Origin: a virus
Taxonomy: Duplodnaviria > Caudoviricetes
DNA: 62,237 bases
Strand: one strand, 5' to 3'
IMG/VR virus record: IMGVR_UViG_3300016665_000348
Span: 1 to 62,237 of that record
Shown: positions 1 to 62,237 of the stretch, one piece after another
Layout: every line of letters starts with the position of its first letter
Numbering within the stretch: position 1 is the first letter of the stretch
Position numbers and translations under genes: made by a program
The notes under the pieces: model-generated
The model's database searches: none
Told to the model about the DNA's origin: nothing
Seen by the model: the letters and a program-made list of their open reading frames with translations, nothing else

Positions 1-329
1 CTTCGGAAAGTGCCGAAATGTGGTTGTGAGTTTTGAGTCAAACCATGCAAAAGGTCATGCCCCGGGCCGGTTGTAAAGAATGTTTTATCTGGGGCATAAC
101 CCAAGATATTTACTGTAAGTTTCCCGTTTGCCCATTTAGTTGTTCTGTTATTAACAAATTCAATTTCAATAGCTTGATGACGCGGAAACAAACCTTCTTT
201 CAAGCCTTGATTGTAAGCAAGAACGAATGCATAAGTCCCAAGCCATGTTCTTGGGATTCTTCTTGCATCCACTTCTTGCAAAATTGCTCTTGTGATCATC
301 TCGTTTAGCTGTTTAACTGTTATTCTCAT
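1..329 (-). CDS. Hypothetical protein, partial (runs off the window edge), with helical leader MRITVKQLNEMITRAILQE
   Basis: Manually translated from ATG at 329 with no stop before position 1; not in the ORF track. Leader resembles those of 869-1222 and 1241-1597. Confidence 0.7.
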   Translation of the reverse strand, partial: MRITVKQLNEMITRAILQEVDARRIPRTWLGTYAFVLAYNQGLKEGLFPRHQAIEIEFVNNRTTKWANGKLTVNILGYAPDKTFFTTGPGHDLLHGLTQNSQPHFGTFR

Positions 330-334
330 GGCAT

Positions 335-868
335 TCACAACTTTCCTATGTAATCCAAACCCATGTATCCAAGTTCAAAACCTCGGATTTCGCCAGTTTT
401 TATCTTGGTTCTAAAATCTCTAAGTGGCATTTTGAGGACTGTGACAAATTCATTGGGATCAAGGTTTTGTTTTGATGCTCTTTGAGCATTGATTACCAAG
501 AGGCAATGCCTGGTTCCAGTAGAGTATGGCGAGTAAGGTAATCCTCCAAGATAAGAGGCATCGCCAACATACCCTGTTTCTTCTTCTAGCTCTCTGATCC
601 CAGCCCCCAAAGGATCTTCCCCTTCTTCTAGTCCGCCACCAGGGAGCTCAAGAGAGAGTTCTTCTGGGCCTGCTCTGTATTGTTGAACCAGAACCACATC
701 TCCTTCTTTGGTAATACAAAGAACTTGAACTGAGTCTTTGTCTTTATCAATGAAAAAAGTTTCTTCTAGGCCATTGGGTAGTTGAAACTTCTTAACAGCT
801 ATTCTTTTGTGATAGCCATCTGGGTTGATAAGTTTTAAAACCTTTTCAGCTATCTTTTTAAACATCAA
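335..868 (-). CDS. NUDIX hydrolase (ADP-ribose pyrophosphatase-like)
   Basis: Nudix box GGLEEGEDPLGAGIRELEEETG, plus QQYR and ELPGG motifs typical of the NudF/ADPRase subfamily. Confidence 0.9.
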   Translation of the reverse strand: MMFKKIAEKVLKLINPDGYHKRIAVKKFQLPNGLEETFFIDKDKDSVQVLCITKEGDVVLVQQYRAGPEELSLELPGGGLEEGEDPLGAGIRELEEETGYVGDASYLGGLPYSPYSTGTRHCLLVINAQRASKQNLDPNEFVTVLKMPLRDFRTKIKTGEIRGFELGYMGLDYIGKL

Positions 869-1222
869 TCAACCCTGCCTGGAAAGAGCCACTAGACTGC
901 CAGTGATCATTCTCGCTTTCATCACAACAGCGGCACTCTCAGGTGCTTGAGAAAGTTGTTTCAACTCTTCAACTTTCCTTTTTGCGTTTTCTGTTTTCTG
1001 TGGGTCGCCTTTTGCTTGAATCTTTTGCAAAGCTATTGTTGCTGCTTGGATCATTTGACCAAAGGCTGGTGAACCAGAACCTTTTTTCATCATGTTCTGT
1101 CTAACAGCATCGTCTTCTCTTCTTGACTGAAGCCAGTCAAAATCTCCACGATCCAATCCTTCGATTGTCTTTTGAACGCTTTCACGAATCATTGCCTCAA
1201 GTTGCTTCTTTGTTGTTTTCAT
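869..1222 (-). CDS. Hypothetical protein, putative virion internal protein
   Basis: 117-aa ORF abutting its neighbours; N-terminus MKTTKKQLEAMIRE. Confidence 0.7.
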   Translation of the reverse strand: MKTTKKQLEAMIRESVQKTIEGLDRGDFDWLQSRREDDAVRQNMMKKGSGSPAFGQMIQAATIALQKIQAKGDPQKTENAKRKVEELKQLSQAPESAAVVMKARMITGSLVALSRQG

Positions 1223-1240
1223 CGTACACCACTTTCTTGG

Positions 1241-1597
1241 TTAAAGCTTTTTAGGTAAATAATAGTCTCTCGTGAACTCAAGGTCATCAAGAGAAGAAAG
1301 CTTGTTCACTAAATCCATCATCAAACCTTCGAGGCTTTGATCTTTTCTCTTGAATCCATATACAGCTTTGTCATATCTGACAGGACCAACACCAAGCGTC
1401 TCTCGTTCAAGAGGATAGCCATCTCCAACATCCAGAGTTCCAACAAGGCCATCCGGGTTATCCAAGAGTTTGTTGTCCAGCTTGGTTTTGTCGTTGTTCT
1501 TGATGTGTTGAAAGAATGCGGACTTGATGCTCTTGGTTAGAGATCGTGTAACTGATTCATTGATCAGGTGTCGTAGTTCTTTGAGAGTGGTTCTCAT
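1241..1597 (-). CDS. Hypothetical protein, putative virion internal protein
   Basis: Start reassigned to ATG at 1597 (MRTTLKELRHLINE), 8 nt downstream of a TATTTA motif. Confidence 0.7.
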   Translation of the reverse strand: MRTTLKELRHLINESVTRSLTKSIKSAFFQHIKNNDKTKLDNKLLDNPDGLVGTLDVGDGYPLERETLGVGPVRYDKAVYGFKRKDQSLEGLMMDLVNKLSSLDDLEFTRDYYLPKKL

Positions 1598-1604
1598 AAC
1601 AAGC

Positions 1605-2444
1605 CTAAATAGGCTTCGTCCAACCTTTGTAGGAAAGCCATTTTCCTTTTGCCACATTACACAGACCAGAAGGTTGAAGACTGTGTTCCAAACAGAACTT
1701 GCTCATGTTTGTGAATGTAACGGTTTCACCCGTTGGCGATAGAAGAGTGTATGTTTTAGCCATCCTGGCTTTCATACGTTCAGAAGCTTCAAACTTTCGA
1801 TTCGGATCAAGTTTCCAAGCTGTTCTCCTGGCTTCTGACTGTTTAATCCGATGTTCTTCGTTTTCCCAAAACATGCGACTGTTTTTGCTTACTTTTTGTT
1901 TGAACTCTTCACTCTGGTAAGTTGTTTTAGCCTTTTCTTGAAACTCTGGGTTCTGCCACTTTGCTTTGGTTGCTTCACTCAACTTTTGGCGATATTCGTC
2001 TGTTTGACAGAACTCTCGAATCTTCTCTTCGTGTTTGGTTCTATATTCAGGATCTTGCCAGAGTTCTTTGGTTCGTTGAGATTGAGTTTTCCGAAGTTCT
2101 TCAATGGAATTTGACTCCATAACCAAGGCATCTTTGCGATGGTTGTAGCACTGTTCTTGTTTGTCGTGAAACTGATCAATCCAGAACTGTTCTCGAACTC
2201 TTCGTTCTTCTTGAGTTCCTTCTGTCAATTCCAGAACATGAAACTCAAACATCTCTTCTCCGCACCTGTTGAAGTCGTTTTGAAGGTATTTGTTGGAATG
2301 TTTACCAGAACGAAGATGGCGTGCATGAGATTGCCATCTTGATTTGAACTCTTTTGCACTACCAATGTAGATGCGAGAATTTAGATTGTTGACAAGTTTG
2401 TAAATGCCAGATTTGAGTGAATTACCTTGATAGTTGAATTGCAT
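1605..2444 (-). CDS. GIY-YIG homing endonuclease with NUMOD-like helical repeats
   Basis: SGIYKLVN...IYIGSAKEFKSRW motif; repeated W-x-x-P-E-[YF] segments; AGGAG upstream of ATG at 2444. Confidence 0.9.
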   Translation of the reverse strand: MQFNYQGNSLKSGIYKLVNNLNSRIYIGSAKEFKSRWQSHARHLRSGKHSNKYLQNDFNRCGEEMFEFHVLELTEGTQEERRVREQFWIDQFHDKQEQCYNHRKDALVMESNSIEELRKTQSQRTKELWQDPEYRTKHEEKIREFCQTDEYRQKLSEATKAKWQNPEFQEKAKTTYQSEEFKQKVSKNSRMFWENEEHRIKQSEARRTAWKLDPNRKFEASERMKARMAKTYTLLSPTGETVTFTNMSKFCLEHSLQPSGLCNVAKGKWLSYKGWTKPI

Positions 2445-2487
2445 GTGTATCTCCTGGTTGAAGCATATCACATAGAGGGGATGTTGC

Positions 2488-2754
2488 TTAAAGGGGCCAA
2501 GGTTTGCCGGTTATTTTCTTAAACTCGGCGGCGGTTAAGTTCTTCAGCCGCATCTTTTCAATAACCGTTTCAATAGTTGCGCCTTCACGTTTGATTTCAT
2601 CTTGAAACTCTTTTGAAGCCATAACGGCATCAGAGATTGCTTTTACTTGTTCAGGTGTTGCTTTTAGCTTGACAATGGATTTGGCTCCATTGAGATAAGC
2701 AACGAGGGATGCAAAAAAGAGTTTTCCGGTTGCTGAGAGTTTGTAATTGCTCAT
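2488..2754 (-). CDS. Hypothetical protein divergent from the tape measure gene
   Basis: ATG at 2754 (MSNYKLSATG...GKPWPL); shares a palindromic TAATTA at 2775-2780 with the tape measure gene. Confidence 0.7.
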   Translation of the reverse strand: MSNYKLSATGKLFFASLVAYLNGAKSIVKLKATPEQVKAISDAVMASKEFQDEIKREGATIETVIEKMRLKNLTAAEFKKITGKPWPL

Positions 2755-2796
2755 GCGAACTTCCAATCTTGGTGTAATTATCACTTGAAAATACAG

Positions 2797-5700
2797 ATGG
2801 CAACCAATCTCGACCTTCAATCTCAATTAAACCAACTTCTTTCTGACCAAAACAAACTTTTGGAAGAAAGCGCAAAGCTGGCAAAAGATCAGGCATCTCT
2901 GACAAGAGATATGGTCAACACGTTGCGTACTGCCAACTTCAAGGATGTTGCAACAGACATTCAAAGCGCCTCAAATGCAGTATCCGAAGCAGCAAATGCC
3001 ACCAAGGGGCTGGGTGCAACCAATCAAGATGTTTTTAACCAGATGAACGATGCTTTGAAAGAAGCAATTAAAAAAGAGTCGGACACTGGAAAGGGGATTG
3101 ACAACCTAACCAAAAAAGTCAAAAGATTTTCTGTTGCTGCCGCTTCTCTTGATGGTTTTGTGCAGGGTTTGAAGATGACGGCAAACATGTTTCACACGCT
3201 TATGAACCTTGGTGGTGGCGTAGTTGAAACCTTGGCAAACCTGGGTGCTTCGATCATAGCAATCCCATTTAAGATGCTTACTGGACTGATCAACATGGCC
3301 GATGCTGGTGGTGGGGATTCAGGTCTTCGACAAGCACTTGAAGACATTAGAAAGGAGTTTGGTGCTCTACACGCAACATCTGGTCAAGCTATCATTTCGA
3401 TGGCTAGAAACCTTAAAGGCGAACTAGCTCAAACAGGTCTTTCTGTTTATAGAATTTTTGGTAATCTTGCCGAACGACTAAAGTTCATGCAGGAATATGC
3501 CCATAATCTCGGACCTTTGTTTGCTGCCTTGGCAGGTCAGTTTGTCAAAAACGCCGAAGCTGTTGGAGCTTACTACAAAGGGCTTGGTTTAACTGAGGAA
3601 GGACAGAAAGCTGTCGCTACCAGGGCTCATGCTCTTCAAACGGCTTTAACAGATGAGTTGCGAGAGATAGCAAACTATTCTTTGCAGTTGAGTAAGGCTT
3701 TTAACGGAGCCGCGGGATCAGCCAAAGAGATATCTCGTGACATGGCTACTTTGATGGCTGACTTTAAACACTTTGGAGGCATCTCAACTAAGGAGATCGG
3801 ACAAGCCGTTGTCTACTTCAGGCGTTTGGGTATTGAAGTTTCTAAAGTCATGGGCGTGATTGACAAGTATGACAACTTTGAAGATGCCGCTCAAGGTGCG
3901 GCCCATCTTTCTCAGGCGTTCAACTTGAATGTTGATGCTTTAGAGATGATGAAGGCGCAAAACCCGGCAGAACGAGTTGAGATGCTTCGAAAGTCATTCT
4001 TTGCTGCTGGTAGATCTGTTGAGAACATGACTCGTCAAGAAAGAGCTTTGTTGGCTCAACAAACGGGTCTTGATGATTCTGCTTTGGACCTTGCGTTCTC
4101 CATGAAGAACCAAGGAATGACATATGACCAAGTAACCAGAAAAGCCGAAGCGGCAAAAAAGACACAGATGACTCAAGTGCAAGCGATGAAAGCATTGGCT
4201 GATGCAATTGAGCGAATGGTGAAGTCCGGCAGTAGCGGTAGTGGTGGCTTTATTGATCGGTTCATCCAAGGATTCACTGTGGGTATTCAAAGGAGTCGTG
4301 AGTTCCGACACATGATGCGAGAACTAAGGGTGGACTTGCGAATAGCCTATCGTGAAGGAATAAGAGTTGGTCGAGCGTTTGTGGACATGTTCCCAGGCGT
4401 AAAGGATGTCTTTCAGGGCATTGCAGATCTTTTTGAACGCAGGAAGTTTGGAAAGATGTTCAGAGGGGCTGCTGCTGCATTTCGTGAGTTTTTTGACATG
4501 ATGACAAGAAACCCGCAAACAGCTTTGCCGCAGTTGCTTGAAAACCTTAAGAGGAACTTTTTCTCCTGGTTTCAAAGCAACTCCCAGAACGGTCAAAGGG
4601 TTCTCAATGGTTTCAGAACCTTTTTCACAGCAATTAGTGAAATAACAGGGCCTATTCTAAGAGTTGCCATGACAAAGCTTCGTGAGGGGATTATGTTCAT
4701 CACGGATTTGGTTGCTGGCCGACAACAACTAAACGCTGGTGGAATGCTAAACAACCTTGGTTTTCTTGGACCTTTGATTCATCCGATTTATGATGCTATC
4801 ACAGAACTAGGGCCTTCTCTGTGGGATGCCGTTAAAAACCTGTTCCAAGAGTTGCGAGTAAAAGCAGAGCCATGGATTCGTTCAAAACTTCTTGAGATTG
4901 TTGCAGTTCTGGCAGGGCCAGCGTTTGTTGGAATGATTGGCAGAGGAATTGCCACGACATTTGCAAACGTCTTTGCACAAGGATTGTTGCAATATGCTAG
5001 TGGAGGAGGTTTGGCTAAGGCAGTAGAGGCGGTGAAGGGTAGATTCACAGAACAAGCCAATACGGCTTCTAGGGCAATGGCATCCGTTCCAAACATGCCA
5101 TCAGGGGCTGGTATGGGAGAAGGACCAGCGGCGGGTATCAGGGCCGCAGAACAAGCAGCACAGGCTGCTACTGGAAGCAGGGTCAATTGGGGTCAAGCTC
5201 TTCTGAAGATGGCTGCGATCACTGTGTTTATCACAGTTGGATTGATTGGTGTTATGTACGCTATCTTCCAGTTTGCTAAAGCAATACAGGAAAACCATAT
5301 CACTCCTGCATCTATAGCAACTGCTGCTGGTGCAATGATTGCTGCTGCCGGGGCTCTTGTTGCAATCGCTGGTTCTGTGAAACTGCTATCAGCAATTGAT
5401 CTAAACCCTGGGATGGCTGGCAGAATTCTTGGCGGATTGGCTATTGTTGGTTTGGTTGCTGCTGGAATGGCTTGGGGTGCCAAGAAAATCATTGATTCTT
5501 TCAAAGACGTGCCTGCTGCTAGCCTTGCTAAAGCTTCTGTTGTCATGACAGCAACGGGAGCATTCTTCTTGGCTGCTGCTGGTGTAACAGCAATTGCTGC
5601 TGGTGTAGGCGCAATTGCTGTGGCTGGAAGCGGTTTGGGTGCCCTGGCAATTGCTGCTGGTCTGGGTGTTATTGCTTTGACCGTCGAAGCAATGTCTGCT

Positions 5701-7281
5701 CAGGGTCTTAGGATCATGGAAGCAATCAACAAATTCAACCCACGCCCAGGGTTTGCAGAGAAAGCAAGAATCTTTGTTGATATCATGAAGGGTGTTGGTT
5801 CTTTTGCAGGTTCTATGGCACAGTTGATCGCAGGGACACGCCCAGGCATTCTAAGCTTCATCCATGGAGAACGCGAACAAAGAGAAACCCTCGAAGCCGT
5901 GAACAGAACACTGACTGCTATTGGTGATCAGATGGTTCGCATCATAGATGCGCTCACAAACTTCATTGGAAGGCTACAAGGGAGCGAGACGCAACTTAGG
6001 TCGGCACAGATGCTTGGGACGCTTCTAGGGGCCGTAGCAGAGCTTGGGAATGCACTTAAGCCACCAACTGAAGCACTTCGTGAATCTGGTTGGTACACAA
6101 CACTTACAGGTGGCGGTGAGGATATTGCAGCAAAGATCTCCGCAACCAACGATTTCATTCAGGTAGTCGGTCTTCAACTTAGAATGTTTCTGTCAACCAT
6201 CTCGAACATGTTTCGAGGCCAAGGTGCATTTGCAAATGGAATGACAGCGGAACAAGAGCGTGCTGCAACTGTTATTCCTGGGATGCTTAAAGGAATTGCG
6301 GATTTTGCAAACTCTTTGCGTGCAGGCTCCTCTGCCATTCTACAACTAGCAACCGGGGGAAACCAAGAGGCTGTGCTTACAACGGTGTCTTTCTACATGT
6401 CCTCTTTGTTGAAAAGTCTTTCGTCTTCTGAGTTGTTTGCAAAAATCGGTCAAGTGGTTACATCAATTGCAACCAGCATTGGCTCTCTAAATGCAGAACA
6501 GGTAAAGGCAGTTCAGGCCATTGCACCAATCATAGGCCCAGCCTTTACGCTGATTTCGCAAATTGGCACAATGATAACTGCAATGTCTGTGCCAAGCAGA
6601 GGCCCCGCAGAATCAAATGCTAATGCAATCATTCAACTAACAACGCTAGTAACAACCTTCTTTGATCGTGTTAAAAACGACTTGCCAGCAATGATCACAG
6701 GAATGCGAGCAGCATTTGCTGGGATCTCTGTTGCAGAAGCAAATAGAATTGCTTCTGGTATGGAAGGTCTTTCAAAGATGTTTCAGGTGATAACCAGTTT
6801 TCCTTCTTTGATGAGAAGCGTTAATGAGGTTGGGGGAGTTGAAGGATTTGATCGTTCTTTCTTGATCATCAGCGGGATGATTGCAACCATGGCAAACCGT
6901 TTGAATCCAAGCAATCCACAGAGTTTCACCAGATTTGTGTCGATCCTCAGTCCGATGGTCAACCAGCTTACGACCGAGATTCAGAAAGGTCACTACGAGA
7001 GAGTTGGTCAAGTTGTAACGGGAATGGTTCAGGAAGTCAACAATCTTGCAACAACTCTCAACAACATCCATCCAATCAACATTGAAACAGGCTTGCAGAA
7101 GTTGGGAGACAGTATTGGTTTGGGAGCTAAAGGCGAGTACACCATTAACAACAGAAACTTTACCATCAACGTAAACTTTGCTGTTAAGATTGACAACAAC
7201 GGTTTGGATGCGTTTGAACTTGCAATGCTTCGTAGAATTGGACCAAACCAGACTAGAATTTCATACAGAGATTTGACATAA
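2797..7281 (+). CDS. Tail tape measure protein
   Basis: About 1490 aa, Ala/Gly-rich and helical, with a long hydrophobic segment in the middle third; lies upstream of baseplate-like genes. Confidence 0.8.
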   Translation: MATNLDLQSQLNQLLSDQNKLLEESAKLAKDQASLTRDMVNTLRTANFKDVATDIQSASNAVSEAANATKGLGATNQDVFNQMNDALKEAIKKESDTGKGIDNLTKKVKRFSVAAASLDGFVQGLKMTANMFHTLMNLGGGVVETLANLGASIIAIPFKMLTGLINMADAGGGDSGLRQALEDIRKEFGALHATSGQAIISMARNLKGELAQTGLSVYRIFGNLAERLKFMQEYAHNLGPLFAALAGQFVKNAEAVGAYYKGLGLTEEGQKAVATRAHALQTALTDELREIANYSLQLSKAFNGAAGSAKEISRDMATLMADFKHFGGISTKEIGQAVVYFRRLGIEVSKVMGVIDKYDNFEDAAQGAAHLSQAFNLNVDALEMMKAQNPAERVEMLRKSFFAAGRSVENMTRQERALLAQQTGLDDSALDLAFSMKNQGMTYDQVTRKAEAAKKTQMTQVQAMKALADAIERMVKSGSSGSGGFIDRFIQGFTVGIQRSREFRHMMRELRVDLRIAYREGIRVGRAFVDMFPGVKDVFQGIADLFERRKFGKMFRGAAAAFREFFDMMTRNPQTALPQLLENLKRNFFSWFQSNSQNGQRVLNGFRTFFTAISEITGPILRVAMTKLREGIMFITDLVAGRQQLNAGGMLNNLGFLGPLIHPIYDAITELGPSLWDAVKNLFQELRVKAEPWIRSKLLEIVAVLAGPAFVGMIGRGIATTFANVFAQGLLQYASGGGLAKAVEAVKGRFTEQANTASRAMASVPNMPSGAGMGEGPAAGIRAAEQAAQAATGSRVNWGQALLKMAAITVFITVGLIGVMYAIFQFAKAIQENHITPASIATAAGAMIAAAGALVAIAGSVKLLSAIDLNPGMAGRILGGLAIVGLVAAGMAWGAKKIIDSFKDVPAASLAKASVVMTATGAFFLAAAGVTAIAAGVGAIAVAGSGLGALAIAAGLGVIALTVEAMSAQGLRIMEAINKFNPRPGFAEKARIFVDIMKGVGSFAGSMAQLIAGTRPGILSFIHGEREQRETLEAVNRTLTAIGDQMVRIIDALTNFIGRLQGSETQLRSAQMLGTLLGAVAELGNALKPPTEALRESGWYTTLTGGGEDIAAKISATNDFIQVVGLQLRMFLSTISNMFRGQGAFANGMTAEQERAATVIPGMLKGIADFANSLRAGSSAILQLATGGNQEAVLTTVSFYMSSLLKSLSSSELFAKIGQVVTSIATSIGSLNAEQVKAVQAIAPIIGPAFTLISQIGTMITAMSVPSRGPAESNANAIIQLTTLVTTFFDRVKNDLPAMITGMRAAFAGISVAEANRIASGMEGLSKMFQVITSFPSLMRSVNEVGGVEGFDRSFLIISGMIATMANRLNPSNPQSFTRFVSILSPMVNQLTTEIQKGHYERVGQVVTGMVQEVNNLATTLNNIHPINIETGLQKLGDSIGLGAKGEYTINNRNFTINVNFAVKIDNNGLDAFELAMLRRIGPNQTRISYRDLT

Positions 7282-7288
7282 TTAAAGC

Positions 7289-7447
7289 ATGAACTATGAA
7301 GACCTGTTAAAACAGCAGAAGTTCCAAGAGATCTTGGATAGAATACCAGAGAACGAACGCGAAGATGTTCAAAAAGCCATCAGGGCTCTGGTAGAAGATT
7401 TCAACGACAAGATCTTGAAACCGCTTGCTTCTGTCAATAGAAGATAA
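7289..7447 (+). CDS. Small hypothetical protein (52 aa)
   Basis: Manual translation MNYEDLLKQQKFQEILDRIPENEREDVQKAIRALVEDFNDKILKPLASVNRR; fills the gap between genes; TAATTA just upstream. Confidence 0.7.
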   Translation: MNYEDLLKQQKFQEILDRIPENEREDVQKAIRALVEDFNDKILKPLASVNRR

Positions 7448-7480
7448 GATCGGAAATGACAGCGGTGGATAGTTACACAC

Positions 7481-10400
7481 ATGCCACGCACTTCTCGTCG
7501 TATTTCTGACCTCATTCGCAATGTCGGAACTGAACGCCTGATTCCATTGTTGGAAACTTCAGGCCCGCTCAACACCATTGATATTGGTCGTGATGACTTG
7601 AAACCTGAGATTATCTCAAGATTGTCAAGTCATGCCAGTGATCTAACAGTTGCCGCACAAAACGAGTATCCTCTAAACAACATTCCAACCAGATCAAATA
7701 CCCAAGATGCGCTTGGAAATCCAAGTGGAATTCGAGATCCCGGTGAAAATGGGCAAGCGCATTACAGCGCAATGTTCAATCAGCCTTCTTTTTCGGGAGT
7801 TTCTGCAAAACAAGAGTTTGATCAAACATCAAACAGTGGGCTGTTGGACGTTGATAGCACTAGTGGCGGTAAGTTTCAAATCAAAAAAGGACGTTCTTCT
7901 TTTGATGCGCCGACCGGCACCGAGATCTTTCAAGAGGTAAATGAGCAAGGGGACAAAGCGCCTTTTGCTAAAAGAGTTAAACAGGTGTTGTTTGACAACA
8001 ACCGTTTTACTATTGGTAAAACCTTTGTTCCAAGAACAGGTTTGGAACAAGCTGATGGAGTTTCTATTCAAACTCCTGGTTCTTCTGGTGCTGGTTCTGT
8101 TGCCGAAGACGATTCCAACATTGGAGTTGCGTACTCTCAGTTGGAATTCGGAAAACATGGTCCAAGAAAGTTTCCAAGGGCAACAGGTGACACATCCGTT
8201 CTTCTTAAGATCAAAGACCTTAAAAAGATTGGCTTGATCACAATGTTGGAGGCGTCAGGAGAATACTATATTCCCACGGACCCCACAAACGTTGGTCAAC
8301 AGATTACAGCCAGAGGAGCAGCATTTGCTCCTGGGTTGGCAAGGCTTGGTCAGAAAATCAGTTTTAGCAAACTTAGTCCAATCAGGATCATGAAGAACAT
8401 CAATCCTGACTTTGAAAAACCAAACCTGGATGACAACATTAAAAAAGGTGATGTTTTAACCTATGGAAACGTTAACAACTGGATGGTTCCATTTTCCGGG
8501 TTGAGCTCTACAGCCTCTATCGCAAGTGCTGCCCTTTTGGCATTTACCATTGGCGGCCTGTTGAAAGCTGCCGCTTTGTTGGTGGCTCCTAGAGAACCAT
8601 CATCTTCAATACAACCAGGAGCCAATCTTTCAAGAGATGATCGACGCAGAAGAATTGGATCTTTTCTTGGAAAGGAAGATCAAGTCTCAGCTTATCGGAA
8701 TGCAACGTATGTTATACGAGCGTTTCCGACAAAAAACGACTACTTCCAGTGTGTTTCTAGAGGCATTGACATCTTTTTCGGCCTTTCTGACATCAGGGCA
8801 GAAACACTTGAGTTACTTCAGAACCATGGCTACTACAACACGGTTTTAAGATCTTTGATCCGTGGTACTCGCGACATGGTTATGCAAATGGCTGGGGGAG
8901 TTGCTAATGTTGAAGGCGTAACCAGCATCAACGATGTTGGTTTGCTTGGAAATCCTGTTGGCCCAATTGAAATCATTCAGAAAATCAACGAGTCTCAACT
9001 GTTGAAGTTTTGTAACATTCTTGCATCAATAGGAGACATCGCACTGTCTCATGAACTGGATGGGTTTGTTATTGGCAGTAACGGAGGAATCTCTGAATTC
9101 ATTTCAGATATTGACTTGATTGTTGCCGAAGCTGATGTGGGGCCAAAAAGAGAGATAAGTTTGAACCCAGCAGTTCTTCAGTCTGTTGATAGACTGCCTT
9201 CCCAATACAGGAATGCTTTGGCTTGGGGCTCCAACACCGTTAAGTCTATGTACATGATTCCAAATGGAATCTCAAGGGCTGAGATGAACTATCTTGGGGC
9301 TTCTAATCAAAGCGGCAATCCCTCGGAGATTCTTGCAGCAGATCTTACTGGCAACAAGCTTCATGAGATTAAAGGACCGGACAAACTAGATGGCAACAGA
9401 ATCAGCGCAGAAGATGTTAAAGCAATGGAAGCCTATCTTGATGCTGACTACATGCCATTTTATTTTCATGACCTAAGAACCAATGAGATCATTGCCTTTC
9501 ACGCTTTTCTGGAAGACATGAGTGACAGTTTTGATGTTGATCTTACAGAGGTTGAGGGTTACGGAAGGATTGGTTCTGCTTCCATTTACAAAAACACAAA
9601 ACGCAACATCTCTTTGAGTTTTAGAGTGGTATCGACAAACCACAAAGACTTTGACCACATGTGGTTTAAGATCAACAAGTTGATCACTCTCGTTTATCCA
9701 CAGTACACTGAGGGTCGCCAAGTGGGAACGGCCACAAACAAGTTCATTCAGCCATTCTCACAAGTTCCATCAGCTTCTCCTTTGATTCGTTTGCGTCTAG
9801 GAGATCTTTTCAAGAGCAACTACTCAAAGTTTGGATTGGCTAGATTGTTTGGCGTCGGCTCAAGTCAGTTCTCTTTGGAAGGTCAAGAAGCAGAGACTTC
9901 AAGAAACACAAATTTAAGAGTGGCAATAGAGAACGTGACACAAAGGATGGACAGACAGCATGTTTTTAACGTTGGCGAACACGCCTTGATCACGCCACTA
10001 CCAATGATGCGTGCTCAACGAGGAGCAGGACAACGACTGCGAGGATATCCTAGAGTTGGGAACCTTGTAGACTCGGCGGCACAGCCAGGACAAACCGCAA
10101 GGAATGGTATTGGCGGAAGACAAGGTGCTGGCGTTCAAGGTTTTATCACAACCGTGTCACAAGCGGGAGGTCAAACTGTTACACCACAGGCATCACCAGC
10201 CGGAGCTCCTTTGGAAGTAACTCATCAGATGCGAGTAAGAATAACAGGCTTCCAAGAAAGAAATGGCATTAAATACTACAGGTTTACAGTGCCGGGTGGC
10301 GGTGTGGGACAAGACGGCATCTATTCTTGTTCTGAGCTTGATCTAAGTGCAGATCCCGTTGAAATCAACAGAGTTGCAACCAATCAAACCGGCATTCAAA

Positions 10401-10861
10401 CATCAGTTTCGTCTTCAGCGCAACAAGTCAATACGCAGAATGTTGTTTCTACATTCTTCAGTCCTGCTGGGAACAATGGCAACCCCATTGTCAAAGCTTT
10501 TGAAAGCACACAAGGCAAAGGGCTGGCAGGGTTTATCAAGTCTTTGAAGTTTGATTGGAGTGAGGCTCGTTGGGAAACTGGTCGTCAAAACGCAAGAGCT
10601 CCAATGTCTGTAAAGATCTCAATAGACTTTGCACCGATCTATGATCTCAATCCTGGTTTGGATTCTAATGGTTTCACGACTGCACCTGTCTACAACGTAG
10701 GTGACACAGTTCAGAACATGACAGCAGACACTTCTGAGAGAATTCAAATAGAATCTGAGAGAATAAACATGGCAAGAGCTTTGAGACTGTCAAACACACG
10801 TTCTGGTAACGGATCGCAAAATGGCGGAAATGGTTCGGGAGCCGTAGGCGGAAAGTTTTAA
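7481..10861 (+). CDS. Putative baseplate / tail-tube-initiator-like structural protein
   Basis: 1126 aa. Segments YMPFYFHDLRTNEIIAFHAF...YGRIG...YKNTKRNISLSF...SPLIRLRLGD and GFIKSLKFDW...WE look like tube-initiator folds. Position follows the tape measure gene. Confidence 0.6.
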   Translation: MPRTSRRISDLIRNVGTERLIPLLETSGPLNTIDIGRDDLKPEIISRLSSHASDLTVAAQNEYPLNNIPTRSNTQDALGNPSGIRDPGENGQAHYSAMFNQPSFSGVSAKQEFDQTSNSGLLDVDSTSGGKFQIKKGRSSFDAPTGTEIFQEVNEQGDKAPFAKRVKQVLFDNNRFTIGKTFVPRTGLEQADGVSIQTPGSSGAGSVAEDDSNIGVAYSQLEFGKHGPRKFPRATGDTSVLLKIKDLKKIGLITMLEASGEYYIPTDPTNVGQQITARGAAFAPGLARLGQKISFSKLSPIRIMKNINPDFEKPNLDDNIKKGDVLTYGNVNNWMVPFSGLSSTASIASAALLAFTIGGLLKAAALLVAPREPSSSIQPGANLSRDDRRRRIGSFLGKEDQVSAYRNATYVIRAFPTKNDYFQCVSRGIDIFFGLSDIRAETLELLQNHGYYNTVLRSLIRGTRDMVMQMAGGVANVEGVTSINDVGLLGNPVGPIEIIQKINESQLLKFCNILASIGDIALSHELDGFVIGSNGGISEFISDIDLIVAEADVGPKREISLNPAVLQSVDRLPSQYRNALAWGSNTVKSMYMIPNGISRAEMNYLGASNQSGNPSEILAADLTGNKLHEIKGPDKLDGNRISAEDVKAMEAYLDADYMPFYFHDLRTNEIIAFHAFLEDMSDSFDVDLTEVEGYGRIGSASIYKNTKRNISLSFRVVSTNHKDFDHMWFKINKLITLVYPQYTEGRQVGTATNKFIQPFSQVPSASPLIRLRLGDLFKSNYSKFGLARLFGVGSSQFSLEGQEAETSRNTNLRVAIENVTQRMDRQHVFNVGEHALITPLPMMRAQRGAGQRLRGYPRVGNLVDSAAQPGQTARNGIGGRQGAGVQGFITTVSQAGGQTVTPQASPAGAPLEVTHQMRVRITGFQERNGIKYYRFTVPGGGVGQDGIYSCSELDLSADPVEINRVATNQTGIQTSVSSSAQQVNTQNVVSTFFSPAGNNGNPIVKAFESTQGKGLAGFIKSLKFDWSEARWETGRQNARAPMSVKISIDFAPIYDLNPGLDSNGFTTAPVYNVGDTVQNMTADTSERIQIESERINMARALRLSNTRSGNGSQNGGNGSGAVGGKF

Positions 10862-10876
10862 TGAGAGGGTAGCACT

Positions 10877-11164
10877 TTGAACAGATATGCAAGAACACCA
10901 GTTATAGGATTGGGGTATCGTTACGGCACTTCTTTTGCTGTCCCAGCGATCAGACAAAACATTCAAGCTGGAAACATTCGATATCAAGAGATTGTTCTTC
11001 AAGAGAGCAATCGGCTTGATATTCTTGCTGGGTTGTATTATGGAGACGGAAAGCTTTGGTGGTTGATCGCCGCAGCTTCCAACATAGGATGGGGTTTGCA
11101 AGTTCCTGTTGGGACCATTATTAGAATACCCGATTTAAGTGATTGTTCACGCTTTGTTGGGTGA
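10877..11164 (+). CDS. LysM / tail protein X-like baseplate protein
   Basis: RLDILAGLYYGDGKLWWLIAAASNI...VPVGTIIRIP is the LysM/gpX pattern. Confidence 0.8.
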   Translation: MNRYARTPVIGLGYRYGTSFAVPAIRQNIQAGNIRYQEIVLQESNRLDILAGLYYGDGKLWWLIAAASNIGWGLQVPVGTIIRIPDLSDCSRFVG

Positions 11165-11201
11165 TCTTTAACAAATTCCATGATGTTCAATAGGTAAAAA
11201 C

Positions 11202-14200
11202 ATGAGTTTTGCAGCAAACCATATTCAAACTTCCATACCACTTCAAGATGCAATAAAAATGTTGTCGAAGTATTACGGTCTTTACACGGTTAGAGATCTT
11301 TCGGGAAGAATCGCTCTTTCTCAAATCCAAGGTCAAGAAAGTGGAACGTCTTATGACTTACCACAACCTCCTGAATACATCACAAGAATGATTGAGTTGT
11401 TGATTGACACATCAACTGGCGGCTACACCAGTAATGATATTATTAATGGAATCAATAAAATGTTGGAAGTGGGGACTGCTGAACAAGGGAGTGAGAACTC
11501 TGGTCAAGAACTTGTTCAAGCCGTTAACAGGATTGTTAAGATAGCCTATGGCCCAGGAGACAACAACAACAACGCTTCTGTGCCTGAAAACGGTGGAGTT
11601 TTAAGGGGATCTGTCAACGGCCCTGAAGATTCTATCCAAAGAATCTTGGGTTCCACTGAGATTAACAATGTGCCTGCACAACCCAACAGATATTTGTCTC
11701 CTTCTCTTTCTGCGATCATGATGAACTCAGTAAGGGTGTTACCAATACATAAAAACATCAATGCTGTTACGATTTTTTTAAACGGTGTACCAAATGTTGA
11801 GATTGCAAGATCCCTTCCATACCTTGACATTCTTTTTCAGTTTAGCAGGCCACCCGTTGCAAGCAACAACCAGATCCAAGGTCCAGGGCTGATAAAGTTC
11901 TTGGATGGTGCTGAAGTGGCTCCTGATGGGACAAGAAGGTTGTTGTTGAATGCAAACCAGCTTTCTGGTTCAACTTCAGGAGGCAATACTCAAGAATTCA
12001 CAATCGCTGGGATGGAGCTTTTTACTGCGCCTCAAACGTTGGTCAATGGGAATGAAGATCGAAACCAAAAAGCTTTAGGCACGAACAGGCGTTCTTCTGC
12101 TGTTCTTGATAAGTTCAGACCGTTCATGACGTTTAAGAGTTTAAACATTGAAGTTGTGCCAACAACTGGTTTTATGTGCTATAAGACCGCCAAAATGGAT
12201 TTCGTTTTGCATGACCGTTCAAGAATCTCTGAGATTGCTGACTTTATCCGTCCAGATCTTTACAGCAACACAGAGATTCTTATTGAGTATGGTTGGAAGC
12301 ATCCAGATCCTCCATCAGCTAAGAACGCTTATGCCAATCTTATCAATGGAATGAGATGTCGAGAAAAATATGGCATTGTGAATGTGTCAATGACATTTGA
12401 CAATGCAGGACAGGTCAACATAACTCTTTCTCTTGCCATGAGAGGAGCTAATGACTTTCGCACAGAAACAATTTCTTCAGCCGAAACGGGTGCTGGAGAT
12501 ATTATTCGGCAAATAAGAGAGCTCTCAACACAAGTGGGAGAGTTGAGAAGAAGAGTGTTTCAAAACAACTCTCCTGGCACTCGTGAAGTTAGAGGTATTC
12601 AAATTTTGGATGCAGCGGGTGATGCAAACGGACAACTTCTTTTAACTCCCGAGTTACGAAGAGAGCTAAACACTTTTTCAGCACAGCTTCGTAGGAATCA
12701 AGGCAATCCAAATGCCCAGGCGCTTTTAAACACACTGAACACTCTTTATGGAGTTGGAAATCAAGACGGTCAAGTTAGAAGACTGAGAACAACCATTCAA
12801 AACAGTATTGCTGAGAAACTACAAAGAATCTCTCGTGGTGGTGTGGAAGTGTTTGCAGCACCACCAACACCAAATTACCCAGAAGGTGCTGCGGCAGGAC
12901 AACGTTATATTACTTATGCCGGGGAGACAAGAAGAGAAATAGAAGAGGCATCAAGAGTGCTTCGCACTTTCAACGTCAGACCTTCAGTGACTTTGGGTTC
13001 TTTGCTGCTTGCTTTTGTTGGTCAGCCATTAGCTGCTACTCACAAGTTTGACGACATTCAGTTGATATTCTATCCTTTTAACTCTTATGCTGGTTTTGCA
13101 CGAACTTTGAACATAGCCAACTTCCAAGTTGACACAAGATATTTTTTGCGAGAGTACACCAGATATAGAATGGAGAACATCTCTCGTGCGGCCGACATGT
13201 CTTTGCAAGACTTTTTGAACTTCATTTCAAGAACAATCGTTGAAGATCCTGCTGCTCCTTCTTATGGTCTGCGAGATCCTTCGGGTTCTCACAGGCCGTT
13301 TTGGAGAACGCCAAGGGAGAACACTTCATCGGGTGCGGCGGAATCAACGGCCGAAGACTCACTGGCTCTTCAAACAAGGTTAGAAAGTTTGTTAAGAAGT
13401 CCGAACGGAACTCCTGATGGCTCGTTTAGATTGCCTCAGTTGGATTACTATATTGAATGTGTGCCAAGATCTACAAGTGTTCTTGCTGATGGACAAACAA
13501 GAGAAGGCGCTTTGGCAATGTCCATTTTGAGAATTCACATTTTTGATCGCAACACAACTTCTTATGACACTCAAGCAGCTTTGCTTGAGGCAAACAGAGA
13601 AGAAGAGTTGCGATCATTGGCTCATGTGTCAACTGGCACTGGAGGCAATCCAGGTGTTAGAGAGTCTCATGCTGAAGCTGCTAGAAGCATGATCGAAGCG
13701 GCAAGAAACGCTCAGTTGATAACAAGAATTCCAAACTCAGAACCACCAATGTATCGAATCAATGGTGGGCCTGCTAGGCTGCGTGAGTTCATGATGAAAA
13801 CAAGCCCATACATCATTGTGGGAGCCCAAGGAACAACAGTGAAAGATGCTTCGTTGTCAACACAGCAGAATCCACAGTTGTCTACTGTGAACTTGTTGCG
13901 ATCATTTCATACAGATCCACTGTTGCCAAACGGAGAAAGCCCTGGTGGATTGCCGCTCCAAGTAATCCCTTGTGAGCTATCTGTAGCATGTCTAGGATGT
14001 CCATTGCTAGAGTTTGGAACGAAGTTTTTTGTTGATTTTGCGACAGGAACTACAATAGACAACTATTACTATGTAACTGGTTTGTCACACAAGTTTGAGC
14101 AAGGCAGCTTCACAACGGATGTAAGGTTTTCACCTTATGATGGATGGGGCAAGTATCGTTCTCTTATTGAAACTGTTCGCAATGCTCAAACGGTTCTTAA

Positions 14201-14273
14201 CGACATTCAGAACAATGCAGACAACACTCCTGGTAGAGAGACACAAAGCCAACAACAAAGATCATCGATTTAA
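11202..14273 (+). CDS. Putative baseplate hub protein (gp27/gpD-like)
   Basis: 1023 aa. IEYGW motif and C-terminal 'GCPLLEFG...YYYVTGLSHKFEQGSFTT' are characteristic of hub proteins; tail context. Confidence 0.6.
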   Translation: MSFAANHIQTSIPLQDAIKMLSKYYGLYTVRDLSGRIALSQIQGQESGTSYDLPQPPEYITRMIELLIDTSTGGYTSNDIINGINKMLEVGTAEQGSENSGQELVQAVNRIVKIAYGPGDNNNNASVPENGGVLRGSVNGPEDSIQRILGSTEINNVPAQPNRYLSPSLSAIMMNSVRVLPIHKNINAVTIFLNGVPNVEIARSLPYLDILFQFSRPPVASNNQIQGPGLIKFLDGAEVAPDGTRRLLLNANQLSGSTSGGNTQEFTIAGMELFTAPQTLVNGNEDRNQKALGTNRRSSAVLDKFRPFMTFKSLNIEVVPTTGFMCYKTAKMDFVLHDRSRISEIADFIRPDLYSNTEILIEYGWKHPDPPSAKNAYANLINGMRCREKYGIVNVSMTFDNAGQVNITLSLAMRGANDFRTETISSAETGAGDIIRQIRELSTQVGELRRRVFQNNSPGTREVRGIQILDAAGDANGQLLLTPELRRELNTFSAQLRRNQGNPNAQALLNTLNTLYGVGNQDGQVRRLRTTIQNSIAEKLQRISRGGVEVFAAPPTPNYPEGAAAGQRYITYAGETRREIEEASRVLRTFNVRPSVTLGSLLLAFVGQPLAATHKFDDIQLIFYPFNSYAGFARTLNIANFQVDTRYFLREYTRYRMENISRAADMSLQDFLNFISRTIVEDPAAPSYGLRDPSGSHRPFWRTPRENTSSGAAESTAEDSLALQTRLESLLRSPNGTPDGSFRLPQLDYYIECVPRSTSVLADGQTREGALAMSILRIHIFDRNTTSYDTQAALLEANREEELRSLAHVSTGTGGNPGVRESHAEAARSMIEAARNAQLITRIPNSEPPMYRINGGPARLREFMMKTSPYIIVGAQGTTVKDASLSTQQNPQLSTVNLLRSFHTDPLLPNGESPGGLPLQVIPCELSVACLGCPLLEFGTKFFVDFATGTTIDNYYYVTGLSHKFEQGSFTTDVRFSPYDGWGKYRSLIETVRNAQTVLNDIQNNADNTPGRETQSQQQRSSI

Positions 14274-14632
14274 ATCTGCTCATATCCCAGATACTTTGAG
14301 ATCTGGGTGATGAAACTGAGCGGATACTCCACTACCACTCCGTCCTTGCGCAGAAACTTTCCCCAATCCCAAAACCGATGAATTTCCGGGTTGATCGTGG
14401 CATCATTCCAATAATCCCATTCATCGAGAATAGGAATGTTTGCATATGTCACCTTCGAGGGATCAAAAGCCTCCCTGCGCCTATCTTGCCTTTCAAGAAA
14501 CACGCCTTCAAATTCACCAGTGAATCCCGAAGACCACTCAATCATCTTGCCGCGATTCGTCTTGATGAATCGCCCAGGATAACTGATCGAAAAACGGTAA
14601 CGACTACCTGGGGTAAGCTGAGAAATATCCAT
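14270..14632 (-). CDS. Hypothetical protein
   Basis: Start placed at ATG 14632 (MDISQLTPG), 7 nt downstream of TTGACT-N16-TAAGAT. Confidence 0.6.
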   Translation of the reverse strand: MDISQLTPGSRYRFSISYPGRFIKTNRGKMIEWSSGFTGEFEGVFLERQDRRREAFDPSKVTYANIPILDEWDYWNDATINPEIHRFWDWGKFLRKDGVVVEYPLSFITQISKYLGYEQI

Positions 14633-14689
14633 GAAGAACATCTTACCTTGTTGGTCACAAAAGTCAAGCGAAAATGTTAAAAACATGAC

Positions 14690-15928
14690 ATGGCAATTTA
14701 TATTGACAAAAATATCCTTGGTTTCAAACAGCATTTAATAGTGACAGGCGAAAAAGAGATATTCAGAACTGAAAGTTTGCCATCCGAAGAACTTCTTGTG
14801 TACGGGAAGCCAGATCTCCCAGAGATAGCAAGAGTCTACAACTGTCAACTCCCACGCTTCCCAGAAGGGCCGCACGCAAAAGCCATGGAAGGCGTTTTAA
14901 AGGGCGTAGATGGAGTGGTTGTACCCTGGAGTCAAGCCATGCCTCCAAAGGCTTTTAAAAGCTCTATAGAGCGTTTGGCGCATGAGTTGTGGCATGGCTT
15001 CTCGGATCTGAACCTTGACTACTATAGAAACTATTACAGCAAAACTCTTCCTTTGTTAGAAATGATGCAGCCAGCCAAGATAAACCCAATGGCTTGGATG
15101 CTTCATAAACGCAGTCCAGATCTTGTGACGCCACATGTTTTTGCAGGATTTGAAGCTAACTCTCTTGGTTATGCAAGAAAAATACATTACTCCAAGTCTC
15201 TAACGAAGACAGGAAGACTCAAGGTAGTTGAAGGGCCAAATATCCTTCTTTTGCCAAAGGTTCAAAGAAACATTATTGCTTCTCGTTTTGGCATCAATGG
15301 GAAACTGGTCCAGTTGGACTTTAGAGCACTTGAACCAAGAGTAGTATTCTCTCTTTCCTCCCCCCTCCCTGGTAGTGTTCCACTTATCAGGAAACTCGGT
15401 GATGACATATACCAAGAAGTTCTGACAAACCTTGGAATAACAGATGTTAAACGAGAACAGGTAAAAGAAGTTATTCTTGGTCAGCTTTACGGCTTAAGCC
15501 ATGAGAAGATCATTGAAAAACTTCCAGATATCAAAGACAAAGAGGGATTTGTAGAAGCAGTAAATGACTTTTTTGGTCTTTCATTGATTCGCCAGCAACT
15601 TTTGGAGGAGTACGAAGCCAATGATCGCAAGTTTATTTCTAGTTTCTATGGCCGCCCTTTGGACACAACGGATGCCAAGCCTTATATGCTTTTAAACTAT
15701 TTTGCTCAAAGCACCGCAGTTGATGTAGCTCTGTTTGGTTTTATGAACATTGTTGAATTTATTAAAAACAACGAACTAATAGTCCCTGTTTTTATCATTC
15801 ATGACGCTTTGGTGCTTGATGTTCATAACAGTGCAATGCATCTGTTGCCTGAATTGCAAAAAATAGGTTCAACCAACATTCCAAAGTTAAACTCTGTTGT
15901 TTTCCCAATAAGTTCTTCTCGTTTTTAG
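14690..15928 (+). CDS. Family A DNA polymerase-like protein (polymerase core only)
   Basis: TKTGRL, motif A QLDFRALEPR, motif B REQVKEVILGQLYG, NYFAQSTAVD and motif C IIHDALVLD. Confidence 0.8.
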   Translation: MAIYIDKNILGFKQHLIVTGEKEIFRTESLPSEELLVYGKPDLPEIARVYNCQLPRFPEGPHAKAMEGVLKGVDGVVVPWSQAMPPKAFKSSIERLAHELWHGFSDLNLDYYRNYYSKTLPLLEMMQPAKINPMAWMLHKRSPDLVTPHVFAGFEANSLGYARKIHYSKSLTKTGRLKVVEGPNILLLPKVQRNIIASRFGINGKLVQLDFRALEPRVVFSLSSPLPGSVPLIRKLGDDIYQEVLTNLGITDVKREQVKEVILGQLYGLSHEKIIEKLPDIKDKEGFVEAVNDFFGLSLIRQQLLEEYEANDRKFISSFYGRPLDTTDAKPYMLLNYFAQSTAVDVALFGFMNIVEFIKNNELIVPVFIIHDALVLDVHNSAMHLLPELQKIGSTNIPKLNSVVFPISSSRF

Positions 15929-15964
15929 TTTATTTCTTTAATCCCAGAAGATAGCATCTTCTAT

Positions 15965-16582
15965 ATGAAAGAAATCAATCAAGAACTACAGGAAGCAATT
16001 TCCAACATCAACACCTTTAAACAGCTTATATCGACTAAAGCTGATCAGGAACGCAAAAACTCATTATTGAGTTTGGTTTCTTCTTTAGAGGAAACTTTGA
16101 TCCTCGCTCCTGCATCAACAAGGACTGATTATCTTGGAGCCTACCCAGGAGGACTTGTGAAACACTCATTGAATGTTCTGAAATTCATGAGCACCCTTAA
16201 TCAAGCCTATGGCTCTCAGTTGCCATCCGAATCTCTCATTGTAACAGGTCTTTTTCACGACATTGGGAAATGTGGTGATGAAACCGGGCTTTACTATCTG
16301 CCAAAGAATTCCGAATGGCACAACAAGCAAGGGATCATGTATGAAATAAATCCTGCCATGATTGACATTCCCGTTTCTTTGCGTTCGTTATTCATCTTGC
16401 AAAGACATGGCATAAAACTATCGCGTGATGAACACTATGCCATCTCAAGCATCAAAGATAGAGTTCGGAGTACAGATAACAACCTCGTAGTTCACAACGA
16501 GCCAATGTTGGCTATTGTTCTACAGCAGGCAATCCGAGTGGCTCTCACAGGCCACACAAACAAACCAAGCACTGCCCGCTAA
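15965..16582 (+). CDS. HD-domain protein (possibly degenerate)
   Basis: APAS...GGLVKHSLNV...LFHDIGK; the distal H/D ligands are not evident. Confidence 0.75.
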   Translation: MKEINQELQEAISNINTFKQLISTKADQERKNSLLSLVSSLEETLILAPASTRTDYLGAYPGGLVKHSLNVLKFMSTLNQAYGSQLPSESLIVTGLFHDIGKCGDETGLYYLPKNSEWHNKQGIMYEINPAMIDIPVSLRSLFILQRHGIKLSRDEHYAISSIKDRVRSTDNNLVVHNEPMLAIVLQQAIRVALTGHTNKPSTAR

Positions 16583-16734
16583 ATACCTGAAAATACTACG
16601 GAATTTAGTCTGGGAAAACGACAGAGGACTAATACAGAAAGACACAGATCAACCATACTTAAGGAGATAGCAATAACGCTATCACAATTACTAAATCTAA
16701 CCTAAACCACAACTAAAACCACAAAGAAAAAACC

Positions 16735-17565
16735 ATGGCATATAACATTAAAAGACTAATTGAAACCTATCAAGTAATGACTGGCGAACGCAAAGCAACT
16801 ACAAAGGCTGGTCCTGGCTACAAGCAATGGAAACCATCTTTGACAGAGGATGGCAAGACCAAAGTTTACAACATCAGATTTCTTCCATATCAAGATCAGA
16901 ACGAGCAACCCTTTCAAGAGGTTGCTTTTTATGATGACAAGGCTTTTACGCAATGGAGATTGGTGGCACCAGCGCAGTTTGGTTTGCAAGATCCTGTTGC
17001 CGAGCTTGTAACAGAGCTTAGAAAAGACCGCAAGAACAGTAGTGCTTGGAAGGTTATCAAACCGCTTTTGCCAAAACCAAGATTTTTTGCACCCATCTTG
17101 GTTCGTGAGGAAGAAAAAGAAGGCGTTCAGATTTGGGAGCTTTCTCCAACTATGTGCAAGGAGCTTTTCAGCATCTTTGTATCAGAAGATTACCGTGATG
17201 AGGATGTGACCGATCCAAACTCTGGTCATGACTTTCAAATCACTGTCAGTGCTTCTGGTAAAACCTTTACTCCTCCTGGGTCGAACAAGTCGTACCCCGT
17301 GAACGATGTAAAGCCTCTGATCAGAGCAAAGAAGACCAAGCTTCTTGCAAATGCTGAGGAAGCACAGAAGTTGATTGATTCGATTCCGAATCTGGTTCAG
17401 ATCTTTAAGAGCCAATGCAAGTCCAGTTCCGAACTTGAAACATTGCTTGAGAACTATCTTGCACAGCCTACAAGTTCTGGGCAACCTGTTGAAGATAAAG
17501 AGGAAAAGCCAGAAGAGCCTTCTGACACAGCAGATAGCATTGCGGCTCAATTTGCGGGACTCTGA
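16735..17565 (+). CDS. Single-stranded DNA-binding protein (T4 gp32-like)
   Basis: IRFLP...PF...DP...PILVR...GVQIW...DVTDP..GHDF pattern; acidic C-terminal tail; adjacent to recA. Confidence 0.75.
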   Translation: MAYNIKRLIETYQVMTGERKATTKAGPGYKQWKPSLTEDGKTKVYNIRFLPYQDQNEQPFQEVAFYDDKAFTQWRLVAPAQFGLQDPVAELVTELRKDRKNSSAWKVIKPLLPKPRFFAPILVREEEKEGVQIWELSPTMCKELFSIFVSEDYRDEDVTDPNSGHDFQITVSASGKTFTPPGSNKSYPVNDVKPLIRAKKTKLLANAEEAQKLIDSIPNLVQIFKSQCKSSSELETLLENYLAQPTSSGQPVEDKEEKPEEPSDTADSIAAQFAGL

Positions 17566-17587
17566 TCATTAGATCATAACAAGCAAG

Positions 17588-17622
17588 AAACCCCCACCAT
17601 GAAAATGGCTTGGGGGTTTTTT
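17588..17622 (+). terminator. Rho-independent terminator after ssb
   Basis: AAACCCCC-A-CCAT-GAAA-ATGG-CTT-GGGGG followed by a T-tract. Confidence 0.8.
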
Positions 17623-17699
17623 CATTATAGTGCTTAAAACAAAGGTAATTCATCTATTCTAAGAATCAACAAACTAAACAAACCCAATCAGAGAAAACT

Positions 17700-18920
17700 A
17701 TGCCACCAAAGAAAAAAGAACAAATCACCCAATATATCTCAACTCCAAAAGACAACTCGGAAGATTTTTCTGCTGATCTAATCAAGCAGTTAAACAAGGA
17801 AGCAAATGACAAGATTGCTTTCAATCTTGGAGACGACGATGCTCCTACGAATGTGAAAAGGTGGGTTTCCACTGGTTCAAAACTGTTAGATTATGCGATC
17901 TCAAACCGACGTGGCGGTGGTTTTCCTGAAGGAAGGATCATTGAAATTCAAGGCCCTCCTTCCTCGGGCAAGTCGCACCTTGCTTTTGAAGCAGCCCGCT
18001 CTACCCAGCAAATGGGTGGAATTGTTGTTTACATTGACACTGAAAACGCAACAAGCCCTGAAAACCTAAGAGATTTGGGAATCAATGTTCACAAAAACTT
18101 TGTTTTCATTCAGACAAACTGCACAGAAGATGTTTTGAAGTATGCCGAGATGGCGATTTTGAAATCTAGATCATTGAACAAGGATGTTCCTATGACAATC
18201 ATCTGGGATTCTGTTGCTGCTTGTTCGCCAAAGGCAGAGTTGGAAGGCGAATACGAGGACAACTCAATTGGTTTGCAAGCTCGTGTTTTGTCGAAGGGAA
18301 TGAGAAAGATCAGTAATATCATTGCTAATCAAAAAGTTCTCTTTCTTTTGATCAATCAGCAAAGAATGAAGATTGGTGTGATGTATGGAGATCCAACAAC
18401 CACGCCTGGAGGAAATGCTATTCCTTATGCTTGTTCTGTAAGACTTCGTGTGATGACACCTACTCCAATCAAAGGAGAGAAGGATCGAATCATTGGAGTT
18501 AATGTAGAGGTTAAGGTCATCAAAAACAAAGTGGCAAAGCCATTCCGTTCTGCTGAACTTTCTATTCTTTTTGGCCACGGAGTAAATGATGATGAGTCAT
18601 TGTTTGATACGTTGCGTGCTCATTTTGACGCAAAAGGGCCAACCATCTCTAATGGAAAAAGACTCTCGATATCTGGCGGTGGAAGCTGGAAGTATTTTAC
18701 AGTAGCCGATGACGCAACAGGAGAAGTCTTGCACGAAGTAAACTTCTACAAGCAAGAATTCAGAGAAAAAATTCTCAACGTCCCAGAGTATCAGCCTTAT
18801 ATCAATGAACTGTTGGATGCTGCTTTGATCATTAAATCTAATGAGAACAGCCATCCAACTCTAAAGGGTGTCGATACAAATTCATATGAAGAAATGAAAA
18901 AACAGGAAAATGATGAGTGA
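17700..18920 (+). CDS. recA: RecA/UvsX recombinase
   Basis: STGSKLLD, Walker A GPPSSGKS, YIDTE, WDSVAA, INQQR, TTPGGNA, KNKVAKPF. Confidence 0.95.
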   Translation: MPPKKKEQITQYISTPKDNSEDFSADLIKQLNKEANDKIAFNLGDDDAPTNVKRWVSTGSKLLDYAISNRRGGGFPEGRIIEIQGPPSSGKSHLAFEAARSTQQMGGIVVYIDTENATSPENLRDLGINVHKNFVFIQTNCTEDVLKYAEMAILKSRSLNKDVPMTIIWDSVAACSPKAELEGEYEDNSIGLQARVLSKGMRKISNIIANQKVLFLLINQQRMKIGVMYGDPTTTPGGNAIPYACSVRLRVMTPTPIKGEKDRIIGVNVEVKVIKNKVAKPFRSAELSILFGHGVNDDESLFDTLRAHFDAKGPTISNGKRLSISGGGSWKYFTVADDATGEVLHEVNFYKQEFREKILNVPEYQPYINELLDAALIIKSNENSHPTLKGVDTNSYEEMKKQENDE

Positions 18921-18950
18921 ACACATTGCTCCTGAAAGGATTAAAAACCA

Positions 18951-19403
18951 ATGAGTATATCAATCAAGTTTAAGAAGCTCACACCTGAAGCCAAACTACC
19001 AACAAAAGGAAGACCGGGAGATGCTGCCTATGATCTCTATTGTGTTAGTGAGGTTTTTTTGTATCCAAACCAGACGGTAAAAGTAGGAACTGGACTTGCA
19101 TTGGCAGATATGCCATTGGAAGACGGTCCTGATCTTCTATTCCTTCAAATTGAAGGCAGATCGGGTGTTGCGCTTAACGGAATATACCCTTTGGGTGGGA
19201 TTATTGATGCAACTTATCGTGGCGAGATTATGGTGATTTTGCAAATGAGTGGCGAAGGTTCTGGTGGACAAAGGTTCAAACCGGGTGACAGGATTGCCCA
19301 GATGATAGTTCGTAGAACGCCCAAGGATGTTCTGATTGAAGAAGCAGAAGATGTTACTGAGACATCTCGTGGAGCAGCAGGCTTCGGCTCCACAGGCGCT
19401 TGA
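18951..19403 (+). CDS. dut: dUTPase (trimeric type)
   Basis: AAYDL, GRSG, GIIDATYRGE, RIAQ, RGAAGFGSTG. Confidence 0.95.
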   Translation: MSISIKFKKLTPEAKLPTKGRPGDAAYDLYCVSEVFLYPNQTVKVGTGLALADMPLEDGPDLLFLQIEGRSGVALNGIYPLGGIIDATYRGEIMVILQMSGEGSGGQRFKPGDRIAQMIVRRTPKDVLIEEAEDVTETSRGAAGFGSTGA

Positions 19404-19406
19404 TGG

Positions 19407-19444
19407 AGTTGGCTTGAGGAAACAACCTCAAGCCAACTTTTTTC
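19407..19444 (+). terminator. Terminator hairpin between convergent genes
   Basis: 13-bp perfect stem AGTTGGCTTGAGG-AAACAA-CCTCAAGCCAACT followed by a T-run. Confidence 0.8.
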
Positions 19445-19688
19445 TATATGACTTCCAAGTTTGATAATACTCTTTGAGTTCATCCGAACTCAAGTTCAAC
19501 ATAACAGCTACGTTTTCATCAGTTACAGCTTCGAGTGCTTTTTTAGCCACCAAGGTTGTTGCGCCATTAACAACACAAGGCATTCCCATGCTTTTATGAT
19601 TGACGGGGTTATATAGAACAATCCATTTGGTGTTGGTGAATGGGTTGTTTAAAACAGTAACTTTTGTTTGTCGATAGTTATTTTTCAT
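19428..19688 (-). CDS. Hypothetical protein
   Basis: 86-aa ORF in a minus-strand operon behind the kinase gene. Confidence 0.6.
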   Translation of the reverse strand: MKNNYRQTKVTVLNNPFTNTKWIVLYNPVNHKSMGMPCVVNGATTLVAKKALEAVTDENVAVMLNLSSDELKEYYQTWKSYRKKLA

Positions 19689-19689
19689 T

Positions 19690-19821
19690 TTACCACTCGC
19701 AAGATATCATTCCACGCAAAACTCTACCGTTTTTGACGTAAATAAATCCTTTGGTTTCAGTATGGATAACAGTGATTTTGCAAATAACGCAATCTCCTGT
19801 TGGTGGACAGTGTGCTTTCAT
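19690..19821 (-). CDS. Small Cys-containing hypothetical protein (43 aa)
   Basis: Manual translation MKAHCPPTGDCVICKITVIHTETKGFIYVKNGRVLRGMISCEW; AGGAGA Shine-Dalgarno; fills the gap. Confidence 0.55.
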   Translation of the reverse strand: MKAHCPPTGDCVICKITVIHTETKGFIYVKNGRVLRGMISCEW

Positions 19822-19829
19822 GTTTCTCC

Positions 19830-20723
19830 TCAGAATGGAATGTCATCTGGCTGTGTTGTTTTGTTTATTGTTTGTGGTGGTGTAACGGTTGTTGTTTTTG
19901 GGATTGATCTTACAACTTTGTTTCCATATTTGTCATATTCTTGATGATCGTCGTAGTTGTCGTCCATATCTTGCATGTGTTGCTGCATGTGTTGCTGATA
20001 TGGTGTCGGGTTGTATTGAGAGTATGCTTTTTTACCAAAACCATAGTCCACGATCACAACTCTTCCATCAGGTGCTTTTCCTAGTTGTTCTGGCCTTCCA
20101 AGATCAGAGCCATTTGTTTCAAGGTATGGTATTGCCAAGCATATGTCAGAAAAAGCCCGTGTGAAGTTTAGCATTTTTTTATGTTGCTCTACTCTCTCTA
20201 GCGCCTTTTTGTCTTTAAAGTTTTTCCTTTCGCTTCTACTTGCAATATCCGTCAGATAAGCAATAAGTTTTTCAATGTGGTTTTGAATTTCTTCCAATGT
20301 TGTTGCATGAAAACAAAAACCACGAAAAAGCATTTCGGCTTTATCAGGTGAAAGTCCTAGTTCTTGTTCGAACTCTTCCTCAGATGAAAAAACCCTTACT
20401 TTTTCCATCACAATCCATTCATAATTTGGATGGTGAGGTTCTTTGATGGCTGCAAGCACGTTTTGAACGTTTTTCGGTACTTGGTGATAGAGTTCATACT
20501 CTGTTTGATTCTGAGTGAATCCTTTCTCATCCAACCCTGCCTTTAAAACCAAGTTGTTAGACAGCTCATAAACAGCCCTGCTGCTTCCGTAACCCACAGA
20601 ATTTAAAGTCTTTTCCAAATACTGAATGCGTTGGTTTGTACCAACATACTTTTTCAACTCCTCGAAAGAGAAAACCTCGATTTCTTCTAACAGGAAATCA
20701 AAAAACTTAGTCAAGCTTTTCAT
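19830..20723 (-). CDS. Minimal protein-kinase-like protein with C-terminal DDIPF tail
   Basis: GYGSSRAVY Gly-loop, VLK, NQTE, WIVMEK, SDLGRPEQLG, VVIVDYGF; leader MKSLTKFFDFLLEE. Confidence 0.75.
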   Translation of the reverse strand: MKSLTKFFDFLLEEIEVFSFEELKKYVGTNQRIQYLEKTLNSVGYGSSRAVYELSNNLVLKAGLDEKGFTQNQTEYELYHQVPKNVQNVLAAIKEPHHPNYEWIVMEKVRVFSSEEEFEQELGLSPDKAEMLFRGFCFHATTLEEIQNHIEKLIAYLTDIASRSERKNFKDKKALERVEQHKKMLNFTRAFSDICLAIPYLETNGSDLGRPEQLGKAPDGRVVIVDYGFGKKAYSQYNPTPYQQHMQQHMQDMDDNYDDHQEYDKYGNKVVRSIPKTTTVTPPQTINKTTQPDDIPF

Positions 20724-20791
20724 TCTGCTAAATAGGTTTTGTTCATTTGAAACTATGAACATGATATACTCGGTGAAAGGTAAAACTAACA

Positions 20792-21820
20792 ATGGATAAA
20801 CGTCCAATTCTGGTCATTGATGGATTCAACTTGTTTCTTCGTCATTTCATGGTTAATGAAACAACCACTACATCTGGTGAACTTTGTGGTGGTGTTGTTG
20901 GATTTTTAAAAGCTTTGCATGGAATGGTGAACCAGTTTTCACCAGAGCGTGTTTACGTTGTATGGGAGCAAGGTGGAGGTTGTCCACGAAGAAAGAAAAT
21001 CTTCCCCGAGTACAAAAACAACAGGATTAAAACGAGATCCGACTTTCAAAGCATAAATCTTCCTTTGAATGGAGTTCCTACAAAAAAATGGATCAAAGAT
21101 GACACAGAAAGCAAGATCAAGCAGATCAAACTCCTAGTTGATTGCTTGAAGAATCTACCAGTGTGTCAGATTTACGTTGCAGATACAGAATGTGATGATG
21201 TGATTGGTTATCTGATCCGATACAAGTTGAAAAAACTAAATGCTTTGAAGATTATCGTGTCTTCTGACAGAGACTTCTACCAACTGCTTGATGAACCCGA
21301 TGTCAAGATCTTTAATCCGGCTGATAAGTCTTTTCATGATGGCCCTATTGTGAAAGTGAAAGTTGGCAAAGATGAACACCTGGAAATACCAGCCAGGAAC
21401 TATGTTCTGGTAAGAACCATGACAGGAGATGACTCCGACAACATCCCGGGTGTTCCAGGGATGGGGTTTAAAACGGCTGTGAAGCTGTTTCCGTCGCTCT
21501 CTGATGATTCCAAGGACACCACGATACAAGAATTGGTTGAGGCCGCTAAACAGCGTTTAAACGATAAGAAACCACCCAAGGCTATTGAGTCGTTGGTGGC
21601 TTGTGAAGAGATTGTAAGACGCAACTGGAAACTGATGTATCTTGGAACTGGTACGTTGGCTGCCAATCAGATTTCAAAGATTGAATACTCGGTTGACAAC
21701 TTTGAACCAAAGATGAACAAGCTTGCTTTGATTAAGACCCTGATTTCTGCTGGTGTTGTTTCAAATATAGATTTTGATTCCATGGCTTACCAGATGCAAA
21801 TTTCTTTAGTGACAAAGTAA
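20792..21820 (+). CDS. 5'-3' exonuclease / flap endonuclease (T4 RNase H, PolI 5' nuclease family)
   Basis: VIDGFN, EYKNNR, ECDDVIG, SSDRDFYQL, GDDSDNIPGVPGMGFKTA. Confidence 0.92.
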   Translation: MDKRPILVIDGFNLFLRHFMVNETTTTSGELCGGVVGFLKALHGMVNQFSPERVYVVWEQGGGCPRRKKIFPEYKNNRIKTRSDFQSINLPLNGVPTKKWIKDDTESKIKQIKLLVDCLKNLPVCQIYVADTECDDVIGYLIRYKLKKLNALKIIVSSDRDFYQLLDEPDVKIFNPADKSFHDGPIVKVKVGKDEHLEIPARNYVLVRTMTGDDSDNIPGVPGMGFKTAVKLFPSLSDDSKDTTIQELVEAAKQRLNDKKPPKAIESLVACEEIVRRNWKLMYLGTGTLAANQISKIEYSVDNFEPKMNKLALIKTLISAGVVSNIDFDSMAYQMQISLVTK

Positions 21821-22011
21821 TGGAAGAACGGCATCGAGGCACTTACTTATTCTCCACAGACTCAAATGCTCTTTCAAGTTATGAGGCTACAGAATCTTCA
21901 TTGGCTGCAAACAAATAACAAAAAGCAATGGAACACGATTGGTAAAATCAAAAAAGCATCTGCTGTATACCTTAACACTCACCAATAAAGAAAGCCCAAG
22001 GAGTTACATAA

Positions 22012-23481
22012 ATGTCCACTACACAAAGTGCAGACAACAGGAAGTCTTTTTCTAATTTTGACCGACATTTTCAGGAAAAAATTGTGCAAGCGATGCTTAC
22101 TGACAGGCAATGGGCGGCACAAATGGCTGAGGTTATCAACCTGGATTACTTTGAATACGCTTATCTGCGTAGATTGACTGCAAAATATCTTGGGTACTAC
22201 CAGAAATACAAAGAGTTTCCATCCTTGGAACTTTTCGTGTCTGTTGTTCGTGATGATCTGAAAAATGAGGCTGATGCTGCGCTCGACCTTCAGATCAAAA
22301 CTGTTATTGTAAACACAAAAAACAAAAAAGATCTTGGCGACTTGCAACATGTCAAAGATGTCGCTCTTTCTTTTTGCCGTCAACAAGGATTTAAGAACGC
22401 ATTGGTTGAGTGTTCTGAGCTTATCAGCGAAGAAGAGCAGTATGATCGTGCCATTGAAATCATTAAAAAAGCTATTAGTGCGGGTCAGACACAAAGCCCT
22501 GGTTTGGACCTTGAGAATGATGTTGATGCACGATATTCAGAAACATATCGCAAAACCATCAAAACAAACATACAAAGTGCGAATGGTTCTAGCAGCTTAG
22601 ATTCAAGAAAGATTCTGAATGGCGGTGCTGGATGCGGTGAGTTGAATGTTGTCATTGCTCCCACAGGCGTAGGAAAAAGCCATTTTCTTGTTCACATTGG
22701 AGCACAAGCTCTGCTTCAAAACAAGAATGTGTTGCATTTCACATTCGAGTTGAACGAAAGAGCGGTTGGCATTCGTTATGACTCCCACCTTCTTGGTATT
22801 GATTCGCTTGAATGTGCCGAGAGAAAAGAAGAGATCAAACAGTTCTATGCTGAAAACAATGGAAAGATTGGACACTTGCGTGTCAAGTATTTTCCAACTG
22901 GAACTGCCACTGTCAACACCTTGCGTACATTCATTGACAAACTGGCGTTGGAGAACTTCCGCCCAGATATCATCGTTGTTGACTATGCGGGAATTATGCG
23001 TTCAACAGAGAAGTATGAACTTCCTCGCATGGAACTCAAGAAGATCTATGAAGAACTAAGATCTTTTGCAAATGAGATGGACGTTCCTGTGTGGACAGCA
23101 ACGCAATCAAACAAAGACGGTGCGGATTCTGACGTTATTACATTGGCGAACATGTCAGAGTCTTATGCTCAAGCACACATTTGTGACTTTGTTGTTGGTC
23201 TTGGAAGGCCAGAAAGTCAAAAAGCAACCGGATATGGCACCTTGTTCATTGCAAAGAATAGGGCCGGTATTGACGGTTTTTCTTACAAAGTAAGGATTGA
23301 CACAGCCAGGTCTAGAATTGAAATCTTGTCAGAAGAAGAAGTAAAAAACTATACTGCTGAACAAGAACGCGAAAAACAAGAAGAAATGAATCTTGTCAGA
23401 AGGACTCTTCGGCAGATTAACGTTCGCAAAGTAATGGGTAATCAGAGCTCTTTGGAGTTGTCTGATGGCAAAACGGATTGA
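22012..23481 (+). CDS. Replicative DNA helicase (DnaB / T4 gp41-like)
   Basis: Walker A APTGVGKS, FTFEL, IVVDYAG, WTATQSN, KNRAG. Confidence 0.9.
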   Translation: MSTTQSADNRKSFSNFDRHFQEKIVQAMLTDRQWAAQMAEVINLDYFEYAYLRRLTAKYLGYYQKYKEFPSLELFVSVVRDDLKNEADAALDLQIKTVIVNTKNKKDLGDLQHVKDVALSFCRQQGFKNALVECSELISEEEQYDRAIEIIKKAISAGQTQSPGLDLENDVDARYSETYRKTIKTNIQSANGSSSLDSRKILNGGAGCGELNVVIAPTGVGKSHFLVHIGAQALLQNKNVLHFTFELNERAVGIRYDSHLLGIDSLECAERKEEIKQFYAENNGKIGHLRVKYFPTGTATVNTLRTFIDKLALENFRPDIIVVDYAGIMRSTEKYELPRMELKKIYEELRSFANEMDVPVWTATQSNKDGADSDVITLANMSESYAQAHICDFVVGLGRPESQKATGYGTLFIAKNRAGIDGFSYKVRIDTARSRIEILSEEEVKNYTAEQEREKQEEMNLVRRTLRQINVRKVMGNQSSLELSDGKTD

Positions 23482-23497
23482 AGAGAAGGATAAAACA

Positions 23498-26400
23498 ATG
23501 GCAGATTACAATCAGGCACTAAATGAGTCTCTTGACTATTTTAAAGGCAACAAGATAGCAGCTTCAGTATTTGTTGGAAAATATGCATTGAAAGACGAAT
23601 CTGGGAATATTATTGAAACCACTCCAAAAGCAATGCACAAGCGCCTTGCAAAAGAGTTTGCAAGAATAGAATCCAAGTATTCAAACCCGCTATCAGAAGA
23701 TGAAATTTTTGGTTACTTGGATGGGTTCGAGTATATCATCCCACAAGGTTCGCCAATGGCAGGAATAGGCAATCCTTACCAGATCATGTCTATCTCGAAT
23801 TGCTTCGTGATTGAATCACCATATGATTCTTATGGTGGTATTTTGAAAACTGACCAAGAGCAGGCTCAAATCATGAAACGCAGAGGCGGCGTTGGTTTCG
23901 ACATCTCTACTATCCGACCAAAGGGTTTGCAGACAGCTAATGCTGCTCTTACTACTGATGGCATTGGAGTGTTTATGGAGAGATTCTCTAACACTTGCAG
24001 AGAGGTTGCTCAGGGAGGCCGCAGAGGAGCTTTGATGCTAACTCTTTCTGTTCATCATCCCGAGATTCGAACTTTCATTCACATCAAAGAAGATCTGAAA
24101 AAAGTAACAGGCGCAAACATCAGCATTCGTCTATCAGATGAATTTGTCAATGCTGTTAGAAACAAGGAAAAGGTTCAACTTCGTTTCCCCGTTGATTCTA
24201 CCAACCCAAGCATTTCAGAAATGGTTGATGCCGAAGAACTCTGGACTGAAATCATTGGTGCAGCCCACAAGAGTGCAGAGCCGGGACTGTTGTTCTGGGA
24301 TGCTGTTATGAAAACCTGTCCAGCAAACTGTTACCCAGAGTTCAAGACAATCTCTACAAATCCATGTCAACCCGGATGGGCAACGGTTCTAACACCAGAA
24401 GGCATTAGAACATTTGAAAACATCAATGTTGGAAGCGTGATTTGGTCAGGAAAGCGTTGGACTAAAGTTGTAAACAAGATTTGCACAGGTGTTAAACCTG
24501 TGTATGCCTACAAAACTAGAGCAGGCACTTTCTATGGAACTGAAAACCACAGAGTTGTATCTGGTGGTGAGAAGATTGAAGTAGCCATGGCTGAGTCAAT
24601 TGACACGTCTCAGGGTCAGTTGTCTTTTGAAGAAGCTTCACAAGCACTTGATCCACGAGATGTCATGGATGGCTTGGTTTGGGGTGATGGCGAGTTCCAC
24701 AAAGCATCCAACAGGGTTTTTCTTCACATTGGTAAAGATGATCAATGCTATTTTGATAGCGAGATCAGACATCTTGTTGTTGAGCATCGACCAGGGGTAA
24801 AACCAACAGCGTATCTTGTTCAGACAACCAACGAATTCTTGAAAAAAACATACGAACGAGAATTGCACCCTGATTGGCTACACTCGGCAAATCAACAAAA
24901 GATTCGTGGTTTTCTTCGAGGCTTGTTTACGGCAAATGGAACTGTGGTGGGTAATAGAGTTCAACTCAAATCATCTTGTTTGAAGTTGGTAGAACAGGTT
25001 CAGTTGATGCTTTCAATGCTCGGAATTAGTTCATACTACACAACAAACAAAGCTCATGAAGTTGAGTTTGACAATGGCACTTATGAGTGCAGGGAAAGCT
25101 ATGATCTTAGTATTGGCACCAAGCAAGGCCGTAAGCTTTTTCAAGAATTGATTGGTTTTATCCACCCAGAAAAGCAAAAGAAGCTTGCAGCTTCTTTGGA
25201 GCTAAAACCAAGCTCAAAATCTCCAAAGGTTTCTTATGAGATTGTTGATACTCAATATCTTGGAGAAGAAAAGGTGTATGATATCACTGTAGAAGCTGAT
25301 GAACACACTTATTGGACAGGTGGCCTGTTGGTTTCTAATTGCGGCGAGATAACACTTTCTGCTTATGATTCTTGCCGGTTGTTGCTTGTTAATGCTTTGT
25401 CTTTTGTGAAGAATCCATTTCTCAAACCCGAGATGGATTGGAAGAAGTATGGGGAAGTTGTTCGTGTTGCTCAAAGACTGATGGATGACATTGTTGATTT
25501 GGAGCTTGAGTGTATTGATGGCATTCTTGCTAAGATCATTGCAGATCCAGAACCAGAAGAGGTAAAAAGCATTGAGTTTAACCTATGGAAAAAGATCAAG
25601 CAAGCTTGTGTCAATGGCCGAAGAACAGGTCTTGGTTTAACTGGTGTTGGTGACTTGGTGGCTGCCATGAACATGCGTTATGGCTCAAAAGAAAGCATTG
25701 AGTTCGTCGAGAAACTCTATAAAGAGTTGGCTTTGAACAGCTATAGTTCTTCCGTTAACTTGGCAAAAGAAAGAGGGGCCTTCCCAGCATATTCTTATGC
25801 TGCCGAACACAAGCATCCATTCATTCAGAGTGTCATGCAAGCGAACCAAGAGCTTGCAGAAGAATATTCTCGATATGGTCGTAGAAACATTGCCAACCTG
25901 ACCACTCCACCAGCAGGATCTACCTCCCTGTTGGCAAAGTCAATCATTGGTTATGGTGTGAGCTCTGGTATTGAAAACGTTCTTTACATCCGGGCAATTC
26001 GCAGAAAGAAGATCAATCCAAACGATAAAGAAGCAAAGGTAGACTTTGTTGATGAATTGGGGGATAAGTGGACTGAGTTTTCTGTCTATCACAATGGTTT
26101 CGAAGCTTGGAAGCAGATAACTGGCAAAACGGATGAAGACATTCAGCAATCTCCTTATTGGAATTCAACCGCAGATGACGTGGATTGGGTTGCCAAAGTA
26201 GACATGCAGGGTGCTGCACAGAAGTGGATAGATCACTCTATCTCCAACACTACAAACCTTCCAGAAGAAGCCGACATTGAAACGGTTAAACAAGTCTACA
26301 TGCGTGGTTGGGAGCAAGGATGCAAAGGCATCACCATCTACCGCAAGAACTCAAGGGCTGGTGTTGTTTTGGATGAAAAGTCAAAACAAACAACAAAGAA

Positions 26401-26968
26401 GGAAGTCTTGGTTGAGAATCATGCGCCAAAACGCCCACAAGAACTCGAATGTGACGTTTATCACTCAACTGTACAAGGAGAGAAATGGACCATCTTTGTT
26501 GGAAAACTAGACGGCAAACCATATGAGCTCATGGGTGGTTTGGCAAAGTTCGTCAACTTTCCAAAAAGAGTTCGTAACGGAAAGATCGTAAAACACAATG
26601 GCGAAATCAATCCTGCAAGGTATGATTTTCACTACGACCATGATCGAGGGCCAGAAGACGAAACGGTTATCAGAGATATTGGAAATGTGTTTGAGAATCC
26701 AGTGCATTCTGCATTCACCAGAAGCATCTCTTTGAACCTTAGACACGGAGTTCCAGTGCATTATGTTGCCGAGCAACTTCTCAAGGGAGCAGAAAAGGAG
26801 TCAGATCTCTATTCGTTCTCCAGAGTGATGTCTAGAGTGCTCAAGAACTATATCCTAGATGGCACAAAGACTTCTCAGAAGAAATGCCCTGATTGCCAAT
26901 CTACGAACCTTGGCTACCAACAAGGTTGCGTTACCTGCCTTGATTGCGGTTCCTCCAAATGTGGTTGA
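23498..26968 (+). CDS. nrdJ: Class II (adenosylcobalamin-dependent) ribonucleotide reductase with an intein
   Basis: SNCFV, GGVG, QGGRRGALM, ANISI, TNP|CGEI, RRTGLG, PAGSTS, SSGIE, KGITIYR and a C-terminal CPDC...CLDC zinc ribbon. Confidence 0.92.
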   Translation: MADYNQALNESLDYFKGNKIAASVFVGKYALKDESGNIIETTPKAMHKRLAKEFARIESKYSNPLSEDEIFGYLDGFEYIIPQGSPMAGIGNPYQIMSISNCFVIESPYDSYGGILKTDQEQAQIMKRRGGVGFDISTIRPKGLQTANAALTTDGIGVFMERFSNTCREVAQGGRRGALMLTLSVHHPEIRTFIHIKEDLKKVTGANISIRLSDEFVNAVRNKEKVQLRFPVDSTNPSISEMVDAEELWTEIIGAAHKSAEPGLLFWDAVMKTCPANCYPEFKTISTNPCQPGWATVLTPEGIRTFENINVGSVIWSGKRWTKVVNKICTGVKPVYAYKTRAGTFYGTENHRVVSGGEKIEVAMAESIDTSQGQLSFEEASQALDPRDVMDGLVWGDGEFHKASNRVFLHIGKDDQCYFDSEIRHLVVEHRPGVKPTAYLVQTTNEFLKKTYERELHPDWLHSANQQKIRGFLRGLFTANGTVVGNRVQLKSSCLKLVEQVQLMLSMLGISSYYTTNKAHEVEFDNGTYECRESYDLSIGTKQGRKLFQELIGFIHPEKQKKLAASLELKPSSKSPKVSYEIVDTQYLGEEKVYDITVEADEHTYWTGGLLVSNCGEITLSAYDSCRLLLVNALSFVKNPFLKPEMDWKKYGEVVRVAQRLMDDIVDLELECIDGILAKIIADPEPEEVKSIEFNLWKKIKQACVNGRRTGLGLTGVGDLVAAMNMRYGSKESIEFVEKLYKELALNSYSSSVNLAKERGAFPAYSYAAEHKHPFIQSVMQANQELAEEYSRYGRRNIANLTTPPAGSTSLLAKSIIGYGVSSGIENVLYIRAIRRKKINPNDKEAKVDFVDELGDKWTEFSVYHNGFEAWKQITGKTDEDIQQSPYWNSTADDVDWVAKVDMQGAAQKWIDHSISNTTNLPEEADIETVKQVYMRGWEQGCKGITIYRKNSRAGVVLDEKSKQTTKKEVLVENHAPKRPQELECDVYHSTVQGEKWTIFVGKLDGKPYELMGGLAKFVNFPKRVRNGKIVKHNGEINPARYDFHYDHDRGPEDETVIRDIGNVFENPVHSAFTRSISLNLRHGVPVHYVAEQLLKGAEKESDLYSFSRVMSRVLKNYILDGTKTSQKKCPDCQSTNLGYQQGCVTCLDCGSSKCG
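24365..25339 (+). mobile_element. Intein (325 aa) with LAGLIDADG homing endonuclease
   Basis: Begins CQPGWATVLT, has block B GTENHRV, DGLVWGDG and RGLFTANG, ends VYDITV...LLVSN|C; interrupts the NPCGE motif. Confidence 0.92.
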
Positions 26969-26999
26969 CAGTTTGCTGAAACTATGTCAGCATACAACC

Positions 27000-27398
27000 A
27001 TGCCACAACTAAGAATCAACACAGTTAAAACAATTTTAGCTAGAGACTGGAATAGTTTTGTCACTGAAGTTTATGGAAGACCATACAATTTTCAGCAGCA
27101 AGATGGCTGTCGCCATCGCGGTGCATATGAACTCAGCGTGCATAATGAATATGACCCCGAATTCGATGCTGGGTATGATAGAGATACTATCAAAGAAGAC
27201 GTAAATACCACGGAAATGTGCGTTAGCCTCAAAGGCTGGCTTGCACGAAACCCCGAACAACCCCTTCCAGACCAAAGAGATAATTACGAATTAAAACTTT
27301 GGTGGGAACGCAATTTTTATCCTGATGTGGAAGTTTTGGCCCAGGATCTTTACCACCGCAACTTGCTTCCCGCAGGCGAATATCTTATTCTCATCTGA
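27000..27398 (+). CDS. Hypothetical protein
   Basis: Start at ATG 27000 (MPQLRINT), 6 nt after TTGACA-N17-CAGCAT. Confidence 0.7.
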   Translation: MPQLRINTVKTILARDWNSFVTEVYGRPYNFQQQDGCRHRGAYELSVHNEYDPEFDAGYDRDTIKEDVNTTEMCVSLKGWLARNPEQPLPDQRDNYELKLWWERNFYPDVEVLAQDLYHRNLLPAGEYLILI

Positions 27399-27406
27399 GA
27401 AACTTC

Positions 27407-27435
27407 TTGCTTCATTTTCTGTTTCCTGGTAGTAT
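27407..27435 (+). promoter_or_regulatory. Sigma70-type promoter
   Basis: TTGCTT-N17-TAGTAT, upstream of AGGAG and the ATG at 27459. Confidence 0.65.
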
Positions 27436-27458
27436 GCAAGCAGGAGTTAAGACAACAA

Positions 27459-27893
27459 ATGCCAACAAGTTCTATCAAGACGATTCTGTTTTCCATGTAC
27501 AGCAATGAAGGAACAACAAACGACTTTGTTTGTTATGTCTATAAGGGAAACACACCTGAATGCTTTGAAGGCAATCTGGTTAGTGCAGTTAACAATCTGA
27601 TTGATTGGGTTCGTGCCAATCTGAAAGTTTCTCTTGAGGAGGCAATTGAGATTATTGGTGGTGGTTATCACCAAAGCCTTGAAGAGTTCTCGGATTGGTG
27701 CGATAGAAAGGGCCTGCCAAATCCTGACGACACAGATGGTGAATGGGTTGGTTCGTTTGGTGATTGGCACCTTTTCTGTATGCCACATGGACCAATCGGG
27801 GCAGTAAGAGGTTTTTATCATTGGGGCAATAATGATGCTTCAACCTATGAGATTAAACTTCTCAATGGTGTTCAAGCGATTAAACTGGACTGA
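27459..27893 (+). CDS. Hypothetical protein
   Basis: 144-aa ORF with promoter and Shine-Dalgarno. Confidence 0.65.
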   Translation: MPTSSIKTILFSMYSNEGTTNDFVCYVYKGNTPECFEGNLVSAVNNLIDWVRANLKVSLEEAIEIIGGGYHQSLEEFSDWCDRKGLPNPDDTDGEWVGSFGDWHLFCMPHGPIGAVRGFYHWGNNDASTYEIKLLNGVQAIKLD

Positions 27894-27905
27894 TATGTTG
27901 GCTCC

Positions 27906-28175
27906 ATGAGCCATCCATTAGTTGTTCATGTAATGCGATCTCCATACGACGTATATGTTGGTCGTTGGAATCCAAAAATACCCCACCATTCCATTTGGCA
28001 CAACCCATTCAAAAATGGAACAAGAGAAGAAAACATTGAAAACTTCAAGAAGTATCTTGAATCCAACCCCGAGTTGATGGCAAAGCTCCCTGAACTCAGG
28101 GGTAAGCGACTTGCCTGTTGGTGTGCTCCAAAAGAGTGTCATGCTGATATTTTAGCAACTTTGGTAAACAGATAG
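27906..28175 (+). CDS. DUF4326 family protein
   Basis: YDVYVGR...WHNPF...LRGKRLACWCAPKECHADIL. Confidence 0.85.
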   Translation: MSHPLVVHVMRSPYDVYVGRWNPKIPHHSIWHNPFKNGTREENIENFKKYLESNPELMAKLPELRGKRLACWCAPKECHADILATLVNR

Positions 28176-28182
28176 GCAATAA

Positions 28183-30087
28183 ATGATTACAGTTTCTATC
28201 CGACCAAGGGATGACAAGCAAAAGCTTTCTATCCCTGCTCCTGACGATGCATTGTCTTTTGAGAAATACCAAGATATTGCAAGAGCAATCAACAAACAAT
28301 ACACTATCACTCATCTTGATCCAGTGGAAGATCATTTTGAGCTTGTGCAGTTTGCAGTTGTTGACGGCCAGCATCACAAGTTCAAAGTGGAGAATGTGAA
28401 CGATGTTTGGCAATGTTCTTGTAAGCATTTTGTTGAATCTGAAACAGATCATTGTGAGCACATTGGCATCATCACGGCTGTTTTGAAACATCCAGTTCAT
28501 TTCAACTCATATCCCATGTTTCTTTCTGTTCGACAACAGAAACGAACATCAGGGAAAAAAGACTTCTGCTACATGGCTTATGATGGTTTAGAGCAGCAAA
28601 TCGTAACTTACAAGATTGGAAGAAAGAAAGACGCACCACTGTTTAAGAGTGTTGCTGTTTCACTTGCCGAACAAAGAATCGTGTCAGCAGGAAGCAGCAA
28701 TGAATGGAATGGGGTTGCTCCTGTTAGTGATTCCATTCTGAATGAGCCTTTGAAGCTATATGACTACCAAGAAGATATTTTTTCTTCAATGCTTAAAGCG
28801 CAAAAGGCAATCTGTTCCATGGAGATGGGATCAGGCAAGACGTTAACGTCTATTGCTTGTTATGGATGGATCAGGAAGCACCTTGACAACCCAAGGGCAA
28901 AACTTCTTGTTATCTGTCCAAAATCTCTCAAACTGCAATGGGCCAGAGAACTCAAACGGGCCATCAGTGTTGACTCATTGCTTGTGAATGATGTTGCCTC
29001 ACTTGGAAAAGTTGGTGAGTTTGATGCTCACATTGTAACTTATCAATTCTTTTCACGCCACGCAGAAAAGTTTGAAAACCAGTCTTATGACATGGTTGTG
29101 ATGGATGAGATACAGTTTATTCGAAACAGTGAATCAAAAGCGTGGGCCGCAGCTAAAACCATTAAAGCTAAGTTTTTCTTTGGTCTTTCTGGCACTGTCA
29201 TTGAAAACAGCCTGAACGATCTTTACGCGATCATGGACGTAATTGCCCCAGGGCATCTTGGACCAGCATGGAAGTTTAAAACACAGCATCAAAACCTTGT
29301 TTCAGTTACCAAGAAGGTTTTGATTTTTTCGGGCATCAAAAATACGAAAGAATTGCACGAAAAGTTAAAAGGCAGAGTGTTTGGTTACAACAAACTAACC
29401 TTGCCCGAAATATCTCATCACTACAAAGCTGTTCCAATGAGTAAGGAACAAGTAGAGAGCCATGATGCATATTATGCAGATGCCAAGAAGCTGCTTGCAA
29501 AAGCAATGACGCAGGGTTTGTCGTTCGCAGAACGAATGATCTTACAGTCTTATCTTTTAAAAGCCAGACAGTGTTGTAACACTTTGGAATTGATTCTGAA
29601 GAAAGACTGCCCTGCGTCTCCAAAGGTCAATGCTATTACTCAAACCATCAAGAAGCATGGTAAGCAAGGCAAGAAAGTGGTTTTGTTCTCTCAGTGGACA
29701 GAGTTTCTTGCTATTATTGCACGGAACCTAGAAGAAGAAGGAATTGGGTTTGTTTTCTATACTGGAAAAGAATCCGAGAAGCAAAGAGAGCAAAACCTGA
29801 AAGAATTCACGATTAATCCGGCTGTTCAAGTCTTTCTGGCTTCGGATGCAGGAGGAGTTGGTTTGGATGGGTTGCAACATGCTGCAAATGTGGTAATTCA
29901 CACAGAATTGCCATGGAACCCAGCTAGATTAGATCAACGAACCGGAAGAGTGTATCGTATTGGTCAAACCAAACCAGTAGAAGTCATCTATTACTACGCA
30001 CCTGAAAGCATTGAAGAACATATCCTGCAAGTCTTGCAAGGTAAGCGGGATATTAGGACGATCACTCTAGATCCATCTATTCTTTGA
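28183..30087 (+). CDS. SWIM zinc finger plus SNF2-family (SF2) helicase
   Basis: CSCKHF...CEHI SWIM motif; LYDYQ, EMGSGKT, DEIQ, LSGT, GGVGLD, WNPARLDQRTGRVYRIGQ. Confidence 0.9.
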   Translation: MITVSIRPRDDKQKLSIPAPDDALSFEKYQDIARAINKQYTITHLDPVEDHFELVQFAVVDGQHHKFKVENVNDVWQCSCKHFVESETDHCEHIGIITAVLKHPVHFNSYPMFLSVRQQKRTSGKKDFCYMAYDGLEQQIVTYKIGRKKDAPLFKSVAVSLAEQRIVSAGSSNEWNGVAPVSDSILNEPLKLYDYQEDIFSSMLKAQKAICSMEMGSGKTLTSIACYGWIRKHLDNPRAKLLVICPKSLKLQWARELKRAISVDSLLVNDVASLGKVGEFDAHIVTYQFFSRHAEKFENQSYDMVVMDEIQFIRNSESKAWAAAKTIKAKFFFGLSGTVIENSLNDLYAIMDVIAPGHLGPAWKFKTQHQNLVSVTKKVLIFSGIKNTKELHEKLKGRVFGYNKLTLPEISHHYKAVPMSKEQVESHDAYYADAKKLLAKAMTQGLSFAERMILQSYLLKARQCCNTLELILKKDCPASPKVNAITQTIKKHGKQGKKVVLFSQWTEFLAIIARNLEEEGIGFVFYTGKESEKQREQNLKEFTINPAVQVFLASDAGGVGLDGLQHAANVVIHTELPWNPARLDQRTGRVYRIGQTKPVEVIYYYAPESIEEHILQVLQGKRDIRTITLDPSIL

Positions 30088-30121
30088 TTCCAAGCCTTTC
30101 GCAAGAAACTAATTACAGCTT

Positions 30122-32674
30122 ATGAACAAGCTGTCAACAACTTCCATTCAGAAACTTATTAATGAAGTGGCGAAGCAAGAGCTTCGCAAACCTTCTGAAG
30201 AAGATCTGTATGATGCCCTTGAACATGCCAGTTCGGTTCTGAATGACGATCAACCGCTGAGACTTGACCAATTCAAGCTCAAGTTCCTTGGCAACCTCTC
30301 CATCAAACAACTAAGTCACTATGACGATATAAGCTCCTGGTTGGACCTTACATCAGATGACAAAGGCGATTATACGTCGTTTAGAGGCCCGGAGTGGAGC
30401 GCCAGAGCAAAGACCTGGGCAAGCAAAGGAATCCCTCCTGTGGTCATTGTAAGCACAGCAAATGGCACTGTAGTTGGTGATGGCCGCGGTCGCATCAACT
30501 ATGCAAACATGATGGGTGTGAAGGTGCCAACATGGGAACTTAGTCAGGTTGGTGAGCTTGATGAAGTCAATGCGGTTGGTGCTGGTGGGATTGTAGGTGC
30601 AGGTATGGGTAATGCAGGAACAAAAACAGCAAAGAACCTACTTTGGTCCGGCAACAAACCCATCAAAGAAACGTTTTATCATGGAACGAGTTCTGCTCTT
30701 GGACTACAACCGGGAATGAAGTTGTTGCCACCAGATCAAACCGACAAAATATCAGAAAAAGGACGAAAGAAAAACCTGAACAAAGTCTTTTTCACCAAAG
30801 ATCTAGGGTCGGCTAAGATCTATGCGGGTCGAGCTATTCACCAGTTCGGTGGTGAACCTGTTGTTTTTGCGATTGAGCCAGAAGGCGAAGTAGAACAGAT
30901 CAATGCCACCCCTGGAACAACTGTTTTTATGTCACCATCAGCAAAAATATCCACAAAATTGCTGGAGAACTGGTTTTTAAGAAACCCAGAAGATAAAGTC
31001 CCAACAGAAGAACCTGGGTTTTTCTATCATGCAACAAACAGGAGTAATCTTTTGGGCATCATAGAAACAGGTTTTCTTGAAACGCATCCACCAGACTATG
31101 GAACTGATCAAGATGAATGGCCCGATGAGAGCGTTGAAAATCGCTCTTATTTTGGAACTTCTTTCCGTCATGTGGAATCTTACTTTCCAGCAGAAGGCGA
31201 ACCAGAGCTCTTAAGGGTTCCTAAAGATGCAGCAAAGTTTAAACAGGAAAGATACACCAAGGACATCTACACAACAGAAGACATTCCCGTTTCAAAACTT
31301 CAAGTTTGGTCGAAGGCACAACGTGGCTGGCAGGATCTTGGCAGCTATTCTTTGAACGAGAGTTTTGGCGGGTCAAAAAAGAAACTGCTTTTGTTGGTAC
31401 ATCCTGACATTGTTTTTGAGATGTCAACCAACAGTATGCAGTCATACTACAAAAGGATTGAAGATGAGGTTGGCCGATTCGATCATGTCATCACTCACTT
31501 GTTTTACTCCCCAGAGTTTAATCCTGAATGGTTGTCGAAAGATGTCGTACACAACAACATCTTTTCTAACTTTATGAAGATGTTGCGACGTAACTCTCAT
31601 GTTATTAAATGGGACAATCCAAGGTTTATGGCTTCGATAAAACAAGAATTGCCATACTACTTGATCGACCACCCAGGCACTACGGTTTATCTTGCTGGTG
31701 GATATAAAGATCTTTGTGTCAAAGCCACTGATGAAATGATGCGAGATAAGATCGGTTCAATCATCAAAGACACCGAAGCCTCGGTTGTGTGTTATGAACC
31801 TTTGTTGATCAAAGATAGAAACTCTATTCTTGAAAGCTTGACCAAAACTGTGGTCGAAAACGTTCTCGATAAAATGAATCAAAAACATGTCGGTGGTGCA
31901 GCTAGAAAATCGCCATATGGTGACACCTATGTTGGGTTTTCAAGCAGTTCTCAAGAAGATCAATCTGGTAGAGCCAAACAGTCTTCCATTGTAAAAAGAG
32001 TTAATAAAAACCTCAATAAAAGGCCGTATTCTTTGCATGATCCACCCTCAATGGGAATCTCAGAACGAACTCTCTATCATGGTACATTGATTGACAACGA
32101 ACAAAGCATCTCGAAACTTGGTTTGTATCCAACGGTAGGTGAGTTCGTAAAACAGATGTACTCTTATGAAATAGAAGAAATGGGAGATGTCCTTGATGAC
32201 CATTCTTTGGTCTATGCCGCTGACAAAGACTCTTTGCAAAAAACATTAAACGCTATTCGATCTCAAGTGGGTGTTAAACTTAACAAGTCGTTTAATAATG
32301 TAACCGAAGAAGACATTCGCAACCACGGACTTCTTGCAGTTATCAAAGATGGCGACACTGTTATGAAACAAGCACCCGAAGATGGTTCGCGTGAATGGGA
32401 CTATCAATTTTTAGAGCCTGGGGATTGGCACCATGACAACCTAGTTGGCGTTGATTTCTTCTTAAAAGGTTCTGCGCTTCTAAGGTTTTTTAAACGCCAT
32501 GGGCTTTCTGTCGAGTCTACAGGCAAAAAGCAACAAGAACTATTCTGGTTGGCAAAAAAAGCAAAACCAGATTGGACTGAAGATCAAATTAGAAAAGCGA
32601 TCTCTCAACTGCCAGATAACGACCTAAACAAGTTTATCGCAAACTACAAACGCCATCTTGCAAAAAACAAGTGA
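30122..32674 (+). CDS. Multidomain protein: ParB/Srx-like domain, three ADP-ribosyltransferase-like domains and a cysteine-hydrolase-like domain
   Basis: GIPPVVIV..GDGRGR; FYHGTSS..VFFT; FYHATN..SYFGT; LLLVHPD..AGGYKDLCV; LYHGTL..LVYAA. Confidence 0.6.
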   Translation: MNKLSTTSIQKLINEVAKQELRKPSEEDLYDALEHASSVLNDDQPLRLDQFKLKFLGNLSIKQLSHYDDISSWLDLTSDDKGDYTSFRGPEWSARAKTWASKGIPPVVIVSTANGTVVGDGRGRINYANMMGVKVPTWELSQVGELDEVNAVGAGGIVGAGMGNAGTKTAKNLLWSGNKPIKETFYHGTSSALGLQPGMKLLPPDQTDKISEKGRKKNLNKVFFTKDLGSAKIYAGRAIHQFGGEPVVFAIEPEGEVEQINATPGTTVFMSPSAKISTKLLENWFLRNPEDKVPTEEPGFFYHATNRSNLLGIIETGFLETHPPDYGTDQDEWPDESVENRSYFGTSFRHVESYFPAEGEPELLRVPKDAAKFKQERYTKDIYTTEDIPVSKLQVWSKAQRGWQDLGSYSLNESFGGSKKKLLLLVHPDIVFEMSTNSMQSYYKRIEDEVGRFDHVITHLFYSPEFNPEWLSKDVVHNNIFSNFMKMLRRNSHVIKWDNPRFMASIKQELPYYLIDHPGTTVYLAGGYKDLCVKATDEMMRDKIGSIIKDTEASVVCYEPLLIKDRNSILESLTKTVVENVLDKMNQKHVGGAARKSPYGDTYVGFSSSSQEDQSGRAKQSSIVKRVNKNLNKRPYSLHDPPSMGISERTLYHGTLIDNEQSISKLGLYPTVGEFVKQMYSYEIEEMGDVLDDHSLVYAADKDSLQKTLNAIRSQVGVKLNKSFNNVTEEDIRNHGLLAVIKDGDTVMKQAPEDGSREWDYQFLEPGDWHHDNLVGVDFFLKGSALLRFFKRHGLSVESTGKKQQELFWLAKKAKPDWTEDQIRKAISQLPDNDLNKFIANYKRHLAKNK

Positions 32675-32707
32675 AAACAAGCCTGTTTCCATGTTAAGCT
32701 TGTAAAC

Positions 32708-32959
32708 ATGAGTGAATCTGACAACCACGCCGAGTCCGTTACCCACGACAACACCACAGAGCCCACGCCGGTTCCCGAGGCAACACCCGTCCATAAAGAC
32801 CCCAAGTTCATTTCTGCACTTGACATTGAAAGAATTATCAAAATTCTCTCTGGTGCTGACAAAATCTCCACCGAAGAAGCTGTTGCGCGCCTAAATCGAA
32901 TGGTTGCAAAAGGCAGTTTGGTAATTGTGCCACCGTTTGGAGTTAAAAGAAAGATGTGA
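32708..32959 (+). CDS. Hypothetical protein
   Basis: 83-aa ORF directly upstream of thyA. Confidence 0.6.
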   Translation: MSESDNHAESVTHDNTTEPTPVPEATPVHKDPKFISALDIERIIKILSGADKISTEEAVARLNRMVAKGSLVIVPPFGVKRKM

Positions 32960-32962
32960 GAG

Positions 32963-33916
32963 ATGTCAAGGCATATTGATGAAATTTACAAAAAACTAGC
33001 ATTTGATGTTCTTTTTAATGGCGAATATGTCAAGAATGGAAGAACGAAGGAAGGCTATTATTCTGTTTTTGGAAGACAGATCAGAGTTGATCTTCGAAAA
33101 GGTTTTCCTGCACTGACAACAAAGAAGTTGTTCTTTAAAGGCGTTAAAGTTGAGACTTGCTGGTTTTTGCGGGGCGACACAAATGTGAAGTATCTCCACG
33201 ACCATAACGTTCATATCTGGGATGAGTGGGCAACCGCAGAACAAACAGCAAAGTTTGGAAGACCAGAAGGCGAACTTGGACCTGTATATGGCAAACAGTG
33301 GAGATTCTACGGAGCAAACGAACCACCATTTACTGATTTCAAAACGGTAAATGAAGAGTATGCAAATCTTTGCAGTTCCAGATGGAACTGGAGAAATACA
33401 TTGGATGAGCAACGAAAAAAAGGTTTCATTGTACAGGGTGTTGACCAAATACAAAATGTTATTGATCAGATCAAGACATCTCCTATGTCAAGGCGTCTAA
33501 TAGTCAATGGTTGGAATCCAATGGAGTGTGATAAGGTTGCGCTTCCGCCTTGTCACACCTTGTTTCAATTCAAGGTTTCTCATGGTGGCACAAGGTTGAA
33601 CTGCCAACTCTATCAAAGAAGTGCTGACATCTTTCTTGGGGTTCCATTTAACATTGCATCATATGCATTGCTGACTCACATGATTGCTCAAGTGACTGGC
33701 TTGGAAGTTGGTGAGTTTATTCATACTTTTGGAGATTTGCATCTCTACGAGAATCATGTAGTGCAGATTCAAGAACAACTCTCCAGAGAACCAAAGCCAC
33801 TAGCCAAACTATGGTTGAACCCAGAGATCAAAAACATCAACAACTTTACACCAGATGACATCGAGTTGATTGACTATGAAAGTCACCCTGCAATTAAAGG
33901 TGCAGTAGCTATATGA
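32963..33916 (+). CDS. thyA: Thymidylate synthase
   Basis: [51 protein letters not shown]. Confidence 0.97.
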
Positions 33917-34218
33917 GTGACAGAACATCCCCGGTTCGCAATGATATCATTGTTTTTGGTCAATTAAGCAATGAGCTTATTTGGATTAAGTTTGCAGATA
34001 TTGAGAACCTAGAAATATTACAAGAATACAAAGAGTTCAGTCAGAAGTTAATCGCAAGGAACACAACAATTGGAGAAATGACTTCACACTTGGAAAAATG
34101 GTACGATAGACCAAAGGGATGGTTTATTGATTCTTTCATAAACAATGCTTTTATGGGAGCGTTGGATACTGTATCCAATAAAATCTGCGGAAAGCCTTTT
34201 TCGAAGGTTACGGTGTGA
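33913..34218 (+). CDS. Hypothetical protein
   Basis: 101 aa; ATGA overlap with thyA. Confidence 0.6.
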
Positions 34219-34322
34219 AAACCGCCAACTGCCTTGCAGTTGAAATGTTGGCATGGGCTGCATTTGTGGCTGAGAAGTATGACGCTAAAGAAGAACCTGA
34301 AATTTATTCGGAAGTTTCATGA
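34215..34322 (+). CDS. Small hypothetical protein (35 aa)
   Basis: GTGA and ATGA overlaps with both neighbours; fills the gap. Confidence 0.4.
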   Translation: MKTANCLAVEMLAWAAFVAEKYDAKEEPEIYSEVS

Positions 34323-34603
34323 CAAATCCATCAAAACTTGATTCTTTGGATGCAATATCATCTGATGATTGGTCAAAATTTTTAACTCTTGCTGAGTATA
34401 GAGTTTGGTCTGTGATACATCCCCAAATAAAGGCAAAAAGAATTCAAAAAATCATTCAAACTATTATTGAGGGGTTGCCCCAAAACCTACAAGCTGTTGG
34501 AAAAGAGTTGGCATTTCCTGAACATAGTATTTTCTTTTCAGAAGCAGAACAAAAGTTAATAGATGACTTTTGCAGAAAAGCTGGCCAAAACATTAGAGGG
34601 TAA
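34319..34603 (+). CDS. Hypothetical protein
   Basis: 94-aa ORF in a tightly packed run. Confidence 0.6.
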   Translation: MTNPSKLDSLDAISSDDWSKFLTLAEYRVWSVIHPQIKAKRIQKIIQTIIEGLPQNLQAVGKELAFPEHSIFFSEAEQKLIDDFCRKAGQNIRG

Positions 34604-34604
34604 T

Positions 34605-34931
34605 ATGAAAATCTCACTTACAGAAACAGATGAGTTGCCACCAACTCATCTGATGGTTTGGTTTGGACACATTTTCCCATTTGGACATTTGGTTTCTTGG
34701 CTTTGTGTTAACAAAACCAACATTGAATTGACGGATCATGTTTATAGTCAAGAAGACTTTGACAAGATTCCGCAAGAAGGTTATATTGATACAGCCAACT
34801 TGAAAAACATACGATCAGAGTGTTTTCCATGTCGCAGTTATTTGGTTACGATTCCTGCTTCAAATGGCAACTGTAAGATAGCTGGTTTGGTTCCTGATAG
34901 TGAATTGAAGCGTGTAGGGTTTGAATTGTAA
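34605..34931 (+). CDS. Hypothetical protein
   Basis: ATG at 34605, immediately after the previous stop. Confidence 0.6.
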   Translation: MKISLTETDELPPTHLMVWFGHIFPFGHLVSWLCVNKTNIELTDHVYSQEDFDKIPQEGYIDTANLKNIRSECFPCRSYLVTIPASNGNCKIAGLVPDSELKRVGFEL

Positions 34932-34984
34932 GCCAAAACCCCGCATTGGGTTTATTCTAGTTATTTAGATGATAGGATGAAAAT

Positions 34985-35224
34985 ATGAACGGAAACACAA
35001 TAAGACTAGCGCGGGACTTCTACGTCAGAAGACTGATCGAACTAAACCCTGTTTTGTTGGTCACACCAGCAAAGCTTGTAGAGTTGAACAGACAAGCACA
35101 AGGGCTTAGAAATGGTATGAGAGCAACCGAGAGCAACCCTGTTTGGAAATTGCAAGTCAGAGTGGAAGCAGATGGATCGTCACCCACAAGGTTTGAAGTT
35201 ATCTTGGAAGACCCTGAGCCATGA
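34985..35224 (+). CDS. Hypothetical protein
   Basis: 79 aa; AGGA Shine-Dalgarno and TATTTA upstream. Confidence 0.6.
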   Translation: MNGNTIRLARDFYVRRLIELNPVLLVTPAKLVELNRQAQGLRNGMRATESNPVWKLQVRVEADGSSPTRFEVILEDPEP

Positions 35225-35352
35225 CCGAAGACCAGATCTATGAAGAAATTCGCCGTCGCAAAGAGCAGCAGCTAAAAAAAGCTGATAACAGAATCACTAT
35301 TGGAATTTTCATTCTAGTTGCCTTTTTTTCGTTGATTTTACTTGCAAAGTAA
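35221..35352 (+). CDS. Small membrane protein (43 aa)
   Basis: Manual translation MTEDQIYEEIRRRKEQQLKKADNRITIGIFILVAFFSLILLAK; ATGA overlap; C-terminal hydrophobic helix. Confidence 0.6.
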   Translation: MTEDQIYEEIRRRKEQQLKKADNRITIGIFILVAFFSLILLAK

Positions 35353-35366
35353 GCTATCATACCCAC

Positions 35367-35567
35367 ATGACGGCAAAATACAAATGGGTCCGACCGATTA
35401 TCATCACCCATCCAGTAATAGCACACAATGATGTTGTGCAAGTTCTAAACAGGACACACTCAAAAATAATTGAAGATGGCAATTACATTGAATATGCCAA
35501 GGTTTCTTTGATTATGACAAGCAACAACTTTCAAGAAGAGCCAAGTTTACAGACAAAGCCTGCATAA
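35367..35567 (+). CDS. Hypothetical protein
   Basis: 66-aa ORF filling the gap. Confidence 0.45.
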   Translation: MTAKYKWVRPIIITHPVIAHNDVVQVLNRTHSKIIEDGNYIEYAKVSLIMTSNNFQEEPSLQTKPA

Positions 35568-35615
35568 ATTGGCAATTCCGTTTCAACCCCCGCCCAAGTT
35601 TGATATCTTGAGTTT

Positions 35616-36638
35616 ATGAGAAATTTCTACGAGCTTTTAAATGTAAGCCCCCGCGCATCCAACGATGTAATCAAAGCAGCTTTCAAAGTTTTGGCTTTGA
35701 AATACCATCCAGATCGTCCTAATGGCAATCTAGATGTATATAAAGACCTAGACCTAGCCAGAGAGACTCTTCTTGATCCAAACAAGCGTAAACTTTACAA
35801 CCAAGGGTTAAACCTAGCAGGTAAAAAGTATATTGGTTCTTGGGAGGTTCTAAAGTTTCTCGCAGAAGGAGCCATGGGCCGAACTTATATCGTTCGCCAT
35901 CTCTTGACAAAAAAGCTTGCTGTCCTAAAGGCATGTCTTGAAGTCAGCCCAGAGCATGAAGAGATCATGCTCAATGAGGCAAGGGCCATCTGGGATATTC
36001 GACACTATGCTTTCCCAGGAATTAGAGACGTTATCAAACTTGATGATGGCGCTCTTGCTATTGTCATGTCATATGTTCCAGGGCCAACCCTGGAACAAGC
36101 AGTGAAGCATCTTGGCGGAATTGATCCTGAACATGTTGGTTGGATTTTCGAAAGATTGCTTGCTGGGTTAAACTACCTCCATGCAAACGGTGTCATTCAT
36201 GGAGACATCAAACCACAGAACATCATTCTTCAGCCTGAAAACCACGGTGCTGTGATGATTGACTTTGGTTTAGCGATGGTAAAACCTGTCAAAACAGACA
36301 TGAACATTGGTTATACTGCTCACTTTTCACCACCCGAGCAACTTTCTGTAGATCGAAAACCACTGATCCCAGAAAGCGATCTCTATTCGCTTGGAATGAC
36401 CATGATTTATGCGCTCACTGGCGATCTCACAAAAAGAACCGATGGTTCCATGAAGAAGATTCCAGAACCAATGCGCAACTTCTTGATGTCTTTGACACAT
36501 CCTGACATTTTCAAACGTCCAAATTGGTCACAGCCACTTCTTGAAGATATCAGCAATGTCAGAAAAGAGTGTTTTGGCTCCAGAAATACCAAAGCCAAGG
36601 TTTTTCCTGCCGTCCCATGTGATATCATCAAAGAATGA
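35616..36638 (+). CDS. DnaJ J-domain fused to a Hanks-type Ser/Thr protein kinase
   Basis: NFYELLNV...KYHPDR J-domain; AEGAMGRTY, VLK, HGDIKPQN, DFG, PPE, SDLYSLG. Confidence 0.9.
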   Translation: MRNFYELLNVSPRASNDVIKAAFKVLALKYHPDRPNGNLDVYKDLDLARETLLDPNKRKLYNQGLNLAGKKYIGSWEVLKFLAEGAMGRTYIVRHLLTKKLAVLKACLEVSPEHEEIMLNEARAIWDIRHYAFPGIRDVIKLDDGALAIVMSYVPGPTLEQAVKHLGGIDPEHVGWIFERLLAGLNYLHANGVIHGDIKPQNIILQPENHGAVMIDFGLAMVKPVKTDMNIGYTAHFSPPEQLSVDRKPLIPESDLYSLGMTMIYALTGDLTKRTDGSMKKIPEPMRNFLMSLTHPDIFKRPNWSQPLLEDISNVRKECFGSRNTKAKVFPAVPCDIIKE

Positions 36639-36859
36639 TCAAACCTAATTCTTTAGTAATCTTTGATCCCGCGTTTACAGAAGAAGAATGGATTAACGGC
36701 TGGGAAAAAGCTTTTCCTTTTAAGAGAGGAGAAACTCTGGTTTGTCTTGGAGAGATAAGACAAATGCCAAACCACTGTATTGTTGTTAATAGTAAGGGTA
36801 AGGTTTTTTGGGGATTTGATTCTGGGCACTTTCGCTATCCAAAAAAAGAAGAGATTTGA
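36635..36859 (+). CDS. Hypothetical protein
   Basis: 74 aa; ATGA overlap with the kinase gene. Confidence 0.6.
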   Translation: MIKPNSLVIFDPAFTEEEWINGWEKAFPFKRGETLVCLGEIRQMPNHCIVVNSKGKVFWGFDSGHFRYPKKEEI

Positions 36860-36865
36860 GGAACA

Positions 36866-37825
36866 ATGAGTGAGTCTGCTGATTATACACGAACATCATG
36901 GGTTGCAACCCATGACTTTTCTGCTGCACGTTCTTCGTATACATCTTCTGTTGTCAACAGAAGTTATGCAAGAGCAACCACCAACAGAGTGGCAGCTAAA
37001 GACCTTGTAAAAACAAACATTCGAATTGACACTCCAACACTTATCATTGTTTCTGACGTAACAGGATCAATGGGTGTTTGGCCCGCAGTCATGTTCGGGA
37101 AGTTGCCATATCTCATGCATGAGCTTAAAACCTATTTGGGTGAAAACGCCAAGTTGCTCATTGCTGCTGTGGGAGATGCTGTTTCAGACAACTATCCGCT
37201 TCAGATACAGGAAGCCAAAGAAACTTTTGATGAAGCAAAAACTGCTCTTGAAGCTTTGGTGATTGAAGGCAATGGTGGTGGGACCAAGAAGGAAAGTTAT
37301 GAGCTTGCTGCTGGTTACTTCTTGAATGCTGTTGATGTTGCAAGGAATGTTAAACCAATTCTTGTGTTCATTGGAGATGAGTCTCCTTACCCCAAGTTCA
37401 AGGCAAGTCAGCTTGCATCGCTTGGCATCGACAATGTTGAGGATATGGACACCCAAGAGTTGTTTAGAAAGCTAAACGAGATCTATGATGTTCATTTGAT
37501 CCATAAGCCATACAGCAACTATGAGAACTCTGTAGTAACAGAGCAAGTAAAGGCTTCCTGGCTCCCATTGCTGCCACCACAGCACATTCACCCACTCAAA
37601 GAGCCTGAGAGGGTTGTAGATACTCTGTTCGGCATCCTGGCGGGCTCTACGGAGAAGGTTGAGCAGTTCACAAGAGAGCTACTCAGTCGTCAAACACCAG
37701 AACAGGTAAAAACCGTTCTTACGACTCTGAACGGTTATCTTGGAACTGTAGCCAATTCTTCTCGTTCTGGGAAAAGTACGATGCACAAACTTGGTTCTGG
37801 TAAACCAAGCCGTCCTCTGCTATAA
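36866..37825 (+). CDS. von Willebrand factor A (vWA) domain protein
   Basis: MIDAS-like SDVTGSM, AVGD, GNGGG..ESYELA, FIGDE. Confidence 0.8.
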   Translation: MSESADYTRTSWVATHDFSAARSSYTSSVVNRSYARATTNRVAAKDLVKTNIRIDTPTLIIVSDVTGSMGVWPAVMFGKLPYLMHELKTYLGENAKLLIAAVGDAVSDNYPLQIQEAKETFDEAKTALEALVIEGNGGGTKKESYELAAGYFLNAVDVARNVKPILVFIGDESPYPKFKASQLASLGIDNVEDMDTQELFRKLNEIYDVHLIHKPYSNYENSVVTEQVKASWLPLLPPQHIHPLKEPERVVDTLFGILAGSTEKVEQFTRELLSRQTPEQVKTVLTTLNGYLGTVANSSRSGKSTMHKLGSGKPSRPLL

Positions 37826-37918
37826 CACTTTCATGTCATTCACCAACAACACAGGTGCCAGTTTGTTTTCCATGCAAGCGATCAAGGAAGCAAACCGCAA
37901 CTCTGGAGAAATTGAACT

Positions 37919-38839
37919 GTGTCAAAGTTGAACCTTCACATCACTTGCGTTCCAGCAGATCCACACTTTGCCGAATTCTGTTCTGATCCCAACGTTGCTG
38001 GGATCAGGATGAATGGTCTGCTGTTCAAAAACAGCAATCTTGGAGAGCAGCTATCAATGATCCCAAGAGGAGCAAACGTTCCTCTTTGGTTTGATGCAAA
38101 GGGTAGACAGCCTCGTGTAGAGGAAGCAATCTACTACAACGACCATCTTGAACTTGTGATGAACCACAAGTTTACTCGAATGACATTGCCTCATCCAATC
38201 ATTTTCAAGGCTGGCAATGATTGGGCAATGATTGATAAGATTGACGGTAAACGATTGATCTTGCGAGCCGATGGCTATCCAAAGTATCGAGTGAAACCAG
38301 GGGACTCCGTTCATTTCAGAAATGCAAACATTCGAATTGATGGTCCGCTTTTCACAGATGACGAAAAAAGCAAAATTGAACAAGCTGTAAAAGCTGGTGC
38401 TCGTCATTGGTATCTTTCATATGCAGAAAGACCAAGCGATGTTGAAGAATTTCGAGAGTTGATTGGACCTAACGCTGAGTTGGTTCTGAAGATTGAAAGC
38501 AAGGCAGGTCTTAAACTTGTTTCCATGCTTCCCTCTCCCGACCTCACAGGGTTCAGGCTTGCATGTGCTCGTGGTGATCTTTTTGTTGAAGTTAACCAAC
38601 CTCACGAGATTGTGGAAGCTCAAAAGTTCATCGTTGAAAGAGATCCCGATGCAATCGTTGGTTCTCGAATGCTTCTTTCGTTATTCAACGACAACGTTCC
38701 AAGCTGTTCGGATATCAACGAACTAGCATTCTTGAAGAGTATGGGCTATAAAAACTTTCTTCTATGTGATGACCTTTGCAAGAATGGCCCTGCACTTCAT
38801 AGAGCCGTTGACACATTCACAGCTTTGAAGAAGTTTTAA
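37919..38839 (+). CDS. Pyruvate kinase-like protein (barrel and lid, no C-terminal regulatory domain)
   Basis: IRMN, FDAKGRQPR, LSYAE...DV, KIESKAG, ARGDLFVE, RMLLSL..VPSCSD. Confidence 0.75.
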   Translation: MSKLNLHITCVPADPHFAEFCSDPNVAGIRMNGLLFKNSNLGEQLSMIPRGANVPLWFDAKGRQPRVEEAIYYNDHLELVMNHKFTRMTLPHPIIFKAGNDWAMIDKIDGKRLILRADGYPKYRVKPGDSVHFRNANIRIDGPLFTDDEKSKIEQAVKAGARHWYLSYAERPSDVEEFRELIGPNAELVLKIESKAGLKLVSMLPSPDLTGFRLACARGDLFVEVNQPHEIVEAQKFIVERDPDAIVGSRMLLSLFNDNVPSCSDINELAFLKSMGYKNFLLCDDLCKNGPALHRAVDTFTALKKF

Positions 38840-39486
38840 CTTCCAAGGTCAAGGATTACCAACTCGCCCGTTGAAGCGCGAATCCCCCAATTTTCATAAT
38901 GTAAATCAGAAGCATCAGCTTTGCAGGTTGATAATGCGTTTATCAACCCAGCAAACCATGAATTCGACTGATACAACCACTCAAACAATTCATTAAACAC
39001 ATGTTGGTCAAATTGGTTGCCAAGTAAGTCTGCAAACCAGATGCTAGGATCTTCTTTGGAGTGGATAACTTTTAAAGTGCTAAAGTACAAAAAGTTTTTT
39101 GCTTCGGCAGCATCATAAAACTGATGGTTCAGGTTTTTCCTCAGTTCATCGAGGAAGTCATTCTCGTCTAGAATCATAGCTTTTTCTTGAATGATCCAAT
39201 GAAACTCAGGATCAAAGTCAAGCACTTGACAAGCATAGTTTTTCATACATCTGGTGTTTTTAAGTTCTCGTTTGTTCTGGTTGCGAACATTAGTCAGTTT
39301 AATCACTTTATCAAAATCAATAATCCAGACTTCTCTGTATAGGCCATTTGAGCTTGGCATTCCCAAGCTGGCAACTAAGAATTCTCTTATTGAGTCAAAG
39401 TCTTTTAAGGTTTTTAGTTCTTGAACAGAGAAAGACTTTTTCTTTTCTTCTTTTAGCCAAGAGACAAACTGTTTAAGTGTTTTCAT
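38836..39486 (-). CDS. Minimal protein-kinase-like protein (paralog family)
   Basis: Leader MKTLKQFVSWLKEE; NGLYREVW, VIK, NKRE, WIIQEK, SDLHYENWG, VILDLGS. Confidence 0.8.
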   Translation of the reverse strand: MKTLKQFVSWLKEEKKKSFSVQELKTLKDFDSIREFLVASLGMPSSNGLYREVWIIDFDKVIKLTNVRNQNKRELKNTRCMKNYACQVLDFDPEFHWIIQEKAMILDENDFLDELRKNLNHQFYDAAEAKNFLYFSTLKVIHSKEDPSIWFADLLGNQFDQHVFNELFEWLYQSNSWFAGLINALSTCKADASDLHYENWGIRASTGELVILDLGS

Positions 39487-39487
39487 G

Positions 39488-40141
39488 TTAAAATCCCAAG
39501 TCAATAATCACCAACTGACCTGTTGATGTTCTAAAGCCCCAATTGTTAGTGCCAAAGTCATCTGACCCAACATTGCATTGTTTGAGTCCTTCAATCAGTT
39601 CACGAAACCAACCTGAGACTTTAAGCCAATGGCGCGCAGCCTTCAGTTTGTTTTCAAAAACATAGTCATCTCTATACCTCGAAACAGTTCTCCCAGATTG
39701 GGCGATCTCAATGGTATGTTGAATGTCCAGATCGTTAAAATATGGATAGGCAGATTTGTCTATTCCTAGATTGCTAAAGAATGCAGACACAAAACTGTCA
39801 TCGTCCAACAGTTCTGCTCTTTCTTCTATAAGCCACCAAAACTCAGGGTGATGTTTATACACATCGACTGCGAACTTTTTCCCAAGGCACTTTGAATGAG
39901 CAACTTCTCTTTTGTTGTGCTCTATTCCTTCAATCATTGTAGCTATCTTAAGCACTTTGGAATCGGTTAAAGCAAAAGTTGCTCGAAAGCTTCCCGTTCC
40001 GATCACTCTCATTTTTGTTTTCACCAGGTATTGAATCGCTTTAACTCGATCTTCTATTGCTGAGAAAGTTTCAAAGCTGAACTGGTTTGATAGCTCTTGC
40101 TCTTCTTTAAGCCAAGATGTGAACTGTTTCAATGTTTTCAT
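39488..40141 (-). CDS. Minimal protein-kinase-like protein (paralog family)
   Basis: Leader MKTLKQFTSWLKEE; GTGSFRAT, VLK, HNKRE, DDFGTNNWG, VIIDLGF. Confidence 0.8.
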   Translation of the reverse strand: MKTLKQFTSWLKEEQELSNQFSFETFSAIEDRVKAIQYLVKTKMRVIGTGSFRATFALTDSKVLKIATMIEGIEHNKREVAHSKCLGKKFAVDVYKHHPEFWWLIEERAELLDDDSFVSAFFSNLGIDKSAYPYFNDLDIQHTIEIAQSGRTVSRYRDDYVFENKLKAARHWLKVSGWFRELIEGLKQCNVGSDDFGTNNWGFRTSTGQLVIIDLGF

Positions 40142-40142
40142 G

Positions 40143-41462
40143 TCAGAATCCCAAGTCCAACAAAACAACCTCACCTGTTTCTTTTCGCAATCCCCAATTG
40201 CCAGGATGGAAATCAAAAGAAGCAACATCGCAAGATTCAAGTTTTTGCATTAGTTCTTTAAACCACTCATTGTTTTCAAGCAAATGGTCCCTGATATCAT
40301 CAAGAGCAGGCCAACCAGCAAAAAGATCGGTTATTTCATCATCGTGTTGAAAGTTGTAACCAGTGATTTTGTTTATGGCTTTGACGAATGCAGCCTCGCG
40401 GTTTGCAAAAGAAAACAAGTTTTCTTCAATAAGCCACTTAAAACCATTTGGATCAAAATCAAAAATCTTGACTGCAAACTTCGATGTCATGCACGTTGCG
40501 TTTTGGTATTCTTGTTCGTTTTGATTGCCTTCCCGTTTTGTTGGTAAAAGCACCTTGATTATTTTGGATGAATCAATTTCCCAAACAACTCTTCCTTGTC
40601 CTTCAGCAAGTGGTTTTCCCAAGTTGCTCATACAGTATTCTGTTATCTCACTGAGATCTGTCATGGACTTCAGGAGGCCCAGAGAAAAACCGACAACTTC
40701 TCGTTCTTCTTTAAAAAACTGATCTTCAGGGCTTATGTCTTGTTGATTGAATCCAAGGTCCAATAAAACGAGACGCCCATCTTTGGAACGAATTCCCCAG
40801 TTGGCATGGTGGAAATCCCAACTTGCAAACTTGCAATGCTTTGTTTTTGTTAAGAAGTTTTGATACCAACTGCTTTGTTTCAAAGCTTGTTGATGAATAT
40901 CAAGATACCTTTGGTCCACTTCTGGGTCGGCTTGACTGATGTAAGACAAAGCGGCAAAGTATTGTTTGATGTCAAAAGAGTCTTGGAAAGATACAGGTGG
41001 TGTTAGCCCCATCAAATTGTTAAGAGAAACGATCAACTGTTCTTTTTTAATAGGTTGTATTCTCTCTTCTAAAAGCCAGTTGAAATTTTTGTCGTGTTCC
41101 AAAACCTGAACTGCCAACTCTGGACCAAGGCAAGAAGCATTGTTTACTTCATTAACATTTTGATATTTCTTGTTGTCGCTCAAAGCAACCTTAAGAACTG
41201 TTTGTTCATCAATTCCATAAGTGACTCTGGCTTGCCCACTCCCTAGCGGTTTTAATGTCCTTCTAGCGTAATCTCTTATCTCTTTTGAGGTTTTAAGACT
41301 TCTAAGATGTTCCAAAGAGAAAGTTTGGGTTGGAACAGTTTCTTCCTCGGATTGAGCAAACTTTTCCGTGCTTCCTTTGCCAGTTTTTAAAAAACCAAAA
41401 ATCTCTTTAAGTTCTTCTTTCGCTGTTTCACGAATAAAGGAGTTGAGTTTTGAGTGATGCAT
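40143..41462 (-). CDS. Tandem two-domain minimal protein-kinase-like protein
   Basis: Two full motif sets: GSGQARV..WDFHHANWG..LDLGF and AEGQGRV..FDFHPGNWG..LDLGF. Confidence 0.8.
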   Translation of the reverse strand: MHHSKLNSFIRETAKEELKEIFGFLKTGKGSTEKFAQSEEETVPTQTFSLEHLRSLKTSKEIRDYARRTLKPLGSGQARVTYGIDEQTVLKVALSDNKKYQNVNEVNNASCLGPELAVQVLEHDKNFNWLLEERIQPIKKEQLIVSLNNLMGLTPPVSFQDSFDIKQYFAALSYISQADPEVDQRYLDIHQQALKQSSWYQNFLTKTKHCKFASWDFHHANWGIRSKDGRLVLLDLGFNQQDISPEDQFFKEEREVVGFSLGLLKSMTDLSEITEYCMSNLGKPLAEGQGRVVWEIDSSKIIKVLLPTKREGNQNEQEYQNATCMTSKFAVKIFDFDPNGFKWLIEENLFSFANREAAFVKAINKITGYNFQHDDEITDLFAGWPALDDIRDHLLENNEWFKELMQKLESCDVASFDFHPGNWGLRKETGEVVLLDLGF

Positions 41463-41532
41463 GTGGGTAATTATGAAATTTTACCCAAGAAACTCTTTTT
41501 GAAATATAAGAGCGCAGAGTATACTAGAGAAG

Positions 41533-44500
41533 ATGAGTATTGCACCAAAAAGATTCGTAGGGCTTCATAGCCACACAACATATTCCACTTATGATGCCAT
41601 TGGAAGACCTCAAGATCACATAGACTTTGTGCTTCGAAATGGTGGCGATGCACTGGCGTGTACCGACCACGGAAACATGAACTCGTTTTCTCACCAATAT
41701 ATTCACGCTGAGAAAGTTAAAAAAGCTGGGAAACACTTCAAAGCGATTCACGGAGTGGAAGCTTACTTTGTTCCTTCTCTGGCGCGTTGGAAAGATCTGT
41801 ACGAGGCACAGAGGGCCGAGAAAGCACGAGAACGTGCTGCGGCATCATCCCGTCGCCCAGCGGCCTCAGAAGAGCCCCTTCTGCTCAATCTAGGCGATGA
41901 CATGGCAAGCACGGTTTCAGAACTTGAGGGCATTGCCGAACTCAAACAAGAGGAGGTAGATCTTGATGATTCCGGTGGCACCATTGTTGAAAACGAAGAA
42001 GAGTCAAAAGGTGCAGCAAGCAAGTACAGAAATCCTCTCTATCAAAGAAACCACTTGGTATTGTTGGCAAAAAATGATGAGGGTCTAAAATCTCTTTTCA
42101 AGATTGTGAGCAACTCTGCTGCTGATGGGTTCTATCGTTATCCACGCATTGATCTTGATATGTTGCAAAAGCATGGCAAAGGCAACATTATTGCCTTAAC
42201 CGCTTGTATTGCAGGCTATCCTGCCAAGATCATCTTTGACCATCAAAAAGAACCAGACCACAAACTCTGGGTTCCAAACACTGATAACTTTGAAGAGATT
42301 CAAGCGGAGCTTGCATTGGCCATTTCAGAGTTTCAAAACGCCCTTGGAAAAGAGAACTATTACTTGGAGCTTCAGTTTAACAAGCTTGGCGCACAACATC
42401 TTGTGAATCAACACTTGATCGAAGCATCGAAACGCACAGGTTGCCCACTGGTTGTGACCTGCGATGCTCACTATTCAGATCCAGCGCACTGGAAAGAACG
42501 CGAGATCTATAAGATGATGGGAATGCTTCAGTTTCTAAAACCAGATGGTGAGCGTCGCCAGATCCCACAAACCATTGAAGAGTTGAAATGTGAGCTTTAT
42601 CCGAAAAACGCCGACCAAGTTTGGGAGAGTTACAAAAACTATGGGAAACCATATTCGTTCTATGAGGATGATGTTATCAGAGAAGCCATTGAGCGAACGC
42701 ATGACATTGCACATCAGCAAATTGAAACTGCTCATCCAGACAGAAGAGTGAAGCTGCCTTCGATTGAAAAAATTGTTGCACCAGAAGAGCTTGTTTCTTT
42801 GAAACAAGAGTTCGGAGAAGAAGCAGATGAAGATACACTAGCCTTCAAAGAAGTCAAAAAGTTGGCTGTTGAAGGTTTGGTGATGCGCAAACTGCAAAGA
42901 AAGCAAAACTACGTTGATAGACTCAAGTACGAACTTGAAGTTATCAAGACGTTGAAGTTCGCCAAATACTTTCTGACATACTATCAAATTATGAAGATTG
43001 CTAGTGAGCACATGCTCATTGGTAATGCTCGTGGTTCTGCTGGCGGTTCCCTGTTGGCATATGTTCTAAACATTACGCAGATGGACCCGATTAAACACGA
43101 TTTGTTGTTTGAGAGATTCATGACAAGAAAGAAAAAAGCTTTCCCTGATATCGACTCCGACTTCGCTGATCGAGAAAAAGCTGTTTCTCTGTTGCAGGAA
43201 TACTTTGGTGAGGAAAACGTCATCCCGGTTTCCAACTTTGCTGCTTTGAAACCGCTATCTTTGATTAAAGACTTGTGTAAGTTGTATGGTGTACCTTTTG
43301 AAGATGTTAACAAGTACACAACAACCATGATCCAAGAAGTGATGGCGGTCAAGAAGTCGGAGCCCGGTTTTGATGCTGCACAGTACGAACTAACTTTTGA
43401 AGATTTGGCTGCACACTCGGCATCTTATCAAGAGTTCATGCAAACAGTTGCTAGTAGCTTTCCTGGGTTTCAAGACACTCTTGATGTTCTGTGGAAGCAG
43501 CAAAGGACTGTTGGCAGGCACGCAGGCGGTGTTATCATCACTGACAATGCTCGTGAAGCCATGCCGCTAATCAAAGCTAAAGGCGGCTTACAAACCCCAT
43601 GGCCCGAAGGTTTGGCTGCTAGACACCTAGAAGAGTTCGGATTGCTCAAGTTTGATGTTCTGGGTTTGGGCACGTTGCGAGTGTTTGAAGAGTGCATCAG
43701 AAGAATTCTTAAGAAAAACGGCCAAAAGTACGTTACTCAGAAAGATATCAACAAATGGTTCTTTGAGAACCTGCATCCTGACAACAACCCAATGAACGAC
43801 CTCAAGGTGTACAAGAACGTTTATTGGGAGGGTAGATATGCTGGCGTGTTTCAGTTCGTCAAAGACAATGTGCAGAAGTTTATGCAGAAAATGCAGCCTA
43901 CTTCTGTGCTTGATATTGCAATTGCAACTTCCATCTTTCGCCCCGGGCCTATGGGATTGGGAGCACATGAAATCTTTTTGAAGAACAGAATGAACCCAGA
44001 AGAAGTGAACTATGTTCACCCTATTCTGGAAGAGATTTTGGGTTACACAGGCGGTCTTTTGATTTTCCAAGAGCAGTTGCAGTTGATTGTTAACAAGCTA
44101 TCGGCAATGCACTTGGATGACACAGACGGTATCCGAAAAGCATTTACCAAGAAAGATAAAAGCAATGCAGAAAAACAAGCGAAAGAGATTAAATCTCTTG
44201 GAGAAAAGTTTGTTGCTGACTCAATGGCACACTCAGGAATCAGCCAGAAAGATGCTGAGTTGGTTTGGGCAGACTTTGAAAAGTGGACAGCATATGGCTT
44301 TAACAAGAGTCATGCTATGGCATATGCGATCACGTCCTATCAATGTGCTTGGCTCCTCACTTATTACCCTGACGAATGGATTGCAAGCTACCTTGACTTT
44401 GCTACAGTAGGAAAAGGCAAGTCTGCATCTGGAGAAGATCCAAAGTCAGTTGCTTTGATGGAAGCAAGAACTCTTGGTTACAAGATTGGTAAGCCAGATA

Positions 44501-45276
44501 TCAACTTCTCTGATGATAGCTTTACTATTCGAGACGGCCGCAAACTGATCCCTTCTTTTTCGGCAATCAAAGGAGTTGGACAAGCAGCTTTGCAGGAGAT
44601 TAAAGCCTACAGGCCATATTCGAAAACAGCAGATCTAATTGTCAATGCCGATGGAACTTGGAGACATAGCAAGTTTAACAAACGTGCTTTTGGCAATCTG
44701 ATAAAAACCGGCGCGTTTGAATCTATGGGTTTGGTTGGACCAAACAGTGTTTTTGCCAACTACAAACAAATGCACACTGTGTTTATTGACAACTATGACA
44801 AACTCAAAAGGATAGCAGCTAGAAAAAAGAACAATGATGTAGTAGCTGAATTAAACAGGTTGATTGAAGAGATCAAAAACAATCAACCAGAGGATTGGAC
44901 AACAGAAGAAAAGATTGAGTTCAGTAAAGAACTCACTGGTCAAGTAGATGTGTCACTTGTTGTTTCTGAGGAGATGCTTGATTACTTTACTAAAGCCAAG
45001 ATTGAATCTGTTGACTCTTGGGCAAACCAAGATGACTTCTATTGGGCAATCATTGATTCATGCTCTGTTGAAAAATCATCAACAGGTAGTGACTATTTGA
45101 AAGTCGCTTTCCATGGCGACTCAGGAACCAAAAGAAGTTGTAAAGTTTGGAACTTTGATAGAACCAAACACACACCGTTTAAGAAAAACGATGTGTTGAT
45201 AGGCAAGTTTCAAAAAGATAATTGGGGAATGAAGTCGTTTCCTAACAAACTTAGAGTTCTTAGATCAAAAACCTAA
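41533..45276 (+). CDS. dnaE: DNA polymerase III alpha subunit (family C)
   Basis: PHP motifs LHSHTTYS, TDHGN, GVEAY, HLVLLAKN, DAHY; polymerase motifs RGSAGGS, PDIDSDF, HAGGVII, KFDVLGL, FRPGP, YGFNKSHA. Confidence 0.95.
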   Translation: MSIAPKRFVGLHSHTTYSTYDAIGRPQDHIDFVLRNGGDALACTDHGNMNSFSHQYIHAEKVKKAGKHFKAIHGVEAYFVPSLARWKDLYEAQRAEKARERAAASSRRPAASEEPLLLNLGDDMASTVSELEGIAELKQEEVDLDDSGGTIVENEEESKGAASKYRNPLYQRNHLVLLAKNDEGLKSLFKIVSNSAADGFYRYPRIDLDMLQKHGKGNIIALTACIAGYPAKIIFDHQKEPDHKLWVPNTDNFEEIQAELALAISEFQNALGKENYYLELQFNKLGAQHLVNQHLIEASKRTGCPLVVTCDAHYSDPAHWKEREIYKMMGMLQFLKPDGERRQIPQTIEELKCELYPKNADQVWESYKNYGKPYSFYEDDVIREAIERTHDIAHQQIETAHPDRRVKLPSIEKIVAPEELVSLKQEFGEEADEDTLAFKEVKKLAVEGLVMRKLQRKQNYVDRLKYELEVIKTLKFAKYFLTYYQIMKIASEHMLIGNARGSAGGSLLAYVLNITQMDPIKHDLLFERFMTRKKKAFPDIDSDFADREKAVSLLQEYFGEENVIPVSNFAALKPLSLIKDLCKLYGVPFEDVNKYTTTMIQEVMAVKKSEPGFDAAQYELTFEDLAAHSASYQEFMQTVASSFPGFQDTLDVLWKQQRTVGRHAGGVIITDNAREAMPLIKAKGGLQTPWPEGLAARHLEEFGLLKFDVLGLGTLRVFEECIRRILKKNGQKYVTQKDINKWFFENLHPDNNPMNDLKVYKNVYWEGRYAGVFQFVKDNVQKFMQKMQPTSVLDIAIATSIFRPGPMGLGAHEIFLKNRMNPEEVNYVHPILEEILGYTGGLLIFQEQLQLIVNKLSAMHLDDTDGIRKAFTKKDKSNAEKQAKEIKSLGEKFVADSMAHSGISQKDAELVWADFEKWTAYGFNKSHAMAYAITSYQCAWLLTYYPDEWIASYLDFATVGKGKSASGEDPKSVALMEARTLGYKIGKPDINFSDDSFTIRDGRKLIPSFSAIKGVGQAALQEIKAYRPYSKTADLIVNADGTWRHSKFNKRAFGNLIKTGAFESMGLVGPNSVFANYKQMHTVFIDNYDKLKRIAARKKNNDVVAELNRLIEEIKNNQPEDWTTEEKIEFSKELTGQVDVSLVVSEEMLDYFTKAKIESVDSWANQDDFYWAIIDSCSVEKSSTGSDYLKVAFHGDSGTKRSCKVWNFDRTKHTPFKKNDVLIGKFQKDNWGMKSFPNKLRVLRSKT

Positions 45277-45924
45277 GTCCAGAATGATCAATTCGCCCGT
45301 TCCAGGGCGAATTCCCCAATTTCTATAATGAAGGTCTTGAGAATTCACTTCGCACTGTTGAAGAGCTTTAACAAGATTTTGAACCCACAAAGATTCATTA
45401 AACAAGGGATATAAGGCTTCATATTTTTCTTTTTCGTAGCCTTCGACCAAGTGCTCAAAAATATCCGCTATCATCATAGATGTATCAACTAGCGTATATC
45501 CTATGTCAGTTTTCATTTCCAAAAATGTATCAATTCTTTTTCCGATTTCTGCAACGAATCTTTGTTCACTAAGTGGTTGAAGTTTTTCTTCAATTATCCA
45601 AATGCCGTTGTGGTGATGATCAAAGATTTTAATTGCATAAGATGGGCCAAGACATTCTGCATTATGAATCTCATTGAGATTGTGGCTTATTCCTTCTTCT
45701 TCGATGGCAAGTTTGATAATTGTATTGTTGCCAATATCCCAAATCTCCCTAGTTTCTCCTGATGCATTAGCCATGCCAAGAGTTAATATCAAATATTCAC
45801 GAATTGTTTTAATTTCATTAACTTGATGTTCGAAACTGTCACTTGGGATACTTTTCAAGTCCGTCAAAGAAAACTTTCCCTTGCCTTCATTCAGCCAACA
45901 ATAAAATTGTTTTAACGTTCTCAT
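45265..45924 (-). CDS. Minimal protein-kinase-like protein (paralog family)
   Basis: Leader MRTLKQFYCWLNE; SGETREIW, IIK, HNLNE, QDLHYRNWG, IILDLGF. Confidence 0.8.
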   Translation of the reverse strand: MRTLKQFYCWLNEGKGKFSLTDLKSIPSDSFEHQVNEIKTIREYLILTLGMANASGETREIWDIGNNTIIKLAIEEEGISHNLNEIHNAECLGPSYAIKIFDHHHNGIWIIEEKLQPLSEQRFVAEIGKRIDTFLEMKTDIGYTLVDTSMMIADIFEHLVEGYEKEKYEALYPLFNESLWVQNLVKALQQCEVNSQDLHYRNWGIRPGTGELIILDLGF

Positions 45925-45925
45925 G

Positions 45926-46606
45926 TTAAAATCCTAAGTCCAGAATGATCAATTCCCCAGAACCAGGGCGAATCCCCCAGTTTTTATGATGAAAATCATG
46001 TGCTTCAACTTGGCACTTTCTCAAACCCGCTATTAAACCTTTATACCATGGATTGTTCATCCATGCTTTTATATTGTAAGGAGAAGATGATGCAGGCGAG
46101 CCTACAGCGAACTCTAGTGCCATCATGAAAGTGTTTTCCTTCGAATCCAGCTTATCTAAAGTTGCTTGTTGAGTTGCAGAGTGCGTTGGTTGAGGGAAGC
46201 TAGGAATAGGCCCCAAGCGTTTTTCGAGCTCACTGATAAAAGCTTCAAGACTGAGTGGTTGGATTTTCTCTTCCGCAATCCACCAGAACTCATGGTGTTT
46301 TGCTGTTAGTTGAACAGCGTATTTCTTTCCAAGGCACGAAGAGTTCCTAGATTCATTCGCATTCTGTTCAAAATCAACCTCATCACCATCAGATCTTAAG
46401 ATCTTCAAAACGGTTTTACCATCTATCTCGTAAGTCTTTCTATAAATGCCTTGACCCACTTTCTTCAATCGGTTTTCCACATATTCTTGAGCTTCTTCTA
46501 ATGTTTCACAAGCATTCAACTCATCAATTGAAAATCCTGTGGTTTCAACTTCCAAAGCCTGAAGCTCTTCTTTTAAAATGCTTTTAATGAATTCTTGGAG
46601 ATCCAT
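45926..46606 (-). CDS. Minimal protein-kinase-like protein (paralog family)
   Basis: Leader MDLQEFIKSILKEE; GQGIYRKTY, VLK, QNANE, HDFHHKNWG, IILDLGF. Confidence 0.8.
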   Translation of the reverse strand: MDLQEFIKSILKEELQALEVETTGFSIDELNACETLEEAQEYVENRLKKVGQGIYRKTYEIDGKTVLKILRSDGDEVDFEQNANESRNSSCLGKKYAVQLTAKHHEFWWIAEEKIQPLSLEAFISELEKRLGPIPSFPQPTHSATQQATLDKLDSKENTFMMALEFAVGSPASSSPYNIKAWMNNPWYKGLIAGLRKCQVEAHDFHHKNWGIRPGSGELIILDLGF

Positions 46607-46648
46607 AATCGAATTTAAATAGAAAAGGCATTGTGCTATTCTATAAGA

Positions 46649-47785
46649 ATGAAGATACAATCAGGGTACATACCAACAGATATCGTGTACGTTTTAGGAT
46701 CAACAACCGAAGTAACATCTCGTTGGAAGTTGGCTGATCAAACGACCGAAGAACTGAAATACATAAAGGTTATTCCGGCAAGCATTTATGTCCCTGATGA
46801 TCGAGTTAAGATTAACCGCGCTATTCAACAAGTCAAAAGAGAAACATATACGCCAGATGAAGTAAAAGCTGTAATGGTGTCGAACAAACCACTAACACGA
46901 GTTCAAGTTGTCACTAGCGAGTTAAGCAAAGAAGGCATGGTCTATAAAGTAACCACTTCCGAAGGTTACTTCTTTGAGATTTCTGGGGATGTTTTGCTTG
47001 AAGCCATGAAAAACATGGGAGTCGAGCATGGAGGATATCTCAAAGGCGAGTATGTTTGGGCTAAAATAAGAAATGAAATGCATCTAATCCGAAAAGACTC
47101 TGAGCTTTTCAATGTCTTAGTAGAACAAGGGGACAGAGCTTTACTTTCACCACTTCCTTTAAAAACTCTTAAACCTGGTGGTGTTTATCTATCACCAGAT
47201 GGCAAACAAGGCGTCTTTCTTGGTTATGTTTCTAATGAGCAACTTGCGCTAAAATGGCCCATCAAAAATCCAGAACTCTATTACATCTTCAATATTGAAG
47301 ACCGTGCCATGCCCATGCCGTGTCTTTCTGTAAGAAAAAACAACTCCGTTATGTTGTGGTTTATTGCGCCTTACAACAAACTTACGCTTGACCCGACAAA
47401 CGCACTAAGCAATTACTTCAAAAACGATTTATCAAAAGCGCATATTTCTTCTTCATTCAAACTTAAAACATCTAATCCCTTTGTTAAACAGATTGACCAA
47501 ATAGACATCCCAGAAAACATCATTGACTTAGTTCAAGCCAAAGCACTTTGGACATACAAAACAACACTGGCTCATTGCATTGACACTCAAACGCACAACA
47601 ACAACAGAAAGTTTTTCTTGGAAGTGATTAAAATTGCCATCAATGCCGCACCCTATTGCTTTATGAGAGCTAAAGGCGCTTTGCCGGTTAGTTCAACCGA
47701 TAAACTTCTGGATTGGTTGCGAGAAATGAACAAAAAGCCTATCAACTTTAAAAATCCAACTTTTCTGCTTGAAAAGATAAAGTAA
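46649..47785 (+). CDS. Hypothetical protein
   Basis: About 378 aa; ATG at 46649 lies 6 nt after TGcTATTCT. Confidence 0.7.
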   Translation: MKIQSGYIPTDIVYVLGSTTEVTSRWKLADQTTEELKYIKVIPASIYVPDDRVKINRAIQQVKRETYTPDEVKAVMVSNKPLTRVQVVTSELSKEGMVYKVTTSEGYFFEISGDVLLEAMKNMGVEHGGYLKGEYVWAKIRNEMHLIRKDSELFNVLVEQGDRALLSPLPLKTLKPGGVYLSPDGKQGVFLGYVSNEQLALKWPIKNPELYYIFNIEDRAMPMPCLSVRKNNSVMLWFIAPYNKLTLDPTNALSNYFKNDLSKAHISSSFKLKTSNPFVKQIDQIDIPENIIDLVQAKALWTYKTTLAHCIDTQTHNNNRKFFLEVIKIAINAAPYCFMRAKGALPVSSTDKLLDWLREMNKKPINFKNPTFLLEKIK

Positions 47786-48176
47786 GTTTGATTTCTGCGA
47801 GTTCATTGGAACTATAGTCCAGGTCATCATAGTCAATACGTTCTATTGCCAACCCCTTGAAAACTGTTTTCGATATAATAGTTCCACAAGAATCCAACAA
47901 GAGAATCGTTGCTTCTCCAAGCCAATCTTGATTTTTGATCAAGTGATACAACTGCTGCATGGTAGAAGGTGCAATGGAATGGTGCAAAGTGACTACCAAA
48001 CGTTTATGAGAGTTCCTTTCTTCATAACTGGCATTGTTTTGGGGTTTAATGAAAGGAGCTCTTTCGACTTTTTTAACCAAAAATGAATCAAGTCCTTCCA
48101 GCTTGAAAAGAAAGTGTCTTCTGAAAACAGAAGTGAATTTGGTTGGCAACATAGTTGATAGGTTTAAACTGGTCAT
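47748..48176 (-). CDS. Tail tube-like protein (T4 gp19-like)
   Basis: FLFKLEGLDSFLVKKVERAP...LLDSCGTII...FKG...IDYDDLDYSSNELAEIKLTLSF matches the tube-protein pattern. Confidence 0.7.
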   Translation of the reverse strand: MTSLNLSTMLPTKFTSVFRRHFLFKLEGLDSFLVKKVERAPFIKPQNNASYEERNSHKRLVVTLHHSIAPSTMQQLYHLIKNQDWLGEATILLLDSCGTIISKTVFKGLAIERIDYDDLDYSSNELAEIKLTLSFQAEKLDF

Positions 48177-48253
48177 AAGTTTAAGTATTTGCAGATCTAA
48201 TTTTGAATCTGCCCCGTTGTAAATTGAATCTATTTAAGCGTACAGGTGTTGTA

Positions 48254-49180
48254 GTGTCTATCAACGAAAAAAATCTCCAAGAAATTGCAAAAAACGCAGT
48301 TAGAGTCTCGCTGGAAAGGCAAGGTGTTTTGTCCGCGCCTCCCTCAGTAAAAACAAAAATTCTTGAGGCGGTTAAAAGCAGTAAAGAGCTTTTGAAAGAG
48401 GCATTGGTTCTTATTCCCAAAACATTTGTTCTAAAAACAGAATGGCTTTCAAGTAAAACAAAAGAAGCTCATGAGAAGCTTTACAAAGATTACATTGCTC
48501 GATTCAACCAAGCTTCTTCTGAGTTGGATGTAGTAAGCCGTGAAGACTCAGTAAAGATGAGAAGCCTCAAGCTGGATGAAACGTACAACTTTAATGCTGT
48601 GAAGTTGCATGAGTTGTACTTTGGGAACATTGCAGATCAGCAGTCTGAGATTCATCGAGACAGTATTCCATACATGCGTTTGAGTCGTGATTGGGGCAGT
48701 TTTGAGAACTGGCAGTTTGATTTTCGCGGCACCGCCCTTAGTAGTCGTGAAGGCTGGGTGATTCTTTACTACGATCCATTTAAAGACAAATACATGCACG
48801 CAATGATTGATGGGCACACAGAGAATGTCCCAATCTGTGGTATCCCTGTTTTGGTTTTGGATATGTGGTCACATGCTTTTTACAAAGATTATCTAACAGA
48901 TAAAAAATCTTATGTAAACGCCATGATGCGTGAAGTGAATTGGAACATTGTAGAAGCCAGAATGGTTATTGCTGAAAGAGCCAATCTGAAAGATCTCTAC
49001 CTTGTTCGTCCTTTAGTGAACAACACTCCTCAAAAAATGATTGATCAAGCAAGCAACACTCCTCCAATTGGAAATGACCAAGTGGCTCCCGGTGGAGTTG
49101 AGCGTTTCCCTGCTCCTGGCTCAGATATGCAAATAAACCCAAGACCAGTTGTTGGTTCTCAACAAACAAACGGAAGATGA
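48254..49180 (+). CDS. Fe/Mn superoxide dismutase-like protein with N- and C-terminal extensions
   Basis: EAHEKLYKDY, KLHELYF, WGSFENW, GWVIL, PVLVLDMWSHAFYKDY, VNWNIV; probable GTG start at 48254. Confidence 0.75.
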   Translation: MSINEKNLQEIAKNAVRVSLERQGVLSAPPSVKTKILEAVKSSKELLKEALVLIPKTFVLKTEWLSSKTKEAHEKLYKDYIARFNQASSELDVVSREDSVKMRSLKLDETYNFNAVKLHELYFGNIADQQSEIHRDSIPYMRLSRDWGSFENWQFDFRGTALSSREGWVILYYDPFKDKYMHAMIDGHTENVPICGIPVLVLDMWSHAFYKDYLTDKKSYVNAMMREVNWNIVEARMVIAERANLKDLYLVRPLVNNTPQKMIDQASNTPPIGNDQVAPGGVERFPAPGSDMQINPRPVVGSQQTNGR

Positions 49181-49187
49181 CAAGAAG

Positions 49188-49862
49188 ATGAGTACAAAAA
49201 AACGACCAATGCTGAAAGACTTTGCTCACCTTCTTATGGAGGAAGGCGCTCCCATCAATCCATCGGATCCTCAGCCAATTCCGGCTGAACTTCAAGGGCT
49301 TTCTTTGGACATGAAAGTCGATTCATACTTCATGAAGTATGAAAAAGAAAGCCTTCCAACTCAACAAAACTACCAAGTTCCTGGTACGGACTTGGGTGTT
49401 CCTGGTGGCCTTATTCCGCCAGCCGGAGGCGCAAATCCAGGGATCAATCCCACCGCACCTGTTGGTGGCGTAGCAATGCAGGAAGGCTTCAAGAAGGTAT
49501 TCTTGACTCTTTTAGAGGCCGAAGGTGATGATCCAATGGGAGATCCAGCAGGCGGAAGCGAGGAAGCTCCCGTAGAAGTTCCACAGGAACCAACTGTAGA
49601 GAATCCTCGTTTTAATGTTAAGAACTTTGCACAATCTGTTGCAAGGCTTGTTTTAAACTATGAGGGTTTGCTTGATCCAAAAAGCACAATTCTCAACAGA
49701 GCTCGTGCTTACGTTGAGAAAAATTACGACGCTGGGGTTGCAAAACAACTGATGGATATTCTTTCTTCGCAGTTTCAACTAACTCCTCGTTACGAAGGAG
49801 ACACTGTACCAGTACAAGCACCACCAGCCGCAGGAGCGTGGACCGGAGTGGGAGGTGGGTGA
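49188..49862 (+). CDS. Hypothetical Pro/Gly/acidic protein, possible head-associated or scaffold protein
   Basis: MLKDFAHLLMEE and FLTLLE|AEGDD segments with low-complexity linkers. Confidence 0.6.
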   Translation: MSTKKRPMLKDFAHLLMEEGAPINPSDPQPIPAELQGLSLDMKVDSYFMKYEKESLPTQQNYQVPGTDLGVPGGLIPPAGGANPGINPTAPVGGVAMQEGFKKVFLTLLEAEGDDPMGDPAGGSEEAPVEVPQEPTVENPRFNVKNFAQSVARLVLNYEGLLDPKSTILNRARAYVEKNYDAGVAKQLMDILSSQFQLTPRYEGDTVPVQAPPAAGAWTGVGGG

Positions 49863-49868
49863 TAACGT

Positions 49869-50156
49869 ATGATTTTGGGAGAAGAGCGTAGAAATCTAGT
49901 TCTGGGTTTAAACAAGTTTTTCTTGTTTGAGCTACGAAAGATTTTGTGGAAAAACGCTCTATCTGCTCAGGAATTTGTTTCGTATGTGATAAAGTTGTTA
50001 GTTACGGGCGATCAAAGAGTTTATGACATAATGATCGAAGCTAAAAAAGATAAAGCGAAAAAAACTTCGATCAGCCTTTTGCATACAGATGAAGAAAGCC
50101 TGTATAGTCTGATTGAGCAGACCTTGAAAGAGAACAAGGTCAACGAAAGAGAGTAA
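49869..50156 (+). CDS. Hypothetical protein
   Basis: 95 aa; GGAGG Shine-Dalgarno. Confidence 0.65.
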   Translation: MILGEERRNLVLGLNKFFLFELRKILWKNALSAQEFVSYVIKLLVTGDQRVYDIMIEAKKDKAKKTSISLLHTDEESLYSLIEQTLKENKVNERE

Positions 50157-50161
50157 AGACA

Positions 50162-50578
50162 ATGAAGACAGTAAAAGAGTTGGTGAGGTCAGTTTTAAGC
50201 AAACTGGTTGAAGTTATCCAGGTAAACTTTCTTGATAACAAACCTGGACTATACACACCAAAAGACAATCCTGAGTTGATCCGGGCTGTTACTGAAACCA
50301 TGCAAGAAAAAAACTCTACTTTCATTCTAAAAAGACTAGAAGACATATCTGGAAAAATCAGTGATCTGGAAAAAGCCATCTATCATATCGCTGTAAAACA
50401 AACAGATGTTGTTTCGAGTCAAAAGTCATTGCACGAGATTGCTGTTGCCAATAGCACAATCCTTGAAGAGATGATTCACCTTGTTGACCATGGAAGTGAA
50501 TTGGCATCCGAACCAGAAGATGGTTTTCTGGTTGATGCTTGGGAAATAAAAAACGGTACACATTCTACTAACAACTGA
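50162..50578 (+). CDS. Hypothetical coiled-coil protein
   Basis: 138-aa ORF in an operon. Confidence 0.6.
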   Translation: MKTVKELVRSVLSKLVEVIQVNFLDNKPGLYTPKDNPELIRAVTETMQEKNSTFILKRLEDISGKISDLEKAIYHIAVKQTDVVSSQKSLHEIAVANSTILEEMIHLVDHGSELASEPEDGFLVDAWEIKNGTHSTNN

Positions 50579-50589
50579 AAGAACAAAAC

Positions 50590-51018
50590 ATGCCAATCTG
50601 GCTAATAAAAATTAAAACGGTGGCTCAAAGCATATTGCTTTGGATTAAAGGAAACTGGCTTTTGCTGTTAATTTCAGCAGGAATGCTATATGCTTTGTTT
50701 TTGGCCAAAAACAAAGCAAGTATGCTTGAACAACTCTTAGAAGAGTTTAAAGATCAACAAGCACAAAACAAACAGCAGCTTGAGAATCTAAGGAAAGTAC
50801 AGCAAGAACAGATTGCGAAACAGCTTGAGATCAATGCGAAGTACAACCAAGTTCTGGCACATATTCAGGCAAACTATCAAGAGCAACTTCAAACTTTAAA
50901 TTCTGAAAAAGAAAAAGATCTAAAGCGCATTGTTGCTACCAACAAAGATGATCCTTCAGCCATGGCAAGAGACATCAACATCTTGTTTGGTATTCCAATC
51001 TATCCAACCCAGGAATGA
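50590..51018 (+). CDS. Putative i-spanin-like membrane protein
   Basis: N-terminal TM helix (WLLLLISAGMLYALFL) followed by a Gln-rich coiled coil. Confidence 0.55.
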   Translation: MPIWLIKIKTVAQSILLWIKGNWLLLLISAGMLYALFLAKNKASMLEQLLEEFKDQQAQNKQQLENLRKVQQEQIAKQLEINAKYNQVLAHIQANYQEQLQTLNSEKEKDLKRIVATNKDDPSAMARDINILFGIPIYPTQE

Positions 51019-51021
51019 TTC

Positions 51022-51624
51022 ATGCATAAAAAAGTCATTTCATTTTTCTTTTTATTTCTTGCATTTATCAATGCATTCGGCTGTAGTAGCAATCAGGGTT
51101 TAAGACCGACTTCATCCCTTGCGGATAGTTCGGTGTTAATGCCAGTTGATGCTCAACTCTTGGGTTTACCAGAGTTCTCAGATGCTCAAGTGCCCACAGA
51201 TGCTTCCATGCCCGTTTTTAGTGCTCAGAACGGAGAGCAGATTGTTCCATTGCGGCAAGATGCTTCTGCGCCTTTCAACGGTGTTTTGTTCAATGGGTCA
51301 GCAGTTGCAAGATTGACTGTTGAATTTCAATCTCAACAACAGCGTTGTTTGATTGATAGAAGACATGATGCCGATCTTTTAATCGCTCGCTATAATGCTG
51401 ATATAGCATCTTTAAACCTTGCGAGGTCTACAGAAGCTCAAACAGCAAGCATTCTACTTTCAGGAAGAGATCAAGACATAGCAAGGCTTCAAAGACTGTT
51501 AACAACTCAAGTGAATGACAACTCTGGTCCACATATCGGTGAAGGCTTGATTTGGGCAAGTGGTGGTGTTATCTTGGGTGTGCTATTGGTCGGCGGTATT
51601 GTTCTTCTGGTAAACTCCAACTAA
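51022..51624 (+). CDS. Putative spanin-like lipoprotein
   Basis: Signal peptide with lipobox AFG|C, a coiled coil and a C-terminal hydrophobic helix. Confidence 0.55.
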   Translation: MHKKVISFFFLFLAFINAFGCSSNQGLRPTSSLADSSVLMPVDAQLLGLPEFSDAQVPTDASMPVFSAQNGEQIVPLRQDASAPFNGVLFNGSAVARLTVEFQSQQQRCLIDRRHDADLLIARYNADIASLNLARSTEAQTASILLSGRDQDIARLQRLLTTQVNDNSGPHIGEGLIWASGGVILGVLLVGGIVLLVNSN

Positions 51625-51679
51625 CTTCCATTCTCCCTTTCTTTGTCAGTTGATCTATTTAACTGATAAAGGTGTCTAT

Positions 51680-51979
51680 ATGTGGATAAAAAATACTTCT
51701 GGGCAAAAGTCTGCAAGCTTGACTTTTGTTTCCATTGCCTTTACAGTTGTTACACTCTGGTTGGTGGTTTCGATTGTCTCTAAAATCGGACACATTGAAA
51801 TTCGCCAATTTGACGCAGCATCAGCCATGGCATATCTTACTCCTCTGTTGGCTTTGTACTTCGGACGACGTTGGACGGACGGCAAGAGCACACTTGACAT
51901 GGACCCTGGAGATGCTGTACAGTCTAAGAGTAACGAAAACACGAGATCTTCAGACAGTTCTGAAGACACTGTAAAGTAA
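51680..51979 (+). CDS. Putative holin-like membrane protein
   Basis: Two hydrophobic segments and a charged C-terminal tail; follows the spanin-like genes. Confidence 0.5.
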   Translation: MWIKNTSGQKSASLTFVSIAFTVVTLWLVVSIVSKIGHIEIRQFDAASAMAYLTPLLALYFGRRWTDGKSTLDMDPGDAVQSKSNENTRSSDSSEDTVK

Positions 51980-52014
51980 TCACGCACTCTTGAAGGAGTG
52001 CAAGAAAGAAACTC

Positions 52015-52851
52015 ATGGCACTCAGCGCATCTTGGAAAAAACTTACAGAAACCGTTTTGTCTGGTAAAGAAACAGCAGAGTTTTCTGCTTGGGCAAAACG
52101 AGCATATTTTGGCCCGAATAATGTTGACAAACCTTGGTATCGCGAAGGAGTGACAGAGGAGACTGTTCTTGAGGAGTTTCTGCGTCCTCAAAGTCCAATT
52201 TCGCCCGAGGCTCTATTGGAAGTTTGGAAAGCCATTCCGGGGCTCCAGGCGGCTTTGGGTCGGTTGGAGGAAAGTGATCTTGACAGTGTTGCAGACTACC
52301 TGGAACGCAACAATGAGGAGACGGCCAAGCAGAAGTATACCAAGGGCGAAAAGACTCTAAAGAGCATGGCGCCCATGTTGGGTACTATCACTGGAACAAT
52401 GGTGAACAAGCTCTTCGTTTCCGGTCGAGATAAACTGCAAAGACTCACAGGTAATATATCTTTTGAGGATATGGATGCTGATGAGCTACTTGATCTCTAT
52501 AACAAGATAGAAGATGCTCAAGAGCAAGCGGCGAAAGAATATGCTTCTTCTCTTTTGCTTTTTAAAGGTGACATCGTTTCCTTCATCAAACACCAGATTG
52601 AATCTCTCAATCTAACGAATAATGAAGCGAACCTGATTACCGAAGAGGAATACATTGGTTTGCGAATTCTTTCTGAAATGGAATACAACAAAATCATCAA
52701 TGTTCTTCTAGGTGATCTTGATTCAGAAATCAATCTTTTTCGTGGTTTTCAAAACGCAGCTTCTAAAAAAATCTTCCCTCGCCGCTCCGGGCGCCCAAAA
52801 GGTTCTGGAAAGAAACAGAAAGAGGCCGTGGAGCTCGAAGAAGATTTCTGA
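52015..52851 (+). CDS. Hypothetical protein with C-terminal AT-hook-like motif
   Basis: RRSGRPKGSGKK near the C-terminus; AGGAG Shine-Dalgarno. Confidence 0.65.
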   Translation: MALSASWKKLTETVLSGKETAEFSAWAKRAYFGPNNVDKPWYREGVTEETVLEEFLRPQSPISPEALLEVWKAIPGLQAALGRLEESDLDSVADYLERNNEETAKQKYTKGEKTLKSMAPMLGTITGTMVNKLFVSGRDKLQRLTGNISFEDMDADELLDLYNKIEDAQEQAAKEYASSLLLFKGDIVSFIKHQIESLNLTNNEANLITEEEYIGLRILSEMEYNKIINVLLGDLDSEINLFRGFQNAASKKIFPRRSGRPKGSGKKQKEAVELEEDF

Positions 52852-52882
52852 GCAATGCTAGGCTAATTACGGTTGATTCCGT

Positions 52883-53209
52883 ATGGAACTAAAGACAGAA
52901 CCTCCGATAAGCAAATCGACCAACTCTTACAAGGGTTGGTCGATTGAACCTTTTGAACACTCAGCCAGCAAAACGTTTAAGTTCACAACAGAAGAAGCAA
53001 TGAACCAATTTAGCTTACTGTTGTTGGTAAGTGAGCACGATAAGAACATCAACCTTTCTTTATCGGAAAACCACAAAGACTTGCAAGTGCAAGTTGATAT
53101 CTTTGGCAAGGACTTCCGAGAGGAAATGAAGGGGTTAATTCGAGCCATAGAAGAGTGGTATTGCCATACTGAATTAAAGGAAAAATCTCATGGATTTTGG
53201 TTCTGGTAG
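52883..53209 (+). CDS. Pterin-4a-carbinolamine dehydratase-like fold protein (degenerate)
   Basis: GWSI...SKTFKF..EEAMNQF...SEH resembles PCD but lacks the catalytic HHP. Confidence 0.4.
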   Translation: MELKTEPPISKSTNSYKGWSIEPFEHSASKTFKFTTEEAMNQFSLLLLVSEHDKNINLSLSENHKDLQVQVDIFGKDFREEMKGLIRAIEEWYCHTELKEKSHGFWFW

Positions 53210-53618
53210 TGAGAAGTTGCTCGTAAGCAAAGGTGCTGAAGCTTTTGACCCTGATTCTTTAATGGATGATGATGGCTATTCCGCCTCTGCTCCATCAAGC
53301 ACCAAGGCGCTAGTTTTCCTTTGTTTTGAAGATGAATCTGGCAAGACGATTGAGATCGTAGGTATTTTTCACAGCATCTCTTTTCAGAGTTGTTTGAAGT
53401 TGAAATTTCAAGGCGTTTCTCTGGCCGCCATCAATCTTGTAAATGCTTGTTCGGCCAACAGTCTGCATCTTGTAAACGCATTCATCCTAATTGAAGGGGA
53501 GAAAAAACAAATCCACACCTCTTCCAAACAGAAAACATTGATTGATGTACATGTTGAAGTTTTATCTGATGCCAAACAAGCTGTAGTTTCGATTGTTCTG
53601 GGTGAAAGCAATAATTAA
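53190..53618 (+). CDS. Hypothetical protein
   Basis: 142 aa; AAGGA Shine-Dalgarno. Confidence 0.6.
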   Translation: MDFGSGSEKLLVSKGAEAFDPDSLMDDDGYSASAPSSTKALVFLCFEDESGKTIEIVGIFHSISFQSCLKLKFQGVSLAAINLVNACSANSLHLVNAFILIEGEKKQIHTSSKQKTLIDVHVEVLSDAKQAVVSIVLGESNN

Positions 53619-53623
53619 CATGT

Positions 53624-53818
53624 ATGGCAAACCCAAATGATGCACCACTAGATTTCTTCAAGTTCATGGATGACACCATCAAACGTGAAGAAGAAAAGAA
53701 CAAGGTTGTTCTTCCAGGTCCAACAACCAAAGAGTCCTACAACCCAAATCGTGAATATCAGAACAGATACTCTCATAGAGTGTTTGATCGTATGTGGATT
53801 GGTCCAAAACGATACTGA
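53624..53818 (+). CDS. Hypothetical protein
   Basis: 64 aa; TAATTA 6 nt upstream. Confidence 0.6.
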   Translation: MANPNDAPLDFFKFMDDTIKREEEKNKVVLPGPTTKESYNPNREYQNRYSHRVFDRMWIGPKRY

Positions 53819-53841
53819 TTAACACTCAACAGGAGAACACC

Positions 53842-54573
53842 ATGTCAAGAAAACTTTACTTGGCTTCACTATTAACCGAAGCCGTTCGCATTGTAAAAGA
53901 AGCCCAGCAGCCCCCAGCAGCCCCTCCAGCGCCCCCAGCAGGCACCCAAGCCGTTCCGGCTTCTCCGGTTCCTCCATCGCCTGCAACGAATGCGCAGGGG
54001 CCATCAGGAGCCGATCCTAATGCACCCCCACCAGCAGGCGGGGAACAGCCAAAGCCTTTTGACTTGGATGTTTTAATTGACCGTTTGAATGTTATCAGAG
54101 GAGGCAAGTCTTTTGCCGATCCAGAGGTATATGGGCAATTAACAACATATTTTAATGGCTTGAACGACACTGACAAAGCTGTTATTGATAGATTTTTGCA
54201 GAGTATTGGCAAAATAGTTATTCAAGTTGACAACAACCAGAACAGTGGTAGCAACACAGCACAACCACCAATGAACCAAACACCAGCAGCGCCTCCAGCA
54301 CCGGCTGCATCGGCTGCACCTATGCAAGAAGCTCTTGAGCCTTTTCGAGAAGATGTTATTCTAGAAAGCGTCAAAGAGGGTGTTCGTTTTAGATTTGGGA
54401 ACAAAGAGATGGATTTCGGTTCTTCCGACCATCTGAAAGTTTTGAAGTATATGCTTCATGGCTTGCAAAACCTTCGAGACTGTTATCAGGTCGGTTCCGC
54501 GAATAGACATGTCTATGCCAGTGCTTGTCACAAGCTGCGAAAACTGATCGCAAAACATGGCTCCGTAAACTGA
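53842..54573 (+). CDS. Pro/Ala-rich hypothetical protein, possible processed head protein
   Basis: AGGAG Shine-Dalgarno; MSRKLYLASLLTE..IVKE, PMQE and ILE sites bracket Pro-rich linkers. Confidence 0.65.
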   Translation: MSRKLYLASLLTEAVRIVKEAQQPPAAPPAPPAGTQAVPASPVPPSPATNAQGPSGADPNAPPPAGGEQPKPFDLDVLIDRLNVIRGGKSFADPEVYGQLTTYFNGLNDTDKAVIDRFLQSIGKIVIQVDNNQNSGSNTAQPPMNQTPAAPPAPAASAAPMQEALEPFREDVILESVKEGVRFRFGNKEMDFGSSDHLKVLKYMLHGLQNLRDCYQVGSANRHVYASACHKLRKLIAKHGSVN

Positions 54574-54635
54574 TGCATTTTTCTCTTGCACACAACCAGC
54601 AGTCATGTTAACTTCTTAAAACACAAGGAGACACC

Positions 54636-54830
54636 ATGGCCCGCAAAAATGAAAAGCAAATGCCCAAGCGTCGTAACGCACTCGCCTTTCTTGCGCGAGC
54701 ACAGTTTCGTGCAACCAGCTTTGATCACAAGGCTGAGGCTCGTGGTGGCGACACCAACAAAATGTCTGAATACATGGAAGAATACCTGGATTCTCAAAAC
54801 GGCGATGAAGATCTGCTTGAATACGAGTGA
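54636..54830 (+). CDS. Hypothetical protein
   Basis: AAGGAG Shine-Dalgarno; TTGCAC-N17-TAACTT upstream. Confidence 0.65.
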   Translation: MARKNEKQMPKRRNALAFLARAQFRATSFDHKAEARGGDTNKMSEYMEEYLDSQNGDEDLLEYE

Positions 54831-54969
54831 ATCCTGAAAGAAATCTCTTGCTAAAAATCATCTACTATGGCACAGTAAGTTTGGCTGCATTACTTTTTGG
54901 TTCGCTTTGCATACTGTACATTGCAGTCATCTTCAAACACTGTTGACAATCCAAAAACAAAATAAAAAC

Positions 54970-55827
54970 ATGACAACACCCAACCGACTAGAATTCAAGC
55001 CAGCTAAAGCAGCCAAGCGCATTTGTTTTGAAAGCAAATACATCGCAAAAGGTGACAGAGTGTATATCGCACCTTGGGAAGATGTTTTTGTCATTGCCAT
55101 TAACAGTGAGGATTTCTTCATTGCAACCAATGCGCAAACTATGGAGTTTGTTGTCGCACTCGATGCAAACGAAGCGCAGCAAGCTTCCGGGGAAGAACTC
55201 CCACAGATCCTCCCAACAAATTCCAAGTTTCACTGGACGGTTCAATGCGGTATTTCATGCCTTGATTACTGTGATGAAACAATCAAGGAAACCAAGGTTT
55301 TTGCAACTCGCCCAGAAGCCGATGAATATGTTGCATTTTTGCACGACGGTAAACTTGACAACAAAAGATATTTCATTCGTATTCGCGGACCCGGCTTTTA
55401 TTCTATTAAAAGACCGAATAAGCTAAAGGTTGTAAAGGTGCAAAAGAAGACAAGTCGATCTGAAAATTTTCCGCAAATCGTTCCAATAGACGGGTATGAT
55501 ATAGTGGGAAGGATGAGGCTTGAGGCAGAACCAATCCCAGCAGTTCCGATGAACACTGGTAACAACCCTGCACTGTGGTCAAGAGAGTTGGCAGCAGAAG
55601 CAAGAGCAGAAGCAGAAGCAGTAAGAGCAGAAGCAGAAACAGCAAGAGCAGAAGCAGAAGCAGAAACAGCAAGAATACATGTAGCAAGACCAAGAAGATC
55701 AGCAAGAGTAGACGCAGCAAGACTAGAAGAAACAGGAGAAGTAAGAATGTTGGATACAACAACCTATTACAATGATGGTTTTTGGGACGCAAATATGACG
55801 CAAGCACGTAGCCGTCGCACACGTTGA
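54970..55827 (+). CDS. Hypothetical protein with Ala/Glu/Arg low-complexity repeat
   Basis: ATG at 54970; AEARAEAEAVRAEAETARAE tract. Confidence 0.6.
   Translation: MTTPNRLEFKPAKAAKRICFESKYIAKGDRVYIAPWEDVFVIAINSEDFFIATNAQTMEFVVALDANEAQQASGEELPQILPTNSKFHWTVQCGISCLDYCDETIKETKVFATRPEADEYVAFLHDGKLDNKRYFIRIRGPGFYSIKRPNKLKVVKVQKKTSRSENFPQIVPIDGYDIVGRMRLEAEPIPAVPMNTGNNPALWSRELAAEARAEAEAVRAEAETARAEAEAETARIHVARPRRSARVDAARLEETGEVRMLDTTTYYNDGFWDANMTQARSRRTR
55591..55746 (+). repeat. Imperfect GCAGAA/GCAAGA tandem repeat within a CDS
   Basis: Purine-rich run of GCAGAA units; nearly all codons end in A. Confidence 0.8.
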
Positions 55828-55853
55828 CAAATCCCATAATCACCACTGAATAA

Positions 55854-55889
55854 AAAAAGCCTCGTTGGTTTAAACCAACGAGGCTTTTT
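55854..55889. terminator. Perfect 36-bp palindrome, probable bidirectional terminator
   Basis: AAAAAGCCTCGTTGGTTT|AAACCAACGAGGCTTTTT. Confidence 0.8.
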
Positions 55890-55974
55890 GTCTTTAATCT
55901 TCTCTCTTTCAAAGATAAGTGGAACATTACCAGGGAAGGGAGAGAAAGGGGGAGAAGTAGACTATACTATAGTC

Positions 55975-56451
55975 ATGGTAACAACAGTACACAGAGTGGG
56001 CGTCACGGGGCATAGAACGTTATTACAGAAATATTCTGAGGTATACAATTCAACAAAACAACTGCTAAAGCAGATTGTTGATGAGCATTCCCGTGTTGAG
56101 GTCAACACGGGAATGGCTATTGGGTTTGATCAGCTTGTTTGTGAAGTTTGTTTGGAATTAAACATTCCTTATGTTGCTGCTGTTCCTTGCGAAAGACAAG
56201 AAGCATTATGGCCTGAAGCACAAAAGAAACGTTACGCAGAACTTTTGTTATTAGCAGATCGTGTTGTATTAGTGAATCCTGGGCCTTATGAGGCTTGGAA
56301 AATGCACGCACGGAATGGCTGGATTGTCCAAAACTCTGATGAGATGGTTGTACATTGGGACGGGTTTTATCAGGGTGGGACTGGAAATTGCATGAAACTG
56401 GTAAGGTCGAAAAAGCTGACCTTTAAGAATACTGCTGTTATTCTTCCTTGA
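55975..56451 (+). CDS. SLOG superfamily protein (YspA/DUF1273-like)
   Basis: VGVTGHR, TGMAIGFDQ, AAVPC..QEALW, RNGWIV..SD..V.HWDG..GGTGNC. Confidence 0.85.
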   Translation: MVTTVHRVGVTGHRTLLQKYSEVYNSTKQLLKQIVDEHSRVEVNTGMAIGFDQLVCEVCLELNIPYVAAVPCERQEALWPEAQKKRYAELLLLADRVVLVNPGPYEAWKMHARNGWIVQNSDEMVVHWDGFYQGGTGNCMKLVRSKKLTFKNTAVILP

Positions 56452-56776
56452 TCTCTTCCCATTTCAACCTGCCTTTAACGATTCGTTTCAACTCAACTAG
56501 CAGGATATAGCCAATAACAACTTTCCCTGTTTTGCTGGAAGCAATCACTTTGGCATAGTCTTTACCAAACATCACAAGATGAGCAACCACCAAAAGGGTT
56601 GTTAAAGCTGGTGCGGGACAAACCTCGAAAATGACTGTGTTGTTTTCGAGGTTTTTGTTTCGACTGTTTTGGCGACTGATAATTGTTCTGTAAACAATGA
56701 ATGATGGGATTCGTCTATCAACAACATAAAACGAGTTAAGAAGTAGTTTCTTAACTCGTTTTTTCTTTCTACCCAT
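56438..56776 (-). CDS. Basic hypothetical protein
   Basis: 112 aa; TAATTA 6 nt upstream. Confidence 0.55.
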   Translation of the reverse strand: MGRKKKRVKKLLLNSFYVVDRRIPSFIVYRTIISRQNSRNKNLENNTVIFEVCPAPALTTLLVVAHLVMFGKDYAKVIASSKTGKVVIGYILLVELKRIVKGRLKWEEIKEE

Positions 56777-56792
56777 TAAGTTTAATTAGACA

Positions 56793-58100
56793 TTATTCCT
56801 TTGAATTTTTTGACATCCTGAAGATAAGATCTTCAGGACGCCCAATTTTGTGAACTCCATTCCCGGTAAGAACCCAAAGAACCTTGCAGCCAACAACTGG
56901 CTTCATTGGGTCAGCATAGCCATCTGTGAGGATCACAATCCCTGCCCATTTTCCTCTGTTAGCCGGACTGTTCACGAAGTCTGCAACTGCGTTGAAGTTG
57001 GTTCCACCACTTCTCGTTCGTTTCCAAGGGAATTTTTGCCCTTTGCGCCAAACCTTGTGCGAATCCAGGTCAATGTTTGTATCGAAGTTGTAAACGTCAA
57101 TTTCGCTTTCTTTGCTTGCCAGTTCAACTTCTGCAAAAGCTGCCGAAACATCTTTGTTGCTCATAGATCCAGACTGATCAATGAAAAAAGCAAACCGAGC
57201 AATCGAACCCCGTTTTACACCGGGCATAATACCTGGTAGTTTTTTTGAGATTTTCTTGATCGTGCTAATGCGTGTCAGAATTCTTGTTCTGCCAAAAAAC
57301 ATCTTCATGATTTCTGACCAAGCAATTTCACCACGCATCGAATCACGGAGCTCTTTTTGAATATTTTTGGGAACAGAGCCCCAAGCGTTGTTCTGATCAG
57401 CCCTGTCAATTGCATCTTTAATGTGGTTGCGTAGTTTGTCAAGAACCATGTCTTTCATCCCTTCTGGGATGTTTCGCCAAAACTCATGATCATCCATCGC
57501 AGAAGGCAATTCCAAGTTTGGGTTGTCTCGCAGGATCTTTTTGATGTCTTCAAAGTAAAGCTCTGCTGACAGCATCGGTTTGGCGTTAGTAATGTAATCT
57601 GTCAAAGGCCCAGGCTTGCTTTTTGCAGGTTTTTTTCCTGGGATCAAACCGATTGATGGAAGTTTGTTTGCTGGGATCAAACTGTTTACTGCAAGGTCTG
57701 TTGCAACGTTCCAAATCCTGGCTTCACGATTGTCGTTTACATATCGTTCAGTAATGTGCATCAAGACCACATGCAAGATTTCATGCATGATAACTCCCTG
57801 AGTTTTTTCACTCTTCAGATGTCGAAAAAAATAAGGGTTAAAGCCAAAAACAAGCTCTAAACTATCCGGTTCAATAGCGATGTATGCTGTGTCACAAGTC
57901 GGATCAATCACTTTTCTTGTTGCCATTCCAACAAATGACAGAAATGGCTCCGACATGTACAGTTCCATGAAATACGGTTCAAACTCTCTATAAGAGAAAG
58001 TTTCGTTCTCTGTATGAGGTTGTCCCCAAAAACGATCTAGCTCTTTGTTGCTTGTTGCGCTTGTTGCCATTTTCAGCATTTTCTGGGTGTAGAAATTCAT
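56793..58100 (-). CDS. Metallopeptidase-vWA protein (DUF2201-like)
   Basis: HEILH, WNVATDLAVN, DDHEFW and MIDAS motifs IDQSGSM, GGTNF, LTDGY. Confidence 0.85.
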   Translation of the reverse strand: MNFYTQKMLKMATSATSNKELDRFWGQPHTENETFSYREFEPYFMELYMSEPFLSFVGMATRKVIDPTCDTAYIAIEPDSLELVFGFNPYFFRHLKSEKTQGVIMHEILHVVLMHITERYVNDNREARIWNVATDLAVNSLIPANKLPSIGLIPGKKPAKSKPGPLTDYITNAKPMLSAELYFEDIKKILRDNPNLELPSAMDDHEFWRNIPEGMKDMVLDKLRNHIKDAIDRADQNNAWGSVPKNIQKELRDSMRGEIAWSEIMKMFFGRTRILTRISTIKKISKKLPGIMPGVKRGSIARFAFFIDQSGSMSNKDVSAAFAEVELASKESEIDVYNFDTNIDLDSHKVWRKGQKFPWKRTRSGGTNFNAVADFVNSPANRGKWAGIVILTDGYADPMKPVVGCKVLWVLTGNGVHKIGRPEDLIFRMSKNSKE

Positions 58101-58233
58101 GTTGAACAGTGTAACATGTGTAAAGCCCAGAGAAAACAAAATATTCTCAAAATAGTTTTGTTATTGGGTTTACATCTTCAAAAGATGTGATATTGTATAT
58201 TAGTCACGCAGTATTATTCAAACAGGAACAAAC

Positions 58234-59355
58234 ATGACAATAGCATCTTGTATTAAAGTAGATATGAAAACGCTTAAAAAGCTGATTTGCACTTTTGAGC
58301 CAAGTATTTCGATTTGCATTCGCGGTCGTCATGCAGTTGGTAAGTCAGAGGGCACTTATCAGGCGGCAAAGCTTTTGCGTGATGATTTTTACAAAATTCC
58401 TGAGAATGCAGCCAAGTACAACTGGAAGTACGAATATGGTTTGCCTGTCATTGAGCGGCGTCTTTCGCAGCTTACAGAGGGCGACCTTACGGGTATGCCC
58501 GATCTTTCATCTGATCGTTTGTCAACCTCTTTCAAGCCTTGTGATTGGCTTATCGACGCTTGCAACCGGCCAGTGGTTCTGTTCCTCGATGAAAGAAACA
58601 GGGCGCTTGAAGGCGTCAAGCAAGCAGTATTCCAATTAATGGACAGCCATGCGTTCTACGGGTACAAGCTTCACCCTGGAACTCGTGTGATTGTGGCAGA
58701 GAACGTTGGAGATATTTACAACGTTCAACAGTGTGATCCTGCTGAAACTTCACGCCCAGCAACAGTTGAGTTGAACCCAACTGTTGAAGAGTGGATTGAT
58801 TATGCGGCGGACTTTTGCGATCCCTTGACTATCAACTTCATCCTTGCAAACAAGGATTGCTTGGAGGTCACAAATGCGGCTATTGAGCCAAACAAGAAAT
58901 ATCCTGATCGAAGGAGTTGGTTCAAGTTGGATCAACAGCTTCAGAAATCTGGAATGATCAATAAGCCTAATGATCCATTGTTCTATGCTATGGCTGGAAG
59001 CATGGTTGGAATTGAAACGGCTTTGAGATTTGTTGAGTTTGCAAAAACCAACGATTTTCAAGTGACTGCCGAAGAAATCGTAACTGATTGGGCTCAAGCC
59101 AAGAAAAAAATTGGCAAGACTGCTTCTCCAAGCAAGTATATTGAGCTTTCCAAAAAACTTGAGCTCTTCTTGAAAGACAAGAGCCTTACAAAAAACCAAG
59201 GGAGAGAAATCGGAGAGTTCATGAAAGATTGCCCTGCTGAGATTCGAATGCTTGTTTGGGGATTTTTGAGCACTAACAGTAACCTGTATGTTGTTCATCC
59301 TTATGTTGACAAACTACTTGCTGAAACTGCAACCAACAGCTATTCCAATGAGTAA
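58234..59355 (+). CDS. MoxR-like AAA+ ATPase
   Basis: Walker A GRHAVGKSE, RLSQLTEGDLTGMP, Walker B LFLDERNRA, PDRRSW. Confidence 0.85.
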   Translation: MTIASCIKVDMKTLKKLICTFEPSISICIRGRHAVGKSEGTYQAAKLLRDDFYKIPENAAKYNWKYEYGLPVIERRLSQLTEGDLTGMPDLSSDRLSTSFKPCDWLIDACNRPVVLFLDERNRALEGVKQAVFQLMDSHAFYGYKLHPGTRVIVAENVGDIYNVQQCDPAETSRPATVELNPTVEEWIDYAADFCDPLTINFILANKDCLEVTNAAIEPNKKYPDRRSWFKLDQQLQKSGMINKPNDPLFYAMAGSMVGIETALRFVEFAKTNDFQVTAEEIVTDWAQAKKKIGKTASPSKYIELSKKLELFLKDKSLTKNQGREIGEFMKDCPAEIRMLVWGFLSTNSNLYVVHPYVDKLLAETATNSYSNE

Positions 59356-59743
59356 AGCATATGGCCCTGGAATAATTGAAGTAGTCACTACGTTTGATGA
59401 GTTGGATGGCTACAGTCAATTTAAACAACCCATAAAAACAATAGACGAGACAGGTCATATACAGTTCATATGTGGGGAGTGTGAAACTGTAATGCCCGAA
59501 CATAACCCTACATGTTTGGTTCATCTTCAGTATAAAAAGCGCCAAGAGCTTTTTTCTGATGTAGAATACAAACATCCCGAAGGGCAATGCAAGGGCTGTC
59601 CAAGTCCAGTAGAAGGGCCACACAAGTTCTCTTGTGTTTATGGAGGCGTAAGGGCATCACAAGTTGTTCTTTCTGCTAATCTCCAACCAGATGGCTCCTT
59701 GGTCATTGTTTCTCCAAATAACAAAACTGATAAAACATCTTAG
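59348..59743 (+). CDS. Hypothetical protein with two CxxC...H...C zinc-binding-like motifs
   Basis: CGEC...HNPTC and CKGC...HKFSC. Confidence 0.6.
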   Translation: MSKAYGPGIIEVVTTFDELDGYSQFKQPIKTIDETGHIQFICGECETVMPEHNPTCLVHLQYKKRQELFSDVEYKHPEGQCKGCPSPVEGPHKFSCVYGGVRASQVVLSANLQPDGSLVIVSPNNKTDKTS

Positions 59744-59792
59744 GAAAATCCATATTTCCTTACTCATTAGAAACTGAAAGTGAGTAAAAAAG

Positions 59793-60389
59793 ATGACAGT
59801 TATCATGGCAGTTAAAAGAAATGATGAGGTTTGGATTGGCTCTGATACTCGAATCACCTTTGGCAATGATTACGGCATTGATTTTGACACTGAACATGAT
59901 TCAAAACTTGTTTTGTTGGATAATGCTGTAATTGGTGGTGCTGGTGATGTGACTGTCAGAAACTTTCTTGAATTGTTTGTTTCTAAAGGAGCAAGAGAAA
60001 CAGTTTTTGAAACCAAGCTTGATGTGATCTCTTTCTTCATTCGATTCAAAAAGTTTCTAAAAAGGTATGCCGGTCTTGGTGAATCCGAGCCAAACCAAGT
60101 TCAAAATCTAAACAACACAGGTTGGATTGTCGCCACCAAAAACAAAATATTCGAGGTGGATCAAGACGGGTCGGTTTTAGAAATGCCTAAAATGTCCGTT
60201 ATTGGAAGTGGCTGCTTTTCGGCAATGGCCGTTCTGGAGTACATTTTTATTCATCAACCCAAGTTTTCAACGCCAAAAGCAATGGCCAGAGCTCATGAAA
60301 TAGCAATAAAGCATAATCTTTCTTGCGGTGGGCCACAAGTTCAGTTGAACGTAACAAAACATTTTACGGTTGACCAACCCGCTTCTTAA
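59793..60389 (+). CDS. HslV / proteasome beta-like Ntn hydrolase
   Basis: N-terminal M|TVIMAV...GSDTRIT, K, GGAG, IGSG, CGG. Confidence 0.8.
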   Translation: MTVIMAVKRNDEVWIGSDTRITFGNDYGIDFDTEHDSKLVLLDNAVIGGAGDVTVRNFLELFVSKGARETVFETKLDVISFFIRFKKFLKRYAGLGESEPNQVQNLNNTGWIVATKNKIFEVDQDGSVLEMPKMSVIGSGCFSAMAVLEYIFIHQPKFSTPKAMARAHEIAIKHNLSCGGPQVQLNVTKHFTVDQPAS

Positions 60390-60398
60390 TGCTATCAT
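60370..60398 (+). promoter_or_regulatory. Sigma70-type promoter, leaderless configuration
   Basis: TTGACC-N17-TATCAT with the ATG 6 nt downstream. Confidence 0.7.
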
Positions 60399-60404
60399 TA
60401 CTAC

Positions 60405-61193
60405 ATGAAAACAATTGTAATTGGAGATGTCCATGGGTGCTTCAGAGAGCTCATGTATCTTCTTGATAAAGTACAGTACGATGAAAAACAAGATCGCTTG
60501 ATCTTTACTGGCGATCTTGTGGATCGTGGCCCTGCATCTGGTGAGGTTGTTCGTTGGGTCCGTGAGATGTTCTATCGAACAAATGGACTCACAACCTCCG
60601 TGCTTGGAAACCATGACGAAAAACTGTTTCGTTGGTATAAACACGCTTTGAAAAAGCGTGAAAACCCGAACTACCGCATTCCAATGCGCCCACTGTCAAC
60701 TGACAAGATGATCAGTTACAACGCATTGTCGGAAGAAGACCTCCAGTTTCTTGGTGAGCTTCCCATCTATGCACACCTTCAAGGACCGGATTGGGTTGTG
60801 GTTCATGCTGGACTTGAGCCCGGAAAGCCGCTTGAAGAGCAAAGTGCAGGAAAAGTTACTCATATTCGGTTTTTGAGCCCAGATAGCAAAAAAACTGTTT
60901 CTTTGGGTGAAAACTTCGAGCAACCTGCTGGAACAATCTATTGGACAGATTGTTATGACCTTCCTCACCATGTGGTTTATGGTCACAACATTCATTCCAT
61001 GGCTCAACCATATGTCGTGACCAAACCTCATGGCCCTCAGTTGGTCGGTCTTGATACTGGTTGCTGCTTTGGCGGTAGTCTGTCTGCGTTCATCGTTCCT
61101 TCCACGAAAGAAGAGCCCGTAACTCCTGACAACTTCTTCTCTGTCCAAGCTATCAAAGCTTACAGCAGAAGTGCAATTAACACAAAGGATTGA
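60405..61193 (+). CDS. Calcineurin-like metallophosphoesterase (PPP/ApaH/PrpE-like)
   Basis: GDVHG, GDLVDRG, GNHD, VHAG, YGH, LDTGCCFGG. Confidence 0.92.
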   Translation: MKTIVIGDVHGCFRELMYLLDKVQYDEKQDRLIFTGDLVDRGPASGEVVRWVREMFYRTNGLTTSVLGNHDEKLFRWYKHALKKRENPNYRIPMRPLSTDKMISYNALSEEDLQFLGELPIYAHLQGPDWVVVHAGLEPGKPLEEQSAGKVTHIRFLSPDSKKTVSLGENFEQPAGTIYWTDCYDLPHHVVYGHNIHSMAQPYVVTKPHGPQLVGLDTGCCFGGSLSAFIVPSTKEEPVTPDNFFSVQAIKAYSRSAINTKD

Positions 61194-61195
61194 AA

Positions 61196-61491
61196 ATGGC
61201 AGTAGGCCCTAATGACTTAAAAACCCAAATGCCCAAGACATAGAAGTTGTTGAGCATTGGGAGCGAATATTCGACAAGATTCTTTTCGAAACAAACTTTG
61301 TTGATTCTAACGGTGTGATAACCTTGGAAACGTCACGGGTGGTTGAAGAATATTTAAACGTGCGCGGAGAAATACGGCTTAACGAGCTAATCTCTCGTTA
61401 TCAAAAGGCGGGGTGGGAATCTGTAGTCTACAAAGATAGAAAACTTATTTTCACTCCCCCATCGTCTAAAAAAATTATTGACTCCGAATAA
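61196..61491 (+). pseudogene. Frameshifted ORF (pseudogene, programmed -1 shift or assembly error)
   Basis: Shine-Dalgarno and ATG at 61196 give MAVGPNDLKTQMPKT*; the -1 frame is open from 61216 to 61491 with no ATG. Confidence 0.5.
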
Positions 61492-61506
61492 CTTTGGAGT
61501 TATATT
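61478..61506 (+). promoter_or_regulatory. Sigma70-type promoter, leaderless configuration
   Basis: TTGACT-N17-TATATT with the ATG at 61513 lying 6 nt downstream. Confidence 0.7.
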
Positions 61507-61512
61507 TGCTCC

Positions 61513-61731
61513 ATGAGACGTTGGAAAACTTGGGATGGAGCTTTTAGAGCCGTAGGTGAAGCGCCGCTTGGCGTTCATTGCGGCTCTCACGTTTGGACGA
61601 TTCAAGCTGCTAAAGAACGACAAAAGCAGCTTAGTTCCTATGCACACAAAACATGGATTGAATACTTTTCTGAAGGCTCTTGGAAGAGAATTGGAGAAGT
61701 TCTCAATCTCTCTTTCCCCACTCCTTCTTGA
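61513..61731 (+). CDS. Hypothetical protein
   Basis: 72 aa, directly after the promoter. Confidence 0.55.
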   Translation: MRRWKTWDGAFRAVGEAPLGVHCGSHVWTIQAAKERQKQLSSYAHKTWIEYFSEGSWKRIGEVLNLSFPTPS

Positions 61732-61736
61732 AAAAC

Positions 61737-62225
61737 ATGCCAATTAAAACAACAATCGCAGTTCCTTATTTTGTAATGCAAAACTATCTGAATGGCGACA
61801 AAGCCAACAGGATTGCTTCACTAGCTCAACATCACGGCAAGGTCTGGATCATTTCCATCACAAGCCCCAGGTTGTCAGTTTTTGACCCCGAGCCACTTGT
61901 GAAAGATGATCTTGATCGTATCGCTTTGGAATTTTTTGATGTTGACACCTATGCTCCATCCCATTTTCCGGGGCAAGAAACGTTTGCTGTTTTTGATGCC
62001 AAAATGGCAAACAAAATTGTTGACTTTGTTCGCGTGGCGAACAGAAGCAACACAGAAGATCTGTTGGTTGCAAACTGCCATCTTGGGGTATCGCGCTCTG
62101 GTGCTGTGTCCTCATTTGTGCGTTCGGTTTGTGGTATTGATTTTTCTGACTGGAAACGCTTGAACCCACAGGTAATTCCAAACAATCTGGTTCTCTCTCT
62201 TCTTCATCGAGCATGGGAAGCGTGA
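61737..62225 (+). CDS. Protein tyrosine / dual-specificity phosphatase-like protein
   Basis: IISITSP, FFDVD, CX5R loop NCHLGVSRSGA, IPNNLV. Confidence 0.85.
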   Translation: MPIKTTIAVPYFVMQNYLNGDKANRIASLAQHHGKVWIISITSPRLSVFDPEPLVKDDLDRIALEFFDVDTYAPSHFPGQETFAVFDAKMANKIVDFVRVANRSNTEDLLVANCHLGVSRSGAVSSFVRSVCGIDFSDWKRLNPQVIPNNLVLSLLHRAWEA

Positions 62226-62237
62226 TTGTGGTTTTAA

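Follow-up and report, generated by a model that had tools for sequence, protein, structure and literature searches.

A conserved SSB-like C-terminal tip on a kinase-like protein of an uncultured jumbo phage

In the window, that is, the whole 62,237-nt stretch of DNA analysed here, a gene embedded among replication genes encodes a kinase-like protein that ends in D-D-I-P-F, the last five residues of Escherichia coli SSB. Alignments and counts of protein endings indicate that this tip is a real, conserved SSB-Ct-like C-terminus on a phage kinase-like enzyme. The SSB C-terminal tip is a hub peptide that recruits many bacterial replication, recombination and repair enzymes, and phage copies of it are already known, carried on the phages' own ssDNA-binding proteins. 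On the reading that we favour, to which we give about an even chance on the sequence evidence, the kinase-like enzyme would use its tip to reach the SSB-Ct pockets of host genome-maintenance proteins and phosphorylate them.

19830..20723, minus strand: gene for the kinase-like protein with an SSB-Ct-like C-terminal tip, 297 aa, stop codon at 19830-19832, defined by the ORF and its orthologues
19833..19847, minus strand: tip, D293-D-I-P-F297-COOH

The gene and the window

The minus-strand ORF at 19830-20723 begins with an ATG at 20723 and yields a 297-aa product with the C-terminus ...INKTTQPDDIPF, in which the ending TTQPDDIPF, as given in the earlier note, was confirmed. Orthologues of this protein are 297-306 aa long and 46-51% identical to it. 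Because they all start at M-x-[ST]-L-[KT]-[EK]-F, the ATG at 20723 is preferred over an upstream TTG at 20807.

The window is a fragment of an uncultured jumbo phage and covers ∼17% of its genome. Relatives among isolated phages were weak by tblastn: the helicase and the SSB matched Microcystis phage Mel-JY01, Flavobacterium phage immuto and an uncultured 484-kb phage at 29-35% identity, DnaE matched many phages at less than 31% identity each, and a 1023-aa window protein gave no match to isolated phages. No tRNAs were found in the 62 kb, and Shine-Dalgarno use is low (4 of 35 window genes against a background of 5%), which is a hint of host type and no more. Genes for a DnaJ-Pkinase fusion and for a NinI-like/calcineurin-like phosphatase are also present in the window, a phospho-signalling setting.

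Conservation and rarity of the tip

Loss of the tail among homologs was the outcome that the earlier note had set against its own reading. We found the tip to be kept: [DE][DE]IPF ends all seven close orthologues, and of the 156 family proteins compared, 16 bear a C-terminal extension, all of which end in [IV]PF-COOH. The bearers of this ending are exactly those proteins that align through the C-terminal part of the profile (to position 295 or 307). P296 and F297 never vary (1.0 each) across the 13 full-length members with the tail, and I295 is conserved at 0.92 (12/13). Position −3 in the 16 tail bearers is I in 15 and V in one, position −4 is D or E in 11, and an acidic residue lies within the last eight positions in every case. 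The remaining five carry Y, N or I at −4, and by sequence these tips are less SSB-like.

The ending has the make-up of an SSB-Ct-type motif, in that Pro-Phe stands last at the free C-terminus in all tail bearers, the residue at −3 is aliphatic with acidic residues upstream of the tip, and a flexible, weakly conserved linker precedes it. SSB-Ct pockets read the Phe side chain together with its carboxylate, and the ssb113 Pro. An FtsZ-tail-like motif, which has the form D-I-P-x-F, was rejected, as P and F stand invariantly side by side at the terminus, with no residue between them.

A chance ending was rejected as well. From the amino-acid composition of the window, [DE][DE]IPF is expected at a protein end at ∼2e-6 per protein, and an ending of the form [ILVMFYW]PF occurs in one of 478 window ORFs of at least 50 aa, the kinase-like protein alone. 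When 37 loci with 1727 complete ORFs were surveyed, the same ending was seen in two kinase orthologues only, these being also the only two among the 44 family ORFs of those loci. A metagenome scan for further tail-bearing loci returned at least 33 loci with no IPF-ending member among them; the genomic contexts leave out the more distant tail members P0012, P0015, P0021 and P0025. Docking of tail residues 255-297 (13-row alignment) to E. coli exonuclease I (EX1_ECOLI) gave a score of 0.00 with controls absent, a result that is neutral on binding.

The replication module and the phage SSB

16735..17565, plus strand: phage gp32-type SSB (phrog_224, phrog_1192), with the tip S-I-A-A-Q-F-A-G-L
19405..19440, no strand given: terminator-like hairpin with a 15-bp stem, between the end of the dUTPase gene and the end of the minus-strand unit
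19428..19688, minus strand: 86-aa ORF downstream of the kinase-like gene and possibly co-transcribed with it, no Pfam or PHROG match
20792..21820, plus strand: FEN / 5'-3' exonuclease (PF02739, PF01367), divergently transcribed neighbour, an arrangement kept in L001 and L002

Two statements of the earlier note about this region were borne out, namely that the gene sits in the replication block and that the phage's SSB-like protein ends differently (...IAAQFAGL). The neighbours run from PolA-like, HD, gp32-type SSB, RecA and dUTPase genes to FEN, a DnaB-like helicase and RNR, with the kinase-like gene lying between dUTPase/RecA/gp32-like SSB and FEN/DnaB, and the gene order around it is common to two related contigs, L001 and L002. 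A 40%-identical counterpart of the 86-aa ORF follows the kinase in L001 and is absent from that place in L002. Around the kinase-like gene, promoter-like sites (4 versus 3.5 in shuffles) and terminator-like sites (2 versus 1.6, the hairpin above being such a site) were not enriched.

The phage SSB shares its tip, S-[IV]-x-x-Q-F-x-x-L, with its two orthologues, and a search for a bacterial-type SSB (PF00436) found none in the 62-kb or the 87-kb contig. Identity of the kinase to its counterparts in L001 and L002 is 49% and 47%, compared with 83 and 74% for RecA, 81 and 62% for FEN and 84 and 67% for DnaB, making the kinase the most diverged gene of the module relative to L001; relative to L002, PolA is lower (43%). 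A diverging kinase with a fixed tip is, as judged from these sequences, the pattern expected of a protein that faces the host and whose docking peptide is under constraint.

The setting of the gene raises the alternative that the tip docks on a protein of the phage's own replisome or recombination machinery (FEN, DnaE, PolA, the DnaB-like helicase, RecA or another) and that the enzyme regulates phage proteins. In its favour, the gene lies within the replication module, divergent from FEN, at a position kept in three contigs, and SSB tails are bound by homologues of some of these enzymes, both in bacteria and in T4. The window represents only ∼17% of the genome, so a partner encoded by the phage, or a bacterial-type SSB, may lie elsewhere. 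However, the whole module is syntenic, so the adjacency to FEN is not specific, and what the tip matches exactly is the bacterial motif, not the ending of the phage SSB. The phage's own SSB uses the conserved tip QFxxL, which is the code one would expect partners from the phage to recognise. We regard a phage partner as unlikely, although it is the best placed of the alternatives to docking on host proteins.

Family members with and without the extension

38836..41462, minus strand: three family ORFs lacking the tail (38836-39504, 39488-40240 and the tandem double 40143-41462), ending LDLGS/LDLGF
45265..46660, minus strand: two family ORFs lacking the tail (45265-45924 and 45926-46660), ending LDLGF

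The protein belongs to phrog_4301 (E 3e-15), a phage-only family with 2470 representatives that is annotated as 'unknown function'. An hhalign comparison with the 'putative protein kinase' of Salmonella phage Munch (CPT_Munch_046) gave a probability of 99.3 and an E-value of 5e-20. With the kinase-like protein as query, phmmer found four other window ORFs (E 1e-7 to 1e-10), and a fifth paralogue, 38836-39504, was linked through 45265-45924 (E 2.7e-35), bringing the family in the window to six ORFs with seven domains. All five others stop at LDLGF or LDLGS, in agreement with the earlier description of the paralogues as lacking the extension.

The tail-bearing subfamily amounts to ∼10 of the 2470 family representatives, all from uncultured phages, and for this reason work on model systems would have missed it. 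In a tblastn search of 50,697 phage records only the core (query residues 20-237) was matched, with no tail-bearing orthologue, and the kinase and SSB passages of a jumbo-phage overview (PMC7824862) do not mention the kinase family. Other tips recur in the family, such as ...T[KR][KR] in 7 of 156 proteins and also poly-acidic ends; with several recurrent tips present, tails in this family appear to have several uses.

A kinase-like core and a two-part extension

20034..20723, minus strand: kinase-like core, residues 1-230 (N-terminal helices, G46-S-S-R49, VLK61, E75, WIVxE107, D207, D226-Y-G228-F)
20571..20588, minus strand: Gly-rich-loop equivalent, G46 S S R A V51; G46 and R49 invariant in 53 sequences
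20541..20543, minus strand: Lys61 (VLK), putative ATP-binding beta3 lysine, invariant and in strand 58-63 of the model
20103..20105, minus strand: Asp207, putative catalytic-loop aspartate, invariant, its role suggested by motif order
20046..20048, minus strand: Asp226 of D-Y-G, putative DFG-equivalent metal-binding aspartate; D226 and G228 invariant
19914..20033, minus strand: ordered part of the extension, residues 231-270, with helices 231-237 and 241-254 in the model
19848..19913, minus strand: P/T/K/Q-rich flexible linker, residues 271-292, with low pLDDT and variable columns

A Pfam search with the 297-aa protein brought no family to the cut-off (the best hits were unrelated, E 0.04 or worse), and PDB sequences searched with the single protein yielded no meaningful match. 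With a profile as the query, the G-loop/beta3 region aligned to the SteC kinase among PDB sequences (E 0.006). An AF2 model of the 297-aa protein was obtained with a pLDDT of 91.6 and a pTM of 0.81. Among the matches listed by Foldseek against the PDB, all were protein-kinase-like phosphotransferases at a probability of 0.89-1.00 (APH(2''), YtaA, MTR kinase, the kinase domain of a lanthipeptide synthetase and PknB), the similarity being globally weak (TM 0.22-0.32, best E 7e-4). In BFVD, structural matches were obtained to RaK2 and CBB proteins at E 1e-8 to 1e-6 and to entries named protein kinase at E 5e-5 to 6e-4.

The columns G46, R49, K61, E75, D207 and D226-x-G228 are invariant in the 53-sequence alignment and also in the 13 tail members. 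A Gly-rich loop, a beta3 Lys, an alphaC Glu, a catalytic-loop Asp and a DFG-type Asp are thereby present in PKL order, and we infer their roles from this order together with the secondary structure of the model. The label 'kinase' given in the earlier note stands as far as the fold and the Lys/Glu/Asp/Asp set go, which support a kinase-like identity, and lacks a database call, given the Pfam result and the 'unknown function' of phrog_4301. Where a catalytic-loop Asn (D-x4-N) would stand, members of the tail subfamily carry Q, S or H one residue further along; the wider family has mostly H and the window paralogues N. Because this Asn-equivalent varies, catalysis is not assured, and from the motifs and the model we describe the protein as probably an active phosphotransferase of a minimal, protein-kinase-like type.

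In the PDB fold comparison, aminoglycoside and sugar kinases matched best, and since small-molecule kinases (APH) head these matches, protein substrates are a conjecture rather than an established point. The same matches give some room to the possibility that the enzyme is a small-molecule kinase and that its tip binds an unrelated partner or folds back to autoinhibit the enzyme, the identity with SSB-Ct being convergent; that other family tips recur is in keeping with such a view. On the other hand, it has to be reconciled with an exact five-residue identity with the SSB tip, kept at the terminus, and with a model in which the tip is not docked onto the core (pLDDT 58), while an FtsZ-type partner clashes with the terminal P-F. 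We consider it somewhat less likely than a phage replication partner.

According to a further alternative, the tip would act as a decoy that stoichiometrically occludes the pockets through which host nucleases and helicases bind SSB, the kinase activity being irrelevant or lost. It draws on the same tip conservation as docking on host proteins, and the variable Asn-equivalent of the tail subfamily would suit it. Yet even the most diverged tail members keep K61, E75, D207 and D226-x-G228 without exception, a point in favour of retained catalysis, and a single tip on a presumably monomeric protein would, we infer, compete poorly with abundant, tetrameric SSB. Such a decoy is improbable.

The earlier note had described a disordered linker beyond DYGF, and this applies to residues ∼271-297, where model confidence is low (the two final blocks have mean pLDDT 68 and 58), and not to residues 231-270, which are predicted to be ordered. 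A wholly disordered extension was rejected on the grounds that residues 231-270 are modelled at a block pLDDT of 76-94. The ordered part holds a conserved YDKYGN, and Y237, Y242, D264 and G267 (D264-x-Y-G267-N) are invariant in the 13 full-length tail members, in which the major-residue fraction of the linker columns 271-292 is 0.23-0.69. These features also bear on the least probable alternative, a C-terminal [I/V]PF that serves as a degradation or turnover signal so that the kinase is active only in a brief burst: the last three residues of Streptococcus mutans SsbA (LPF motif) are reported to suffice for ClpXP degradation (PMC5143411) and T7 kinase is described as acting in a short burst (PMC13645617), but recognition of LPF is reported to be strain-dependent and not seen in other bacteria (PMC5143411), and such a signal would make the conserved acidic residues and the ∼27-residue leash needless.

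A kinase-like enzyme that may be addressed to SSB-tip readers

Docking on host proteins through the tip, the reading that we favour, could have arisen and could operate as follows. In one subfamily, a core that normally ends just after D-[YL]-G-F would have gained an extension of ∼70 residues, of which the first ∼40 would pack on the enzyme and the last ∼27 would form a flexible leash with acidic residues and I-P-F-COOH at its end. The tip would insert into the SSB-Ct-binding pockets of genome-maintenance proteins, which in E. coli include those of ExoI, RecQ, RecO, PriA, RecG, DnaG and the chi subunit. The tethered kinase might then phosphorylate the bound proteins and their neighbours while the bound tip competes with SSB, and the host SSB interactome would be re-programmed or disarmed during phage replication. 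That the enzyme transfers phosphate, that it acts on proteins, that its tip fits SSB-Ct pockets and that its partners come from the host are each plausible from the sequences and the model.

If this is correct, a catalytic enzyme with an SSB tip would represent a different strategy from that of the known phage copies, in which a modifying enzyme is sent to every SSB-tip reader and SSB is not replaced. It would also offer a concrete case of how the many orphan kinases in jumbo phages are led to their targets, and could show which SSB partners threaten phages. A broader conjecture, which we think doubtful though worth stating, is that phrog_4301 is a toolkit of 'addressed' minimal kinases, with cores ending at D-[YL]-G-F and interchangeable C-terminal peptides directed to host hubs; the IPF class would address the SSB interactome, switching off by phosphorylation SSB-recruited nucleases, helicases or defence systems that sense ssDNA/SSB, and the ...T[KR][KR] class, the second to recur, and the poly-acidic ends would be addresses to other targets.

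Comparison with known systems

The SSB-Ct of E. coli, DDDIPF, is reported to engage in essential interactions (PMC5872125) and to recruit at least 17 SSB-interacting proteins (PMC10018359). The likeness of the phage protein to bacterial SSB-Ct (E. coli ...FDDDIPF) consists of acidic residues and I-P-F on a flexible leash, with the last five residues identical (PMC5872125, PMC13490951); the reference is E. coli SSB, whose tip may not be that of the phage host's SSB. Bacterial SSB is an OB-fold tetramer, whereas the phage protein is a kinase-like enzyme without a PF00436 match, not an SSB, and presumably presents one tip per molecule on a linker rich in P, T, K and Q.

A host-like SSB tip has also been copied by the SSB-like protein Bas52_0087, which carries FDDDIPF (bioRxiv 10.64898/2026.04.29.721553), and by DUF669 prophage proteins, which carry DDDIPF (PMC13687109), presumably to engage host SSB partners. 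These are ssDNA-binding SSB analogues (OB-fold or DUF669), whereas the phage kinase is an enzyme of a different fold. In the sections of the literature on SSB tips that we drew upon, no SSB tip is described on a kinase, the SSB-Ct mimics listed being peptides, small molecules and SSB itself; likewise, among the matches listed for DDIPF, the passages concerned place the tip only on SSBs or SSB-like proteins. The RaK2-like jumbo-phage proteins of phrog_4301 (e.g. CPT_Munch_046) are of the same family as the kinase-like protein, and end soon after DYGF or with other tails.

With T7 gp0.7 (T7K), comparison by sequence profile was not significant, either with gp0.7 itself (hhalign probability 0.5) or with an 8-member T7K alignment (probability 1.2, E 0.044). 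In structure, entries named protein kinase from T7-like phages in BFVD match the phage kinase weakly (E 3e-4 to 6e-4), the nearest named cluster in the Atlas (score 0.94) has PF27024 Phage_T7_kinase in 17% of its members, and the T7K catalytic-loop pattern D-[FLM]-H-x-x-N recurs, by eye, in the tail-less paralogues of the window. T7K has D-P-V (D213-P-V215, invariant in the T7K alignment; PMC13645617) where the phage kinase has D-Y-G. There is also a likeness of design: T7K is reported to be a promiscuous kinase whose C-terminal part directs it to one class of targets, and to disarm host systems (PMC13645617). A shut-off or DNA-binding domain is absent from the phage kinase, where the candidate address is a five-residue linear motif and not a folded domain. 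If the tip works as we propose, it would extend the recent finding that a C-terminal domain steers the T7 kinase, and the IPF kinase would be the linear-motif counterpart of that kinase's DNA-binding address.

A conserved replication module surrounds the kinase gene

The window is a linear viral record of 62,237 bp (GC content, 42%) with a CheckV completeness of ∼17%, and is therefore a fragment of a jumbo phage. The gene at 19830-20723 (minus strand) codes for a 297-aa product with the C-terminal end INKTTQPDDIPF. Its ATG at 20723 agrees with the start positions of the orthologues, and an alternative, longer TTG start would give an overlap with the divergent FEN gene. The earlier note located the gene in a replication block, and this is borne out by its surroundings, which are devoted to replication and nucleotide metabolism:

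One side of the kinase gene: PolA-like protein, HD hydrolase, gp32-type SSB (phrog_224/1192), RecA, dUTPase
Other side of the kinase gene: FEN, DnaB-like helicase, RNR with a LAGLIDADG insert
Farther away: SNF2 helicase, ThyA, DnaE-type polymerase

By blastp, this gene order recurs in a pair of related viral contigs carrying tail-bearing orthologues (L001 and L002), and in each of them the kinase is encoded antiparallel to its neighbours. Kinase identity is 49% to L001 and 47% to L002, compared with 60-84% and 43-74%, respectively, for the neighbours; it is the most diverged gene of the module relative to L001, and relative to L002 only PolA (43%) is lower.

Elsewhere in the window, all on the plus strand, the RNR large subunit (23465-26968) matches PF02867 over residues 111-959 with LAGLIDADG at 480-558, an intein-like insert that appears to be missing from the L002 orthologue, since the latter is 833 aa long and its alignment falls into two segments. 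A short family A polymerase-like protein (412 aa, 14690-15928) and a DnaE-type Pol III alpha (41533-45276; PHP, NTPase, finger and HhH domains) place both polymerase types on one fragment, and no phage relative of the DnaE exceeds ∼30% identity. Three large ORFs (2785-7281, 7481-10861 and 11202-14273; 1498, 1126 and 1023 aa) fell outside all Pfam and PHROG families; for the last of these (1023 aa), identity is 84% to L001 and 71% to L002, but 50,697 phage records contained no match. Two auxiliary metabolic genes are also present: one codes for a pyruvate-kinase-barrel-like protein (37919-38839; PF00224, E 6e-8), the other for a product whose C-terminal domain is that of an Fe/Mn superoxide dismutase (48203-49180; PF02777, E 1e-19).

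A divergent protein-kinase-like core

The designation 'kinase' has no curated model behind it (a Pfam search gave no match, and the PHROG match, phrog_4301, is annotated as 'unknown' in function), but it is upheld by fold and residue set. Searching 1.84 billion representatives with a profile recovered 2470 family members at E≤1e-3, of which 837 reached E≤1e-10. In a 53-sequence alignment, G46, R49, K61, E75, W103, D207, G215, D226 and G228 are invariant and, in this order, would fit a glycine-rich loop, the beta3 Lys, the alphaC Glu, the catalytic-loop Asp and a DFG-type D-x-G. AlphaFold2 run on this alignment gave a model (pLDDT 91.6, pTM 0.81) for which the PDB matches listed by Foldseek were kinase-like phosphotransferases throughout (APH(2''), YtaA, methylthioribose kinase, a lanthipeptide-synthetase kinase domain and PknB; probability 0.89-1.00), with low TM values (0.22-0.32) and a best E of 7e-4. 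The top BFVD matches were uncharacterised RaK2-like jumbo-phage proteins (E 1e-9 to 1e-6), followed by entries named as protein kinases (E 5e-5 to 6e-4). In a profile search of PDB sequences, the G-loop/beta3 region aligned to SteC kinase (E 0.006) and the catalytic region to Ser/Thr kinases (E ∼0.2). Judged by hhalign (probability 99.3, E 5e-20), the family is clearly homologous to the 'putative protein kinase' of Salmonella phage Munch. The ESM Atlas clusters listed were viral hypothetical ones only, the nearest named cluster carrying Phage_T7_kinase in 17% of its members, which serves as a lead only. We conclude that the protein is a divergent, minimal protein-kinase-like enzyme, whose activity and substrate class we infer; the kinase-like fold is very probable and catalytic activity likely.

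The tail is conserved and ends in a fixed tip

Conservation of the tail among homologs, the key check of the earlier note, was assessed in 156 proteins, comprising the query, six close orthologues and the best 150 of the 2470 representatives (one shared with the orthologues). All six close orthologues (46-51% identity, 297-306 aa) end in [DE][DE]IPF. An [I/V]PF-COOH end is found in 16 of the 156, precisely the proteins whose profile alignment runs to position 295 or 307 and so covers the C-terminal part, with endings that include DDDVPF, DGDYIPF, DDYIPF, DEGNIPF, NPNYIPF, NDDIPF, DDNIIPF and SSDIPF. All 13 full-length tail members have P296 and F297, and 12 of them I295, compared with a major-residue fraction of just 0.23-0.69 in the 22 linker columns upstream. 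From amino-acid composition, about 2e-6 endings of this kind would be expected per protein; the ending is carried by one of 478 window ORFs, the kinase itself, and among 1727 ORFs in 37 loci only by the two orthologues. As few genes of the conserved module have diverged as much as the kinase, the fixed tip is the more telling, and we regard a real gene with a conserved tip as practically certain. The long disordered linker that had been proposed holds for the last ∼27 residues, which are of low confidence, but not for residues 231-270, which are confidently modelled (block pLDDT 76-94) and contain invariant Y237, Y242 and D264-x-Y-G267.

The window contains six ORFs of the family with seven domains, this gene included. 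The others are tail-less:

38836-39504, single ORF
39488-40240, single ORF
40143-41462, tandem double
45265-45924, single ORF
45926-46660, single ORF

These five stop at LDLGF or LDLGS, directly after the DFG-equivalent, confirming that, of the six, only the gene under study has a C-terminal extension. Similarity among them is E 1e-30 to 1e-56, versus 1e-8 to that gene. In an 87-kb relative, too, a single tail-bearing copy is accompanied by two further family loci.

The tip resembles that of bacterial SSB

The pockets that receive the C-terminal tip of bacterial SSB (SSB-Ct) read a free C-terminal position and Pro-Phe, and the kinase tip, with its free C-terminal position and invariant Pro-Phe, matches these features. 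Its last five residues are identical to those of E. coli SSB, as had been claimed for DDIPF; the E. coli protein ends in DDDIPF or FDDDIPF (excerpts of PMC5872125 and PMC13490951), a tip that recruits at least 17 partners (excerpt of PMC10018359). The phage's own gp32-type SSB does end differently, in S-[IV]-x-x-Q-F-x-x-L preceded by a run of acidic residues, a tip conserved among the orthologues and probably the clade's own partner-recruiting peptide:

Window 16735-17565, plus strand, gp32-type SSB
L001 6897-7802, minus strand, gp32-type SSB
L002 13062-13877, minus strand, gp32-type SSB

A search for a bacterial-type SSB in the 62-kb and 87-kb contigs found none. Given this and the differing gp32-type tip, the IPF tip does not merely repeat the SSB code of the phage itself. 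That it binds a phage-encoded partner within the replication complex seems unlikely. On balance, we favour reading the tip as an SSB-Ct.

A separate 278-aa window protein (52015-52851, plus strand; no Pfam or PHROG family) ends in ...AVELEEDF, with a basic stretch just before it; this acidic, Phe-terminated tail resembles those of the T7 gp2.5 type.

Other ends recur in the family. In 7/156 proteins (P0066, P0087, P0110, P0113, P0114, P0119 and P0124) and in several ORFs of family loci (L009, L013, L021, L022 and others), an acidic stretch leads into ...T[KR][KR] at the C-terminus or close to it, and further members have poly-Asp/Glu ends. Because of these ends, the sequences suggest that family tails may act as exchangeable addresses. 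The same ends, together with the APH-like fold matches, support a tip that binds an unrelated partner or regulates in cis, possibly with small-molecule substrates, a reading that we consider rather improbable. A non-catalytic decoy, at odds with the likely activity, is very unlikely. Least probable is a turnover signal; ClpXP recognises the LPF end of Streptococcus mutans SsbA, but does so in a strain-dependent manner and not in other bacteria (excerpt of PMC5143411).

Many family members carry the minimal kinase domain in tandem (the proteins P0011, P0013, P0014, P0020 and others), with up to eight matched stretches in P0011 (923 aa) and two domains in the window ORF at 40143-41462.

Proposed mechanism and comparison with known systems

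In the reading we prefer, that of an SSB-Ct, the tip would dock into the SSB-Ct pockets of genome-maintenance proteins, and the tethered kinase would phosphorylate them and, while bound, compete with SSB. That the targets are host SSB partners and are phosphorylated is tentative, a little short of an even chance; the whole chain of gene, fold, activity, SSB-Ct tip and host targets we put at even.

The window also encodes a DnaJ-kinase fusion (35616-36638, plus strand; N-terminal PF00226, E 4e-14, and canonical Hanks-type PF00069, E 4e-30), so that one phage combines a J-domain-kinase fusion with seven minimal kinase domains. A NinI-like serine/threonine phosphatase (60405-61193, plus strand; phrog_246, E 3e-34; calcineurin-like PF00149, E 8e-18) means that it has both kinases and a phosphatase; with the fusion, protein phosphorylation thus looks like a theme of the phage.

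The nearest isolated phages are remote, the best matches of the SSB and helicase being a Microcystis phage and a Flavobacterium phage, and no tRNA genes were found in the window. Shine-Dalgarno use is low (GGAG/GAGG at -20 to -4 in 4/35 window genes, versus 5% background) and leaders at the 35 gene starts are A-rich, a pattern usual for Bacteroidota, Cyanobacteria and similar hosts.

Direct profile comparison of the family with T7 gp0.7, alone or as an 8-member alignment, was not significant, and we therefore do not assign it to the T7 kinase family; by eye, the T7 catalytic-loop pattern D-[FLM]-H-x-x-N also occurs in the tail-less window paralogues. In the literature, we found no description of an SSB tip on a kinase or other non-SSB enzyme: the excerpts retrieved on SSB-Ct mimics concern peptides, small molecules or SSB itself, and those on DDIPF concern tips on SSBs or SSB-like proteins only. 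The hypothesis of an SSB-tip-addressed kinase is crisp and cheap to test. It joins two things already known, phage kinases with targeting modules and phage proteins that copy the SSB tip, the latter exemplified by phage SSB-like proteins carrying copies of the host tip (excerpts of bioRxiv 10.64898/2026.04.29.721553 and PMC13687109).
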